From an uncultured Alphaproteobacteria bacterium (lineage in GTDB: Bacteria > Pseudomonadota > Alphaproteobacteria > RF32 > CAG-239): 64,000 bases of DNA. Below are positions 1-64,000 of this stretch, in pieces. How positions within the stretch are numbered: the first letter of the stretch is position 1; the number at the start of each line of letters is the position of its first letter. A program made the translations under genes and the position numbers. Location of the stretch: assembly GCA_949282205.1 (NCBI GenBank), contig CASDOS010000057.1:4037-68036 (forward strand), read 5' to 3'. Under the pieces are notes generated by a model. The model saw only the letters and a program-made list of their open reading frames with translations. It was not told the origin of the DNA and ran no database searches.

Positions 1-40
1 AATATATTTTTATTCTATATGCTTGATGCTTAGCAAATTC

Positions 41-487
41 CTAATTTTCTGCTTGAATTGATAAAAAATTATCTATTTTTTCGGTGAGCATTTCTGTGTA
101 TGACGGAATGTCCTCTATGCCGTCGGTTAAAGCGGTTATTTTTTCATATCCGAAAGCAGCACCGTCCGATATGCGGATGAGAACTAAACTTAATGTGGGC
201 GGTAAATTAAATGCTGAGATAAATTCCGGATGTTGATTTATGTTTATTAAGTAAGCGTGTATTTGCCCGTTGTAGTTTTCTTTTAGTATCTTTATTATCA
301 GTTCGATTGTTTGCGGACATTGAAAGCAGGGATTGGCGGAATCATAGAAAATGATAATTTCCGGTAATGTCTGACTTTCCGGATTGATATATAAATTTTC
401 AAGTGTCGGTTCGCTGTGTGCGGTGGTGAAAGAGATGATGCAAAGAGCGCATATTCCGATAAAACAGCCGATGATTTTTGAAAACAT
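41..487 (-). CDS. secreted thioredoxin-fold-like protein (single CxxC), function unknown
   Basis: 148-aa ORF. Hydrophobic N-terminus (FIGICALCIISFTTAHS) resembles a signal peptide. One CFQC (CxxC) motif. No closer family recognised. Confidence 0.45.
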   Translation of the reverse strand: MFSKIIGCFIGICALCIISFTTAHSEPTLENLYINPESQTLPEIIIFYDSANPCFQCPQTIELIIKILKENYNGQIHAYLININQHPEFISAFNLPPTLSLVLIRISDGAAFGYEKITALTDGIEDIPSYTEMLTEKIDNFLSIQAEN

Positions 488-535
488 TTATCCTCCTTGA
501 ACTTTTTTAGCGGATATATGCTTTACTTATGCTTT

Positions 536-2212
536 TTAAAGTGGGGCGCAGGCAAATCTTAACCATTCTAATTCTTGGCGTGTCAGATATTTTTTCAGGC
601 TTAAAAAGACTTGGCGATGGTAGCGGTTAAGCCAGTTGATTTCATCCGTTGTCAATAGATTTTTATTGATTAAGTTTTTATCTATCGGTGCTAAAGTTAA
701 AACTTCAAAGTGCAAGAATTTGGGATTTTTACTCGGTTTTACCATATAGAGATTTTCTATGCGAATACCGAATGCGTTTTCTTTATAGTAGCCGGGCTCA
801 ATAGAGGTTATCATGCCGGCTTTATATTCGGCACTTCTTTTGGCGTGTATGGAAATGCGCGCGGGACCTTCGTGTACATTTGAGAAAAATCCGACTCCGT
901 GCCCTGTGCCGTGTTCATAATCCAAGCCTTTTTGATAAAGCGGTTGACGAGCAATTAAGTCTAATTCGTCGCCGGATGTCTTTTGTGGGAAGATAGCGCT
1001 GGCTAGTGCAATATGTGATTTTAATACAAAAGTGTTTTTTTCTATCATTTCCGCAGATGGCTCTCCGATGGCAATTGTACGAGTGACGTCGGTGGTGCCG
1101 TCATAGTATTGACCGCCGCTGTCTATCAATAATACCGAGTTCTTCTTTAGTGTCGCGTTGCTTTGAGCGGTTGCGTGATAGTGTACTATTGCCGCATTAG
1201 AGCCGCTGCCTGCTATTGTGGCAAAACTTTCAGAATGAAAATTTAATTCTTTTTTGCGGAATGATAAAAGTTTTTCCGCAATCTCAATTTCCGTTTTTCC
1301 TTTGTAATTTTTGGACAGCCAGTACATAAATTTGCTCAATGCGACGCCATCTCTTAAATGTGCATTGCGGATACCTTTTAGTTCAACGGCATTCTTGACG
1401 GCTTTGAGGTGTGTTATTTCATCAGAGATGTTTTTTAATTTATTATTGTAGCTTTTGATTATGGCAGGAGTGCTACTGAAATCTGCACCGAGTTTTTCAT
1501 ATTGGGAAAGATATTCGGACAGTTTATCAAAACTTAGGGCTTGTTCATAATCGCAATGTTCGGCAAATACTTTGTAAGTTCCGCTTTTTTCCACCAACAC
1601 AAAGGCTCTGAATATCGGTGTGTACGGAAGGGCGTTGGAGCGTAAATTTAATAACCAAGAACTGTTAGACGCGTCGGTTACCAAATATGCATCTAAACCC
1701 AGTTTTTTGATATGGGCGGCATACGAGGCTATTTTATCCTTAGATATATGACCGGTGAATTTTTTTTGATGCGTGAAAACTTTAATCTTTTTGCTGCTTA
1801 ATAATTTGGGCGGGTTTTCTACGGGGATAAATTGAGCAAGAGGTAGGAGTTTTTGTAAATTATCCAAAGCGCTTTGACTGATTACCCATGGGTTGTAACT
1901 TAATCGGGTGGCAGTTTTCGCGTAGTTGTTTTTTAGCCAGTCAAAAAAGCTGATTTCTGATAACTTAACAATCTCTACTTGTCTTAAATTTACTTCTTTT
2001 TTGGCTTGGAGCTCATAACGGCCGTCTACAAATAAATAGGCTTTTGACGGAGTGATGAATAATAATGCGTACGAACCGCTGAATTTTGTCAGTTCTAAAA
2101 TGCGATTTTCTTCGGGTAAAATGTCTTCGTTTATGAACATATTGCCGAGGGTGAAAATTCGTCCACTTAATTTGGCGGATTTTAATTCTTTTTGTACGCT
2201 TTTTATATCCAT
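536..2212 (-). CDS. pepP: Xaa-Pro aminopeptidase / M24 family metallopeptidase
   Basis: 558-aa ORF. The C-terminal M24 'pita-bread' region has HGTGHGVG..VHEGP and EPGYY motifs. Length fits the long aminopeptidase P form. Confidence 0.8.
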   Translation of the reverse strand: MDIKSVQKELKSAKLSGRIFTLGNMFINEDILPEENRILELTKFSGSYALLFITPSKAYLFVDGRYELQAKKEVNLRQVEIVKLSEISFFDWLKNNYAKTATRLSYNPWVISQSALDNLQKLLPLAQFIPVENPPKLLSSKKIKVFTHQKKFTGHISKDKIASYAAHIKKLGLDAYLVTDASNSSWLLNLRSNALPYTPIFRAFVLVEKSGTYKVFAEHCDYEQALSFDKLSEYLSQYEKLGADFSSTPAIIKSYNNKLKNISDEITHLKAVKNAVELKGIRNAHLRDGVALSKFMYWLSKNYKGKTEIEIAEKLLSFRKKELNFHSESFATIAGSGSNAAIVHYHATAQSNATLKKNSVLLIDSGGQYYDGTTDVTRTIAIGEPSAEMIEKNTFVLKSHIALASAIFPQKTSGDELDLIARQPLYQKGLDYEHGTGHGVGFFSNVHEGPARISIHAKRSAEYKAGMITSIEPGYYKENAFGIRIENLYMVKPSKNPKFLHFEVLTLAPIDKNLINKNLLTTDEINWLNRYHRQVFLSLKKYLTRQELEWLRFACAPL

Positions 2213-2248
2213 GGCTGCTCCTTTCTTAAGGGAAAAATCCGACGGGGA

Positions 2249-3121
2249 TTATTTTTGCAATAACGCAGCGCGCCAGTTTTCCATTTGATATGTTTTGATG
2301 ACACTAAAGCCAACTCGCTTATGTTGTTTTATAATATCGTTCTCCTGATTGTCAATAAATCCTGAAATTAAGTAACAGCCTCCTTGAGATAAATTTTGAT
2401 ATGCAGCGTTTGCCATTTCTTTTAACGGATTGGCTAAAATGTTGGCAAATATCATATCGTAAGGTGCTGTTGCTTTTATTTTTGGATTGTTGTAGCCGTC
2501 GCTTAAAATCGCTTGCACGCAGTCTTCTACATTGTTGGTAATAGCATTGTTGTTCGTAACATCTACGGCTTCATCATCTATGTCGACAGCCAAAATTTTG
2601 ACGTCTTTGTTCCAGATTTTTGCGGCACATATGGAGAGAATCCCAGAACCCGTTCCCATGTCTAGGATATAATGCGGTTTGGTTGTTGTCTGATGAAGCT
2701 CGGAGATTGCCGTTAAGCACATTTTGGTTGTTTGATGTTCTGAACCAAAAGCCGTTGCCGCATATACTTGTACCGGAATTTTGGCGGTGCTTGGACATAC
2801 TGCCTCATGTATTCCGTATATCATAAATTCTCCGATCTCAAAAGGGGCAAATTTTATGACGTTCTCTTTGAGCCAATTCTTGCTTTCTAAAATTTCTTCT
2901 TGATATGATGGAAGATGCAACGCACGGGTTTGTTTGGCTGTTTCTAGTGTTTGCGCATCAAACTCTAATGGTGCATAGCAAACATATTCTTCTTTGCCGT
3001 CATCGGTATAATTAATGGCAACGACGGCAAAGGTTTCTTCTAAGTATTCGGCTTCCTTTTCCGCTAAGCCTTCTGTCGGTTCAAAACGATATAATTTACA
3101 ACTCTTGCCAATGTTATGCAT
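2249..3121 (-). CDS. prmA: ribosomal protein L11 methyltransferase
   Basis: 290-aa ORF with SAM-binding motif ILDMGTGSGILSI and PrmA-like N-terminal region and length. Confidence 0.8.
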   Translation of the reverse strand: MHNIGKSCKLYRFEPTEGLAEKEAEYLEETFAVVAINYTDDGKEEYVCYAPLEFDAQTLETAKQTRALHLPSYQEEILESKNWLKENVIKFAPFEIGEFMIYGIHEAVCPSTAKIPVQVYAATAFGSEHQTTKMCLTAISELHQTTTKPHYILDMGTGSGILSICAAKIWNKDVKILAVDIDDEAVDVTNNNAITNNVEDCVQAILSDGYNNPKIKATAPYDMIFANILANPLKEMANAAYQNLSQGGCYLISGFIDNQENDIIKQHKRVGFSVIKTYQMENWRAALLQK

Positions 3122-3211
3122 AGGTTTACCTCAAATATTTTTTTTTTGTTTACAACTTTTTTTTCAAGATGCATAAATATAGTGAGGAAAACGTTAAAAA
3201 GAGATTATATT

Positions 3212-3994
3212 ATGAAAAAAATATTTATCGGTTTGGCTGTTTTGGCTGTGGCTTCCTGTTCTTATTATATGAAGGGTGATTATACTCTGGGGAAGCGGAA
3301 TACTTTTAATGACTTCTTTTATACTTATAATATTCGTTATTATGATACCGGTGAGTTTTCTTCTGTTGCGAAAGAAACAGAGACAATCAGTGACTATGAA
3401 GCCGGTGTCGTGCGGCATGCCGTTCCGGGGGGAATTGTTGTTTCTTCCAAAGTTTTGGAAAAGGAAGTTTATTCTGATGAAATCGTAAGACCAAATAAAA
3501 AAGGCGCTTTGGTTTCTTATACCGTGCCGGTTGAGTTTTCAGATGAGAAAGTTTATAGAATTATCGGTGAGGTCGAAATTAATGAGCGTTTTTATCGTCT
3601 GGTGGAACCGAATCGCTATGGTGATATTGTTCTGTTGGATGATAAAGGCAATATTTATCCGCGCGTCGGCAGAATCTTTAATGATAGATTGGCTCTTCTT
3701 GAAACGGCATTTCAGTTGGAGCCGGAAGATGTTCGGTTTATTAATGAACGGACAAGACAAGTTGATGATGATGAACATCTTATCTCCAGTTTTGAAGTGC
3801 GTTATGCCGGTATAGAGGATTATAAAATGGTCTTTAAATATAAAACCGTTCATAATGACAGAGGGGAACCAATTGAAGAAAATAAAACTTTGAAGTTTCC
3901 TATGTACGACAGAAATGTAGCGCTGGGAACTATCCAATTGGAAATTTTAAATGTTGATGATACTGGTATAGAATATAAAATTTTAGCTTTGTAG
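3212..3994 (+). CDS. lipoprotein, function unknown
   Basis: The ORF track starts at 3116, but the internal ATG at 3212 gives MKKIFIGLAVLAVASC, a signal peptide with an LAVASC lipobox. No family recognised. Confidence 0.6.
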   Translation: MKKIFIGLAVLAVASCSYYMKGDYTLGKRNTFNDFFYTYNIRYYDTGEFSSVAKETETISDYEAGVVRHAVPGGIVVSSKVLEKEVYSDEIVRPNKKGALVSYTVPVEFSDEKVYRIIGEVEINERFYRLVEPNRYGDIVLLDDKGNIYPRVGRIFNDRLALLETAFQLEPEDVRFINERTRQVDDDEHLISSFEVRYAGIEDYKMVFKYKTVHNDRGEPIEENKTLKFPMYDRNVALGTIQLEILNVDDTGIEYKILAL

Positions 3995-4002
3995 TTGATG
4001 TT

Positions 4003-4038
4003 TATTCTGATGCGGGCGGCTCTTCGGGGTCGCTCTTT
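4003..4038 (+). terminator. intrinsic terminator after lipoprotein gene
   Basis: GC-rich hairpin (gcgggcggctc ttcg gggtcgctc, with G-U pairs) followed by a T7 run. Confidence 0.55.
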
Positions 4039-4108
4039 TTTTATTTATCTAAACTAAAATTCAGGTTTAATTCGGCGCTCTGATGCTTATATCTTTGATA
4101 TATTTGTA

Positions 4109-4432
4109 ATGGAGGTAAAAATGCGTTTTGTCAGACCAGAAAGCCTTTATAAAGGTGCTATTATCTTAGATGTCAGAAGTGAAGAAGAATATGCTCATGA
4201 AAGATTGGAATTGCCGCATATCGTTATTCGTGCGGATAAAGTCAATCCTGATAAATTTATGGCTGAATATAATCCAAATGGCGAAAAATTGGTTAATATT
4301 TTATGTACTTCCGGTGGGGTATCCTCCGAAGTGGCTGAAAAATTTGAAGAGGCTGGTTATTCAAATGTTGCGGTTGTGGTCGGCGGTATTATTGAGGCTG
4401 AATATGAGGGATTAAAAGTGCTTAAAAATTAA
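4109..4432 (+). CDS. rhodanese-domain sulfurtransferase-like protein
   Basis: 107-aa ORF. Pattern ILDVRSEEEYAHERL ... CTSGGVS (active-site Cys loop) ... GGI is typical of single-domain rhodaneses. GGAGG Shine-Dalgarno lies upstream. Confidence 0.7.
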   Translation: MEVKMRFVRPESLYKGAIILDVRSEEEYAHERLELPHIVIRADKVNPDKFMAEYNPNGEKLVNILCTSGGVSSEVAEKFEEAGYSNVAVVVGGIIEAEYEGLKVLKN

Positions 4433-4497
4433 GAAAAATCTTGTCTTATTCGTTGTCACTGCTATTATCTCTTATAGTTTTATAGGAGATTTTTTTT

Positions 4498-5136
4498 ATG
4501 CCTGATTTTGCGTTGGAAGATGAATTTGATGGGGTGGTTGCCGGTGTCGATGAGGCCGGACGAGGACCTTGGGTTGGTCCGGTTGTCGCTGGTTGTGTCG
4601 TGTTTGTGAATAGAAATGTTCATCCTTTCTTGCTTGATAATCTCAATGATTCCAAAAAATTATCCAAGAAAAAAAGAGAACAATTGTTTCAACTTTTGCA
4701 GGATGAAGCTCAACAGGGACATATTAAAATCGGTATCGGACAGGCATCCGCTCAGGAAATTGATGAAATAAATATCTTAAACGCCTCTTTTTTGGCGATG
4801 AAACGGGCTATTGATACGGCGAATGTTCATCCTGATTTGGTTTTGGTCGACGGTAATCGGAATCCCCAGAAATTCGGCTATGCCACAAAAGCGATTATTA
4901 AAGGTGATGCAAAGTCTTATTCTATTTCGGCTGCTTCTATTTTAGCTAAAGTCTATCGGGACAGATTAATGGAAAAAATGGCTATCCAATATCCGGGGTA
5001 CGGATTTGAGAAAAATGCCGGTTATGGTACTAAAACACATATTGAGGGACTTAAAAATCGGGGGGTTACTCCCGAACATCGTAAGTCTTATGCCCCGATT
5101 AAGGAATTTTTGAAATTGGATAATGGCGAGGCTTAA
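4498..5136 (+). CDS. rnhB: ribonuclease HII
   Basis: 212-aa ORF with GVDEAGRGPWVGPVVA and DSKKLS motifs characteristic of RNase HII. Confidence 0.9.
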   Translation: MPDFALEDEFDGVVAGVDEAGRGPWVGPVVAGCVVFVNRNVHPFLLDNLNDSKKLSKKKREQLFQLLQDEAQQGHIKIGIGQASAQEIDEINILNASFLAMKRAIDTANVHPDLVLVDGNRNPQKFGYATKAIIKGDAKSYSISAASILAKVYRDRLMEKMAIQYPGYGFEKNAGYGTKTHIEGLKNRGVTPEHRKSYAPIKEFLKLDNGEA

Positions 5137-5718
5137 ATGACGGTGGTTGCAATGTGGTGCCGACATAATGGCGATGATATTATCGGAATTGGAAAACATA
5201 TTCCGTGGAATGTGCCGAGCGATGCGGAACATTTTTTAGAGGTGGTTGATGGACAAGTGGTGGTTTGCGGGAGATTGACGTATGAGAGTTTTCCGAATCG
5301 TTCTATTGATGGGTGTAGGATTTTTGTTTTGACTTCAGATGAAAATTATGAAGTTAGTGATGAAAAACATCATTGCATTATTTCTTCGCAGAAAGTTTTG
5401 GCAGATTTGGAGGATGATATTTATGTTGCCGGTGGAGCGACGGTTTATTACTTATTTATGACAGGAAAGGAAAAACTTAAACCACAAATTGTAGTGGATT
5501 GTGTGTATATGGGGGAGATACAGGATTGTGACGGAAAGCCGATTTCTATTACAGATAGTGTGGCGGTTTTGCAAAAAAATTATCGGCGTGTTTCGCCTTT
5601 TTATATTCAAGATAATGTGGAAAGTGCCATCTGGATTAAAAAAGGTGAATTTGTGGAACAAAGTGTCTTGAAGCGTTTGGTTAGTATTTTGGAACAAAAT
5701 GCAGAAATCAGATGGTAA
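5137..5718 (+). CDS. dihydrofolate reductase-like protein with C-terminal extension
   Basis: 193-aa ORF. IGxxxxIPWxxPxDxxxF, GRLTYESFP and VAGGATVY segments line up with the DHFR fold motifs. Its start directly abuts the rnhB stop. Confidence 0.55.
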   Translation: MTVVAMWCRHNGDDIIGIGKHIPWNVPSDAEHFLEVVDGQVVVCGRLTYESFPNRSIDGCRIFVLTSDENYEVSDEKHHCIISSQKVLADLEDDIYVAGGATVYYLFMTGKEKLKPQIVVDCVYMGEIQDCDGKPISITDSVAVLQKNYRRVSPFYIQDNVESAIWIKKGEFVEQSVLKRLVSILEQNAEIRW

Positions 5719-5831
5719 TTATACATTTGTTTTTATGCACAACAGTGATGAAATAAGTAATTGTTCTTGCTTAGTGGTGTTCTTTTTTCTATTCTTCCTC
5801 TATCTTTGTTAACGGACTAAGGACTTTTGAT

Positions 5832-6506
5832 ATGAAAAAAATATTTATGTCACCGCTATTTATGCCGATTGTTTTTATGATAGCTTGGCTTGCTTTTATG
5901 GCGGGTGTTTATTTTTTGTATCCGAATGATATTTTAAATATTACCAAAGAGGGGGGAATTATTGAGGATTTTACTCATTTCGGTTATGTTGTTTTAATTG
6001 CCGTGCTAATTATTTGTAGTGATGATTTTAGTGACAGAGTTAAAACTTGGGCAACGCTTTTTTTCTTGACAATGTGCGCTTTTTTGCGTGAGCAAGGGAT
6101 TCAACATCATTTGTCGCAGACCGATACTACTCCTTTTAAATCCAGATTTTTCTTAAATCCGAATAATCCTATCAGCGAAAAGATTATTTTTGGTTTTGTT
6201 CTGATTGTTGTTGCCGGTGCGGTTGTTTATTTGGCGGTTAAATATTCTAAGCACTTAGTACGCTCTTTTTTCCAATTTAATCCGGTTACTTGGTCGATTG
6301 CTGTTTTGTGTACGGTTGGCGTTTGTGCCAAGTTGGTTGATAGATTTCCTTCTAATTGGAGAAAGGCTCATAATGGGGTTCCACTTCCCGAACAAACCTA
6401 TGCAATTTGTCAGTTGTTGGAAGAATCAAGTGAGATGTTCTTACCTTATATTGCAGTTGGGGCGTTGTATCAATTTAAGCTGCAAAAGCAAGGTTGGAAC
6501 GCTTAA
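5832..6506 (+). CDS. integral membrane protein, function unknown
   Basis: 224-aa ORF with about 6 hydrophobic segments. No family recognised. Confidence 0.55.
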   Translation: MKKIFMSPLFMPIVFMIAWLAFMAGVYFLYPNDILNITKEGGIIEDFTHFGYVVLIAVLIICSDDFSDRVKTWATLFFLTMCAFLREQGIQHHLSQTDTTPFKSRFFLNPNNPISEKIIFGFVLIVVAGAVVYLAVKYSKHLVRSFFQFNPVTWSIAVLCTVGVCAKLVDRFPSNWRKAHNGVPLPEQTYAICQLLEESSEMFLPYIAVGALYQFKLQKQGWNA

Positions 6507-6527
6507 CTAAAACTTATGTGGAGGGAT

Positions 6528-6563
6528 GAGGATTGAAATGGAGGGTTTCAATCCTCTTTTTTT
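6528..6563 (+). terminator. intrinsic terminator
   Basis: Perfect 11-bp stem gaggattgaaa/tttcaatcctc followed by a T7 run. Confidence 0.75.
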
Positions 6564-6670
6564 GACTAAAATGTAAATTTTGACAAAAAACTTCTTGCGC
6601 GAGGGGGAAAAATGTGGTATGGTAAAGAAGTTTTTAATAAGAATATGTTAAATTTTTAATTTTAATCATT

Positions 6671-7243
6671 ATGGCAAATTTAGCTTTAACGGCTGCACAT
6701 GTTGCGCCGAATGCATTTAGTGGTGTTATTCTTCGTGGTTCTAACTTGTTTGCTGGTAAGGACAGCAAAACGCCGATTATGACCGGTGTTGAAAAAGTTT
6801 CAGTTGGAACCAAGTCCAACAAGATTTCAATGTTGGACGGTCAGGTATATGAGTACACGCCTGATTGGAAGACATTGATTGCCTTTAATGGGCAGAAGGC
6901 TACGCAGATTGGAACGTACCGTATTGCATCTGCAGAAGAAATCGAAATTATTTCAGACTACGACCTTGTGAAAGGGCATGGGCTGAAGGTTATTAACGAA
7001 CAAGGTATGATTCTGCATGAAAACGTGCGGGCATTTATGCCAATAAATGACCGCTTTTACCTCGTTCGTGAGGCTGATGGGGGATGGATGTATTACCATG
7101 CCAGTGGCTCACGAGGAAGAGGGAATGCTTTAATGAAAGCTAACCTTGTCGTTGGCAGAAAGAAATTGCTATTTGATGAAAGAGGTAAACTCCACCTTAA
7201 TCAGTGGTCGCCCTTATATTACGATAATCTATATTTTGATTAA
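6671..7243 (+). CDS. hypothetical protein (ORFan), soluble
   Basis: 190-aa ORF bounded by terminators at 6528-6563 and 7269-7296. No Shine-Dalgarno. No family recognised. Confidence 0.5.
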   Translation: MANLALTAAHVAPNAFSGVILRGSNLFAGKDSKTPIMTGVEKVSVGTKSNKISMLDGQVYEYTPDWKTLIAFNGQKATQIGTYRIASAEEIEIISDYDLVKGHGLKVINEQGMILHENVRAFMPINDRFYLVREADGGWMYYHASGSRGRGNALMKANLVVGRKKLLFDERGKLHLNQWSPLYYDNLYFD

Positions 7244-7268
7244 TCGTAATAACTTTCATCGCTTTTTT

Positions 7269-7296
7269 AGGGGCTGCTTCGGCGGCTCCTTTTTTT
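7269..7296 (+). terminator. intrinsic terminator
   Basis: Hairpin aggggctgc ttcg gcggctcct followed by a T-run. Confidence 0.6.
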
Positions 7297-7321
7297 GTGG
7301 TAAAGAGGGGAAATTTTAAGA

Positions 7322-7350
7322 TTGACAAAAGATATATTAGGAGCTACTTT
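7322..7350 (+). promoter_or_regulatory. sigma70-type promoter of the cassette family
   Basis: TTGACA (7322-7327), 17-nt spacer, TACTTT (7345-7350). The TTGACAAAAG box recurs at 7933 and upstream of the 22.5-26 kb array. Confidence 0.5.
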
Positions 7351-7392
7351 AAGGGTGGTTATTGATTATTATGAACTTTAAATTTAAGAATT

Positions 7393-7800
7393 ATGGAAAA
7401 ATTTTTTAGTAAAATTTGGTGGCCGTACTTATTTATTTTCGGTCAGTTATGTATTGTTGGGCTTGTTGGCTTGGTCTGTGGCATCAATGTGTTTTGGTTG
7501 CCATGGTATAGTCTGGGTGTGGTTATGCTGCTAGGGCTTTTGCTGGTTACTCTGCAATTTCTGGATTTATTTCGGAGTGCATATAAACTTGAGGGGCTTG
7601 CGGTCGTTATGTATTTAGTGGCGTTTTTTTGCGTGTTGAGTGTTATCAGCTTTTGTCTTGCACCATCCGGTGGCATAGCAGGCAATTTTGAACATGTTGG
7701 GGTTCTGTTGATTTCATCTGCAATATGGTGGGGTAGTGCTTTGTTTTTTCTCCCGAAAATGCAAAATACACAAGGTAAAGACTTGAATGTCGCAGTATAG
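7393..7800 (+). CDS. small 4-TM membrane protein, paralog of the N-terminus of the 8019 gene
   Basis: 135-aa ORF with four hydrophobic segments. It shares FSK..WW..GQLCI..LLLGL features with the next gene. Start context is TTATGGAAAA without a Shine-Dalgarno. Confidence 0.55.
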   Translation: MEKFFSKIWWPYLFIFGQLCIVGLVGLVCGINVFWLPWYSLGVVMLLGLLLVTLQFLDLFRSAYKLEGLAVVMYLVAFFCVLSVISFCLAPSGGIAGNFEHVGVLLISSAIWWGSALFFLPKMQNTQGKDLNVAV

Positions 7801-7871
7801 CGGTTGCAACTCGTTTTCTGAAACCGCAATCCGTTTTAAAGCGGTCATAAAATTCAATTAAACTAGGTATA

Positions 7872-7905
7872 AACGCTCCTTTTTTAAGGGGCGTTTTGCT
7901 TTTTT
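7872..7905 (+). terminator. intrinsic terminator (conserved copy 1)
   Basis: aacgctcc/ggggcgtt stem followed by TTTTGCTTTTTT. Nearly the same sequence recurs at 9218-9250. Confidence 0.65.
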
Positions 7906-7932
7906 AAAGATGCCGACAATAAACAAAAAAAC

Positions 7933-7960
7933 TTGACAAAAGTAGTGGAGGTGTTAGGAT
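7933..7960 (+). promoter_or_regulatory. sigma70-type promoter of the cassette family
   Basis: TTGACA (7933-7938), 16-nt spacer, TAGGAT (7955-7960). Followed by the leader ATTATTATGAACTT shared with the 7393 gene. Confidence 0.5.
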
Positions 7961-8018
7961 AACACCAATTAACAATTATTATGAACTTAAAAATGTGTAA
8001 ATTATGTTGTGTAATGGT

Positions 8019-9200
8019 ATGGAAAATAAGCAAGGTTTATTTAGCAAAACATTGTTAAATAAAGCGTGGTGGATGATGATGACAATTGCTATTGTTGGGC
8101 AACTATGTATTATTAGGTATGTTATCTCGCATTATGGGAGTGATACTCTAGTATTTTTGTGGGATGTTTCTCGACTTTTGCTAGGACTTTTTATATTTGG
8201 GTGCTCGGTTGTTATTGTTTCTATAGAAAGTATTGGGGCTTCTATTGTAGTAATGCCCCTTGCTGCATGGCTGTTTTGTGGGCTTTTCGGACCATTACTG
8301 AATAAGTTATCTGTGGCGACATTCAGTAGTGAAGGTGTATTCATCTTTTTGTTTACATCTACCATATGTTGGATTTTGGTTTGGCTTTATTCTAAATTAG
8401 GATTAGAAAAAGTTGATAACAGAAAAAAAGGTAAGGCTGATGTCAGAGTTGTGAAAAGTCGAGTAGCAGAGAGAATGTCAGACATTAAACCTAAATATTT
8501 TACGCAAGAAGAATGTTATTATCAATGTGAAATGTTTGTTAATAGCTTTTGGTTTGATTTTTTTGATAGCTCAGAAAAAGTGTCTGTTCTTTTGTCGAAT
8601 CTGAAGAAAAACTTACAAGGGAGCGGATATCAAAAATGGCGAGAGGATTTTTATGATAAAGTTGAAAAAGATGCTAAAGAGAAAAATCGTCTTCCGCAGG
8701 AACAGCGTGATATCTTGAAAAGTTATCAACGTGCTAAATTTGACCACCTTAAGCAGGAAGAACTTAAGCAACCTGCGTACCGGCGTTTGTGTGAAGCATA
8801 TGAAAAATGTTTCTGGAGTGATTTTCTGAATAGAACAGAAGAAATATCAGTCCTGTTGAAACGCTTTGAAATTGCATTGCAAAACAGTGGTTATCAGAAA
8901 TGGTATGAAGAGTTTTATGATGTTGTTGAAAAGCAGACAAAAGAACGGACTCGTCCGCCAAAAGAGCTGCGTCGAAATAACTTCCAACGAGTAAAGTATG
9001 AAGTTTCCGAGGATATCCGGGTTGATTTTAATGGTTTATCTGTAACACCTGCTCAGTTTCGAATTTTACTTAATGATGCAAAAGCTATATCTTTAGGTGT
9101 GGATGATTTGATTGTTTTTTGTCGTAAATTGGCTGAGAAACGGCCTGAATTTAGAGATTTTTTGCGCGGAAAAATCATTCGTACGGCGGAAATTGCATAG
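8019..9200 (+). CDS. membrane protein with 4-TM N-terminal domain and a tandemly duplicated cytoplasmic domain, function unknown
   Basis: The ORF is open from 8004. I prefer the ATGGAAAAT start at 8019 because the paralog and the array genes also start ATGGAA. The N-terminus is paralogous to the 7393 protein. The C-terminal half contains two repeats of about 70-75 aa each, with starts about 91 aa apart. Confidence 0.55.
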   Translation: MENKQGLFSKTLLNKAWWMMMTIAIVGQLCIIRYVISHYGSDTLVFLWDVSRLLLGLFIFGCSVVIVSIESIGASIVVMPLAAWLFCGLFGPLLNKLSVATFSSEGVFIFLFTSTICWILVWLYSKLGLEKVDNRKKGKADVRVVKSRVAERMSDIKPKYFTQEECYYQCEMFVNSFWFDFFDSSEKVSVLLSNLKKNLQGSGYQKWREDFYDKVEKDAKEKNRLPQEQRDILKSYQRAKFDHLKQEELKQPAYRRLCEAYEKCFWSDFLNRTEEISVLLKRFEIALQNSGYQKWYEEFYDVVEKQTKERTRPPKELRRNNFQRVKYEVSEDIRVDFNGLSVTPAQFRILLNDAKAISLGVDDLIVFCRKLAEKRPEFRDFLRGKIIRTAEIA

Positions 9201-9217
9201 ATTATGATTTTAGTATA

Positions 9218-9250
9218 AACGCCTCTTGAAAAAGGGGCGTTTTGCTTTTT
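9218..9250 (+). terminator. intrinsic terminator (conserved copy 2)
   Basis: aacgcctc/ggggcgtt stem followed by TTTTGCTTTTT. Homologous to 7872-7905. Confidence 0.65.
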
Positions 9251-9305
9251 ATGAGAGGTTCGCCGGTTGGCTGAGATTTTTGTTCTTTATTTTTGTTTAG
9301 GGGAT

Positions 9306-9331
9306 TAAAAAAGCCTGCTTTAATGCAGGCT
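9306..9331 (-). terminator. intrinsic terminator of ftsH
   Basis: On the minus strand: agcctgc attaa gcaggct followed by T6. Confidence 0.65.
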
Positions 9332-9347
9332 TTTCGGTTCGTTTTCT

Positions 9348-11213
9348 TTATAGCTCCGGTACGGACGCTTTGGTGCGCTTTTCTTCCGGAACAGGTGCGT
9401 CTTTGTTTTTATCTACCACTTTACCGGCTAAGACGTCTTTAATTTCATCTCCGGTTAGGGTTTCATATTCCATTAACGCTTGGGCTAAAGTTTCCCAATC
9501 TTGTTTGTGTTTTTGCAAAATCTTTTTAGCTTCTTCATAACCGTCGGTTACAAGTCTTTTGATTTCCGCATCCACCAAACGTGCCGTATCTTCACTCATA
9601 TTCTGATTTTGAGTTACCGAGCGACCTAAGAAAACTTCATTGGAGTTTTCAGAATAACGAATCGGTCCCAATAAATCACTCATGCCCCATTCGGTTACCA
9701 TTGCTCGCGCCAAATTTGTCGCCGCATTGATATCCGATGACGCGCCTGATGTTACCGCATCATAGCCGAATTTTAATTCTTCAGCGACACGGCCTCCCAT
9801 CAATATCGCTAATCGGGATAGCATTTGGGCTCGCGTATATGAGTATTTATCCTTTTCCGGCAATTGCTGTACCATACCCAAAGCACGACCTCTCGGAATA
9901 ATTGTCGCTTTGTGTATCGGGTCGGTGTCTTTGACATTTAATGAGCAAATCGCATGACCGGCTTCGTGATAAGCTGTTAATTGCTTTTCTTTCTCATCCA
10001 TGGCCATAGATTTACGCTCATTACCCATCAGTACTTTATCTTTTGCAGCATCAAAGTCTGCCGAACTTACTTTCAACTTGTTTTTGCGAGCTGCCAATAG
10101 AGCCGCTTCATTGACTAAGTTGGCGAGATCCGCTCCCGAAAAACCAGGTGTGCCGCGTGCAACTATGCTTAAGTTGACATCTTTGGCCAAAGGTACTTTG
10201 CGTGTATGTACTTTCAATATTTCTTCACGTCCTTTAACGTCCGGATTGTTTACCGTTACCTGACGGTCAAAACGTCCTGGGCGGAGTAGGGCAGGGTCTA
10301 ATACGTCCGGACGGTTGGTCGCCGCGATGATAATTACATTTTCGTTGGCTTCAAAACCATCCATTTCTACCAATAATTGGTTTAAGGTTTGTTCGCGTTC
10401 ATCGTTGCCGCCGCCTAAACCCGCGCCACGATGACGACCGACTGCGTCAATCTCATCAATGAACAGCAAGCATGGTGCGTTCTTTTTGGCTTGTGCAAAC
10501 ATATCTCTTACACGCGAAGCTCCAACGCCCACAAACATCTCTACAAAGTCCGAACCCGAAATCGAAAAGAATGGAACGTTTGCTTCTCCAGCCACAGCTT
10601 TGGCTAATAAAGTTTTACCTGTTCCCGGAGGTCCGACCAATAATACACCTCTCGGAATTTTGCCGCCTAAACGTTGGAATTTTTGCGGGTCTTTCAAAAA
10701 GTCAATAATCTCTTCTAACTCTTGTTTGCTCTCATCGGCTCCGGCAACATCCGCAAAGGTGACTTTTTTGGTATTCTCTATCAGTCTTGCTCTGGATTTG
10801 CCGAAACTCATTGCCTTATTATTGCCGGAATTGGCTTGACGCATGAAGAATATCCATACACCAATTAGCAATAACATTGGAAACCATGATATGACTATTC
10901 CCCAGAAAGTACTTTCGGATGTGTCTATCGGGCGGGCTTCTATTTTTACGCCATACTTGCGTAAGGTTTCAACCATACTCGGATCGAACGGGGCGTAAGT
11001 TCTGAATTTACTGCCGTTGTTGTAATTGCCGTAGATGTCATTGCCTACGATGGTTACGGACTCTATTTGGCTGTTTTCGGCTTTATCCATAAATTCCGAA
11101 AAGGCTATCGGTGTGGTGGCATTTTGACGTGCGGTGGGGGTGAAATTATTCATTATCACACTCAGCAGTATAAAAGCCACCAACCAAAATATCATGCTTT
11201 TCATCGGTTTCAT
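9348..11213 (-). CDS. ftsH: ATP-dependent zinc metalloprotease FtsH
   Basis: 621-aa ORF. N-terminal TM segments, Walker [19 protein letters not shown], the AAA second region of homology, and the zinc site HEAGHA. Confidence 0.95.
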
Positions 11214-11380
11214 CTATTTTCATTTCCCTTTTATATATTTTCCCTTTTCAGGGCGTGTATAAACTCTAGTTTTTCAGTTATATTATATAGAGTGAACTCG
11301 GTTAAAACTCAATAGCTATTTTTATTTTAGGGAAAATTTGGGGGTAGATTGGCTTGTATCTTTAGACGGAATTTTTTTAT

Positions 11381-11560
11381 AAAAAAAGCCCGCAGTCATA
11401 AGGCGGGCGGATGTTCAGAAACCGTAAGCAATTGACGGCTCGACTTATTTGATGACTCTTATTCGTCGACATCCGTCCGAACGTGACTTATCTTTTACCT
11501 CTTCGGGGCTATTGCTTAAGGGATTCTGATGCCCTGAACTTGATAGTAGTACCAAATTCT
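11381..11560 (-). ncRNA. candidate structured small RNA of about 180 nt, identity unknown (6S-like size and shape not confirmed)
   Basis: Minus-strand promoter TTGCAA (11590-11595), 17 nt, TATAGT (11567-11572). Minus-strand terminator gcccgc-N9-gcgggc plus T7 ending at about 11381. Long-range complementarity inside the transcript (tcagaa/ttctga, taagcaat/attgctta, gacgg/ccgtc, tcgac/gtcga). No ORF. Confidence 0.45.
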
Positions 11561-11566
11561 TGGGTA

Positions 11567-11595
11567 ACTATATATTAGCTTATATGTTTTTGCAA
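11567..11595 (-). promoter_or_regulatory. sigma70-type promoter of the sRNA candidate
   Basis: Read on the minus strand: TTGCAA, 17-nt spacer, TATAGT. Confidence 0.55.
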
Positions 11596-11748
11596 TCTTT
11601 TTTTTGTTTTTTTAGGTTTGAAAGTGTAAAAAATACTCAAAAGAGTATATGTGACCGATAGAAAATTTAGTCTTTTTTAGGGAAATTTGTTACTGACAGA
11701 GTTTTCTGGAGGGAGAATGTTTATTGGGGACTTGTTGAAAAGTCCTAT

Positions 11749-12681
11749 TTATGCATGACGGAGTTTGAATACTCCGTCTTCGTAGCCTTGTATGCTTTTA
11801 TCGCTTTGTGCCATTTCCAATCTTTTTTCCGCCAATGCCACATACTCTTTTTCTCGCTCAATGCCTACATATCGACGCCCTAATTTGGCGGCAGTTACCG
11901 ATGTCGTGCCTGAACCTAAAAACGGATCAAAAACAACTTCCCCTTCGTTGCTCGAGGCTAAAATCAATTTGGCAATCAATTTTTCCGGCTTTTGGGTAGG
12001 GTGCGGTGTGTTTTCTGACATTGACCAAAACGGAATGGATATGTCGGTCCATAAATTTGATGGGGCTGTCAGGCGATATTTCTTTCCTTCTTCCTCATCG
12101 TCTTCCTGCCAGTCTTTCGGAATCCCGTTATCATCTTTGTACGGCGCTAAAACCGGGCGTTTTAATTTAACCGCATCTAAATTAAAGGTGTATTCACTTG
12201 ATTTAGTAAAAAACCAGATGTCTTCAATGCAGTTCTTCCAATTGTTGCCCGAACTGCGACCTTTTTCGCGTTCCCATGTTATTCTGTTTTTTAGTAGGAA
12301 ATATTTGCCGGCAATTTCCGGTATGGCTATGGATGTGTTCCAATCTGAGCAAATGTACAAACTGCCGTTCGGTTTTAAAGATATAAAAACTTCCGCAAGC
12401 CATTTATCCATCCATCGCTTGTAGTCGTTCCAATCCATCGATTTGAATTCTTTGGTGCCGAATTTTTTGGTTAGGTTATATGGGGGATCGACAACAACCA
12501 AATCCGCAAAATTTGCCGGTAAAAATTTTAGGGCTTCAAATGTATCTTGCCAGATGGTGCGGTTTAAAATTTCACTGACTTTTGCTTTTTTAGTCAGTGT
12601 TATCGCTTTTGATGAATATTCATCGACTTTTTCTGGGCTTAGTACAATGGTTTTGTTGCGGGGAGCCGGTGTCGATGTCAT
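11749..12681 (-). CDS. beta-class DNA methyltransferase (N6-adenine or N4-cytosine), orphan
   Basis: 310-aa ORF. The catalytic DPPYN motif comes before the SAM motif FDPFLGSGTT (beta-class order), and HPTQKP is present. It lacks the C-terminal extension of about 80 aa found in canonical CcrM. No restriction endonuclease gene is adjacent. Confidence 0.8.
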   Translation of the reverse strand: MTSTPAPRNKTIVLSPEKVDEYSSKAITLTKKAKVSEILNRTIWQDTFEALKFLPANFADLVVVDPPYNLTKKFGTKEFKSMDWNDYKRWMDKWLAEVFISLKPNGSLYICSDWNTSIAIPEIAGKYFLLKNRITWEREKGRSSGNNWKNCIEDIWFFTKSSEYTFNLDAVKLKRPVLAPYKDDNGIPKDWQEDDEEEGKKYRLTAPSNLWTDISIPFWSMSENTPHPTQKPEKLIAKLILASSNEGEVVFDPFLGSGTTSVTAAKLGRRYVGIEREKEYVALAEKRLEMAQSDKSIQGYEDGVFKLRHA

Positions 12682-12956
12682 TGATTTTCGCCAAACTTGT
12701 TATTTACGAGCTCGGTTAAATTGCTTATTGCTTGGGCGGCATCTTCACCGCTGGCACTTACTTTTATGGTTGTGCCTTTGACCGCGGCTAACATCATTAA
12801 ACCCATGATGGAATTCCCTTCTACCGTTTGACCAAGTCTTTCGACTTCTACTTCCGCGTTTAGTCCATCTATCGCTTTAACGAAACTGGCTGCGGCTCTG
12901 GCGTGTAATCCTCTTTCGTTTATTATATTTAATTCTACGCAGATTTTATCGCTCAT
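12678..12956 (-). CDS. ptsH: phosphocarrier protein HPr (NPr-type)
   Basis: 92-aa ORF. The GLHARAAA motif carries the active-site His, and the fold length is HPr-like. Its TGA stop overlaps the methyltransferase ATG (ATGA). Confidence 0.85.
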   Translation of the reverse strand: MSDKICVELNIINERGLHARAAASFVKAIDGLNAEVEVERLGQTVEGNSIMGLMMLAAVKGTTIKVSASGEDAAQAISNLTELVNNKFGENQ

Positions 12957-12958
12957 CT

Positions 12959-13357
12959 TTATTTTCCCAGTAATTCAGAGGCTATGGTGATATATTTAAT
13001 GCCGGCTTCTTTCGCTCCGCTTACCGCTTCTTTTAAGCCTTTTTCTTTACGCAGTGTATTCAGTTTTACCAACATTGGCAGATTGATACCCGCAATCACT
13101 TCCACTTTGGCTCTGTCCATTATTGATATCGCTAAATTTGACGGTGTGCCGCCGAACATGTCGGTCAATACGATAACTCCATCTCCGCTGTCTACGTTTT
13201 GTACTTTATTCAATATATCGTTGCGACGCTCGTTCATGTCGTCGTTGGGACCGATGCATGCGGTTTCTATTTGTTCCTGCGGACCGACGATGTGTTGCAT
13301 CGCAGATTTGAATTCTTCGGCCAGGCGACCGTGTGTGACCAACACTATTCCTATCAT
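12959..13357 (-). CDS. PTS EIIA component, mannose/fructose family
   Basis: 132-aa ORF. MIGIVLVTHGRLAEEF carries the phospho-His, and DMFGGTPSN is typical of EIIA-Man. Confidence 0.8.
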   Translation of the reverse strand: MIGIVLVTHGRLAEEFKSAMQHIVGPQEQIETACIGPNDDMNERRNDILNKVQNVDSGDGVIVLTDMFGGTPSNLAISIMDRAKVEVIAGINLPMLVKLNTLRKEKGLKEAVSGAKEAGIKYITIASELLGK

Positions 13358-13774
13358 TTATTTTGCTCCATTTTTCCAGATTTTAACCGCACCGAAAGCC
13401 TCAATGATTTCTTGTTTGCTCTTGATGCGTTCTAATTCATCGGCTCGGGTTTGACGACCTTTAAACGAAAATTCTTCTACGGTGTCTACGGGGACGGCAT
13501 AAGTGCGTTCTACCGTTTCTCCGTTTATCTCTACAATCATGACAAATTCCGACTCGGCTAATACGGAACCCGTTTCTCCGTTTATTCCTTCCAATTTTAC
13601 CGCAATTTTGCCATCCCTCTTTAGTAATGCGGTATTCTTACCGTCATATTCTAACATCGGGTTAATCGGACTGTCCTTGCGGGCATCGATGAATATGGCT
13701 AATTCCCCGAATTTGTTTTCTATGATTTCAAAAAAATCTTGTTTCTCTATTAATGTGTAATATTGATTTTCCAT
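13358..13774 (-). CDS. hypothetical protein, first gene of the EIIA-HPr-methyltransferase operon
   Basis: 138-aa ORF. Its stop abuts the EIIA start (TAAATG). It has no Walker A motif, so it is not an HprK. No family recognised. Confidence 0.55.
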   Translation of the reverse strand: MENQYYTLIEKQDFFEIIENKFGELAIFIDARKDSPINPMLEYDGKNTALLKRDGKIAVKLEGINGETGSVLAESEFVMIVEINGETVERTYAVPVDTVEEFSFKGRQTRADELERIKSKQEIIEAFGAVKIWKNGAK

Positions 13775-13812
13775 GTTTCGGCTCTTGTCTAATTAATGTT
13801 ACCAACGTTATC

Positions 13813-13841
13813 AAAATATCACAAACTTTTATAAGTGTCAA
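13813..13841 (-). promoter_or_regulatory. sigma70-type promoter for the 138aa-EIIA-HPr-MTase operon
   Basis: Read on the minus strand: TTGACA (13836-13841), 17-nt spacer, TATTTT (13813-13818), about 40 nt upstream of the 13774 start. Confidence 0.5.
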
Positions 13842-13857
13842 TTAAGTTTATTCTGAC

Positions 13858-14649
13858 TTAGTCGTTTTCTTTGCCGGTGTCATTGTTTAGTCCTAAATTT
13901 TGTTGAGGCGTATTTTCTCTTAGATGCTCGGATAATCTTTTGCTCGGGGTGCGGCGTCCGGATTTTTTTAATATTAATTTGGCTAGTTCATTTTCATCTT
14001 TTTCGTCGGCAAAATCTGACATCGTTTCTGCCGGTAAATTACTCAGTTCTTCTTCGGAAAATCGCTTTTTGACATTCTTGATGCCTTGAATGCTCTGGGG
14101 TAAATCTTCTTGCGGCAAATTTCCTCTTAGATTTAATGGCTTGGTGATTTTTTGTTTTAATACCTGTCGGCGTATTTCTGTCGGTGTTTGTTCCGAAGAA
14201 TTTAGCAGGCGGGCTTCTGCTCTGGTCGGTTTTGTTGATAAACCGGCACTTTGGGCGGCTATGTTTGCACTCATTACGGCGTTTAATTTTCCGGCCATGT
14301 GTTGTTCTTGGGTTATCCTTATCGTTTCTTTTTCTTGACGGGCGCGAGCTTGTTCTTCGTCATATATTTCTTCATTATCTAATAAATTGATGTTGAAAAA
14401 TGTGTTTCCATCTTCTTCATCTTCTTCATCATCGTAGACTTCTTTGATTTTTTTGCGGAGGCGGTTTAAGGCTTGCGGGGATGGGGTGGGCGTGGCTTGC
14501 TTGCGTAGTTGAGCGGCGTTTTCAGTCGTGGCTGCATCTTCCAATTCGGCTCGACCTTCCAATCTTTTGCTAATGCGCTCTGCATCGGAAACGCTCTTCT
14601 TTTCCCAGTTTATCAGCTCTTTTTTGTTGGGGGCGAGTTTTTCCGTCAT
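13858..14649 (-). CDS. hypothetical charged, low-complexity protein
   Basis: 263-aa ORF, rich in E/K/Q/R with an acidic DDEEDEEDG stretch. No TM segment. No family recognised. Confidence 0.5.
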   Translation of the reverse strand: MTEKLAPNKKELINWEKKSVSDAERISKRLEGRAELEDAATTENAAQLRKQATPTPSPQALNRLRKKIKEVYDDEEDEEDGNTFFNINLLDNEEIYDEEQARARQEKETIRITQEQHMAGKLNAVMSANIAAQSAGLSTKPTRAEARLLNSSEQTPTEIRRQVLKQKITKPLNLRGNLPQEDLPQSIQGIKNVKKRFSEEELSNLPAETMSDFADEKDENELAKLILKKSGRRTPSKRLSEHLRENTPQQNLGLNNDTGKEND

Positions 14650-14679
14650 TGCTTTTCTCCTTTGTGTGTACTTGCTTGA

Positions 14680-16302
14680 TTATTCGCGATGGTAGGTAAT
14701 CATTAAACTGGTGTCGGCCAATATTACCGGCGTTACTTTTAATTTTTGCTTACTGCGCATTTTTAATGTAAATGGTGTGCAGGTGGTGATATGCTTTAAC
14801 ATGTCTTCTCTGAATGTTTGCCAGTCTTCCACTTCCGGCAACTTCTTCTTTTGTTTGTCCAGTATGTCGCGGATTGCCGGTGTGTCTTGTATTTCGGTTT
14901 CGGCTATTCCCCATAAACTTAAAAATGAACTGTTGTAGGTCTTGAGGCGTAAATTCGGTGTGAAGATAATTACAGAATCGTCAATGTTATCTAAAATGTC
15001 CCGCTGAACCGCAATTAAATCGCTTAGATGTCTTGCCGCCGCTAAACGGTCGGTTATATCTTCATAGGCGATAATCGTTCCGTCTGGATGGGGCGCACGA
15101 ATGCGGCGGAATGTTCTGCCGTCCGGTATATACAATAAATCTTCCTTTTGTTCGGTTAATGAATCGAAGGCCTTGTTTTCTTCATCTTTATAGGCTTTGA
15201 AATCCGATACTTCGGGTAGAGTCTTTTGCTCGCGAATCTTATCTAAAAACAGGTTGTAATGCGGTGGGTTGTCTAAAAAGTTATTCGGTAAATTCCATAA
15301 TTTCAAAAAAGCTGTGTTTCCGAATGTAAACTCGTGTTTCGTATTTATTATGCAAAATGCCGTGTCTAATGAGCTTAATATGTCTAAGTGCGTATCTAAG
15401 TGGACTTGATAATTACGTTTTACTTCGTCAAAACCCGTGATGTCTATTAATGAGCCGATGGTGTGGGAGGTCTTGAGTGACGAATCGTAGTAGGGGGTTT
15501 CCGTTATCTCATATTTCTTTAATTCACCGTTGTTTAGAATGTTGATTTGTTTTTTTTGCGGGGTGTTTGATTCTTTGGCGGTTTTGGCTAATTCCAATAA
15601 GTTTGAGGTGTTGCCTAAATCTCGTAATGTACTGTTTTCCGGCGTGATGTCTTTGAAATTTTTTAATCCTAATAAATTTAGGTATTGGCGGTTTAAAATT
15701 CGAATATTTAATGACGAATCTCGCAACCATATCGGATAGGGGAGATTGTCGATTAATATTCTGAAATCTTCAACCTCTTTGCGGCTTAATATGGCTTCTT
15801 CCGTTGCGCGGTCGATGAAATTGGTTTCTCGCGTGATATCTCTGAACCATAGACAGTTGCTGTTTATTTGCGAATCGGATGAGTTTATGCGTACTCCCGT
15901 TACGACAAAGGTTTTGTGATTGTTACCGTGGGCTAATACTTCGAAACTTAAACCAGTCTTTTTTAAATTATTGAACATTCCGTTTAGCTTTTCCGAATCG
16001 GTGCGGCTAAATGCCGAAAGTATTTCGTTTAGGGTGCTTTGTTCGCCGTTCGGTAAATTTAGCATGGTGGCTAAACGACGTGAACAGTATTGGTATTCTT
16101 TGTTCTTGTATATGGATAGAGTCAGGTAGCCGTCTTTTGAGGCGTACAGCATTTCTTCATAATGGCGCGTGGCGATGTCTTGTTTGGATAAATCGTTCTT
16201 CAGCTTGCGGTTGCGACGAATTAAAATGACAGCTAATAGCGGAAATACCAAACTTATTGATAGCCATATATACAGCAATGTTGTCAGTGTTTCTATTGTC
16301 AT
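14680..16302 (-). CDS. membrane-anchored multi-PAS-like sensor protein without a recognisable output domain
   Basis: 540-aa ORF with one N-terminal TM segment. Four segments of about 110 aa have PAS-like signatures (for example PYPIWLRDSSLNIRILNRQYLNLLGL and LDTAFCIINTKHEFTFGNTAFLKLWNL). I could find no H-box or HATPase motifs. Confidence 0.55.
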   Translation of the reverse strand: MTIETLTTLLYIWLSISLVFPLLAVILIRRNRKLKNDLSKQDIATRHYEEMLYASKDGYLTLSIYKNKEYQYCSRRLATMLNLPNGEQSTLNEILSAFSRTDSEKLNGMFNNLKKTGLSFEVLAHGNNHKTFVVTGVRINSSDSQINSNCLWFRDITRETNFIDRATEEAILSRKEVEDFRILIDNLPYPIWLRDSSLNIRILNRQYLNLLGLKNFKDITPENSTLRDLGNTSNLLELAKTAKESNTPQKKQINILNNGELKKYEITETPYYDSSLKTSHTIGSLIDITGFDEVKRNYQVHLDTHLDILSSLDTAFCIINTKHEFTFGNTAFLKLWNLPNNFLDNPPHYNLFLDKIREQKTLPEVSDFKAYKDEENKAFDSLTEQKEDLLYIPDGRTFRRIRAPHPDGTIIAYEDITDRLAAARHLSDLIAVQRDILDNIDDSVIIFTPNLRLKTYNSSFLSLWGIAETEIQDTPAIRDILDKQKKKLPEVEDWQTFREDMLKHITTCTPFTLKMRSKQKLKVTPVILADTSLMITYHRE

Positions 16303-16475
16303 TTTATTCTTTCCGTTTCTTCTTTCCGCGCGCAGCTCTGTACCGACGGGGTAAAAAATGCTTTTTTAAGTTTGAGGTTAAAATTTTCGGTTGTTTGTTT
16401 TTTTGTTTTATTATATAGCTAGTTCTATGATATTTGTTTGGCGATAGCAAATTAAAAATTGAAAGAGTGAACAAT

Positions 16476-17132
16476 ATGTATACGTTGGTTTTTGATACAA
16501 CCGGAAACGGGTTGGCTTTGGCACTTTATAAAGATGAAAAATGTGTGCAAAAAATAGAGAAAAATGAAGAGTTTGGACAGGCGGAACATTTAGCGGTCGG
16601 TATGGCGCAAATTCTTAAGGATAATAAACTGAAAATGGCTGATGTCGAATTGTTGGGCGTTTGTACGGGACCGGGGTCTTTTACAGGAGTGCGTTCCGGC
16701 TTGGCTTTTGCGCGTGGTTTGGGGTTGGGCGCACCGCAATTGAAACTGACCGGCGTGACGGCGTTTGATGTTTATGCTAATATGCTTAAAGAAAAGGACA
16801 GGGCTTTTTATAATGCAGTCGTGATTGAAACGAAACGTGAGGATTTTTATTTTCAGTTGTTTGATGAAAATTTAAAGAAAATTTCTGAGCCGCTGGCTTT
16901 GACGCGTGAGGAAATCGCTCGTAAACTCAGAGGAAAACAGGTCAGCTTTATCGGTGATGGCGTGGAGAGGCTGCTTTCACTTTCTTTAGGTTTGCAAATT
17001 AAACAGGTCGAAATTGTGGATATGATGGATGTTGAGGCACTCTTTCGAACCGTTTATCAAAAATATTTGCAGAAAATGCTTGATTTTCCCAAACCGCTGT
17101 ATATAAGAGGGGCTGACACTTGTGTAAAATGA
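16476..17132 (+). CDS. tsaB: tRNA t6A37 threonylcarbamoyltransferase complex subunit TsaB
   Basis: The ORF track starts at TTG 16434. The ATG at 16476 gives MYTLVFDTTGNGLALAL, and the GPGSFTGVRSG motif is typical of TsaB/YeaZ. Confidence 0.8.
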   Translation: MYTLVFDTTGNGLALALYKDEKCVQKIEKNEEFGQAEHLAVGMAQILKDNKLKMADVELLGVCTGPGSFTGVRSGLAFARGLGLGAPQLKLTGVTAFDVYANMLKEKDRAFYNAVVIETKREDFYFQLFDENLKKISEPLALTREEIARKLRGKQVSFIGDGVERLLSLSLGLQIKQVEIVDMMDVEALFRTVYQKYLQKMLDFPKPLYIRGADTCVK

Positions 17133-17225
17133 ATAAAAAATTATAGATATGTTATAAAATTGGTGTTAGATACCTATTCTAATGGAATTTGTTTATGTTT
17201 ATCTTATTTATGAAAGAGGTTTGCC

Positions 17226-17507
17226 GTGACTAGATCCGAATTGATTGAAAATATTGCTAAGAAAAATCCTAACCTTCTGTTAAGCGATATTGAAAGAATT
17301 GTCAGTGTTATTTTTTCTAGTATGACGAGCGCTTTGGCTAAAGGCGATCGTGTCGAATTCAGAGGCTTCGGAGTGTTTTCAATTCATAAACGCTCTCCGA
17401 GAATCGCTCAGAACCCGAGAACCGGCGATAAAGTGAAAATCGGTAATCGTAATATTGTACATTTTCGCGTTGGTAAAGAATTACACGAGAAAATGAACGA
17501 AAATTAA
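17226..17507 (+). CDS. ihfB: integration host factor subunit beta
   Basis: 93-aa HU/IHF-family ORF with a GTG start. Contains RVEFRGFGVFS and NPRTGDKV motifs. Synteny with a lapA-like gene downstream. Confidence 0.8.
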   Translation: MTRSELIENIAKKNPNLLLSDIERIVSVIFSSMTSALAKGDRVEFRGFGVFSIHKRSPRIAQNPRTGDKVKIGNRNIVHFRVGKELHEKMNEN

Positions 17508-17534
17508 TCCTTTTTCTTCCTGATTGGAGGTCGT

Positions 17535-17924
17535 ATGTGGCTGATTAAAATCTTACTTATGGCACTGTTTTTTGTTTTTTTGGTGCAGAATAATGAAATG
17601 GTTAATGTCTGGCCGATACCGCAGGATAATCTGACTGTCGCCGTTAGCGTCGTCTATCTTGTACTGTTTTGTGTGGGATATCTTTGCGGGAGATTGTCGG
17701 CTTGGGCCGCTTACGCTCCTCTCAGAGCGATGGTCAGAAAACAGAAAAAAGAAAATAAATTGCTTTCTAAAGAGCATGAAAAACTTAATCAAGAACACGA
17801 AAAATTAAATCAGCAAATTACTTCTTTGCAGGAAGAGGCTGAGAGAAATGAAAAAACAAACGGCTTTTTGTTGAACAGAAAAATTAAAGGGTGGTTTTCT
17901 AAACCCTCTGTGGAAGATAAGTGA
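17535..17924 (+). CDS. lapA: LapA-family (DUF1049) inner-membrane protein
   Basis: 129-aa ORF with two N-terminal TM segments followed by a coiled-coil tail containing the repeated EHEKLNQ. Position downstream of ihfB is typical. Confidence 0.6.
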   Translation: MWLIKILLMALFFVFLVQNNEMVNVWPIPQDNLTVAVSVVYLVLFCVGYLCGRLSAWAAYAPLRAMVRKQKKENKLLSKEHEKLNQEHEKLNQQITSLQEEAERNEKTNGFLLNRKIKGWFSKPSVEDK

Positions 17925-17957
17925 GTTATAAAAAAAAGAACTAAAGCGAGGTAAATT

Positions 17958-18821
17958 ATGAATTGGTTAACTGATATTGTCAGACCCAAAATTAAGAAAA
18001 CAACCCCGAAAGAAATTTCTGATGATTTATGGGTTAAATGTCCGGAATGCGGGCAGATGCTCTTCTCTAAAGAGCTCAAACAGTCTATGTATGTTTGTAC
18101 TAAGTGCGGACATCATTTGCGCCTTTATGTTGATAAACGTTTAAAACAACTTTTTGATGACGGTATCTATTCCGAGATGATATTGCCCTCGGTTAAAGAA
18201 GATCCGTTGAAGTTTAAAGATACACAGCGTTATACAGACAGACTTAAAGTTTATCGCAAAAAAACGGGAAATAATGACGCAATTAAAGTCGGTACCGGTA
18301 AAGTTGCAGGTATAGATGCGGTGGTTGCCGCTATGGACTTCTCTTTTATGGGGGGATCTATGGGGACGGCTGTCGGTGAAGGAATTGTTGCCGCTGCCGA
18401 TTATGCGTATAATCATGATTGTCCCTTGATTATTGCCAGTGCTTCCGGTGGTGCGCGTATGCAGGAAGGTATGCTCTCTTTGATGCAAATGGCGCGGACT
18501 ACGGCGGCTATCAATCGGGTTAAAGAAAAAGGACTTCCTTATATCTCTATCTTTACAGACCCGACAACCGGTGGCGTTTCGGCTTCGTTTGCGATGATTG
18601 GTGATATTCATATTGCTGAAAAAGGTGCGATGATTGGTTTTGCCGGGAAACGCGTGATTGAGCAGACTATTCGCGAAAAACTGCCTGATGGTTTTCAAAC
18701 TGCTGAATATCTTAAAGAACATGGTATGGTCGATATTGTGGTTGAACGTAAAAACTTGAAAGAAACGGTTGATCGTGTTTTGACGCTTTTGTTGGCTAAT
18801 CGTAATAAAATAGCGGCGTAA
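17958..18821 (+). CDS. accD: acetyl-CoA carboxylase carboxyltransferase subunit beta
   Basis: 287-aa ORF with the N-terminal zinc ribbon CPECGQ...CTKCGHH and a carboxyltransferase domain (GGSMG, GGARMQEG). Confidence 0.9.
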   Translation: MNWLTDIVRPKIKKTTPKEISDDLWVKCPECGQMLFSKELKQSMYVCTKCGHHLRLYVDKRLKQLFDDGIYSEMILPSVKEDPLKFKDTQRYTDRLKVYRKKTGNNDAIKVGTGKVAGIDAVVAAMDFSFMGGSMGTAVGEGIVAAADYAYNHDCPLIIASASGGARMQEGMLSLMQMARTTAAINRVKEKGLPYISIFTDPTTGGVSASFAMIGDIHIAEKGAMIGFAGKRVIEQTIREKLPDGFQTAEYLKEHGMVDIVVERKNLKETVDRVLTLLLANRNKIAA

Positions 18822-18845
18822 TAGTGTTTGAAAGTATGGTGTTAA

Positions 18846-18872
18846 GGCGGGGTGTTTTAACTCCGCTTTTTT
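18846..18872 (+). terminator. intrinsic terminator of accD
   Basis: gcggggt gtttta actccgc followed by T6. Confidence 0.65.
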
Positions 18873-18952
18873 GTGATTATTTTATGAAAAAAACTTCACT
18901 TTTGTTAGTGTAGGATGTGTTTTTTGGGGGAGTAGAATGATGCAAAAATACC

Positions 18953-19028
18953 TACATTTTTTTGCCACAATAGTCAATACTTTTTTGTTGAGAAATTATG
19001 TGACTTTATTTTAGCAAAAAAAATGTAC
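18953..19028. repeat. inverted repeat, left copy (76 nt core)
   Basis: The reverse complement of 18953-19028 equals 24909-24983, except for an A8 versus T7 homopolymer length. Weaker similarity extends to 18941-19030. Confidence 0.9.
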
Positions 19029-19061
19029 ACTTAATTAATTCAATATATGAGGGGAATTAAA

Positions 19062-20366
19062 ATGAGTGTTTTAGATGATGTTTTAGCGGCATTGGATAAG
19101 CGCGATGTCAGCGATGATGAGATAAAAAATATGCTAAAAGCGGCTTCTGATTATGCGGAGGCTTTTTCTTCTAATGCGGAGGTTGCGGCTTTGTTTGAGC
19201 GCGTTCGTGATGCCGCGATGGCTAAGATGAATAATAAGGATGTGCGTTTTGATGAGAGTGGTAAACCGCTTGAAGGGTTTAATGTTGCTTATGATTTGGC
19301 GCAAAGGGGCGAACATGGCGGATTTGCCGATAGAAAGCCAATGGATGTTCTTGCTGAAATAGCGGATGTTAAAAATCGGGCAACGGCTTTGAATGCTGCG
19401 TCAACTTCTTATGACCATCAAGCGGTAGCTTCTGATTTGCTTAGAGCGACACATTGTGTTGAGCCTTCCAGTCCTGAAGTTTCGGTTAAAATGTTAAAGA
19501 TGGAAAAAGAATTATTTGATGGACTTAAAGGAAGCGGTCATAGTTTTGAGGCGGGAAAATCGCAATTGGAAATATATAATCACGCAGCTCGTTATTTTGG
19601 GGATGAAAAAGTGGCTGATGCATATATGGCCGGAGCAGATAAAGCGCTTTACAAAGTAAAAGGTTTGGATTTGGGAGCGGACGGTTTGGTTGAAAATACC
19701 ATGAAAAAATATACCGAAGTTGCGGCATTTCATCCTAAATATGCCGAAGAATGTTTTGACGCAGGAAAATACGTCATGAGAGAGGTTGGTAAGGAATTTT
19801 CCGATCCCGAATTTTTGAAACAAACTGCGCAAAATGTTGTTAATGTATATGATGCGTTGGCTAATAATCCTAGGGTGGATCCGAATATTAGAAAACAAGC
19901 TCAAAATGCCGGTGATTTACTTAAACGCAAGTATGCTTTAGATAAAGAAACGAATGCAATGGAAACGACCAGAAAAGTACAAAATTCGGTTAATGATAAG
20001 CAAAAAGCTCAGGATTTTGTTCAAAGTGGGAGAAGTTATAGCGGTGGAAATAATTTGTTTGATAGAGTTAAAAAGTTTGTTAAAGATGATTTTAAGAAAA
20101 CTTTTGAGTTTGCTCAGAATAATCCCAAAGCTCTTATGGGGGCAGGGGCTGCTGCTATGTTTACCGGTATGGGAACTGCAAATCCTGCTTTGGCGGCTGC
20201 GGGGGCTGCGATTATGACATATGGTTTTTGCAGACAACAGATTGCTAAGGTGAAACAAAAAATGAATCCTGCTCAAGAAACAACAGAGGTGCTTAAACAA
20301 AATAAAAAATTTGAAAAAGTATTTGACGGACAGATGTTTAATAAATCAAAGCAAGGAGGCAGATGA
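19062..20366 (+). CDS. hypothetical helical protein with a C-terminal Gly/Ala-zipper hydrophobic segment
   Basis: The ORF is open from 19047. The ATG at 19062 sits 8 nt after GAGGGG. Predicted mostly alpha-helical by composition. The only hydrophobic stretch is ALMGAGAAAMFTGMGTANPALAAAGAAIMTYGF (nt 20130-20228). No family recognised. Confidence 0.55.
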   Translation: MSVLDDVLAALDKRDVSDDEIKNMLKAASDYAEAFSSNAEVAALFERVRDAAMAKMNNKDVRFDESGKPLEGFNVAYDLAQRGEHGGFADRKPMDVLAEIADVKNRATALNAASTSYDHQAVASDLLRATHCVEPSSPEVSVKMLKMEKELFDGLKGSGHSFEAGKSQLEIYNHAARYFGDEKVADAYMAGADKALYKVKGLDLGADGLVENTMKKYTEVAAFHPKYAEECFDAGKYVMREVGKEFSDPEFLKQTAQNVVNVYDALANNPRVDPNIRKQAQNAGDLLKRKYALDKETNAMETTRKVQNSVNDKQKAQDFVQSGRSYSGGNNLFDRVKKFVKDDFKKTFEFAQNNPKALMGAGAAAMFTGMGTANPALAAAGAAIMTYGFCRQQIAKVKQKMNPAQETTEVLKQNKKFEKVFDGQMFNKSKQGGR

Positions 20367-20367
20367 T

Positions 20368-20718
20368 ATGGAGCAGAAAATAGTCGGCGATTGTGTGTTT
20401 TATGTCCGAGATGGTGAAGTTGCTGTAGAAACGGCGGAAATAGCGGGAAAAATTAAGAGTGCGCTTTATGATGGGCGCAATACGCTTTTGATGATTGATG
20501 AAAATAAAGTTATCTGGTTGTTGCGGAATATTGTTTTGGAGGTCAGAAACGTATTGGTAAAGGCGGATAAACTTTTTGTTATTAAACGTGATGAAAAAAA
20601 TGATGTTGCAGGTGGTTATTTTGTCAGGCTCGATGTAAAGGAAAGTCTTGAGTATAAAGACGATTTTGCCGAAAATTGTTGCGATGTTTATACTCTTGTT
20701 GAGGGGATGAATGAATAA
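20368..20718 (+). CDS. hypothetical small cytoplasmic protein, tightly coupled to the upstream gene
   Basis: The ORF track starts at 20311. The ATG at 20368 follows AAGGAGG and sits 1 nt after the upstream TGA stop. 116 aa. No family recognised. Confidence 0.55.
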   Translation: MEQKIVGDCVFYVRDGEVAVETAEIAGKIKSALYDGRNTLLMIDENKVIWLLRNIVLEVRNVLVKADKLFVIKRDEKNDVAGGYFVRLDVKESLEYKDDFAENCCDVYTLVEGMNE

Positions 20719-20868
20719 GAAACTTTTTTAGCTTGAAAACTGTTTTCTTAAAAAAATAATGAACAAATAAATCCAAATCTCGTTATATTTAAATGTTGAA
20801 AAATTGTTTAAATTAAGGTATGGTGCATACATACCTGTAAATATGTATATTTAATTTGCGAGGTTTGA

Positions 20869-21210
20869 ATGTTTAAAAAAATTGGTTTGATGATGACGGT
20901 TGCACTTTTGCTTTGCGGAAAAGCGCAGGCGGCCGATACGGCTAAAGTTTATATTGATCAAAACGGTAATGTCGTGGCTCAGGAAATTTATGTGCCTCAA
21001 ACTTTTGAAACAAAACAGGTTACAACGACAACGGTAGAAACTCAGCCGGTGGTGGTGCAACGAGTGGTTACAACTTCTTGTTCAAACGGATGTCGCGCAA
21101 GTTGTCATGATTGCGTTGTTCCGGCGTATGTTCATCATCCGAGATTGTTTCGTCCGTTTAAACCCTATCATCCACGCTATCCGCGTCATCATGGTTGGAG
21201 GCATTTCTAA
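20869..21210 (+). CDS. small secreted protein with a His/Pro/Arg-rich C-terminal tail
   Basis: 113-aa ORF. Signal peptide MFKKIGLMMTVALLLCGKAQA, a T/V/Q-rich middle, and the tail HHPRLFRPFKPYHPRYPRHHGWRHF. Confidence 0.6.
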   Translation: MFKKIGLMMTVALLLCGKAQAADTAKVYIDQNGNVVAQEIYVPQTFETKQVTTTTVETQPVVVQRVVTTSCSNGCRASCHDCVVPAYVHHPRLFRPFKPYHPRYPRHHGWRHF

Positions 21211-21665
21211 AGGATAAAAGTGTTGTGACGATAAATCATAAAAAATATATCAATTTTTTGACGGTTTTAACGTGGTGCTTATGCAGTATCACGTTTCAAT
21301 CGTCTTGGGCGAATAGCTATGTCGAGATGATTACGACGCCGCCGGCGCAGAGTGCGAATTCTCAATCGGTGATTTATGCTGATGAAGTTTATGTGGTGCA
21401 ACAACCAACTTATGTGCAGGTTGAACCGCAAGCTGTGAATATGCAATATTCTAAAATTTCCGGCGCCCCAATAACCTCCTCTCCGGTGGTTACTTCATCT
21501 TATCCTAAATATGTGGCATGGCGGAATGCGCAAAATAATAGTTGTTGTTATGTTCATGACGGTGTGCAAAATCTGATTTATTTTATCGGTGGGGCAGTTG
21601 CAGGTCGGATTGCATACGATATTTGGGGACCGCATCATAGGCATCACTTGTTGGATCATTGGTAG
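21195..21665 (+). CDS. small secreted protein with a His-rich C-terminus (probable paralog of the preceding gene)
   Basis: 156-aa ORF. An alternative GTG start at 21225 lies after AAGGA. Signal-like segment FLTVLTWCLCSITFQSSWA, a Q/V/P-rich middle, and the C-terminus WGPHHRHHLLDHW. Confidence 0.55.
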   Translation: MEAFLKDKSVVTINHKKYINFLTVLTWCLCSITFQSSWANSYVEMITTPPAQSANSQSVIYADEVYVVQQPTYVQVEPQAVNMQYSKISGAPITSSPVVTSSYPKYVAWRNAQNNSCCYVHDGVQNLIYFIGGAVAGRIAYDIWGPHHRHHLLDHW

Positions 21666-21732
21666 TTTTTTTATGTTTTTTCGGCTTTGTTTGGTGTAAT
21701 TTGGCGGCAAGACTTGACTTAATCGTTTTTAA

Positions 21733-21768
21733 GACCTAAATCTATTTCAGGTCAGTTTTTTTTATTTT
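21733..21768 (+). terminator. intrinsic terminator
   Basis: gacct-N11-aggtc hairpin followed by T8. Confidence 0.45.
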
Positions 21769-21781
21769 TTAAGAGGGTATT

Positions 21782-22372
21782 ATGAGTGCCGAAAATGATG
21801 ATGTAAAAAATAAACAGTTTGAAAATGAAACAGAAAATGTCAATGCTTCTGAAGATGTTGCGCAAAATGTAGAAAGCGGTGATGATGGGGCTTCAGAAGG
21901 AGTGGCTAAGGAGGCTTCGGATGAGGGACGCGATAAATTAGAAAAAGATTTTGCGAAACTTAAAGATGATTATATCCGTTTGTATGCCGAAATGGATAAT
22001 ATGAAGAAAAGAGCTCATCTGGAAAGCGAAAAGACCATTAAATTTGCCGTTTCTTCTTTTGCAAAGGAACTTTTGGGGGTTGCAGATAATCTGGAAAGAG
22101 CTATTGCGGCGATGGGAGATAATAAAGAATCTTGCGCGGAACTCTTAAAAGGTGTGGAATTAACTCAAAATGAATTAACGAAAGTTTTTGAAAAATTCGG
22201 CATTAAACGCTTTAACCATATTGGCGAAAAATTTGATCCGAATTTTGAGCGTGTTGTTCAAGAAATTGAAGATAAAAAGGCTAAAAGCGGGGTTATTTTG
22301 GCAGAGCTGCAGGCCGGTTATACTATTCATGATCGTATCTTGCGCGAGGCGATGGTTATTGTCGCTAAATAG
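21782..22372 (+). CDS. grpE: nucleotide exchange factor GrpE
   Basis: 196-aa ORF. Acidic N-terminus, then DYIRLYAEMDNMKKR and the C-terminal GYTIHDRILREAMV typical of GrpE. Confidence 0.9.
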   Translation: MSAENDDVKNKQFENETENVNASEDVAQNVESGDDGASEGVAKEASDEGRDKLEKDFAKLKDDYIRLYAEMDNMKKRAHLESEKTIKFAVSSFAKELLGVADNLERAIAAMGDNKESCAELLKGVELTQNELTKVFEKFGIKRFNHIGEKFDPNFERVVQEIEDKKAKSGVILAELQAGYTIHDRILREAMVIVAK

Positions 22373-22401
22373 TTTTTTGCTACATCGGGAGATTGTCTTT
22401 A

Positions 22402-22430
22402 GCGGTGTCATTTGTTGACGCCGCTTTTTT
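22402..22430 (+). terminator. intrinsic terminator of grpE
   Basis: gcggtgtca tttgt tgacgccgc followed by T6. Confidence 0.7.
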
Positions 22431-22445
22431 GTGTGTTTTAAAATA

Positions 22446-22473
22446 TTGACAAAAAAGCAAAGCGTGCTATTTT
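22446..22473 (+). promoter_or_regulatory. cassette promoter of array member 1
   Basis: TTGACA (22446-22451), 16-nt spacer, TATTTT (22468-22473). Preceded by the conserved GTGTGTTTTAAAATA. Confidence 0.55.
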
Positions 22474-22506
22474 TTTTTCAGAAAGAAATTATTATAACTA
22501 AAATTT

Positions 22507-23262
22507 ATGACTATGGGAAATTATGAAAAACAAATTGCTGATTTATGTCATAAAATGATGACAGAGCAGTTTTTAGATTATTTGAATCAATGTGGATGCG
22601 AACTCGGTTATCCGTTTGTTATGTATTCAGACGGTGAATGCGGAAAAGGACTGGTTTCTTCGGATGGTAAACACAATGCCGTATTGAAAGTCTTGGGCTC
22701 GTTTAAAGATAATGCTAAAGTTGACGGAATTAAGAAACAGAGAATAAAGGAGAATTCAGTTTCGCTTTCTTCTGTTGATGAGCAAAGATTAAAAAATATT
22801 TTGAGTATTATTCAAGAAGGTAAACATAAACTTCTTTCTGCTGATGATGAATGTTTTTTAATTTTGAAGGGGACTTTTAGACTGTTTATTTTGTATCTTA
22901 ATGAGGTGTGCGCACTTAGCTTCTCGGCTTTTAAAATTATTATCGACGAGGATAAATTAGTTTATTTTGCAGCTTATATTGGAATGGTTACAGAACTTAG
23001 AGATGACGAAGTAGATTATATTTTAGATAAGGCATCTAAGGAAATTATGATGATTATGTTTGTTTCTTCTTCTTTTTTAGGTTTTTCCGAAGAACAAGAA
23101 AAAAAACTTGTTGATAGTCATCGACTGGATTTGCTGACTGTGTATGACGGTGCGTATGTATTCGAAAAAAAAACGTGGTCCTATTTGAGAAATTTAGCGC
23201 AAACAGATCCAGAACTTAAAAAATGGCTTGATGATAGATTGCCATATGATAAAAAGCTATAA
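22507..23262 (+). CDS. array member 1 of a novel paralog family (FLxYLNxCG-GYPF-NGECGK module)
   Basis: 251-aa ORF. The N-terminal module is QFLDYLNQCGCELGYPFVMYSDGECGKGLVSSDGKHNAVLKVLGSFKDNAKV. The C-terminal region is homologous to members 2 and 5. No signal peptide or TM segment. Confidence 0.65.
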   Translation: MTMGNYEKQIADLCHKMMTEQFLDYLNQCGCELGYPFVMYSDGECGKGLVSSDGKHNAVLKVLGSFKDNAKVDGIKKQRIKENSVSLSSVDEQRLKNILSIIQEGKHKLLSADDECFLILKGTFRLFILYLNEVCALSFSAFKIIIDEDKLVYFAAYIGMVTELRDDEVDYILDKASKEIMMIMFVSSSFLGFSEEQEKKLVDSHRLDLLTVYDGAYVFEKKTWSYLRNLAQTDPELKKWLDDRLPYDKKL

Positions 23263-23294
23263 TCCTGATAGAGTTTGTTTATTTGATTTTATCA

Positions 23295-23323
23295 GCAGGG
23301 TTCTTCGGAACTCTGCTTTTTTT
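23295..23323 (+). terminator. intrinsic terminator (conserved copy)
   Basis: gcagggttc ttcg gaactctgc followed by T7. An identical hairpin lies at 24169-24197. Confidence 0.75.
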
Positions 23324-23338
23324 GTGCGTTTTAAAATG

Positions 23339-23366
23339 TTGACAAAAATGTATACTGTGCTAATTT
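23339..23366 (+). promoter_or_regulatory. cassette promoter of array member 2
   Basis: TTGACA (23339-23344), 16-nt spacer, TAATTT (23361-23366). Confidence 0.55.
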
Positions 23367-23406
23367 TCTCTCAGAAAGAAATTATTGTAACTAAAATTTA
23401 TGGCTT

Positions 23407-24123
23407 ATGGAAAATTATGATGCAAATGTATCCGTTGCGACGGGGCAATTTTTGAATTATTTAAATGTATGTGGACGAAAACTTGGTTATCCTTTTCTGC
23501 TGTATTCTAACGGAGAATGCGGGAAAAAACTGGTTTCTTCTGATAGTAAGCACAATGCTGTGGCAAAGGTTTTTATGTCTTGCGGTGTTACGGAGATGTT
23601 GCAAACATCTGCGATTTCGGCTGTTGAACATGATACCATTGAGGCATCTGGCGGCGAAGATTTTTTGAGATACTTAAACAAATGTGCGCCAAATATAGGC
23701 TTTCCGTTTGTCATTTTGACTGATGGCAGAATTTTGAAAAGTTCATTTTTAACAAATGAAGAGAAAAAAATGGTTGTTGTTAAAGTTTTGCGCGCTTTTG
23801 TAAACGATGCCAAATTGCTTGGTGTTGTAGAGGATGTTTCTTTGAAAGAGAAATGTGAAAAATCTGATACCGATGAGGCTTTTTTAGAACTTAAAGCGAT
23901 TATCGATGATGATGATTTGGAGCGTTTTGAAAAGTTGAGCAACGTTAATCATCAGATGAAGATGTATATTTTAACTAATGCATCTAGAAAGATATTGATG
24001 TTCTTTTTGCGCCATTGTAAACCTAATAGCTTGACTCTGGAAGAGATGGATTTGCTGTGGATTAAAAACGATTTGGAGCTTTTGGATGCCTATTACTGGT
24101 GGGTTCGTGTTCCTGGTAAATAA
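23407..24123 (+). CDS. array member 2 of the novel paralog family (two N-terminal modules)
   Basis: 238-aa ORF. The first module (nt 23446-23574) is about 90% identical to member 3. A second, diverged copy of the module lies at nt 23662-23814 (FLRYLNKCAPNIGFPFVILTDG...VVKVLRAFVNDAK). Confidence 0.65.
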   Translation: MENYDANVSVATGQFLNYLNVCGRKLGYPFLLYSNGECGKKLVSSDSKHNAVAKVFMSCGVTEMLQTSAISAVEHDTIEASGGEDFLRYLNKCAPNIGFPFVILTDGRILKSSFLTNEEKKMVVVKVLRAFVNDAKLLGVVEDVSLKEKCEKSDTDEAFLELKAIIDDDDLERFEKLSNVNHQMKMYILTNASRKILMFFLRHCKPNSLTLEEMDLLWIKNDLELLDAYYWWVRVPGK

Positions 24124-24168
24124 ACGCTATTTTTAGGGCAGATGCAAATTTTATTTTAATGATTATCG

Positions 24169-24197
24169 GCAGGGTTCTTCGGAACTCTGCTTTTTTT
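24169..24197 (+). terminator. intrinsic terminator (conserved copy)
   Basis: gcagggttc ttcg gaactctgc followed by T7. Confidence 0.75.
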
Positions 24198-24212
24198 GTG
24201 TGTTTTAAAATG

Positions 24213-24240
24213 TTGACAAAAAAACAAAGCGTGCTAATTT
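24213..24240 (+). promoter_or_regulatory. cassette promoter of array member 3
   Basis: TTGACA (24213-24218), 16-nt spacer, TAATTT (24235-24240). Confidence 0.55.
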
Positions 24241-24280
24241 TCTCTCAGAAAGAAATTATTGTAACTAAAATTTATGGCTT

Positions 24281-24925
24281 ATGGAAAATTATGATGCAAA
24301 TGTATCCGTTGCGACGGGGCAATTTTTGAATTATTTAAATGTATGTGGACGAAAACTTGGCTATCCGTTTATGCTGTATTCTAACGGAGAATGCGGGAAA
24401 AAACTGGTTTCTTCTGACGGTAAGCACAATGCGGTTGCGAAGGTTTTACACCCGTTTCAGCTTGACTGTGGTATTGAAATGCCTCTCAACTCCGAGCTGC
24501 CTTTTGGAATGGCTTTTGATATTCCAACCGATGAAGACGAAAGAAAGTTATGCGATATCTATAATCGTATTTTACGAAAAGAAACGCTTTCGGAGCAGCA
24601 AGAGTCTCTGTTGTGTCGCTTCGGTACGGGCGATGCCATCAGTCAATACGACTATGCCGGCGAGTTGTGTCTTTCTGCTTTTACAGAGCTTGTTAAACGT
24701 GATGATTTTCTGTTGTTTAATACGGCTTATTTGTGTAATACTTCGTTGAGAGGTTTTTGGACAGAGTATCAGGAGAATTCTTTGTATGAAATTAAAGAAG
24801 TTTATTTGGCTCGAAATGCGTCTAAAAACTTCGTGTTTAATTATCTGAGAACCGGAAGTCGGATGTCGTTTACACCAAAATTTAAAGAAGAAGTGCAAAA
24901 ACGAAAACGTACATTTTTTTGCTAA
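24281..24925 (+). CDS. array member 3 of the novel paralog family, 3'-truncated at the inverted-repeat boundary
   Basis: 214-aa ORF. Homologous to member 4 up to ...EEVQKRKR (member 4 has ...IELVKRRD). The last codons (TFFC, stop) read into the repeat at 24909 onward. About 45 C-terminal residues are missing relative to member 4. Confidence 0.6.
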   Translation: MENYDANVSVATGQFLNYLNVCGRKLGYPFMLYSNGECGKKLVSSDGKHNAVAKVLHPFQLDCGIEMPLNSELPFGMAFDIPTDEDERKLCDIYNRILRKETLSEQQESLLCRFGTGDAISQYDYAGELCLSAFTELVKRDDFLLFNTAYLCNTSLRGFWTEYQENSLYEIKEVYLARNASKNFVFNYLRTGSRMSFTPKFKEEVQKRKRTFFC

Positions 24926-24983
24926 AATAAAGTCACATAATTTCTCAACAAAAAAGTATTGACTATTGTGGCAAAAAAATGTA
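24909..24983. repeat. inverted repeat, right copy (75 nt core)
   Basis: The reverse complement matches 18953-19028. It contains a TTGACT box facing member 4. Confidence 0.9.
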
Positions 24984-25050
24984 CGGATTTGCATGGCGAC
25001 GATGTTGATTTTTATTTTGATTTTGGTTTCTAATTTAAAATTTGTAATTT

Positions 25051-34890: not shown

Positions 34891-36312
34891 ATGCCAATAA
34901 ATACGCGTACGAAAATTTTAGCAACCTTGGGCCCGTCTTCTAATACCGAAGAGAAAATTTCCGCACTTATTGATGCTGGTGTTGATGGTTTTAGATTGAA
35001 TTTTAGTCATGGAACACATGAAGAACATCAGGGTATTTATCAATTAGTCAGAAAATTGGCTAAAGAAAAAGGCGTTCAGGTTACGGTTGTGGCTGATATG
35101 CAAGGACCAAAACTCAGAATCGGTATGTTTAAAGACGGTAAAGTACTTTTGCACAAAGGGCAAAAATTTACTCTCGATATGAAAAATGATTTAGGTGATG
35201 AGAATCGCGTTACTCTTCCTCATAAAGAAATTTTTGAAGCGCTGAAAGTCGGCGATAAATTGCTCGTTAATGACGGTAATATTGTCTTGAATGTTTTAAA
35301 ATGTAATAAAGAATCGGCGCTTACCGAAGTTGAAGTCGGGGGCTTTATTTCCGGTCATAAAGGGGTTAATTTGCCAAACTCTTCTCTTAATATCTCTCCG
35401 TTGACACCTAAGGATTTAGATGATTTGGAGTTTGCTTTGGGACTTGGTGTTGATTGTATTTGTCTGTCCTTTGTTCAACGTGTTTCCGATATTAAAGAAG
35501 CGCGTAAAATTATCGGTAAAAGAGCTTGGATTATTTCTAAATTGGAAAAACCACAGGTCTTGGATGATTTGGATAATATCATTAAGGCTTCTGATATGAT
35601 TATGGTCGCTCGTGGTGATTTAGGCGTGGAGTGTCCGATTGTTACCGTGCCGGTTTTGCAGAAACGAATCGTTTCTAAATGTCGTATCTTCGGTAAACCC
35701 GTAATTGTTGCAACACAGATGCTCGAATCGATGATGAATGCCCCGATGCCAACTCGTGCGGAAGTATCGGATATTGCCAATGCTGTTTATGATGGCTGTG
35801 ATGTGGTTATGCTTTCGGGCGAAACGGCTGCCGGTAATTATCCGGTCGAAACCGTGCAGACTATGCATGGTGTTATTCAACAGGTTGAAAGTGATCCGAA
35901 GTATTTGGAAAATGTACATCACTTCTGTCAGGGAAGTAATTGCAACAGTGAGGCTCACGCTATTACGCATGCAGCCGGTGAAGTGGTCAAAACTCTTGAT
36001 AAAGTCGCTTGTATTGCTACTTTTTCCGTTAGCGGCGCAACTACTTTGGCGATGGCTCAGGAACGTCCGAATTTGCCGATTATTTCTATTAATCCGACGG
36101 AAGAAATTGCTCGCAGACTTAACTTGGTTTGGGGAGTCAAAACTTATATCGATACAAAGGTGTTTGAGAGTTTTGATAATATCGAAACCGTTTCTCGCGC
36201 TTTTGCTTCTCTTTCCGGATTGGCGAAAAAAGGTGAACATATTGTTGTTACTGCAGGTTATCCGTTTGGTCGGGTCGGAAGTACGAACGTTTTGCATATC
36301 GTTAAAGCGTAA
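34891..36312 (+). CDS. pyk: pyruvate kinase
   Basis: The ORF is open from 34885. The ATG at 34891 follows AGGGGA. TKILATLGPSS, GVDGFRLNFSHG and MVARGDLGVE motifs. Confidence 0.9.
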   Translation: MPINTRTKILATLGPSSNTEEKISALIDAGVDGFRLNFSHGTHEEHQGIYQLVRKLAKEKGVQVTVVADMQGPKLRIGMFKDGKVLLHKGQKFTLDMKNDLGDENRVTLPHKEIFEALKVGDKLLVNDGNIVLNVLKCNKESALTEVEVGGFISGHKGVNLPNSSLNISPLTPKDLDDLEFALGLGVDCICLSFVQRVSDIKEARKIIGKRAWIISKLEKPQVLDDLDNIIKASDMIMVARGDLGVECPIVTVPVLQKRIVSKCRIFGKPVIVATQMLESMMNAPMPTRAEVSDIANAVYDGCDVVMLSGETAAGNYPVETVQTMHGVIQQVESDPKYLENVHHFCQGSNCNSEAHAITHAAGEVVKTLDKVACIATFSVSGATTLAMAQERPNLPIISINPTEEIARRLNLVWGVKTYIDTKVFESFDNIETVSRAFASLSGLAKKGEHIVVTAGYPFGRVGSTNVLHIVKA

Positions 36313-36340
36313 AGATTTTTGTTTGTTCCTAAATCATAGT

Positions 36341-36367
36341 CCCCGCTTCCTTGTGGGGATTTTTTTG
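36341..36367 (+). terminator. intrinsic terminator of pyk
   Basis: ccccgc ttcctt gtgggg followed by a T-run. Confidence 0.6.
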
Positions 36368-36489
36368 TATTTACCTACGAAATAATCTGAAATAATTCGT
36401 GTCTTGATAAGCCTTTTAAACGCCTTGTTAATTTTTTGTCAGCTATTATCTTCTCAATAGTGTTAAATTGTTATGGAGAAGTGTAAACT

Positions 36490-39123
36490 ATGGCAAAAGA
36501 AACTCAAGTTCAAGCTAGTGAAGAAGCTGAAAAAAAGCATGTTGATGAGATTGTCGCTAAAGTTGCCGAAGCTCAGAAAAAATATGCTGAATATACTCAG
36601 GAACAAGTCGATTATATTTTTAGACGCGTGGCTCTTAAATTAAGCTCGCTCAGAATCCCTTTGGCTAAAATGGCTGTCGAAGAAACCGGTATGGGTGTGG
36701 TTGAAGATAAAGTTATTAAAAACCATTTTGCTTCCGAATATATCTACAATAAATTTAAAAATACCAAAACTTGCGGTATCTTGGAAGAAGATAAAGCTAA
36801 TGGATTAATCAAAATTGCCGAGCCTTTGGGCGTTATCGCAGGAGTTGTTCCAACGACGAATCCTACTTCTACCGCTATCTTTAAAGCCTTAATCGCTCTT
36901 AAAACGCGTAACGGTATTATCTTTTCTCCGCACCCTCGCGCTAAGAAATGTACCGTCGAAACCGCGCGTATTATGTTGGAAGAGGCTGTTAAAGCAGGTG
37001 CTCCCGAAAATATTATCGGGTGGATTGAAAATCCCTCTATATTCCAAACTCAATATTTAATGCAACATCCTCAGGTTGATATTATCTTGGCCACAGGCGG
37101 TCCGGGAATGGTTAAATCCGCTTATAGTTCCGGTAAACCGGCTCTTGGTGTCGGCGCAGGTAATGTTCCGGCGTTGATTGATGAAACCGCTGATATTCAA
37201 ATGGCTGTTTCTTCTATCTTAATGTCTAAGACTTTTGATAACGGTATGATTTGTGCTTCTGAACAATCCGTTACTGCCGTTAAAGATGTTTATGATGCTG
37301 TTAAAGACGAATTTATTAAACGCGGCGCTTATATCTTATCTCCGAAAGAAAAAGAAAAATTGGCGAAGGTTATTATGATTGACGGACATCTTAATTCCGC
37401 TATCGTTGGGCAGCCCGCTTATAAAATCGCTGAAATGGCTAAAATCTCCGTTCCGGAAGAAACTAAGGCGCTTATTGCTGAATGCTCTAAAGTCGGTGCT
37501 GAAGAACCGTTTTCGGCTGAAAAACTTTCTCCGGTTTTGGCTCTCTATAAAGCCGATGACTTTAAGTCCGGTGCAGACTTGGCTAAAGAACTTGTTTCTC
37601 ACGGTGGTAGAGGACATACGTCCGTGCTTTACACTAATCCGCAAAATGATGACAGAATTAAATATTTCGGTCATCTGATGATTACCGGTCGTGTTATGAT
37701 TAACTGTCCTTCTTCTCAAGGCGCTATCGGTGATATTTATAACTTTAGACTCGAACCGTCTTTGACTCTAGGTTGCGGTTCTTGGGGCGGTAACTCGGTT
37801 AGTGAAAATGTGGGGGTAAAACATCTGATGAATATTAAAAATGTGGCTAAACGTGAAGAAAATATGTTGTGGTTCAGAGTACCACCGAAAATCTATTTCA
37901 AACCCGGTTCTCTGTCGTTTGCTTTGAAAGAACTTAAAGGTAAAAAACGTGCGTTCATCGTTACTGATAAACCTTTGTTTGATTTAGGATTTACTAAACG
38001 TGTGACCGATGTTTTGGATGAAATCGGCGTTGCTTATAAAATCTTTTCAGATGTGCATCCGGATCCGGATTTGACTACCGTTAATATGGCTATCGGTACG
38101 CTGCGTTCTTTTGAACCGGATGTTATTATCGCTCTTGGCGGCGGTTCTCCGATTGATGCCGGTAAAATTATGTGGATGATGTATGAACATCCCGAATTGA
38201 AGTTTGAAGATTTGGCTATGCGCTTTATGGATATTCGTAAACGTATTTTCGAATTTCCACAATTAGGTGAAAAAGCGATGATGGTGGCTATTCCGACAAC
38301 TTCCGGTACAGGTTCCGAAGTGACACCGTTCTCTATTATTACCGATGATAGCGAAGGCGTTAAATATGCTGTTGCCGATTATGCTTTGACGCCGTCGATG
38401 GCAATTGTTGATGCGGATTTGGTGCAAACAATGCCGAAGGGACTTTGCGCTGCTTCCGGTATTGATGTTTTGACGCATGCTCTCGAATCTTTCGTTTCTT
38501 CAATGGCTACCGAATATACTCGCGGTCTTTCACTTGAAGCAGGTAAACTCGTATTCGATTATTTGCCACAGTCTTATGCAACCGCAGATTTGCACGCTCG
38601 TGAAAAAATGCACGCGGCTTCTACGCTTGCAGGTATGGCGTTTGCTAATGCTTTCTTGGGTGTTTGCCACTCTATGGCTCATAAACTTGGTGCGGCGTTC
38701 AATATTCCTCACGGTGTTGCCAATGCACTCTTGTTCTGTCAGGTTATTCGCTATAACGCAACCGATAAACCGGCGAAACAATGTGCATTCCCACAATATA
38801 AATTCCCGCATGCTAAAGCCGCTTATGCAGAATTTGCAACGGCTATGGGCTTTAAAGGGAAAACTGAAGATGAAAAAGTGGATGCTTTAATCGCAGGTAT
38901 TCAAGATTTGAAGAAGAAAATCGGTATTCCAGGTTCTATCCGCGAATGGTTTGCCATTAAAGGCGAATATACCGATGAAGATTTCAAAAAAGCTATGGAA
39001 ATTTTGCCGACACTTGCATTTGATGATCAATGCACCGGTTCTAATCCGCGTTATCCTTTAATTAAAGAAATTCGTAAACTTTATGAATTGGCTTATGAAG
39101 GTGTTACCGATTTCGAAATGTAA
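36490..39123 (+). CDS. adhE: bifunctional acetaldehyde-CoA / alcohol dehydrogenase
   Basis: 877-aa ORF. N-terminal aldehyde dehydrogenase domain (catalytic Cys in NGMICASEQS) fused to a C-terminal iron-containing alcohol dehydrogenase domain (GGGSPIDAGK, the His cluster CHSMAHKLG). Confidence 0.9.
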   Translation: MAKETQVQASEEAEKKHVDEIVAKVAEAQKKYAEYTQEQVDYIFRRVALKLSSLRIPLAKMAVEETGMGVVEDKVIKNHFASEYIYNKFKNTKTCGILEEDKANGLIKIAEPLGVIAGVVPTTNPTSTAIFKALIALKTRNGIIFSPHPRAKKCTVETARIMLEEAVKAGAPENIIGWIENPSIFQTQYLMQHPQVDIILATGGPGMVKSAYSSGKPALGVGAGNVPALIDETADIQMAVSSILMSKTFDNGMICASEQSVTAVKDVYDAVKDEFIKRGAYILSPKEKEKLAKVIMIDGHLNSAIVGQPAYKIAEMAKISVPEETKALIAECSKVGAEEPFSAEKLSPVLALYKADDFKSGADLAKELVSHGGRGHTSVLYTNPQNDDRIKYFGHLMITGRVMINCPSSQGAIGDIYNFRLEPSLTLGCGSWGGNSVSENVGVKHLMNIKNVAKREENMLWFRVPPKIYFKPGSLSFALKELKGKKRAFIVTDKPLFDLGFTKRVTDVLDEIGVAYKIFSDVHPDPDLTTVNMAIGTLRSFEPDVIIALGGGSPIDAGKIMWMMYEHPELKFEDLAMRFMDIRKRIFEFPQLGEKAMMVAIPTTSGTGSEVTPFSIITDDSEGVKYAVADYALTPSMAIVDADLVQTMPKGLCAASGIDVLTHALESFVSSMATEYTRGLSLEAGKLVFDYLPQSYATADLHAREKMHAASTLAGMAFANAFLGVCHSMAHKLGAAFNIPHGVANALLFCQVIRYNATDKPAKQCAFPQYKFPHAKAAYAEFATAMGFKGKTEDEKVDALIAGIQDLKKKIGIPGSIREWFAIKGEYTDEDFKKAMEILPTLAFDDQCTGSNPRYPLIKEIRKLYELAYEGVTDFEM

Positions 39124-39146
39124 TCGAATTTGCGGACTGATTTTGA

Positions 39147-39176
39147 AAGGGGAAGCTGTATTGCTTCCTCTTTTTT
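39147..39176 (+). terminator. intrinsic terminator of adhE
   Basis: ggggaagc tgtatt gcttcctc followed by T7. Confidence 0.65.
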
Positions 39177-39235
39177 TACTTAGTGTTAAACTGGTGTGTT
39201 ATAAAATATGACTGGTATGTTGATGTATCGGAGAT

Positions 39236-40897
39236 GTGATATTGTTTTCTACAACCTGTTTTAATGAAAGAAAATGTCAATATCGTTTAGAACTTAAATG
39301 TGTCGCTTTGGTATGGGCTGTTTTGGTTGTCGTTTTTTTGCCTTATTGGAGCAGTTTCTTCCTCGGAAATCACGACTTTCGATTTGTACGATACGGCATT
39401 CCTGTTGACGCCGGTTTTTTTGAGGGGCGTTTTACTCAGTTTGTGGTCCCTTGGTTGCTTTCAGACGGGCAAATTTTACCTGCTTGGAATGTTTTTCTCG
39501 GTTTTGCGTTTTTGGCCGGAGCTGCGGTAAAAACAGCTTCGTGGTTCGGTTTGCCTAAAAAAGGTCATGTAATATTAACGTTTGCTTTGGTGATTGTCTT
39601 AAATCCTTATATGCTGAGCCAGCTTTATTATGTGCATCAGATTTTATCTATTTGTTGTTGGTTTTTGTTATGTGTGATTGGGGTTATAGGAATCGATGAC
39701 GGAATTCAAAATAAAAGCTATTTGAAAGTTTGGGGCGGTTGTATTGCGCTTTTTGTAAGTTTTGGCGGGTATATCGCATCTTTGGAATTGGTATTTGTCC
39801 TTTGTATCGGAAAATTTTGGTTGGATTTCTTAGAAAAAGATAAAATTGATAGAGCTTTTTTTATTCATTATCTAAAAATGATGGGCGCGATTGTGTTTGT
39901 TCTTATGCTGTATGTGGCGGTTGTGCAGATAATGAAACAAAGAGGGCTGATTGTTTTAGGTATGTATAATGTCAGCCATTTGTCGGTATGGAAAATCGTT
40001 AATAGATTTTTGATGCAATGGTATATGCCTTGGAAAGTGTTATGGCAGAGTTTTCCTTATGACCTACCTCTTTTTGGATGCGCTTTTGTCTTGATTTCCA
40101 TAGTGGCTTTGGGGGTGGCGTGGTTTAAAAAGAAATTGTTGTGGAGCGTGATTTGTTTTATTGCTTTAGTATATGGAGGATTTTGCATTCCTTTTATTTC
40201 TGTTAAAGATTTTTTTGATACATTTCGTATTCATTTATATTCTGTGCCTTTTTTAATGGGAGTATTGTTTGCGGTTTCCTTTATTTATGGAAAATTATTA
40301 TATCGTAATTTATCTATGGCTCTTGTTGCGGTTTTAATTTGTTGTTTTATCAAAATTGATTGTTTTGCTCAGAAAGTGTGGCTCTTGGGTAATAAACAAG
40401 ATGACTTCTATGCGGAAAGAATAAAAAAAGATTTGTTGCCTAAATTGCAAAAAAATAAAAAATATCGCCTGACAACATTGGGGGGAATGTATGGACGTGA
40501 AAAATTTGCCGGATATGCGGATAATTATTCTTTGCGAACATTTGAGCATAATCGCGAATTGTTTAGCGGTTCTATGTATGTTTCCGTCTGGTTTTCAAGC
40601 GGTTTCTTTTGGGCAGAACCAGTTAATCCTATTTGGGGCGATGCGATGTATATGAGTAAAAAAATTTTTTATGGTGTATCGTCCGTTCTCGGTATACCAA
40701 AGGATAAACTCATTGATGCTTCGATTTTTTCTTATAACGCCGGACATGATAAACAGGAACAGTTGGCGGCTTTGCGTGAAATGAAACCTTTTCCCGATAA
40801 ACATTACTTCTTTATTGGGGAAAAAGATATCTTTTTGATGATGCCTAAAGTTCTTGATGCCAAATATTTATTGGAGAAACATATCTTGACACAGTAA
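39236..40897 (+). CDS. polytopic membrane protein with a C-terminal soluble domain, possibly glycan-related
   Basis: 553-aa ORF with at least 10 hydrophobic segments followed by a non-membrane tail of about 170 aa. Start is uncertain. It sits next to a GT8 glycosyltransferase. No family recognised. Confidence 0.45.
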   Translation: MILFSTTCFNERKCQYRLELKCVALVWAVLVVVFLPYWSSFFLGNHDFRFVRYGIPVDAGFFEGRFTQFVVPWLLSDGQILPAWNVFLGFAFLAGAAVKTASWFGLPKKGHVILTFALVIVLNPYMLSQLYYVHQILSICCWFLLCVIGVIGIDDGIQNKSYLKVWGGCIALFVSFGGYIASLELVFVLCIGKFWLDFLEKDKIDRAFFIHYLKMMGAIVFVLMLYVAVVQIMKQRGLIVLGMYNVSHLSVWKIVNRFLMQWYMPWKVLWQSFPYDLPLFGCAFVLISIVALGVAWFKKKLLWSVICFIALVYGGFCIPFISVKDFFDTFRIHLYSVPFLMGVLFAVSFIYGKLLYRNLSMALVAVLICCFIKIDCFAQKVWLLGNKQDDFYAERIKKDLLPKLQKNKKYRLTTLGGMYGREKFAGYADNYSLRTFEHNRELFSGSMYVSVWFSSGFFWAEPVNPIWGDAMYMSKKIFYGVSSVLGIPKDKLIDASIFSYNAGHDKQEQLAALREMKPFPDKHYFFIGEKDIFLMMPKVLDAKYLLEKHILTQ

Positions 40898-40988
40898 TAA
40901 AATCCTAATGAACGCGTCGGGGGTTAACTTGATGTTTACATATCTTGTTTTATGCTCTTGCTAAGTTGATTGATTTAAGGAGTTTGTT

Positions 40989-42032
40989 ATGAAAGATAAA
41001 GCTATGTGGTGGGTCGTCGTCGCCGATGTATTGGCGGTGATTGTCGTCGGTTTGTTGCTATGGGCTTCGTATATCGAGCGCGAAGTTGCTAATCAGCAGA
41101 CTGAGGAAAATGCTATGGCTCAGCTTGGGCATAATGCTAAAAATTATGATTTTGATTTAACTCTTACTCCGCAAAATTGCGAGGGGGTTGATGGTACAGT
41201 TGATGTTGTCTTGATTACTGATGCAAATTATATGGACTTTACCAGAGTGGCAATTAATTCTGCAAAACAAACCAAGTGTCCGAATAGTTTGTATAACTTT
41301 TATGTGATGACTTTAGATGTTTATGATTCTGATGTCACCGCTTTGAAAGCAATGGAAAACGATAAAGTTAAAGTTACAGTCTTACCTCAGAAGGAAATTG
41401 ATTTGTTCTATATTCGCGGTACACATGTTTCAAAAACTTCGTTGTTGAAATATTATATTGCGCAGGTTTTGCCAGATTTGGATAAAGTCTTGTATCTGGA
41501 TTCCGATGTCCTTGTTTTGCATGACTTAAATGAGTTGTATCAAACTAATATTGAGGGTAAATATTTGGCGGCGGTTAAAGACCCTTCTTGGTTTTTTGAA
41601 AATACTCATGTGCTTGAACTTAATCTGGAAAAGCGCGGTTTCTATTTTAATGCCGGGGTTATGCTGATGAATTTGAAGAAAATCAGAGAGGATAATTTGT
41701 TGGCGAAATTGGAAGATTATACTAATAATAATTTCCGTACTTATATGGATCAAGATGCTTTTAATGTTGTCGTGGGTGATGATGTGGCGGTATTGCCTTT
41801 TAAAGATAATACTATGAATTTCTTTTTTGAACATGTGGATTTGCCGACTATGACTAAATATTACGGCGAAAATTGGCAGTCGTTGGAAGATGTTTTTGCT
41901 CCGGCTACCGTTCTTCATTTTGCTTCTTCTAAGAAACCGTTGGGAACAGTGGTGCCAAAAACAGATTTCTTCTATATGTTGCAGAGATTGTGGTATAAGT
42001 ATTATCGTGATTTGCCGCCGTTGGAAAACTAA
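40989..42032 (+). CDS. glycosyltransferase family 8 protein (membrane-anchored)
   Basis: 347-aa ORF with an N-terminal TM segment. The DxD motif in LYLDSDVLVL and NAGVMLMNLKKIR are typical of GT8 (LPS glycosyltransferase-like). Confidence 0.75.
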   Translation: MKDKAMWWVVVADVLAVIVVGLLLWASYIEREVANQQTEENAMAQLGHNAKNYDFDLTLTPQNCEGVDGTVDVVLITDANYMDFTRVAINSAKQTKCPNSLYNFYVMTLDVYDSDVTALKAMENDKVKVTVLPQKEIDLFYIRGTHVSKTSLLKYYIAQVLPDLDKVLYLDSDVLVLHDLNELYQTNIEGKYLAAVKDPSWFFENTHVLELNLEKRGFYFNAGVMLMNLKKIREDNLLAKLEDYTNNNFRTYMDQDAFNVVVGDDVAVLPFKDNTMNFFFEHVDLPTMTKYYGENWQSLEDVFAPATVLHFASSKKPLGTVVPKTDFFYMLQRLWYKYYRDLPPLEN

Positions 42033-42053
42033 TAGAAGAAATGTTTAAGTTTT

Positions 42054-42082
42054 GAAAGTTCGGATATTGTTCCGAACTTTTT
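42054..42082 (+). terminator. intrinsic terminator
   Basis: aaagttcgga tattgt tccgaacttt followed by a T-run. Confidence 0.7.
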
Positions 42083-42192
42083 TGTGTCTTAATGGGAATT
42101 GGATATATGCGCATAAATGAAAGCGTCCAAAAATCGGACGCTTTCATTTATTGAGAATTTTTACTTTATATGTGAGTGAATTTTATTGGCAA

Positions 42193-43134
42193 TTACAACA
42201 TCGCCAATGCTTTTTTTGTATATTCAGAAAGTGTTTCGGCACTCTTTGTCAGGGCTTCTTTTTCACTTTCGCATAACTGAGGTGTTAATGCGGTTTCAAC
42301 GCCGTTTTTGCTGACAATGGATGGTAGAGAATAACAAATGTTATCATAACCGCCGATGCCTTCGTCATGGTGCGAACTTACGGTTAATATCGCATGTTTG
42401 TCGCTGATGATGGAATTGCAGATATATTGTGTGGCTGATGCAATCCCGAAATAAGTCGCCCCTTTGCCTTTGATAATCGTATATGCCGCATTGCGTACTT
42501 CATTATCTATGGAGCCTTTGATTACTTTGTCTAATTCTTTTCCGGTTTGTTGCGCCATACGTTCTACGCAGGTCGTTCCGGCAACGGCGCTTGACCAGAC
42601 TAAAACTTCACTGTCGCCATGTTCCCCGATTACATTCGCATGTACGGATTTGGGGGATATTCCTAAATGGCGTCCCAAAATGCTTCTAAAACGCGCCGAA
42701 TCGAGAACGGTTCCCGTGCCGAAGACACGATTTTTCGGAAAACCCGACATCTTTAAGGTTACTTCTGTCATGATGTCTACCGGATTTGCGGCTATAATCA
42801 AAATTGAATTCGGCGCATATTTTACTACTTCCGGTATGATACTCTTGAAGATGCTGACGTTCTTCTCTAATAAATCAAGGCGAGTTTCTCCGGGTTTTTG
42901 ATTGGCGCCGGCGGTGATGATGATAATGCCCGCGTCTTTTAAGTCTTTGTATTCTCCCGCTATTACTTTTGCCCCAAATGTAAATGGTGTGGAGTGGGAT
43001 ATGTCCATGGCTTCCGCTACGGCGCGTTCTTTGTTGGCATCAATTAATATTAATTTTTCCGCACTGCCTTCACTTGCCAACGAAAAGGCTATGGCACTGC
43101 CTACCATTCCGGTTCCGATTATTCCTATCTGCAT
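42193..43134 (-). CDS. ldh: L-lactate dehydrogenase
   Basis: The ORF is open to 43152. The start MQIGIIGTGMVGSA (Rossmann motif) is at 43134. AGANQKPGETRLDL has Gln at the substrate-discriminating position (LDH rather than MDH), and GEHGDSEV is present. Confidence 0.8.
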   Translation of the reverse strand: MQIGIIGTGMVGSAIAFSLASEGSAEKLILIDANKERAVAEAMDISHSTPFTFGAKVIAGEYKDLKDAGIIIITAGANQKPGETRLDLLEKNVSIFKSIIPEVVKYAPNSILIIAANPVDIMTEVTLKMSGFPKNRVFGTGTVLDSARFRSILGRHLGISPKSVHANVIGEHGDSEVLVWSSAVAGTTCVERMAQQTGKELDKVIKGSIDNEVRNAAYTIIKGKGATYFGIASATQYICNSIISDKHAILTVSSHHDEGIGGYDNICYSLPSIVSKNGVETALTPQLCESEKEALTKSAETLSEYTKKALAML

Positions 43135-43433
43135 ATGTTTTTCCTTCTTCAAAATATATATTAGGGTCTTACTTCTTATGTCATTGGTATATATAAGGTG
43201 TCTTTTTTTAGAAATAAAGTCTTATTTTATGTTCAAATGTAATTTTTTTTGCACGTTTATCCTCTCTTTTTTTATGAATGTAAAAATAGCTAAATCAATC
43301 TGTTAGACTTTGTAAATGCCCCTTATAAGTTGAAAAGTTTAAAAAAATGCTTGTCAAATAAAGTTTTTGTGTGTACCGTCTATTCCAGACGTTAGTCTAA
43401 GATTTGTTTTAATAATTTTTAGAGGTTGAATTA

Positions 43434-43667
43434 ATGACTGATACCGCTGATCGCGTTAAGAAAATTGTTGCTGAACATTTAGGTGTTGAAGAAACAAAAG
43501 TAACAGATAACGCAAACTTTATTGACGATTTGGGTGCTGACAGTTTGGATACTGTTGAGCTGGTTATGGCATTTGAAGAAGAATTTGGTTGCGAAATTCC
43601 TGATGAAGCAGCAGAGAAAATTCTTACAGTGAAAGATGCTATTGACTATCTTTCTAAAGCTGCGTAA
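43434..43667 (+). CDS. acpP: acyl carrier protein
   Basis: 77-aa ORF with the [12 protein letters not shown] phosphopantetheine-attachment motif. Confidence 0.95.
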
Positions 43668-43692
43668 GTCTTTGGATTTGTCATAAGTTAGA

Positions 43693-43722
43693 ACTCGCTC
43701 AAAGAATTTAAGCGAGTTTTTT
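43693..43722 (+). terminator. intrinsic terminator or attenuator between acpP and fabF
   Basis: actcgct-N11-agcgagt followed by T6. Confidence 0.55.
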
Positions 43723-43798
43723 CATACTAGGTTATTCGTGTCGCTCGCTCGAGTTCTCAGAACTTGAGCGGACACGGATAAAATTGAAGAGGTTTTTT

Positions 43799-45076
43799 AT
43801 GAGAAGAGTTGTCGTTACAGGTTTGGGCGTTGTTTCTCCGCTCGGAAGAGGTGTTAAACATAACTGGGAATCTTTAATGGCCGGGAAGTCCGGTATTAAA
43901 CGTATTGAAGGTGTCGATTTGAAAGATATTCCCGTTACGATTGCAGGGCAGGTTCCGTTTGGCGAAAATGAACCGGATTTTAATCCCGATACAGTGTTTG
44001 CTCCGAAAGATCAAAAGAAAAATGATAAGTTTATTATGTTCGGTATGGCAGCCGCTGATGATGCTTTGAAAGATGCCGGTTGGAACCCTGAAACGGCTTC
44101 AGAAGATGAAAAATGTCGCGCCGGTGTTATGATTGGCGCTGGAATCGGTGGTTTGCAGGGAATTTATGAGAATTCTATCTCCTTTAATGAATTTGGTATG
44201 AAGAAAATTTCTCCGTTCTTTATTCCTTCGGTCTTGATTAACTTGATTTCCGGTAATGTTTCTATCAGATATGGTTTGAAAGGTCCTAATCACGCTTGCG
44301 TTACGGCTTGCTCTACCGGTACTCATGCTATTGGCGATGCCGCTGCAATGATCGCTCGCGGTGATGCTGATATGATGGTCGCAGGTGGCGCAGAATCCGC
44401 AGTTAATGTTTTGGGTTTGGCTGGGTTTGCTCGTATGAAGGCCGTTACTTCCGATTTTAATGATACTCCCGAAAAGGCTTCTCGCCCTTGGGATAAAGCG
44501 CGTAGCGGCTTTGTTATGGGTGAAGGAAGTGGCGCCGTTGTTTTGGAAGAGTTGGAACATGCTCAGAAACGCGGTGCGAAAATTTATGCCGAAGTTGTTG
44601 GTTATGGTATGAGTGGCGATGCTTATCATATTACTGCTCCTTCCGGCGATGGTGCTTATCGCGCTATGAAAATGGCAGCAGATCATGCTAAAGAAAATGG
44701 AGTCGAACTTTCTGATATCGGCTATATTAATGCTCATGGTACTTCTACTCCCGCAGGTGATGTCGGAGAGGCTATGGCTGTTAAACGCTTGTTTGGCGAT
44801 GAAGGCGTTAAGCACGTTTCTATGTCTTCCACAAAGTCGGCTATCGGACATCTGCTTGGGGCTGCCGGTGCAGTCGAGGCGGTCTATACTATTATGGCTA
44901 TTCAAGAACAAACTTGTCCGCCTACATTAAACTTGGAGAATCCAGCTGACGAATTGGCTGATTTCGATTTGGTGCCTTTGAAACCTAAAAAACGTGAAAT
45001 TAAAGCCGCTATGTCTAACTCTTTTGGGTTTGGCGGTACGAACTCGTCTATCATTTTTAAAAAGTTTAATGGTTAA
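43799..45076 (+). CDS. fabF: 3-oxoacyl-ACP synthase II
   Basis: The ORF is open from 43784. The start MRRVVVTGLG is at 43799. Active-site ACSTG, and HGTSTP and GHLLGAAG motifs. Confidence 0.9.
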   Translation: MRRVVVTGLGVVSPLGRGVKHNWESLMAGKSGIKRIEGVDLKDIPVTIAGQVPFGENEPDFNPDTVFAPKDQKKNDKFIMFGMAAADDALKDAGWNPETASEDEKCRAGVMIGAGIGGLQGIYENSISFNEFGMKKISPFFIPSVLINLISGNVSIRYGLKGPNHACVTACSTGTHAIGDAAAMIARGDADMMVAGGAESAVNVLGLAGFARMKAVTSDFNDTPEKASRPWDKARSGFVMGEGSGAVVLEELEHAQKRGAKIYAEVVGYGMSGDAYHITAPSGDGAYRAMKMAADHAKENGVELSDIGYINAHGTSTPAGDVGEAMAVKRLFGDEGVKHVSMSSTKSAIGHLLGAAGAVEAVYTIMAIQEQTCPPTLNLENPADELADFDLVPLKPKKREIKAAMSNSFGFGGTNSSIIFKKFNG

Positions 45077-45099
45077 TTGCTGACTTTTTCGGGTTTGTA

Positions 45100-46074
45100 A
45101 TGAAAATATTTCGTAAGCTCCTAGTGTTGTTAGTTGTATTGATGGCAGTGGGAGCTTTTTTATGTGTATGGATTGGACAGCAATTTGTGCGTGTTTATTC
45201 CGTTTCTCCTAAAATTGAAGTCGTTGTTCCTAAAGGTGCAGGCTTAAATAGAATTGCTCATTTGTTGCAAAATAAAGGGGTTATTGATGAAGCTCTCTTG
45301 TTTGTTCTTTATATGCGCTTAAATGGTTTGTCCGGGCAAATTAAAGCCGGTGAATATGCTTTTTTCGGGGAACTTTCTTTGAAAGATGTTGCGCATCGTC
45401 TGACTGATGGTGATGTTATTATGCGCACCGTTACAATTCCTGAAGGGAAGGCTTTGGCCGAGATTAAGAAAATTTTGCTCGATAATCCGTATTTGACGGG
45501 CGATATTACTCTTGATTTGAGTGAGGGGGAAATTTTGCCTGAAACTTATCATTTCTCTCGTGGCGAATCTCGTAACAGTATTCTTAAAAAAGCTAAACAA
45601 GCTATGCTGTATGAACTTGAAAAAGTTTTTGAGGGAAGAGATGCTAATTCTCCGCTCAAATCGCCTAAAGAATTGCTCATATTGGCGAGTATTGTTGAAA
45701 AAGAAACAGGTATTCCATCCGAACGAGGTAAAGTGGCTTCTGTGTTTGTTAATCGCTTGAATTTGGGGATGAAATTGCAAACTGATCCTACCGTTATTTA
45801 TGCGGTGACGAACGGACAAATGAATTTGGGACGTCCTTTGTATCGTAAAGATTTAACTATTGATTCTCCTTATAACACATATCGTTATCCAGGTCTTCCT
45901 CCAGAGCCGATTTGTAGCCCAGGTAGAGAGGCTCTCTATGCGGCGGCTCATCCCGAAATGACGAACTTTCTTTATTTTGTTGCCGATGGTGTTACTGGCG
46001 GACATCGCTTTGCAAAGAATTTGACCGAACATAATCGTAATGTTGTTTTATACCGAAGAAATATGCGGAAGTAA
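45100..46074 (+). CDS. mltG: endolytic murein transglycosylase MltG (YceG family)
   Basis: 324-aa ORF with an N-terminal TM segment. TIPEG, ASIVEKE and SPYNTY motifs. Synteny downstream of fabF. Confidence 0.85.
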   Translation: MKIFRKLLVLLVVLMAVGAFLCVWIGQQFVRVYSVSPKIEVVVPKGAGLNRIAHLLQNKGVIDEALLFVLYMRLNGLSGQIKAGEYAFFGELSLKDVAHRLTDGDVIMRTVTIPEGKALAEIKKILLDNPYLTGDITLDLSEGEILPETYHFSRGESRNSILKKAKQAMLYELEKVFEGRDANSPLKSPKELLILASIVEKETGIPSERGKVASVFVNRLNLGMKLQTDPTVIYAVTNGQMNLGRPLYRKDLTIDSPYNTYRYPGLPPEPICSPGREALYAAAHPEMTNFLYFVADGVTGGHRFAKNLTEHNRNVVLYRRNMRK

Positions 46075-46150
46075 TTGATTAGAATTTATATAAAAATAAA
46101 GGCGCTGGTTTTTTATCTTTAGCGCCTTTTTTGTTTTATGGGATTTGCGA

Positions 46151-46795
46151 TTATTGTTTTGTGGGAATAAATTTTAGTAAGTCTTCAGGTTTATCTATGA
46201 TTGTTTGCGCTTTTAGGTGTTGCAAAGTTGTTTTGCTTCTAAAACCCCACGATACACTAATGCATGGTACACCGGCGTTATTTGCCGTGGCAATGTCTAC
46301 TTCCGAATCGCCTACATAAATGTTTGCTTCTTGTTCGGCGTGTTGGGCTTTTATCAATGCAAATACCGCATCCGGCGCCGGTTTTTTCTTGACGGTATCG
46401 GTTACGCCTTGCGCATGGTTAATCAAGCCGCTAAAAAATTTTTTAGCTAACGCTTTTACGCCTTCATCAAATTTATTTGATACAATTCCCATTTTTATGC
46501 CTTTTTGTTGGAGAACTTTTAGTAGGGGGATTATCCCTTCATAGGGCACTGTATTGTCATTTAAATGTTCGGAATAGTAGCTTTTAAATGTCGCAAAAAT
46601 CTCAGAAAATTTAGGGTTGCTCTTGCCGTTTGGAATAGCTCCGGCGACCAACATGTCTATTCCGTTGCCGAGTAATGATAATGTTTCTTGTTCGTTCTTT
46701 AGGGGGAGATTATGCTCTTTTAAGGCATAATTTAATGCTATTTCTAAATCTTTGGCGGTGTTTAGCAATGTTCCGTCTAAATCAAAAATTATCAT
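46151..46795 (-). CDS. HAD-superfamily hydrolase (phosphoglycolate phosphatase-like)
   Basis: 214-aa ORF. The motif IIFDLDGTLLNT is followed by the SNK and GDSEVD motifs of HAD subfamily IA. Confidence 0.7.
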   Translation of the reverse strand: MIIFDLDGTLLNTAKDLEIALNYALKEHNLPLKNEQETLSLLGNGIDMLVAGAIPNGKSNPKFSEIFATFKSYYSEHLNDNTVPYEGIIPLLKVLQQKGIKMGIVSNKFDEGVKALAKKFFSGLINHAQGVTDTVKKKPAPDAVFALIKAQHAEQEANIYVGDSEVDIATANNAGVPCISVSWGFRSKTTLQHLKAQTIIDKPEDLLKFIPTKQ

Positions 46796-46831
46796 TTTTT
46801 CCTCTTTGTTTTCTGGTTTTGTTATTAAATT

Positions 46832-49564
46832 TTAGTGTGCTTCGCCCCAATTATCGCTAATGCCGACTTCCGCAATCAGGGGGACTTTTAAGTTTATTCC
46901 GGTGATATTTTCCATCTCTTGTTTTATGAGTGCAGAGGCTGTTTCTACTTCATCTTCCGGTGCTTCAAATACTAATTCATCATGGACTTGCAGTAACATC
47001 TTGGTTTGTAAGTCGGATTGTTTTAATTTTGCGGAGATGCGGTTCATTGCCAATTTGATAATGTCGGCGGCTCCGCCTTGTATCGGGGCGTTTATCGCGG
47101 CGCGTTCCGCAAATGAAGATACTCGCTTGTTACTGTCTTGAATCCCGTATATGCTGATTTTGCGATTAAATGGTGTGGTGACATACCCATTTTGACGGGC
47201 GAAGTTGATTGCTTTTTCCATATAAATCTTAACTTCCGGCATATTCGCAAAGTATGCATCAATATAACGTTGGGCTTCGGCCGGCGTGCTTTCTATCTCT
47301 TTTGATAATCCAAAGGCGGATATCCCGTATACAATTCCGAAATTTATTGCTTTGGCGCGGCGACGATGGTTCGCGTCTACCTCATCATAGGGGATACTGA
47401 AAACTTGGGCGGCGGTCTTACGGTGAATGTCTACGTTTTCTTGGAATGATTCTTGCAAAAATTTGACATCGGCAATGGTCGCTAATAGTCTTAATTCTAC
47501 TTGCGAATAATCCGCCGCAATTAATTTGCATCCCGATTTGGCGATGAAACATTCTCTGATTTCTCGTCCTATCGGTGTGCGTATCGGAATGTTTTGTAAA
47601 TTCGGATTTAAGGACGATAAGCGGCCCGTATTGACCGATATTTGACTATATGTGGTATGAACTCGATTTTGTTTATCTATTAAAGATAAAAGAGCCGTGG
47701 TGTATGTCGATTTTAGTTTTTGATATTGACGCCATTCCAAAATCTTACGCGGTAGTTCGTGTTCTTCCGCCATTTGTTCTAATACTTCCGCGCTGGTATT
47801 TAATGAACCAGAAGTGTGTTTTTTACCTTTTAATCCTAATTTGGTATAGAGAATTTCTCCGATTTGTTTGGGTGAGCTTAGGTTAAACTCTTCTCCGACC
47901 ATATTATAAATTTCTGACGATAATTTATTCATTTCTGCGTCAAAACGTGTATCTAATTGCTTCAGCTTTAAGGTATCGAGCATTACTCCTTCTCTTTCCA
48001 TTTCATGCAGTACGGTAGAGAGCGGACGGTCGATTTGTTCATATACATACAGCTTTTTTTCAGGCAGTAGTTGAGAGCGGAAATGTTTGTATAAGCGATA
48101 AATGAAATCAGCTTCTTCAGCAAATAGCATTAGCGCATCTTCTGTGGGGAAAGTTTTGAAATCCGTCTTTTTATACTCGGGGGCGGAACTTTGGGGGAGA
48201 ATATTTAGGATGCTTTCAGCTAGGTTCGGTAATGCGTGAGTTACTGATGAGCTGTTTATATCATACGACATAATCGCTACATCATCATACGGAAAAGCAT
48301 CTAATTTAATCTTTAATTCTTTTTCCAATAAACGCAAATTTTCTTTGATGTTTAGGGAAATTTTTAAGACTTCCGAATTGGTGAATAACGGAACTATAAA
48401 CTGTTTTAATTCCGATATGTTTATGCCTTTTTGTGTACTTGTTATTGGGGCAAATAAATCTGTTGCGGGGGTATTCTCTTGTGTGATTGGTATATAGTAC
48501 GCAACAGCGTTGTCCAGTCCTACGGAAAATCCTAATAATGTACTATCTTCCATATGAACTTTGAACGAAAAGGTGTTATTTTTGAGGATTTGATTTTGTA
48601 AATCTTTTAATTCGCTTGCGGTTTGAACGAGTTTGTAAACCGGTATCAGTTTCTTTTCTTCCGGTAAAGCGCAACATCTTTGTTTAAGCCAATTAGCCGC
48701 TTTGTTTTTTAGACTTTTGAATGCATGGCGGTCTAATAAGTTAATCAAAATATCTTCATGGGGTGCCATGCATCGCAAATCTTTTAATTGTATTTCTACC
48801 GGAACATCGGCTTTTAATGTAACGAGCTTTTGGGATATCAATGCGTCTTCCTTGTGACTTATTACCAATTCTCTACGCTTGTTTTGTTTGATTGCTTCGG
48901 CGTGGTTCAATACTTCTTCCAGCGAACCGAACATATTTACCAATTCGGCGGCGGTCTTTAATCCGATACCCGGAATGCCCGGGATGTTATCGGTTGAATC
49001 TCCGGCTAAGGCTTGCACATCGGTTACTCTTTCCGGATATACGCCAAACTTCTCTTTGACATCTTCGGGGGTGAAAAATTTGTTTTTCATTCCGTCATAG
49101 AACTTTACTCCGGGGCGGATTAATTGCATTAGGTCTTTATCTGCCGATACGATGGTGACTTCTTTATTCTCTCTTAAAGCTAAATCGGTATAGGTGGCGA
49201 TTAAGTCGTCGGCTTCATATCCTTCCATTTGTAACCAATGCAAATTTAATGCCTCAACCACTTCATGTATAAGCGCAAACTGCGGTTTTAACTCCGGTGG
49301 AAGTTCCGGTCGGGTGGCTTTATATTCAGGAAAAAATTCATTGCGGAAATTTTGACGTTTCGCATCAAATAATACTAAGCAATAATCGCATTTGATGTTG
49401 GCGGTCAGACTCAAAAACATGTTCAAAAATCCATATACGGCATTTACCGGCAAACCTTCCGGATTGGTCATCATCGGGCTTGCAAAAAATGCTCGGAAAA
49501 TATAGCCAGATCCGTCAATTAAACATACTTTTTCTTTGCTGCTTTCCGTTGTTGTTTCCGTCAT
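46832..49564 (-). CDS. polA: DNA polymerase I
   Basis: 910-aa ORF with a 5'-3' exonuclease domain (LIDGSGYIFRAF), a central 3'-5' exo-like region and a family A polymerase domain (DYSQVELR, QVHDELVFE). Confidence 0.95.
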   Translation of the reverse strand: MTETTTESSKEKVCLIDGSGYIFRAFFASPMMTNPEGLPVNAVYGFLNMFLSLTANIKCDYCLVLFDAKRQNFRNEFFPEYKATRPELPPELKPQFALIHEVVEALNLHWLQMEGYEADDLIATYTDLALRENKEVTIVSADKDLMQLIRPGVKFYDGMKNKFFTPEDVKEKFGVYPERVTDVQALAGDSTDNIPGIPGIGLKTAAELVNMFGSLEEVLNHAEAIKQNKRRELVISHKEDALISQKLVTLKADVPVEIQLKDLRCMAPHEDILINLLDRHAFKSLKNKAANWLKQRCCALPEEKKLIPVYKLVQTASELKDLQNQILKNNTFSFKVHMEDSTLLGFSVGLDNAVAYYIPITQENTPATDLFAPITSTQKGINISELKQFIVPLFTNSEVLKISLNIKENLRLLEKELKIKLDAFPYDDVAIMSYDINSSSVTHALPNLAESILNILPQSSAPEYKKTDFKTFPTEDALMLFAEEADFIYRLYKHFRSQLLPEKKLYVYEQIDRPLSTVLHEMEREGVMLDTLKLKQLDTRFDAEMNKLSSEIYNMVGEEFNLSSPKQIGEILYTKLGLKGKKHTSGSLNTSAEVLEQMAEEHELPRKILEWRQYQKLKSTYTTALLSLIDKQNRVHTTYSQISVNTGRLSSLNPNLQNIPIRTPIGREIRECFIAKSGCKLIAADYSQVELRLLATIADVKFLQESFQENVDIHRKTAAQVFSIPYDEVDANHRRRAKAINFGIVYGISAFGLSKEIESTPAEAQRYIDAYFANMPEVKIYMEKAINFARQNGYVTTPFNRKISIYGIQDSNKRVSSFAERAAINAPIQGGAADIIKLAMNRISAKLKQSDLQTKMLLQVHDELVFEAPEDEVETASALIKQEMENITGINLKVPLIAEVGISDNWGEAH

Positions 49565-49711
49565 TTTCTTATCCTCAAATTTGTTCTTTATGCAATATAA
49601 TGGCTTTATTCTTTGTGGTAAAGGGAAAACTCGCGGTTTTACTATTTTTGTTTACTTGAGGTTAATTTTGTGCTATTATAAGAGTAATTATTGAGATATG
49701 AAAGGGGGACG

Positions 49712-51295
49712 ATGATGAACGATGGATTTAATAGTATAGAAATGAAGGAATTACTTCCGGAATTGTTTGCCAGAGAAAAGAATTTTTCTAAGCAGGATTA
49801 TTATAATGAGGTTGTTCGTATCTGCCCTGAATTTAAGAAAAAATGGTATGAAACTATTCCGTCTGAAAAGCAAATTCAAGAGATGGTTATGGAATATTGT
49901 GAGTATGGGGTAGTTGATGGTAAAACCAGTATTCCTGAAGCGGAAAAAGCTCTGGGTATACAAATTGGGGAAAGGTATAAATTTCCTCAGGGTATGACAG
50001 ATTTGGAATATGCTAAGGATCATTTTTACAGATATGGGCTTTTTCCTGATTTTCAGACAGATAATGGACGTTCTGCTTGTTTTCAGGTGCTTGAAAAAAG
50101 TGATGGTACTAAAATAAAAAAACTTGATAAAAAATTGGCTTATGTGCAGGCTTGGCGAAATTTGCATTATCCAGACAGAGAGACGGTACACCAGAGTTTG
50201 TTGAAAGATTGGGATGAGTTGTGTGAACTTAATCCTCAACTTAAAGAAGTTCAATTTGATAAATCTAAAATTTCTTCATTGATTATGGCAAAGGCTGGCG
50301 TTAAGTATGATTTTCCGCACAAAGATATTGAAATGTTTGTACAAGAAAATGAGAGAGGCGTTAAAAATATCGGTAGAAATCACAACGAACGCATTATGAG
50401 GGAATTAAAAGAAGCGGGAATTAATGATTTTAGACCGCATTGGGTGCCGAGCTCCGAAACAATTAAGATGATGGGGGAACGTTTAAGAGAAAAAGAAGCT
50501 CGTACCAAACAACAAGATATTGCCGCTTTTAAAGATGTGATGGATAAAAATGCAGAGAAATTTGAGCAAAAGTTGGCGGCAAAAGGCGGTGTTCATACAG
50601 CGAAATTAACTGCTCAGCAAGTGGCTAAACAAAAAAGTATTATCGCTAAAGCCGCTGCTGCGAATGCTAAATTTGATAAGGCTGTCGATAAAGCTGTTGA
50701 ACATGGGGCGCAGGCGCTTAATAATACTAAAGTCGGTAAAGCCTATGAAAAGGCGGCTCAGGCGGTTAGCGAAACGACGGCGGCGAAAACTGTTTCGAAA
50801 ACAGTTGAAAAAGTTACGCAAAAAGCTGCTCAAACCACAGTGGGTAAAGCTGTTACAAAAACTGTTGCCAAAACAGTCGGTAGTTCTGTCGGTAAATCGG
50901 TTTTGAAAAAAATTCCGCTAGTCAGCTTAGGCGCAGGTGCGTGGTTTGCTTGGGATAGAATGAAAGATGGCGATTGGAAAGGGGCTTGCGGTGAGTTGGC
51001 TTCCGGTGCGCTGGGTTGTTTCCCAGGGGTCGGAACAGCCGCAAGTACGGCAATTGATGTCGGGTTGGCGGCTAAGGATATTTCCAGTGTTGTGGTTGAA
51101 AATAAACAGCCTCAGACCGCAGAACAAAATGAAACGAAAAAAATTGCGGCGGGTAGAGCTCCTAAAGATTTGAGCAAACAAATTGAAGAGCGTCTTAATG
51201 CGGAAAAAGCAGAGCTAAATGATAGTACTAAGGTGCAAAAATTAATACCAACGCAGTTGACTCTTATTCAAAAGCAAAAACAAAATTCCGCTTAG
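49712..51295 (+). CDS. hypothetical protein with a K/A/T/V-rich repeat region and a C-terminal Gly-rich hydrophobic segment
   Basis: The ORF is open from 49691. ATGATG at 49712 follows AGGGGGA. The N-terminal 300 aa are helical and unrecognised. The region nt 50775-51080 encodes KTVSKTVEKVTQKAAQTTVGKAVTKTVAKTVGSSVGKSVLKK followed by LGAGAWFAW...GALGCFPGVGTAASTAIDVGLAA. Confidence 0.55.
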   Translation: MMNDGFNSIEMKELLPELFAREKNFSKQDYYNEVVRICPEFKKKWYETIPSEKQIQEMVMEYCEYGVVDGKTSIPEAEKALGIQIGERYKFPQGMTDLEYAKDHFYRYGLFPDFQTDNGRSACFQVLEKSDGTKIKKLDKKLAYVQAWRNLHYPDRETVHQSLLKDWDELCELNPQLKEVQFDKSKISSLIMAKAGVKYDFPHKDIEMFVQENERGVKNIGRNHNERIMRELKEAGINDFRPHWVPSSETIKMMGERLREKEARTKQQDIAAFKDVMDKNAEKFEQKLAAKGGVHTAKLTAQQVAKQKSIIAKAAAANAKFDKAVDKAVEHGAQALNNTKVGKAYEKAAQAVSETTAAKTVSKTVEKVTQKAAQTTVGKAVTKTVAKTVGSSVGKSVLKKIPLVSLGAGAWFAWDRMKDGDWKGACGELASGALGCFPGVGTAASTAIDVGLAAKDISSVVVENKQPQTAEQNETKKIAAGRAPKDLSKQIEERLNAEKAELNDSTKVQKLIPTQLTLIQKQKQNSA

Positions 51296-51366
51296 ATAAA
51301 TTAAACCTTTTCTAACTAAAATGTGTTATAAATTCTTTAATTGATGTTAGAATAGGGTTTTTTAGG

Positions 51367-53232
51367 ATGAAAAAAATACGTTCAAATCGCAGAAAAATAA
51401 AAAAAACAGCAGAATTGGATGAAAAGCAAGTCAGCCGAAAAAAGAAATTGCGGAATGCGGCTCGGAAAAGAGTTATTTCTCGGAAAAATAAGGGAAAATC
51501 ATGGAAACTTAAATTGTTTATGATTTTGCTTTGGTTGACCGTTGTTGTGGGCGTCTTGGGTGGTTTGTTTGTTTATTATTGCTATAAAACTTTGCCCGAT
51601 TTTTCTAAGGCTATTTATATTGAAAGACAGCCCGGAGTTAAAATTTTAGCAGCTGATGGACGCGAAATTACTTCTTACGGCGGTCTGTTTGCTGAACCTG
51701 TTGATGTTGATGAATTGCCTGCTTATGTCTATCAGGCGGTTATTGATACCGAAGACAGACGCTTTTTTAAACATAACGGATTTGATTATATCGGCTTTGC
51801 TCGGGCTATGGCTGTTAATTTGGTTAAAATGCGCTATGCGCAAGGGGCTTCGACAATTACTCAACAGGTGGCAAAAAATCTGTTTCTGACACGCGAAAAA
51901 AGTATTAAACGCAAAGTTCAGGAGTATCTTTTGGCGCAGTGGTTGGAAAAACATTTTACTAAAAAACAAATTTTGAATATTTATCTTAATAGGGTGTTTT
52001 TCGGTAGCGGTGCGTATGGGCTTAATGCTGCGGCTAAACGTTTCTTTAATAAACAAGCCAAAGATTTAAATTTGCGTGAGGCGGCAATCTTAGCCGGCGC
52101 TCTTAAAGCTCCGAGCCGATATAATTATCTTAGTGATAAATCGCTGGCTTTGCAACGTTCCGAAATTGTTTTGAAATTAATGCGCCGGGCCGGCTCTATC
52201 TCTCTTCAAGAGTGGGAAAATGCTATTAATCTGCCTATCGGTGATGCTAATAAAGATAAAATTTTGGGCGCTCGGTATTTTGGCGATTTTATTATGAGTG
52301 AATTGTCTAAGTCCGTTAAAATTTCTAATCAAGATGTTTATGTCTTTACAACTCTGGATTATAATTTGCAACAACGCGCCGAGTATTTGTTGCGTAAATA
52401 TTTGCGACAAAATGCTCATAAACATGTATCCGAAGGGGCTGTGGTTGTTTTGGACAGAAACGGGGCTATTAAGGCTATGGTCGGTGGGGCTGATTATAAT
52501 ATAAGTCAGTTTAACCGCGCAACTCAGGCTTTGCGACAAGCCGGTTCTTCGTTTAAATTGTTTGTTTATCTGACCGCGTTTGAAAATGGTTTTTCTCCTG
52601 ATGAATTATTGGCGGATGAACCTATTCGTATTGATGATTGGGAACCGCAAAATTATGATAAAAAGTTTAGAGGCGCCGTTAGTCTTAAACAGGCTTTTGC
52701 TCAATCGCTTAATGTTGCTACTGTTGATTTGGCTACATATCTTAATTTGGAAGATATTATTTCAATGGCGCTGAAACTTGGTATCACTACTGATGTCGAT
52801 GATGAACCGTCTATTATTTTAGGGGCTACGGAAGTTCGCGTTATCGATATGGCCGCGGCTTATGCCGCAACCGCTAATGGCGGTTTTGCCGTCTTTCCTT
52901 ATGCTATTCGTGAGGTTACTAATACGGACGGGTATCGCTTGTATCAATACAAGTCTTCGCAGAGAGAGAGAGTTCTTAAACCTGATACAGTGCGCAATAT
53001 TAATATGTTATTGCGCGAAGTTGTCGCTTCCGGTACGGCTAAAAAAGCGCGTAAAGTTAAAAATGCGCGCGGGAAAACAGGGACTTCGCAAAATTATCGC
53101 GATGCTTGGTTTATTGGTTCTAACGATCGTTATACCGCCGCCGTATGGGTTGGTAATGACGATAATTCACCTATGGATGAAATAGGGGGGGGAACTTTAC
53201 CGACGGAAATTTGGGCCGAAATTATGAAATAA
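51367..53232 (+). CDS. mrcA: penicillin-binding protein 1A family (bifunctional transglycosylase/transpeptidase)
   Basis: 621-aa ORF with an N-terminal TM segment. GT51 motifs EDRRFFKHNGFD, GASTITQQ and RKVQE. Transpeptidase motifs SSFK and KTGTS. Confidence 0.85.
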   Translation: MKKIRSNRRKIKKTAELDEKQVSRKKKLRNAARKRVISRKNKGKSWKLKLFMILLWLTVVVGVLGGLFVYYCYKTLPDFSKAIYIERQPGVKILAADGREITSYGGLFAEPVDVDELPAYVYQAVIDTEDRRFFKHNGFDYIGFARAMAVNLVKMRYAQGASTITQQVAKNLFLTREKSIKRKVQEYLLAQWLEKHFTKKQILNIYLNRVFFGSGAYGLNAAAKRFFNKQAKDLNLREAAILAGALKAPSRYNYLSDKSLALQRSEIVLKLMRRAGSISLQEWENAINLPIGDANKDKILGARYFGDFIMSELSKSVKISNQDVYVFTTLDYNLQQRAEYLLRKYLRQNAHKHVSEGAVVVLDRNGAIKAMVGGADYNISQFNRATQALRQAGSSFKLFVYLTAFENGFSPDELLADEPIRIDDWEPQNYDKKFRGAVSLKQAFAQSLNVATVDLATYLNLEDIISMALKLGITTDVDDEPSIILGATEVRVIDMAAAYAATANGGFAVFPYAIREVTNTDGYRLYQYKSSQRERVLKPDTVRNINMLLREVVASGTAKKARKVKNARGKTGTSQNYRDAWFIGSNDRYTAAVWVGNDDNSPMDEIGGGTLPTEIWAEIMK

Positions 53233-53250
53233 ATTTTTGCTCGGAAATTA

Positions 53251-53601
53251 TTATATCCCCATGTCGCGGATAAATCGTGTTCCAGTAATGCTCCCGTTGG
53301 CAAATTTGCCTCTTACCTCTATCAGATGATTGTTGAATTTGCGCCATTTTTTTATGGTGGAGCGATTGCGGGTAAATTCTAACTCAATGTTTGCGGTCCC
53401 GTTCTCTGATACGCGTTTGTTGTAGCCGATATGACTGCAATCCGAACTGCCTATGCCGAAATCGTTGCGGGCAAGTTGTATATAGCCACGCTCTCCTTCT
53501 TCAAAATATTTTCCGCACCAGTTTTCTGTTTCTGCAGTGGCAGGGGAGATTGTTATGTTGCTCAAACACAAAAACAGTAGTGCTAATGCTGTTTTTTTCA
53601 T
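53251..53601 (-). CDS. small secreted protein, function unknown
   Basis: 116-aa ORF with signal peptide MKKTALALLFLCLSNITISPATA. No family recognised. Confidence 0.5.
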   Translation of the reverse strand: MKKTALALLFLCLSNITISPATAETENWCGKYFEEGERGYIQLARNDFGIGSSDCSHIGYNKRVSENGTANIELEFTRNRSTIKKWRKFNNHLIEVRGKFANGSITGTRFIRDMGI

Positions 53602-53730
53602 TGCACAACTCCTTAATAGTTTATTTTGGCTTATGTTATATATTATTTTTGTTTAATTGTCAATAGTTTTGTCCACACATTTTGTTCTATTTGGTATGTT
53701 TATTGCGAGATTGTTACATGGCGATAAAAA

Positions 53731-53765
53731 AAACAAACAGACCGACGTGCTGTGGCGGTCTGTTT
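53731..53765 (-). terminator. intrinsic terminator
   Basis: On the minus strand: cagaccg-N11-cggtctg followed by TTTGTTTTTTTT. Confidence 0.6.
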
Positions 53766-53790
53766 GTTGATAATTAAACTGTTTTGTCGG

Positions 53791-54084
53791 CTAAGGCGCA
53801 ATCTGTCTATTTAAATCAATGGCTTGATAGCACTGATTAAATATTTCGGCGGAAATACCATAAACATCGAGATTGTTGGCATGTAAATAATCTCCGCGGC
53901 TTAAATATTTGGGACCATCATGCCAAGGAACTTCATAACGAATGTCTTCGGTTAATTTGATGAATGTGTGTAGACTCTTATCCGATTGTTGACGACTGTA
54001 ACAGTATACCAACTGCGAGTTGTACGGTTTCGACAGCTCAAATGCAATGAAATTTTGTACTTCTTCGTAAGTATAATTCTTCAT
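53791..54084 (-). CDS. hypothetical small protein
   Basis: The ORF is open to 54162. The internal start MKNYTYEEVQNF at 54084 gives 97 aa. No family recognised. Confidence 0.4.
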   Translation of the reverse strand: MKNYTYEEVQNFIAFELSKPYNSQLVYCYSRQQSDKSLHTFIKLTEDIRYEVPWHDGPKYLSRGDYLHANNLDVYGISAEIFNQCYQAIDLNRQIAP

Positions 54085-54273
54085 AATCCTTATTGTTTTT
54101 ATAGTAATATCTTCATAATTTTTAATCTTTGTCAGTCTAGTTGTTTCGTGGGGGGATGGCAAGACTTTTTTTAGCTAATTACTCATTTTTTATTTTTATC
54201 GCGCTTATTAAGTTTATTTTTAGAAGAAAGTGCTACATTCTGATAAAAGTTAATGACCATATAAGGGCTGATT

Positions 54274-55677
54274 ATGTCGAAATTACATTTTACTTTGAAA
54301 GATATCTTTGCAATATCGGTGATATTGTGGTTGTGGAATTTGTGCTTGCCTTATACATTGGCGACAGCTTGCTTTATTTGTTTGGCTTTTGTCGGGTTGG
54401 GATGGAAATTCGGTGAACGTGCGTCCTTTGCTGATGCTTGTTTTATCGCCGCATTCTTGTTGAACCTTTGGTATGTGCTGGCTTCTTGGGGAAATGTGCG
54501 GCAATATGATTATTTTAATTTTGTGATGCATACCGATTATTTTTTACAACACGATTTCTTTTTGACGCATCCTACGGCTTATTGGAAAACGGTTTATTTT
54601 CAACCGCCGCTTTGGGGATTGTTTTCTGCATTGGTGACAAAGTTTTCTATGTGGTTGGGCGCAACCCGGAGTTTGGGATTTGACAGTGTGCGTTTTATCA
54701 GCTTGTTTTGTGTGTCAGGAGCAGGAATCTTGTTTTGGCGATTGTTAAATCAGTTGAATTTTTCCGAAAAACTTAATATGGGTTTGTTTGCGCTTTTTTG
54801 TTTTTTTCCTGCCCATGGAATTGTCGCTAATCTGGTTAATAATGATGCGCTGACATATTTTTTGATGCTGGTGATGATTTATTCCGGCTATAAATGGTAT
54901 CTCGAGGGACGGTGGAGTGATTGTTTGTATCTTTCTTTGGCGCTCTTTCTTGCCGGATTGGTCAAATTCTCCGGTCTGATGCTTGTACCCGCTTTGGGAT
55001 GTTTTGCTTTGTTACGCTTAATGGCTGAGAATGATAAATTTAATCGTGGCATGTGGGGACAATTTTTTACGATTGCCATGGCGACTATTTTCGGTTTCCT
55101 CTGGGGATGGTTCTTGTTATATCACGATTTTCCGTTGGTTCCTCCGCCGGTTAATAATAATTTTCAAGATTTGAGCGCTTATTCAATCGGACAACGATTG
55201 GGGTATTTGAATAATCTGTTTGTTCCTTTTGCGGATATTCGAAATGGTATTAGCGAGCCCAATGTATGGTTGGCTTTGGTCAAAACCTCTTTATTTGGTG
55301 AATGGAGTTGGCTGGGATTTGTTTGGGCTGCGATTTTGTATGCTTGGGGTATCTTGTTTGCTGTTTTCGCTTTGGTTACTTTCTTTTCTCTTCTTAAATA
55401 TAAATTAGGGTTAAATTGGGGTTTTAATCTGTTTATCATTGTGGCGGTCTTTTCTGTGGTCGCGGCTTGGATAAATTTTTGGATTGAATATCCGTATTTT
55501 TGTTCCAGTGAGTTTCGTTATGTCATGATTCTTCTGCCGCTTGCTCTGATTTGGATGGGGAATTTTCTCTCTCATAAAAAACTGCCAAAATATGCGTCTT
55601 ATACTTTGGCAGTGCTTCTTGTTCTCTTTATTCTCGCTCGCTTTATGCTTTATCTAAATACCATTGGACCGTTTTAA
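54274..55677 (+). CDS. polytopic membrane protein, GT-C / ArnT-PMT-like glycosyltransferase candidate
   Basis: 467-aa ORF with about 12 TM segments and an acidic/aromatic first loop (YDYFNFVMHTDYF). It converges on the rfb operon. The call rests on topology and context only. Confidence 0.4.
   Translation: MSKLHFTLKDIFAISVILWLWNLCLPYTLATACFICLAFVGLGWKFGERASFADACFIAAFLLNLWYVLASWGNVRQYDYFNFVMHTDYFLQHDFFLTHPTAYWKTVYFQPPLWGLFSALVTKFSMWLGATRSLGFDSVRFISLFCVSGAGILFWRLLNQLNFSEKLNMGLFALFCFFPAHGIVANLVNNDALTYFLMLVMIYSGYKWYLEGRWSDCLYLSLALFLAGLVKFSGLMLVPALGCFALLRLMAENDKFNRGMWGQFFTIAMATIFGFLWGWFLLYHDFPLVPPPVNNNFQDLSAYSIGQRLGYLNNLFVPFADIRNGISEPNVWLALVKTSLFGEWSWLGFVWAAILYAWGILFAVFALVTFFSLLKYKLGLNWGFNLFIIVAVFSVVAAWINFWIEYPYFCSSEFRYVMILLPLALIWMGNFLSHKKLPKYASYTLAVLLVLFILARFMLYLNTIGPF

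Positions 55678-64000: not shown

What the first reader, a model, noticed from the sequence alone, without database searches (positions are those of the whole stretch)
7322..8021. The same promoter-leader cassette without a Shine-Dalgarno precedes unrelated coding sequences at two loci
Seen: upstream of the membrane-protein genes at 7393 and 8019 lies TTGACAAAAG, then about 16-17 nt, a -10-like hexamer, and the leader ATTATTATGAACTT(T)AAA..TTATGGAA. The same leader aligns base-for-base with the array leaders at 22486-22515, 23381-23412, 24255-24286 and 25872-25900 (ATTATT(A/G)TAACTAAAATTTATGGCTTATGGAA). Yet the encoded proteins (4-TM proteins versus soluble array proteins) show no similarity. 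None of these genes has a GGAG/AGGA/GAGG element 5-13 nt before its ATG. Backbone genes in the same window almost all do (for example 4109 GGAGG, 20368 AAGGAGG, 27791 AAGGAG, 32242 AGGAGA). Five of the seven cassette genes begin ATGGAA; member 1 begins ATGACTATGGGA and member 4 ATGAAT. The terminators are also conserved in pairs (7872-7905 with 9218-9250, and 23295-23323 with 24169-24197). Inference: a portable regulatory module is shared by the accessory genes. This suggests a common regulator and a non-canonical translation-initiation mode, for example A/U-rich S1-dependent initiation or control by an RNA-binding protein at the GGA that overlaps the start.
Basis: seen in the sequence. Interest (0 to 1): 0.7.

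Follow-up and report, generated by a model that had tools for sequence, protein, structure and literature searches.

The report
Shared SD-less promoter-leader cassette for orphan genes
A fixed control module (strong promoter plus an A/U-rich leader with a conserved box and no ribosome-binding Shine-Dalgarno site) precedes many unrelated, fast-evolving genes of unknown function in this bacterium and its uncultured gut relatives, but never their housekeeping genes, which suggests a separate way of expressing accessory genes.

Summary
Six window genes (starts 7393, 8004/8019, 22513, 23407, 24281, 25896) share one skeleton. It runs: own terminator, TTGACAAAA (-35), 16-17 nt, TAnnnT (often with TG), about 14 nt, ATTATT(0-3 nt)[A/C]ACTWWAAWTT, then TTATG 17-20 nt after the ACT box. 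None has a Shine-Dalgarno site, whereas most backbone genes do.

The same skeleton, with the same spacings, occurs in related uncultured gut/rumen MAGs labelled Alphaproteobacteria. Their housekeeping proteins are only about 45-49% identical to the window's. There it precedes about 36 mutually unrelated protein clusters, and none of those scanned (10 window ORFs, 24 external proteins) has a Pfam match. It never precedes an annotated housekeeping gene (0/41 versus 13/28, p=1e-6).

A profile built only from foreign copies finds exactly the six window sites. The leader is 16% G+C, weakly folded, and has no conserved structure, upstream ORF or Rfam match. The paired terminators are explained by segmental duplication.

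Most likely this is an autonomous sigma-70 expression cassette whose linear A/U-rich box drives Shine-Dalgarno-independent initiation, much like the T7 epsilon enhancer or S1-dependent leaders. The mechanism is inferred, not shown. The idea of a regulator binding GGA at the start codon is not supported.

The parts
6528..6556 (+). intrinsic terminator that ends the preceding gene (5832-6506)
   Evidence: 12-bp stem plus T run
6580..6588 (+). TTGACAAAA box upstream of gene 6671. This is a variant cassette: no clear -10 at 16-18 nt, and the leader TGTTAAATTTTTAATTTTAATCATTATG lacks the ATTATT..ACT box
   Evidence: not hit by the cassette profile
6671..7243 (+). 190-aa orphan gene with no Shine-Dalgarno site
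7269..7290 (+). intrinsic terminator of gene 6671
7322..7350 (+). promoter of gene 7393: -35 TTGACA (7322-7327), 17-nt spacer, weak -10 TACTTT (7345-7350)
7365..7392 (+). leader box ATTATTATGAACTTTAAATTTAA followed by ..TT before the ATG. The ACT box lies 19 nt before the start
   Evidence: profile hit 7321-7397, E=0.003
7393..7800 (+). 135-aa protein with 4 transmembrane segments; no match in any family library
7871..7896 (+). intrinsic terminator of 7393; part of the direct repeat 7867-7904 / 9213-9250
7933..7960 (+). promoter of the second membrane gene: TTGACA, 16-nt spacer, TG-extended TAGGAT
   Evidence: 10 of 12 matches, TG present
7975..8003 (+). leader box ATTATTATGAACTTAAAAAT ... TTATG
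   Evidence: E=0.05
8004..9200 (+). 398-aa protein (393 aa if it starts at 8019): transmembrane N-terminus plus a duplicated soluble module. Relatives carry a C-terminal J domain that this copy lacks
9217..9242 (+). intrinsic terminator; second copy of the repeat
22401..22425 (+). intrinsic terminator after grpE
22446..22473 (+). promoter of array gene 1: TTGACA, 16-nt spacer, TG-extended TATTTT
22488..22512 (+). leader box ATTATTATAACTAAAATTTAT..
   Evidence: E=0.002
22513..23262 (+). array gene 1 (249 aa from ATGGGA; the longest ORF starts at 22507)
   Evidence: dN/dS 0.34 against the L006 orthologue
23289..23573 (+). duplicated segment (94% identical to 24163-24447). It holds the terminator 23294-23317, promoter 23339-23366, leader box 23381-23401 and the first 55 codons of array gene 2
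   Evidence: (E=1e-4)
23407..24123 (+). array gene 2 (238 aa)
24163..24447 (+). second copy of the duplicated segment: terminator 24168-24191, promoter 24213-24240, leader box 24255-24275, and the start of array gene 3
   Evidence: (E=1e-3)
24281..24925 (+). array gene 3 (214 aa)
24959..25050 (+). degenerate cassette of array gene 4: TTGACT, poor -10, leader of about 60 nt that keeps only TAATTTAAAATTTGTAATTTATG
   Evidence: no profile hit
25051..25767 (+). array gene 4 (238 aa)
25828..25895 (+). cassette of array gene 5: TTGACAAAA, weak -10, leader box ATTATTCACTTAAATTTAT (25872-25890), then TTATG
   Evidence: (E=5e-4)
25896..26438 (+). array gene 5, split by an in-frame TAA at 26103-26105 into 69-aa and 102-aa ORFs
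   Evidence: the alignment shows P0005 reading through where this copy stops

Best explanation
Each of these genes is an autonomous expression unit with four parts in a fixed order:
- an intrinsic terminator that insulates it from the gene upstream;
- a near-consensus sigma-70 promoter (TTGACAAAA, 16-17 nt, often TG-extended TAnnnT);
- a 5' leader of about 37-42 nt that is almost pure A/U and has no Shine-Dalgarno site;
- the start codon in the context TTATG.

The leader carries a conserved linear box, ATTATT(0-3 nt)[A/C]ACTWWAAWTT, whose ACT core lies 17-20 nt before the AUG.

The proposed mechanism is as follows. The 30S subunit is recruited to this unstructured A/U-rich leader without mRNA-rRNA Shine-Dalgarno pairing, most likely through ribosomal protein S1 or a standby-type binding. 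The box acts as a position-dependent enhancer, in the way proposed for the T7 gene 10 epsilon element and other A/U-rich enhancers.

The skeleton is kept by selection, not merely inherited. It survives across genera in front of unrelated genes, while the bases between the blocks are free to change. Within a species the whole intergenic module (terminator to ATG) is copied along with gene 5' ends by duplication and recombination. This builds fast-turnover arrays of orphan genes next to housekeeping genes.

Shown: the anatomy, its specificity for orphan genes, its conservation, the lack of a Shine-Dalgarno site, the lack of structure, and that the ORFs are under purifying selection.

Inferred: the position of the transcription start, the role of S1, and that the box acts at the RNA level.
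For: Anatomy and significance in the window:
- Sequence, motif counts and terminators.
- A profile HMM built from 29 cassettes of other organisms finds exactly six window sites (E from 1e-4 to 0.05). It finds nothing else on either strand except a 20-nt fragment at 55775 with E=5.3.

No Shine-Dalgarno site:
- None of 35 cassette genes reaches -5 kcal/mol at the cassette ATG. Among 214 other ORFs of the same contigs, 50-65% do (p=1.5e-7).

Leader composition and folding:
- The leader is 16% G+C against 35% for Shine-Dalgarno-led genes.
- The median folding energy of -40..+30 is -4.2 against -9.0 kcal/mol (p=1.5e-11).
- RNAalifold predicts no conserved pairs in 16 leaders, and Rfam finds nothing.

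Geometry:
- The -35 start to the ACT box is 48-53 nt (mode 50). The box to the ATG is mostly 17-19 nt. TT at -2 and -1 is conserved.
- In the metagenome scan the pattern did not include an ATG. Even so, 29 of 36 hits followed by an ORF have the ATG 23-27 nt after ATTATT.
- In the three copies where the promoter-to-box distance is 2-6 nt longer than usual (L024, L038, L282 at 6427), the box-to-ATG distance stays at 19 nt. This favours anchoring to the start codon.

Breadth:
- The 56 unique cassette ORFs collected fall into 41 BLAST clusters; after removing the likely chance hits outside the lineage, 39 ORFs in about 36 clusters remain.
- All 24 external proteins tested lack a Pfam match. The ten island ORFs of the window scanned, eight of them cassette-associated, have no significant match in Pfam, PHROGs, PADLOC or NCBIfam.
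- Contigs that carry the cassette include relatives whose backbone proteins are 44-49% identical to the window's.

Test not biased by the DNA pattern:
- Homologues of one foreign cassette family at 92, 73 and 66% identity all keep the cassette, and so do neighbouring genes without Pfam matches.
- In the same loci dnaK, dnaJ, an outer-membrane protein gene and others have Shine-Dalgarno sites.
- The cassette precedes 0 of 41 Pfam-positive genes and 13 of 28 Pfam-negative genes (p=1e-6).

The ORFs are real genes: dN/dS is 0.18-0.38 in four of the five cassette-gene pairs for which it could be computed; the fifth, a nearly identical pair (dS 0.04), gave 0.94.

Literature:
- The T7 g10 enhancer is the A/U-rich UUAACUUUA(A). 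Its proposed pairing with 16S rRNA was not supported, and S1 has been proposed instead (PMC8748333, PMC9590205).
- Weak structure around the start is the common feature of genes without Shine-Dalgarno sites (PMC5397173).
Against: No transcription start site, ribosome profiling or reporter data exist for these organisms, so the leader length and the level at which the box acts are inferred.

A generic S1 or accessibility mechanism does not by itself explain why a specific sequence with a C at a fixed place (ACT) is kept, rather than any A/U-rich run.

The box is spaced about as tightly from the promoter as from the ATG. That would equally suit a DNA-level operator in the early transcribed region.

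In Agrobacterium the T7 enhancer was not needed for strong expression when a Shine-Dalgarno site was present (PMC8748333).

The window leaders contain upstream AUGs. Bacteroidetes, which naturally lack Shine-Dalgarno sequences, deplete AUGs near their starts (PMC6847099).

Most foreign copies were found with patterns derived from the window, so the forced positions cannot count as independent evidence.
Confidence: 0.5

Rival explanations
1. The box is a DNA operator. A lineage-specific DNA-binding regulator (a repressor, or a silencer of foreign or AT-rich genes) binds at about +8 to +22 of the transcribed region and co-regulates the whole set of orphan genes. The missing Shine-Dalgarno site is then a side effect of AT-rich leaders.
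For: The distance from the -35 to the box is tight (48-53 nt, mode 50), as expected for a site that must sit against RNA polymerase. The core TTAACTTAA of the commonest foreign variant is a 4-1-4 palindrome, read directly from the sequences. The motif is restricted to one functional class of genes, which looks like a regulon.
Against: The conserved core is asymmetric ([A/C]ACTWWAA). The window copies (GTAACTAAAA, TGAACTTTAA, TTCACTTAAA) break the palindrome. When the promoter-to-box distance grows by 2-6 nt, the box-to-ATG distance stays at 19 nt. By my own reading, the box resembles no known alphaproteobacterial site (CtrA TTAA-N7-TTAAC, LexA, Fur/Irr, IHF). No regulator gene is linked to the islands (gene lists).
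Confidence: 0.2
2. The box is the target of a dedicated trans-acting RNA factor (an RNA-binding protein or a small RNA) that switches translation or stability of all cassette mRNAs together.
For: The motif is linear, strand-specific and unstructured, lies at a fixed distance from the AUG, and is confined to one gene class.
Against: No complementary small RNA and no candidate protein were found in the window. The GGA expected for CsrA-type control is present in only 6 of 20 foreign cassettes whose start codon was unconstrained. No Rfam family matches.
Confidence: 0.13
3. The specific sequence has no function of its own. The similarity reflects common descent of the intergenic modules, spread by duplication and gene conversion, plus the general A/T richness of leaders without Shine-Dalgarno sites.
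For: Within the species, whole intergenic modules are near-identical because of recent duplication (285 nt at 94%; type-1 modules in L277-L279). One array gene differs from its L006 counterpart by dS 0.04, while the flanking genes differ by about 0.7, which shows active exchange. The leader-only pattern also hits hundreds of AT-rich Bacteroidota leaders by composition alone.
Against: Between genera whose housekeeping proteins are only 44-49% identical, only the motif blocks are conserved, while the spacers are randomised. The A/T-rich box is also kept on a contig of 51% G+C (L183). Neutral non-coding DNA would not survive this divergence in front of about 36 unrelated gene clusters.
Confidence: 0.12
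4. The -10-like hexamer inside the box (TAAAAT / TTAAAT, 9-12 nt before the ATG) is the real promoter element, and the mRNAs are leaderless or nearly so. That would explain the missing Shine-Dalgarno site.
For: The consensus scan lists TTCAGA-16-TAAAAT ending at 22504, 8 nt before ATG 22513. Leaderless mRNAs are common in Alphaproteobacteria (PMC8459731, abstract listed).
Against: No conserved -35 or TG accompanies this hexamer across the family. By contrast, the upstream TTGACAAAA and TG-extended -10 are the most conserved part of the cassette and sit at canonical spacing.
Confidence: 0.05

Closest known systems
Phage T7 gene 10 'epsilon' (Enh) translational enhancer and other A/U-rich, S1-dependent enhancers
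   Same: Both are short linear A/U-rich elements about 20 nt upstream of the AUG. Foreign cassettes (L168, L218, L219, L284) contain ATTATTAACTTTAAT, which includes the exact UUAACUUUAA. The window copies match it at 7-9 of 10 positions (UGAACUUUAA, UUCACUUAAA, GUAACUAAAA). Neither element needs secondary structure.
   Different: Epsilon augments a Shine-Dalgarno site, whereas no such site is present here. The 16S region once proposed to pair with epsilon is absent from alphaproteobacterial rRNA, and that pairing model was not supported (PMC8748333). Here the element is welded to a promoter at a fixed distance and marks one class of chromosomal genes.
Leadered translation initiation without a Shine-Dalgarno site (Bacteroidetes; Caulobacter and other Alphaproteobacteria)
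   Same: There is no Shine-Dalgarno site, the initiation region is weakly structured and A/U-rich, and start-codon accessibility is the likely determinant.
   Different: In those organisms the mode applies genome-wide or to a large share of genes and has no long conserved box. Here the backbone genes use Shine-Dalgarno sites and only orphan genes carry the box. The Bacteroidetes signature (A at -3, depletion of nearby AUGs; PMC6847099) is not seen: position -3 is variable and -2/-1 are TT.
Phage 'morons' (autonomous promoter-ORF-terminator units)
   Same: Single-gene units with their own promoter and terminator, inserted between unrelated genes, lower in G+C than their surroundings, and of unknown function.
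   Different: There is no prophage context and no PHROG match. Only one convincing copy turned up in 2.9 million viral contigs. The units sit between chromosomal housekeeping genes and share a common leader.
Integron gene-cassette arrays
   Same: Tandem arrays of unrelated small genes that vary between strains and have conserved sequence at the cassette boundaries.
   Different: Integron cassettes lack promoters, end in attC sites and depend on an adjacent integrase. Here every gene has its own promoter and terminator, and no integrase lies nearby.

Membership tests
sigma-70-type promoter | -35 hexamer close to TTGACA | tested here: met
   Exact TTGACA upstream of seven island genes; TTGACAAAA is enriched 8 against 2.2 expected.
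sigma-70-type promoter | -10 hexamer TAnnnT at 16-18 nt, optionally with TG | tested here: met
   TG-extended TATTTT, TAATTT and TAGGAT at 16 nt. Weak for 7393 (TACTTT) and 25896.
sigma-70-type promoter | transcripts start about 7 nt after the -10 | not testable with these tools
   No RNA data are available.
intrinsic terminator | G+C-rich hairpin followed by a T run at the gene end | tested here: met
   10 and 8 sites against about 2 expected, one after each island gene.
Shine-Dalgarno-led initiation region | anti-SD-complementary purine run 5-13 nt before the start | tested here: not met
   Duplex energy -1.5 to +1.9 kcal/mol at all cassette starts; 0 of 35 reach -5.
T7 epsilon / A/U-rich enhancer | sequence UUAACUUUA(A) | tested here: inconclusive
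   Exact in several foreign cassettes; 7-9 of 10 positions in the window copies (PMC9590205).
T7 epsilon / A/U-rich enhancer | acts together with a downstream Shine-Dalgarno site | tested here: not met
   No Shine-Dalgarno site is present.
T7 epsilon / A/U-rich enhancer | raises translation; depends on S1 | not testable with these tools
   Needs reporter assays and toeprinting.
leaderless mRNA | transcription starts at the start codon | tested here: inconclusive
   The conserved promoter geometry puts the start about 37-42 nt upstream. Only a weak internal promoter match exists, and there are no RNA data.
CsrA/RsmA-controlled leader | GGA motifs in the leader and at the ribosome-binding site | tested here: not met
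   There is at most one GGA, at the start codon. It is present in only 6 of 20 foreign cassettes whose start codon was unconstrained.
leader-peptide / upstream-ORF control | conserved short ORF in the leader | tested here: not met
   Upstream ATGs occur in the window copies. They are lost in the L006 orthologue (ATA) and absent from most foreign leaders.
structured cis-regulatory RNA (riboswitch, thermometer) | conserved secondary structure or an Rfam match | tested here: not met
   No Rfam hits; no consensus pairs in 16 leaders; weak folding energy.
integron cassette array | attC sites plus an adjacent integrase; cassettes without promoters | tested here: not met
   The neighbouring genes are housekeeping, and each gene has its own promoter.
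phage moron | autonomous promoter-ORF-terminator unit | tested here: met
phage moron | located inside a prophage or phage genome | tested here: not met
   No PHROG hits. The flanking genes are grpE, lptF, folA and ftsH. Only one convincing copy in the viral collection.
mobile intergenic repeat (MITE or Correia-like) | full-length sequence identity between copies, with terminal inverted repeats | tested here: not met
   Between the two window loci, and between genera, only the motif blocks are conserved and the spacers differ.

The most novel reading that the evidence does not exclude
The ATTATT..ACTWWAAWTT box is a dedicated cis-signal. Either it serves a lineage-specific translation-initiation route that bypasses Shine-Dalgarno pairing, or it is read by a single trans-acting factor. 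Either way, uncultured gut Alphaproteobacteria would express or silence their whole complement of fast-evolving orphan genes as one separately controlled set, distinct from the Shine-Dalgarno-led housekeeping genes.
Probability: 0.2. Interest if true: 0.85.

Novelty: new variant of a known kind. Interest (0 to 1): 0.62.

Why it matters
If the box is functional, it is a sequence tag that separates the accessory genes of unknown function from the core genome in a poorly known group of gut bacteria. It also works as a practical annotation tool. It fixes start codons (for example 22513 and 8004 here) and shows that these orphan ORFs are real, expressed units.

It offers a natural test case for how a bacterium that normally uses Shine-Dalgarno sites initiates efficiently without one, and why a specific sequence rather than plain A/U richness is kept.

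It is also a compact, self-contained expression module (terminator, strong promoter, leader) that could be used to engineer these uncultured lineages.

The within-species copying of the module with gene 5' ends, and the near-identity of one array gene between strains whose flanks have diverged, suggest a recombination-driven way of shuffling accessory genes.

Tried and rejected
**Ideas tested and dropped**
- Upstream ORFs overlapping the start (MAYGKL*, MFYGSK*, MNFKFKNYGKIF*). They are not conserved in L006 or in foreign cassettes.
- Leaderless transcripts from the internal TAAAAT. No conserved -35 or TG accompanies it.
- CsrA-type GGA control. GGA is present in a minority of copies.
- Structured RNA. 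No Rfam hit and no conserved pairs.
- Phage origin. No PHROG hit. The viral-contig scan gave 27 hits, of which only L272 (identical to L203) is a convincing cassette.
- Defence system. No PADLOC hit.
- Integron or mobile-repeat models (see the membership table).

**Searches that gave little**
- Function of the array proteins. AlphaFold2 on a 16-sequence alignment gave mean pLDDT 62: a helical C-terminal half at 80-89 and an N-terminal domain below 40. Foldseek against the PDB returned nothing better than E=2.5.
- Regulon in the organism's own genome. Total counts are therefore unknown.
- I suspected that the 206-aa gene between dnaK and dnaJ in L284 is a homologue of window gene 6671. The leaders are alike, but the protein match is weak (E=0.002 over 36 residues).
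- A shared helical-repeat motif among cassette proteins was found in only a few families.

**Taxonomy.** The assignment of the window to Alphaproteobacteria rests on gene content (a CcrM-like methylase and an HPr/EIIA-Man cluster) and on the submitters' labels of cassette-bearing MAGs. No marker phylogeny was done.


Full report
**1. What is in the window**

Two islands of orphan genes lie among housekeeping genes.
- Island 1 (6560-9250) lies between folA (5137-5718, plus the orphan 5832-6506) and ftsH (9348-11213, minus strand).
- Island 2 (22400-26500) lies between grpE (21782-22372) and lptF/lptD (26683 onward).

Reading the upstream regions and aligning them gives one skeleton for six genes:
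- an intrinsic terminator;
- 15-35 nt;
- TTGACAAAA;
- 16-17 nt, often ending in TGn;
- TAnnnT;
- about 14 nt;
- ATTATT, then 0-3 nt, then [A/C]ACTWWAAWTT;
- a T-rich stretch;
- TTATG.

TTGACAAAA is enriched (8 copies against 2.2 expected), and seven copies sit upstream of island genes. Terminator-like sites are four to five times more frequent than in shuffled sequence, with one after each gene.

No island gene has a Shine-Dalgarno site (duplex energy -1.5 to +1.9 kcal/mol). Most backbone ORFs score -5 to -11.

- The two leader types align only with a short indel.
- Array gene 1 probably starts at ATGGGA (22513), because the upstream ATG is ATA in a related strain.
- The second membrane gene fits the family rule (TTATG, about 19-20 nt after the box) at 8004 better than at 8019.
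- Gene 25051 has only a degenerate copy.
- Gene 6671 is a further Shine-Dalgarno-less unit with a TTGACAAAA promoter and a variant leader.

**2. The paired terminators**

23289-23573 and 24163-24447 are 94% identical over 285 nt. The segment spans the terminator, promoter, leader and the first 55 codons. 7867-7904 and 9213-9250 are 84% identical.

The array proteins are paralogues along their whole length. The two membrane proteins share an N-terminal motif.

The terminator pairs are thus edges of duplicated segments. They are not an independent signal.

**3. Is the shared cassette more than local paralogy?**

The proteins are orphans. The array family has only 8 clusters among 5.8 billion proteins. 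Pfam, PHROGs, PADLOC and NCBIfam give no significant match for any island protein.

Exact copies occur only in one series of ENA/Logan metagenome assemblies, with 'ncbi' also listed among the sources.

A related strain (L006) has the same grpE-lptF site filled with four genes. All four carry the cassette. One of them lacks the family's N-terminal domain yet keeps the leader and the first codons.

*Collection scans.* A scan of the genome collection with a leader-only pattern was swamped by A/T-rich Bacteroidota leaders. Even so, about a dozen hits lay in gut and rumen MAGs labelled Alphaproteobacteria. Several of these had TTGAC(A/T) at the same 36-38 nt upstream, although no promoter was part of the pattern. 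L123 holds three cassettes in a row.

A metagenome scan with a promoter-plus-box pattern contained no ATG requirement. It gave 36 hits followed by an ORF of at least 60 codons, and in 29 of these the ATG lies 23-27 nt after ATTATT.

*Pooled set.* The 56 unique cassette ORFs collected fall into 41 BLAST clusters. After the likely chance hits outside the lineage are removed, 39 ORFs in about 36 clusters remain. They include many small membrane proteins and helical soluble proteins. All 24 that were tested lack a Pfam match.

*Relatedness.* Some of these contigs are syntenic with the window at 44-49% protein identity: L175 with window 41-3994, and L132, L154 and L221 with folA. The skeleton has therefore survived divergence at genus level or deeper, while the spacers between the blocks were randomised. 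One homologue of the window's array family keeps the A/T-rich leader on a contig of 51% G+C (L183).

**4. Independent checks**

- A profile HMM was built only from 29 foreign cassettes. It finds the six window sites (E from 1e-4 to 0.05). It finds nothing else in 128 kb of both strands apart from a 20-nt fragment at the chance TTGACAAAA at 55776.
- To avoid the bias of pattern searches, I searched by protein for homologues of a foreign cassette family and fetched their contigs.
  - Orthologues at 92, 73 and 66% identity all have the cassette.
  - So do neighbouring genes without Pfam matches (404/408 aa, 296 aa, 231 aa).
  - In the same loci dnaK, dnaJ, an outer-membrane protein gene and the DUF2207 gene have ordinary Shine-Dalgarno sites.
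- Over five loci with gene and Pfam tables, the cassette precedes 0 of 41 Pfam-positive genes and 13 of 28 Pfam-negative genes (p=1e-6). In the protein-derived loci alone, leaving out the query gene, the counts are 0 of 22 against 4 of 12 (p=0.01).
- Protein homologues of the window's second membrane gene all carry the same 'type 1' intergenic module (L277-L279, from the same metagenome series).

**5. Properties that bear on mechanism**

- Cassette genes lack Shine-Dalgarno sites: 0 of 35 against 50-65% of 214 other ORFs (p=1.5e-7).
- Their leaders are 16% G+C. The -40..+30 region folds at a median of -4.2 kcal/mol, against -9.0 for Shine-Dalgarno-led genes (p=1.5e-11).
- There is no conserved pairing and no Rfam match.
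- Distances are tight on both sides of the box: 48-53 nt from the -35 and mostly 17-19 nt to the ATG. TT at -2/-1 is conserved.
- In the three copies with a longer promoter-to-box distance, the box-to-ATG distance stays at 19 nt. This is mild evidence for anchoring to the start codon.
- The conserved core is asymmetric (ACT).
- The ORFs are under purifying selection but evolve fast: dN/dS is 0.18-0.38 in four of the five pairs where it could be computed (the fifth, a nearly identical pair, gave 0.94), against 0.03-0.10 for grpE and lptF.
- Array gene 2 differs from its L006 counterpart by dS 0.04, while the flanking genes differ by about 0.7. This indicates recent exchange.

**6. Interpretation**

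The best-supported reading is an autonomous sigma-70 expression unit. Its unstructured A/U-rich leader recruits the 30S subunit without Shine-Dalgarno pairing, and the box acts as a position-dependent enhancer.

The nearest described element is the T7 gene 10 epsilon enhancer, UUAACUUUA(A). Several foreign cassettes contain that exact decamer, and the window copies match 7-9 of its 10 positions.

This is a resemblance in how the element may work. It is not membership of that family:
- Epsilon acts together with a Shine-Dalgarno site.
- The proposed 16S pairing was not supported, and the pairing region is absent from alphaproteobacterial rRNA.
- The enhancer was dispensable in Agrobacterium (PMC8748333; PMC9590205).

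Leadered initiation without a Shine-Dalgarno site, governed by accessibility, is documented in Caulobacter, across prokaryotes (PMC5397173) and in Bacteroidetes (PMC6847099). None of these shows a long conserved box confined to one gene class.

Four rivals remain open: a DNA operator in the early transcribed region, a dedicated RNA-binding factor, neutral inheritance of the sequence, and an internal promoter giving leaderless transcripts. I weight them lower, for the reasons given in their entries.

**7. Novelty and verdict**

The components are known kinds: a sigma-70 promoter, an intrinsic terminator and an A/U-rich leader without a Shine-Dalgarno site.

The new element is their fusion into one stereotyped cassette with a specific box. 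It is conserved across genera of uncultured gut Alphaproteobacteria and reserved for orphan accessory genes. I found no description of it in the literature searches I ran.

I rate it a new variant of a known kind, with interest 0.62. The anatomy and specificity are solid. The mechanism is inferred.

Noticed in passing
window 8004-9200; L277-L279: Relatives of the second membrane protein (P0029-P0032; 43-61% identity over the shared region) end in a DnaJ-type J domain with the HPD motif. The window copy stops just before that domain (…GKIIRTAEIA*) and instead carries two tandem copies of the middle module (…FW.DF…SVLL…LQ.SGYQKW.E.FYD.VEK…).
   Followed up: partly
window 21782-26500 and 9348-11213; L284 8653-15186: Cassette islands sit next to chaperone or heat-shock genes. 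In the window they are next to grpE and ftsH. In L284 they lie on both sides of dnaK and between dnaK and dnaJ. Some cassette proteins carry J domains. This may be chance or a shared insertion hot spot. dnaK itself has a different promoter (CTTGCAT, 16 nt, CCTATATA), which I read as RpoH-like, and a Shine-Dalgarno site.
   Followed up: no
window 23407-24123 vs L006 10898-11611: Array gene 2 is almost identical between two strains (dS 0.04, dN/dS 0.94), while the flanking grpE and lptF differ by dS of about 0.7. This points to recent recombination or transfer of this unit.
   Followed up: partly
window 25896-26438: Array gene 5 is cut by an in-frame TAA (26103-26105). Another strain's protein (P0005) reads through at this point. 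The downstream piece (26130-26438) has a chance AGGAG 11 nt before its ATG, so it may be translated separately.
   Followed up: partly
window 6580-6670; L284 13230-13296: Gene 6671 has a variant leader (TGTTAAATTTTTAATTTTAATCATTATGGCAAA). It recurs almost unchanged in front of the 206-aa gene between dnaK and dnaJ in L284, yet the two proteins match only weakly (E=0.002).
   Followed up: partly
L123 (CAVKTH010000068.1) and L156: A contig deposited in a bin labelled Bacteroidaceae carries Shine-Dalgarno-led genes, TTGACA promoters and three cassettes in a row. These are near-identical to those of another metagenome contig (L156). The contig is probably mis-binned.
   Followed up: no
window 11749-16302 (minus strand): A CcrM-like adenine methyltransferase gene is followed by HPr, EIIA-Man, two unannotated ORFs and a PAS sensor kinase. 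This arrangement is typical of Alphaproteobacteria and is the main in-window clue to the organism's identity.
   Followed up: partly
L010-L129 (genome collection hits): The leader-only pattern matches more than a hundred Bacteroidota sites, most directly in front of long ORFs. Leaders without Shine-Dalgarno sites in that phylum often read ATTATTAACTTAAA…ATGAAA. I did not test whether this is composition alone or a shared initiation preference.
   Followed up: no
L272 (IMGVR_UViG_3300045988_080720) 10458-10530: One convincing cassette (identical to the one in L203, in front of a 90-aa ORF) lies on a predicted viral contig of 57 kb and 38% G+C. It is the only such case in the viral collection.
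   Followed up: no

What the first reader, a model, noticed from the sequence alone, without database searches (positions are those of the whole stretch)
18941..24993. Near-perfect 75/76-nt inverted repeats bracket a 5.9-kb segment containing grpE and half of the accessory islet
Seen: the reverse complement of 18953-19028 is identical to 24909-24983, apart from one homopolymer length difference (A8 versus T7). Weaker similarity extends about 10 nt outward on each side. The enclosed 5,880 bp carry the 439-aa ORFan and its partner, the two His-tail secreted proteins, grpE and array members 1-3. The repeat is more conserved than the duplicated array genes, which are about 90-95% identical. So the repeat is either very recent or homogenised by recombination. 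It contains a TTGACT box facing outward (toward member 4 on the right, and toward the accD terminator on the left). No recombinase or transposase is present in the window. Inference: this is a substrate for, or footprint of, a homologous-recombination inversion, or an inverted duplication of the member-4 upstream region. Because the two ends are symmetric, flipping would not obviously rewire promoters.
Basis: partly seen in the sequence, partly recalled or inferred. Interest (0 to 1): 0.65.

Follow-up and report, generated by a model that had tools for sequence, protein, structure and literature searches.

The report
Small hairpin sequence copied once, inverted
The two "inverted repeats" are an old 76-base hairpin-forming stretch in front of one gene plus a rare, recent, precise copy of it inserted backwards 5.9 kb away inside the end of another gene; this is an ordinary small insertion event, not a gene-flipping switch.

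Summary
18953-19028 and 24909-24984 are reverse complements and differ only in one homopolymer (A8 versus T7). The interpretation needs changing.

- **Each arm is a hairpin element.** It is A+T-rich, about 71 nt, has roughly 22-nt terminal inverted repeats (5'-CA...TG-3') and is flanked by TA.
- **The left arm is the resident original.** It lies directly upstream of the 434-aa gene in every strain that has that gene. Related species carry a same-length orthologous stretch there that does not fold into the long hairpin.
- **The right arm is a strain-private insertion.** A strain 99.4% identical over the locus has a clean empty site (...AAAAC|GTAC|GGATTTG). The filled site carries exactly 72 extra nt with GTAC (TA) duplicated. 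Array member 3 now ends ...KRKRTFFC* instead of ...KRKRTDLHGDDVDFYFDFGF. Only 2 of 10 protein variants on record show this.
- **It is not a dispersed repeat.** There are two copies in 84 kb of this strain and one copy in three k=31 assemblies of other strains. Public collections gave none.
- **No inversion is seen.** Gene order is the same in one-copy strains, the two-copy strain and sister species, and the window encodes no recombinase or transposase.

Best mechanism: MITE-like, TA-duplicating transposition in trans (confidence about 0.45). Main rival: a replication template switch (about 0.3). Interest is low to moderate.

The parts
18953..19028 (+). Left (resident, source) copy of the hairpin element. 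The core CA...TG is 18955-19025 and is flanked by TA at 18953-54 and 19026-27. The A-run 19016-19023 is A8 here and A7 in other strains.
   Evidence: Present, and identical apart from the A-run length (A8 or A7), in every strain that has the 434-aa gene. Related species have an orthologous stretch of the same length.
24909..24984 (-). Right (new) copy in inverted orientation. The core is 24912-24981. Relative to the empty allele, 72 nt are inserted.
   Evidence: Present in the window, L001/L132 and L133. Absent from L002 and L007, which show a clean empty site.
24909..24912 (.). First GTAC of the duplicated target (central TA at 24910-11).
   Evidence: The empty site ...CGAAAAC GTAC GGATTTG... 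in L002 and L007 against the filled site in the window and L001.
24981..24984 (.). Second GTAC of the duplicated target (central TA at 24982-83).
24281..24925 (+). Array member 3. The insertion rewrites its 3' end: the last 15 residues DLHGDDVDFYFDFGF are replaced by FFC and a stop codon that lies inside the element.
   Evidence: P0047 and P0041 against P0040, P0042, P0043, P0046, P0048 and P0049.
19062..20366 (+). The 434-aa gene of unknown function (439 aa if counted from the ATG at 19047). The left copy ends 34 nt before its start codon, after the accD terminator.
   Evidence: only 17 homologues among 5.8 billion clusters; no Pfam match.
18844..18869 (+). Terminator-like hairpin of accD, which sets the upstream limit of the intergenic region that holds the left copy.
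25051..25767 (+). Array member 4, whose start lies 66 nt downstream of the right copy. In strains without the insertion, member 3 stops 18 nt before member 4 starts.
   Evidence: (L002 genes 11627-12307 and 12325-13041).
18941..18952 (+). Outer flank of the left copy (TGCAAAAATACC). It resembles the outer flank of the right copy at 24985-24996 (GGATTTGCATGG on the + strand).
   Evidence: The right-hand flank is present before insertion.

Best explanation
The inverted repeat is one short hairpin-forming sequence present twice.

Shown:
- The left copy is the resident original. It sits between the accD terminator and the 434-aa gene in all strains that carry that gene. It descends from an orthologous, same-length, weakly palindromic stretch seen in related species.
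- The right copy is a rare, recent, precise duplicate of exactly the palindromic unit. It is inserted in inverted orientation at a GTAC (central TA) in the last codons of array member 3, it duplicates that target, and it truncates the protein.
- No inversion has taken place.

Inferred:
- The copy was made by a transposase supplied in trans from outside the window, acting on the element's terminal inverted repeats, as for a MITE. A TA-duplicating DDE enzyme of the IS630/Tc1-mariner type fits the ends best (5'-CA...TG-3', TA flanks, palindromic NTAN target).
- The source copy was kept, and the new copy landed nearby by local hopping.
- The resulting 75-bp inverted pair is a by-product. It could at most support rare RecA-dependent inversion.
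For: - Anatomy: the unit is about 71 nt, non-coding and A+T-rich, with 22-nt terminal inverted repeats (91% complementary), 5'-CA...TG-3' ends and TA on both sides of both copies. These are the four structural features the review PMC2229807 lists for most bacterial MITE-like repeats.
- Insertion: L002 and L007 hold the empty site and the window and L001 the filled site. The difference is exactly 72 nt, with GTAC/TA duplicated and flanks identical.
- Recency and rarity: L002 is 99.4% identical to the window and lacks the copy, while L001 is 99.98% identical and has it. Only 2 of 10 member-3 protein variants end in the element-encoded FFC*.
- Direction of copying: the left copy is present in all 10 strain loci that carry the 434-aa gene and has orthologues in L155, L156 and L157.
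- Conserved termini: TACNTTTTTTTG...AAAAAAANGTA is kept across species while the interior diverges (62-75% identity against about 90% in the flanks). Position 4 pairs as A-T in the window and C-G in L155.
- No inversion: gene order and orientation are identical in all loci.
- IS630 inserts at CTAG and duplicates TA. This rests on my own knowledge and was not checked here.
Against: - No transposase or matching full-length IS was found in the window or in 84 kb of the same scaffold.
- The element is not multi-copy. Logan contigs contain each 31-mer only once per accession (PMC12424806). Three Logan contigs (L002, L007, L008) run straight through the left copy, so those strains have a single copy.
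- The source copy is orthologous to non-hairpin sequence of the same length in related species. This is unusual for a MITE and requires an ancient insertion whose ends stayed usable.
- Searches of other collections found nothing, but two were weak tests. The genome-collection pattern was too loose. The organism appears to be absent from the JGI metagenome set. Viral contigs, plasmids and phages also gave nothing.
- The duplication can equally be read as 4-nt microhomology, and one flank already resembled the source flank. Both points suit the template-switch rival.
Confidence: 0.45

Rival explanations
1. A replication template switch (microhomology-mediated templated insertion), with no transposase. 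While the right-hand site was being copied, a nascent strand ending ...AAATCCGTAC mispaired with ...AAATACCTAC next to the resident hairpin 5.9 kb away. It copied through the palindrome. Because a palindrome ends as it begins (...TGTAC), the strand then re-annealed at the original GTAC and carried on. The outcome is one inverted copy of exactly the hairpin unit.
For: - The insert is the reverse complement of a nearby single-copy sequence.
- Junction homologies are GTAC on one side and 8 of 10 nt, plus a shared 7-mer, on the other. Both were present before the insertion.
- The element is single-copy in other strains and no further copies or transposase were found.
- Hairpins stall replication forks, and template switching is known to create reverse-complement copies and to extend stems (PMC8794818; PMC7202029 and PMC13100816, abstracts).
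- The tandem gene array around the target already shows copy-number change between strains.
Against: - Documented template-switch mutations usually copy from within tens to hundreds of bases, not 5.9 kb. This rests on my own knowledge.
- Two precise switches are needed.
- The flank similarity is a post hoc statistic, and total flank matches are not significant (p = 0.52).
- The neat TIR, TA and CA...TG architecture would then be coincidental.
Confidence: 0.3
2. Mobilisation as single-stranded DNA by a hairpin-recognising HUH/Y1 enzyme (IS200/IS605 TnpA or a REP-associated RAYT). The element would insert 3' of the tetranucleotide NTAC without a true target duplication.
For: - The whole element is a hairpin.
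- Both copies have NTAC immediately 5' of ATTTTTTT and end in GTAC.
- The junction is also consistent with insertion 3' of GTAC of a unit that ends in GTAC.
Against: - No Y1 transposase was found in the window or in 84 kb of scaffold.
- REP and REPIN families are normally tens to hundreds of copies, often with GTAG heads and G+C-rich stems (abstract of PMC2817692, plus my own knowledge). Here there are one or two copies and an A+T-rich stem.
- IS200/IS605 ends are asymmetric subterminal hairpins, not one element-wide palindrome (my own knowledge).
Confidence: 0.07
3. One reading: the pair marks, or drives, inversion of the 5.9-kb grpE segment by homologous or site-specific recombination, as a switch or as a footprint.
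For: Two 75-bp identical inverted arms 5.9 kb apart are long enough for occasional RecA-dependent recombination (my own knowledge).
Against: - The second arm is absent from most strains, yet the segment has the same orientation with one arm, with two arms, and in three related species. The present arrangement is therefore ancestral and not a product of inversion.
- No recombinase is present.
- The ends are symmetric and carry no detectable promoter.
- Inversion would turn grpE and its neighbours against the strand bias suggested by the uniformly positive GC skew.
Confidence: 0.04
4. The hairpin is a functional cis-element, such as an operator, a 5'-UTR structure or a terminator-like RNA hairpin. 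On this reading the second copy was retained because it rewires expression of array members 3 and 4.
For: - The left copy fills the only space for a promoter or 5' UTR of the 434-aa gene, between the accD terminator and the ribosome-binding site.
- The terminal palindrome is conserved across three species, with one compensatory pair.
- The right copy places a hairpin of -28 kcal/mol between two genes that are otherwise 18 nt apart.
Against: - This says how the copy might act, not how it arose.
- The long hairpin is absent from the orthologues.
- The copy is rare in the population, it destroys the C-terminus of member 3, and it has no T-tract or promoter signature.
Confidence: 0.1

Closest known systems
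Bacterial MITEs that duplicate TA (Neisseria Correia elements; pneumococcal RUP, linked to IS630-Spn1)
   Same: The element is under 200 bp, non-coding and A+T-rich. It has terminal inverted repeats, TA at its termini and a target duplication, folds as a whole-element hairpin, inserts next to or inside genes, and shows filled and empty sites between close strains (feature list in PMC2229807).
   Different: Those families have tens to hundreds of copies (RUP has 108). This element has one copy in most strains and two here. No cognate IS or transposase was identified. The source copy is orthologous to non-hairpin sequence in sister species.
Template-switch (quasipalindrome-associated) mutations and templated insertions
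   Same: A reverse-complement copy of nearby sequence, a hairpin at the source, and microhomology at both junctions (PMC8794818, PMC7202029).
   Different: The source and target are 5.9 kb apart rather than within or adjacent to a single quasipalindrome. The copied unit coincides exactly with a TIR-bounded element.
Rickettsia palindromic elements (RPE)
   Same: Small palindromic repeats of an alphaproteobacterial-type genome that can land inside protein-coding genes (PMC2229807). One frame of this element is open throughout (my own translation of the sequence).
   Different: RPEs are multi-copy and insert in frame, adding a peptide. Here the insertion is in the orientation that brings a stop after three codons.
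Invertible DNA segments (fim, hin or Bacteroides-type invertons)
   Same: Inverted repeats bracket a segment.
   Different: Invertons have short repeats (roughly 10-35 bp), an invertase gene nearby, a promoter inside and both orientations present in a population (my own knowledge). Here there is no recombinase, no promoter signal, a single orientation, and one arm is missing in most strains.
REP/REPIN elements mobilised by RAYT
   Same: Hairpin-forming, extragenic and of similar length to a REPIN doublet.
   Different: REPs usually occur at more than 100 copies per genome and are associated with a Y1 transposase (abstract of PMC2817692). Neither feature is seen here.

Membership tests
MITE (non-autonomous TIR element) | Short (under about 300 bp) and without coding capacity of its own | tested here: met
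   The unit is 71-72 nt.
MITE (non-autonomous TIR element) | Terminal inverted repeats | tested here: met
   22-nt arms, 91% complementary (I8). In the right copy the arms form a continuous terminal stem (MFE fold).
MITE (non-autonomous TIR element) | Target-site duplication shown by comparing filled and empty sites | tested here: met
   GTAC (central TA) occurs once in L002 and L007 and twice in the window and L001. No clean empty site exists for the left copy.
MITE (non-autonomous TIR element) | Several dispersed copies in the genome | tested here: not met
   Two copies in 84 kb of this strain. Single copy in three Logan k=31 assemblies. None elsewhere in 555 kb of related loci. The whole genome was not available.
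MITE (non-autonomous TIR element) | A cognate autonomous IS or transposase with matching terminal repeats | not testable with these tools
   None in the window or scaffold. The rest of the genome could not be reached.
Site-specific invertible segment (inverton) | Recombinase or invertase gene at or near the segment | tested here: not met
   No recombinase, integrase or invertase Pfam family hits any gene of the window.
Site-specific invertible segment (inverton) | Both orientations observed | tested here: not met
   Every assembly has the same orientation. Read-level data were not available, and only one strain lineage has both arms.
Template-switch / templated insertion | The insert is a reverse-complement copy of nearby sequence, with microhomology at the switch points | tested here: met
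   (GTAC on one side; 8 of 10 nt on the other).
Template-switch / templated insertion | Source and target lie within a short range (the same or an adjacent quasipalindrome) | tested here: not met
   The two sites are 5,891 nt apart.
REP/REPIN-RAYT | High copy number and an associated Y1 (RAYT) transposase | tested here: not met
   One or two copies. No Y1_Tnp family hit.
Rickettsia palindromic element | In-frame insertion that extends the host protein | tested here: not met
   A stop codon follows three element-encoded codons (FFC*).

The most novel reading that the evidence does not exclude
A single-copy, lineage-specific hairpin in a gene's upstream region has begun to copy itself and has been caught at the step from one copy to two. 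There are two versions. In one, a MITE is being born from resident DNA whose ends happen to be, or have evolved to be, usable by a transposase. In the other, a long-range (5.9 kb) transposase-independent template switch copies exactly one palindrome because a palindrome supplies its own return microhomology. Either version would be a documented natural example of how small palindromic repeat families start.
Probability: 0.2. Interest if true: 0.55.

Novelty: new member of a known kind. Interest (0 to 1): 0.27.

Why it matters
The practical value is as a correction. The repeat pair is not evidence for a grpE-containing invertible segment or for a mobile islet. It is a strain-private 72-nt insertion that truncates one paralogue of a variable gene array.

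The insertion marks one strain lineage of an unnamed, low-G+C gut-metagenome bacterium with alphaproteobacterial-type gene order. It also creates a 75-bp inverted pair that breaks k=31 assemblies (L133).

The wider point is modest. The source is a single-copy sequence with non-hairpin orthologues in sister species. If a closed genome confirms that, the locus would be a clean natural case for asking how small palindromic repeats originate, by transposase capture or by template switching.

Tried and rejected
1. **Genome-contig scan** with ACATTTTTTTGC-N{40,60}-GCAAAAAAA. The pattern was too loose.
2. **Metagenome-contig scan** with the 20-mer GCCACAATAGTCAATACTTT. It returned two chance matches with no other similarity. 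The organism seems to be absent from that collection.
3. **Protein search with the element's three open frames joined**, meant to catch ORFs elsewhere that run into copies. It found nothing.
4. **Viral contigs**, **plasmids** and **phages**. Only sub-significant A+T-rich matches.
5. **Rfam** at gathering thresholds over the whole window. No hits, so the element is not a known RNA family.
6. **Composite transposon bounded by the two copies.** Rejected. The enclosed genes, including grpE, are syntenic in species and strains that lack the right copy.
7. **Left copy arriving together with the 434-aa/116-aa gene pair.** L005 lacks w18810-20750, but this is a recombinant patch carrying the allele of a sister species (L149) that has no such genes. 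The gene pair is old at this locus (L155, L156, L158). There is no clean empty site for the left copy.
8. **A single template-switch event as the origin of the left hairpin** from the ancestral sequence. By eye, neither arm of the window's element is a simple reverse complement of the other arm of the L156/L155 sequence. The question stays open.
9. **Integron attC.** Rejected, because the ends lack the RYYYAAC/GTTRRRY core sites (sequence).
10. **Naming the organism.** Cluster look-ups returned no names.

Full report
**1.

- The arms 18946-19022 and 24914-24990 are 97% complementary over 77 nt without gaps, with 5,891 nt between them.
- Read base by base, rc(18953-19028) equals 24909-24983 except for one homopolymer, A8 versus T7.
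- A 29-nt probe finds only these two sites in the window, against 0 of 100 shuffles.
- The A-run of the left copy is polymorphic: A8 in the window and L002, A7 in L006 and L010. The right copy is 100% identical over 75 nt to the A7 allele.

**2. Each arm is itself a hairpin element**

- The unit has 22-nt terminal inverted repeats (GTACATTTTTTTGCyAmAATA, 91% complementary) around a 34-nt centre that also partly pairs (I8).
- Folding as RNA gives -28.2 and -25.3 kcal/mol for the two strands of the right copy (z = -6.0 and -5.4). As DNA, the left core gives -10.2 kcal/mol (z = -2.7).
- With TA taken as the flank, the core is 5'-CA...TG-3'. It spans 71 nt on the left (18955-19025) and 70 nt on the right (24912-24981).
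- Rfam has no match anywhere in the window.

**3. The right copy is a recent, precise and rare insertion**

- Exact-protein look-ups retrieved the same locus from other metagenome assemblies.
- L001 is essentially the same strain as the window (99.98% identical). L002 is 99.4% identical.
- L002 and L007 lack the right copy and show a clean empty site...CGAAAAC-GTAC-GGATTTG... The window and L001 have the same flanks with exactly 72 extra nt and GTAC on both sides.
- The insertion lies in the last codons of array member 3. The tail ...KRKRTDLHGDDVDFYFDFGF becomes ...KRKRTFFC*.
- Of the 10 member-3 protein variants in the 15-billion-protein collection, only two carry the FFC tail. They are P0041 from ENA scaffold_806 and P0047 from a 68,405-nt NCBI contig, which is evidently the source of the window. 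Of the other eight, seven keep an uninterrupted C-terminal tail; P0044 is truncated upstream by a frameshift.
- The Logan contig L133 begins 31 nt inside the right copy. That is what a k=31 graph does when a sequence occurs twice.

**4. The left copy is the resident original**

- It is present in all ten strain loci that carry the 434-aa gene, identical apart from the A-run length (A8 or A7). It lies between the accD terminator (18844-18869) and the gene's ribosome-binding site.
- Related species with a 434-aa orthologue at the same place are L156/L157 (94% protein identity) and L155 (87%).
- In those species a stretch of the same length (76-77 nt) sits between conserved flanks, AAAAATAyCTAC... 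and ...GTACACTTAATTnATnCAATAT.
- The interior of that stretch is 62-75% identical between species, against about 90% for the flank. It does not fold into the long hairpin (z = +0.3 and -0.7).
- Only the terminal palindrome TACNTTTTTTTG...AAAAAAANGTA is shared. Position 4 pairs as A-T in the window, as C-G in L155, and is mismatched (C/T) in L156.
- The four species are roughly equidistant, at 85-93% nucleotide identity in accD, the 434-aa gene, grpE and lptF.
- A more distant relative, L158 (48% protein identity), has the gene pair at the same locus but a different upstream region.
- The left element is therefore old at this site. Its extended palindromy is specific to the window's species.

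**5. It is not a dispersed repeat**

- There are two copies in 84 kb of the strain's scaffold (window plus L137 and L160).
- A search for pairs of the terminal repeats across 555 kb of strain and genus loci found only the known sites and the L156/L157 orthologue.
- In Logan assemblies all 31-mers within an accession's contigs are distinct by construction (PMC12424806). Contigs L002 (49 kb), L007 and L008 run uninterrupted through the left copy, so the element is single-copy in those samples.
- Public-collection searches found nothing. Two of them were weak tests, as set out under what was tried.

**6. No inversion, and no recombinase**

- The order accD > 434-aa gene > 116-aa gene > 113 > 146 > grpE > array > lptF > lptD has the same orientation in one-copy strains, in the two-copy strain and in L155, L156 and L158.
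- The species that lack the 434-aa/116-aa gene pair (L149-L154) keep the remaining genes in the same order.
- No transposase, integrase or invertase Pfam family hits any gene of the window.
The promoter scan reports nothing in either copy.

**7. Mechanism**

The following points are shown:
- a duplicative, inverted, precise insertion of the hairpin unit at GTAC/TA;
- the direction of copying, from left to right;
- that the insertion is recent and rare.

The following is inferred. The structure matches the usual description of bacterial MITE-like repeats: under 200 bp, TIRs, terminal TA, A+T-rich and a target duplication (PMC2229807). The CA...TG ends, the TA duplication and the palindromic NTAN target are what an IS630/Tc1-type enzyme would give (my own knowledge). 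I therefore rank transposition in trans first, at about 0.45.

Three facts weigh against it:
- the copy number is one to two;
- no transposase is visible;
- the source has same-length orthologues that do not form the hairpin.

The main rival, at about 0.3, is a replication template switch. The strand being made at the right-hand site ends ...AAATCCGTAC. The resident site reads ...AAATACCTAC immediately before the hairpin, a match of 8 out of 10 with a shared ATGCAAA 7-mer just upstream (post hoc p of about 0.007). A palindrome ends with the same bases it starts with, so after copying through it the strand ends ...TGTAC and can re-anneal at the original GTAC. That would give exactly the observed product. 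Template switching is known to create and extend stems (PMC8794818; PMC13100816 and PMC7202029, abstracts). The 5.9-kb distance is its weak point.

Mobilisation by an HUH/Y1 enzyme (about 0.07) and an inversion switch (about 0.04) are minor alternatives.

**8. Consequences (inferred, none tested)**

- Member 3 loses its last 15 residues.
- A stable hairpin now sits between members 3 and 4, which are otherwise 18 nt apart.
- A 75-bp perfect inverted pair now brackets 5.9 kb and could support rare RecA-dependent inversion.

**9. Verdict**

The feature is real and correctly described, but it is ordinary in kind: a small TIR-bounded hairpin insertion that is polymorphic between strains. It is not an invertible segment. 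The one unusual aspect is that the source is a single-copy resident sequence.

Noticed in passing
window 22400-26450: Tandem array of paralogous genes with no Pfam match: 251, 238, 214 and 238 aa plus fragments of 69 and 102 aa. They share an N-terminal motif, LNxxGxxLGYPFxxxSNGECGKxLVSSDGKHNAV. Members 1-3 each have a promoter-like TTGACA-N16-TATTTT upstream, and terminator-like hairpins precede members 1-3. The unit is about 874 bp. Member number and length differ between strains and species (L002: 251/226/238/180; L149: 237/233/154).
   Followed up: partly
window 18810-20775; L005 8457-8610; L149 8853-9010: Strain L005 is otherwise 99.5-99.9% identical to the window. Here it carries a patch almost identical to the allele of an 85%-identical sister species, which lacks the 434-aa and 116-aa genes and the hairpin. 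This looks like inter-species homologous replacement that removed the gene pair.
   Followed up: partly
window 19062-20718: The 434-aa and 116-aa gene pair has no Pfam match and only 17 homologues among 5.8 billion protein clusters. All those examined lie between accD and grpE in relatives (L155, L156, L158). It is therefore a lineage-restricted but old resident pair, not a recent import.
   Followed up: partly
L158 5957-5987: In a distant relative, the homologous 422-aa gene is preceded by a perfect operator-like palindrome, GTACAATTATAA-N7-TTATAATTGTAC, directly upstream of its ribosome-binding site. It also begins and ends with GTAC.
   Followed up: no
outside the window, about 3.8 kb upstream of its start (ends of L138-L140, L145 and L146; L137 about 16000-16360): An imperfect short tandem repeat, roughly 24-26 nt per unit (e.g. 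AAACGCCTGCCGCCCGAACCAACACC), lies beyond rplQ. Several Logan and MEGAHIT contigs from different samples all break there.
   Followed up: no
window 1-64000: No tRNA genes (ARAGORN) and no Rfam family at gathering score in 64 kb.
   Followed up: no
window 23464-23569 and 24330-24386 against L001: L001 comes from an independent ENA assembly of essentially the same strain. It lacks 106 nt and 57 nt inside array members 2 and 3, which frameshifts them. This may be real microheterogeneity or an assembly collapse between 94%-identical paralogues.
   Followed up: no
L134-L136 (accD about 80% identical to the window): In this more distant relative, grpE is followed by four unannotated genes and then adhE. 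The lptF-lptD-surA-ksgA block that follows the array in the window is not between them, so the neighbourhood downstream of grpE has been rearranged between genera.
   Followed up: no
window 20869-21665: Two small predicted secreted proteins (113 and 156 aa) with His/Arg/Pro-rich C-terminal tails and no Pfam match. They are conserved next to grpE in all related species examined.
   Followed up: no
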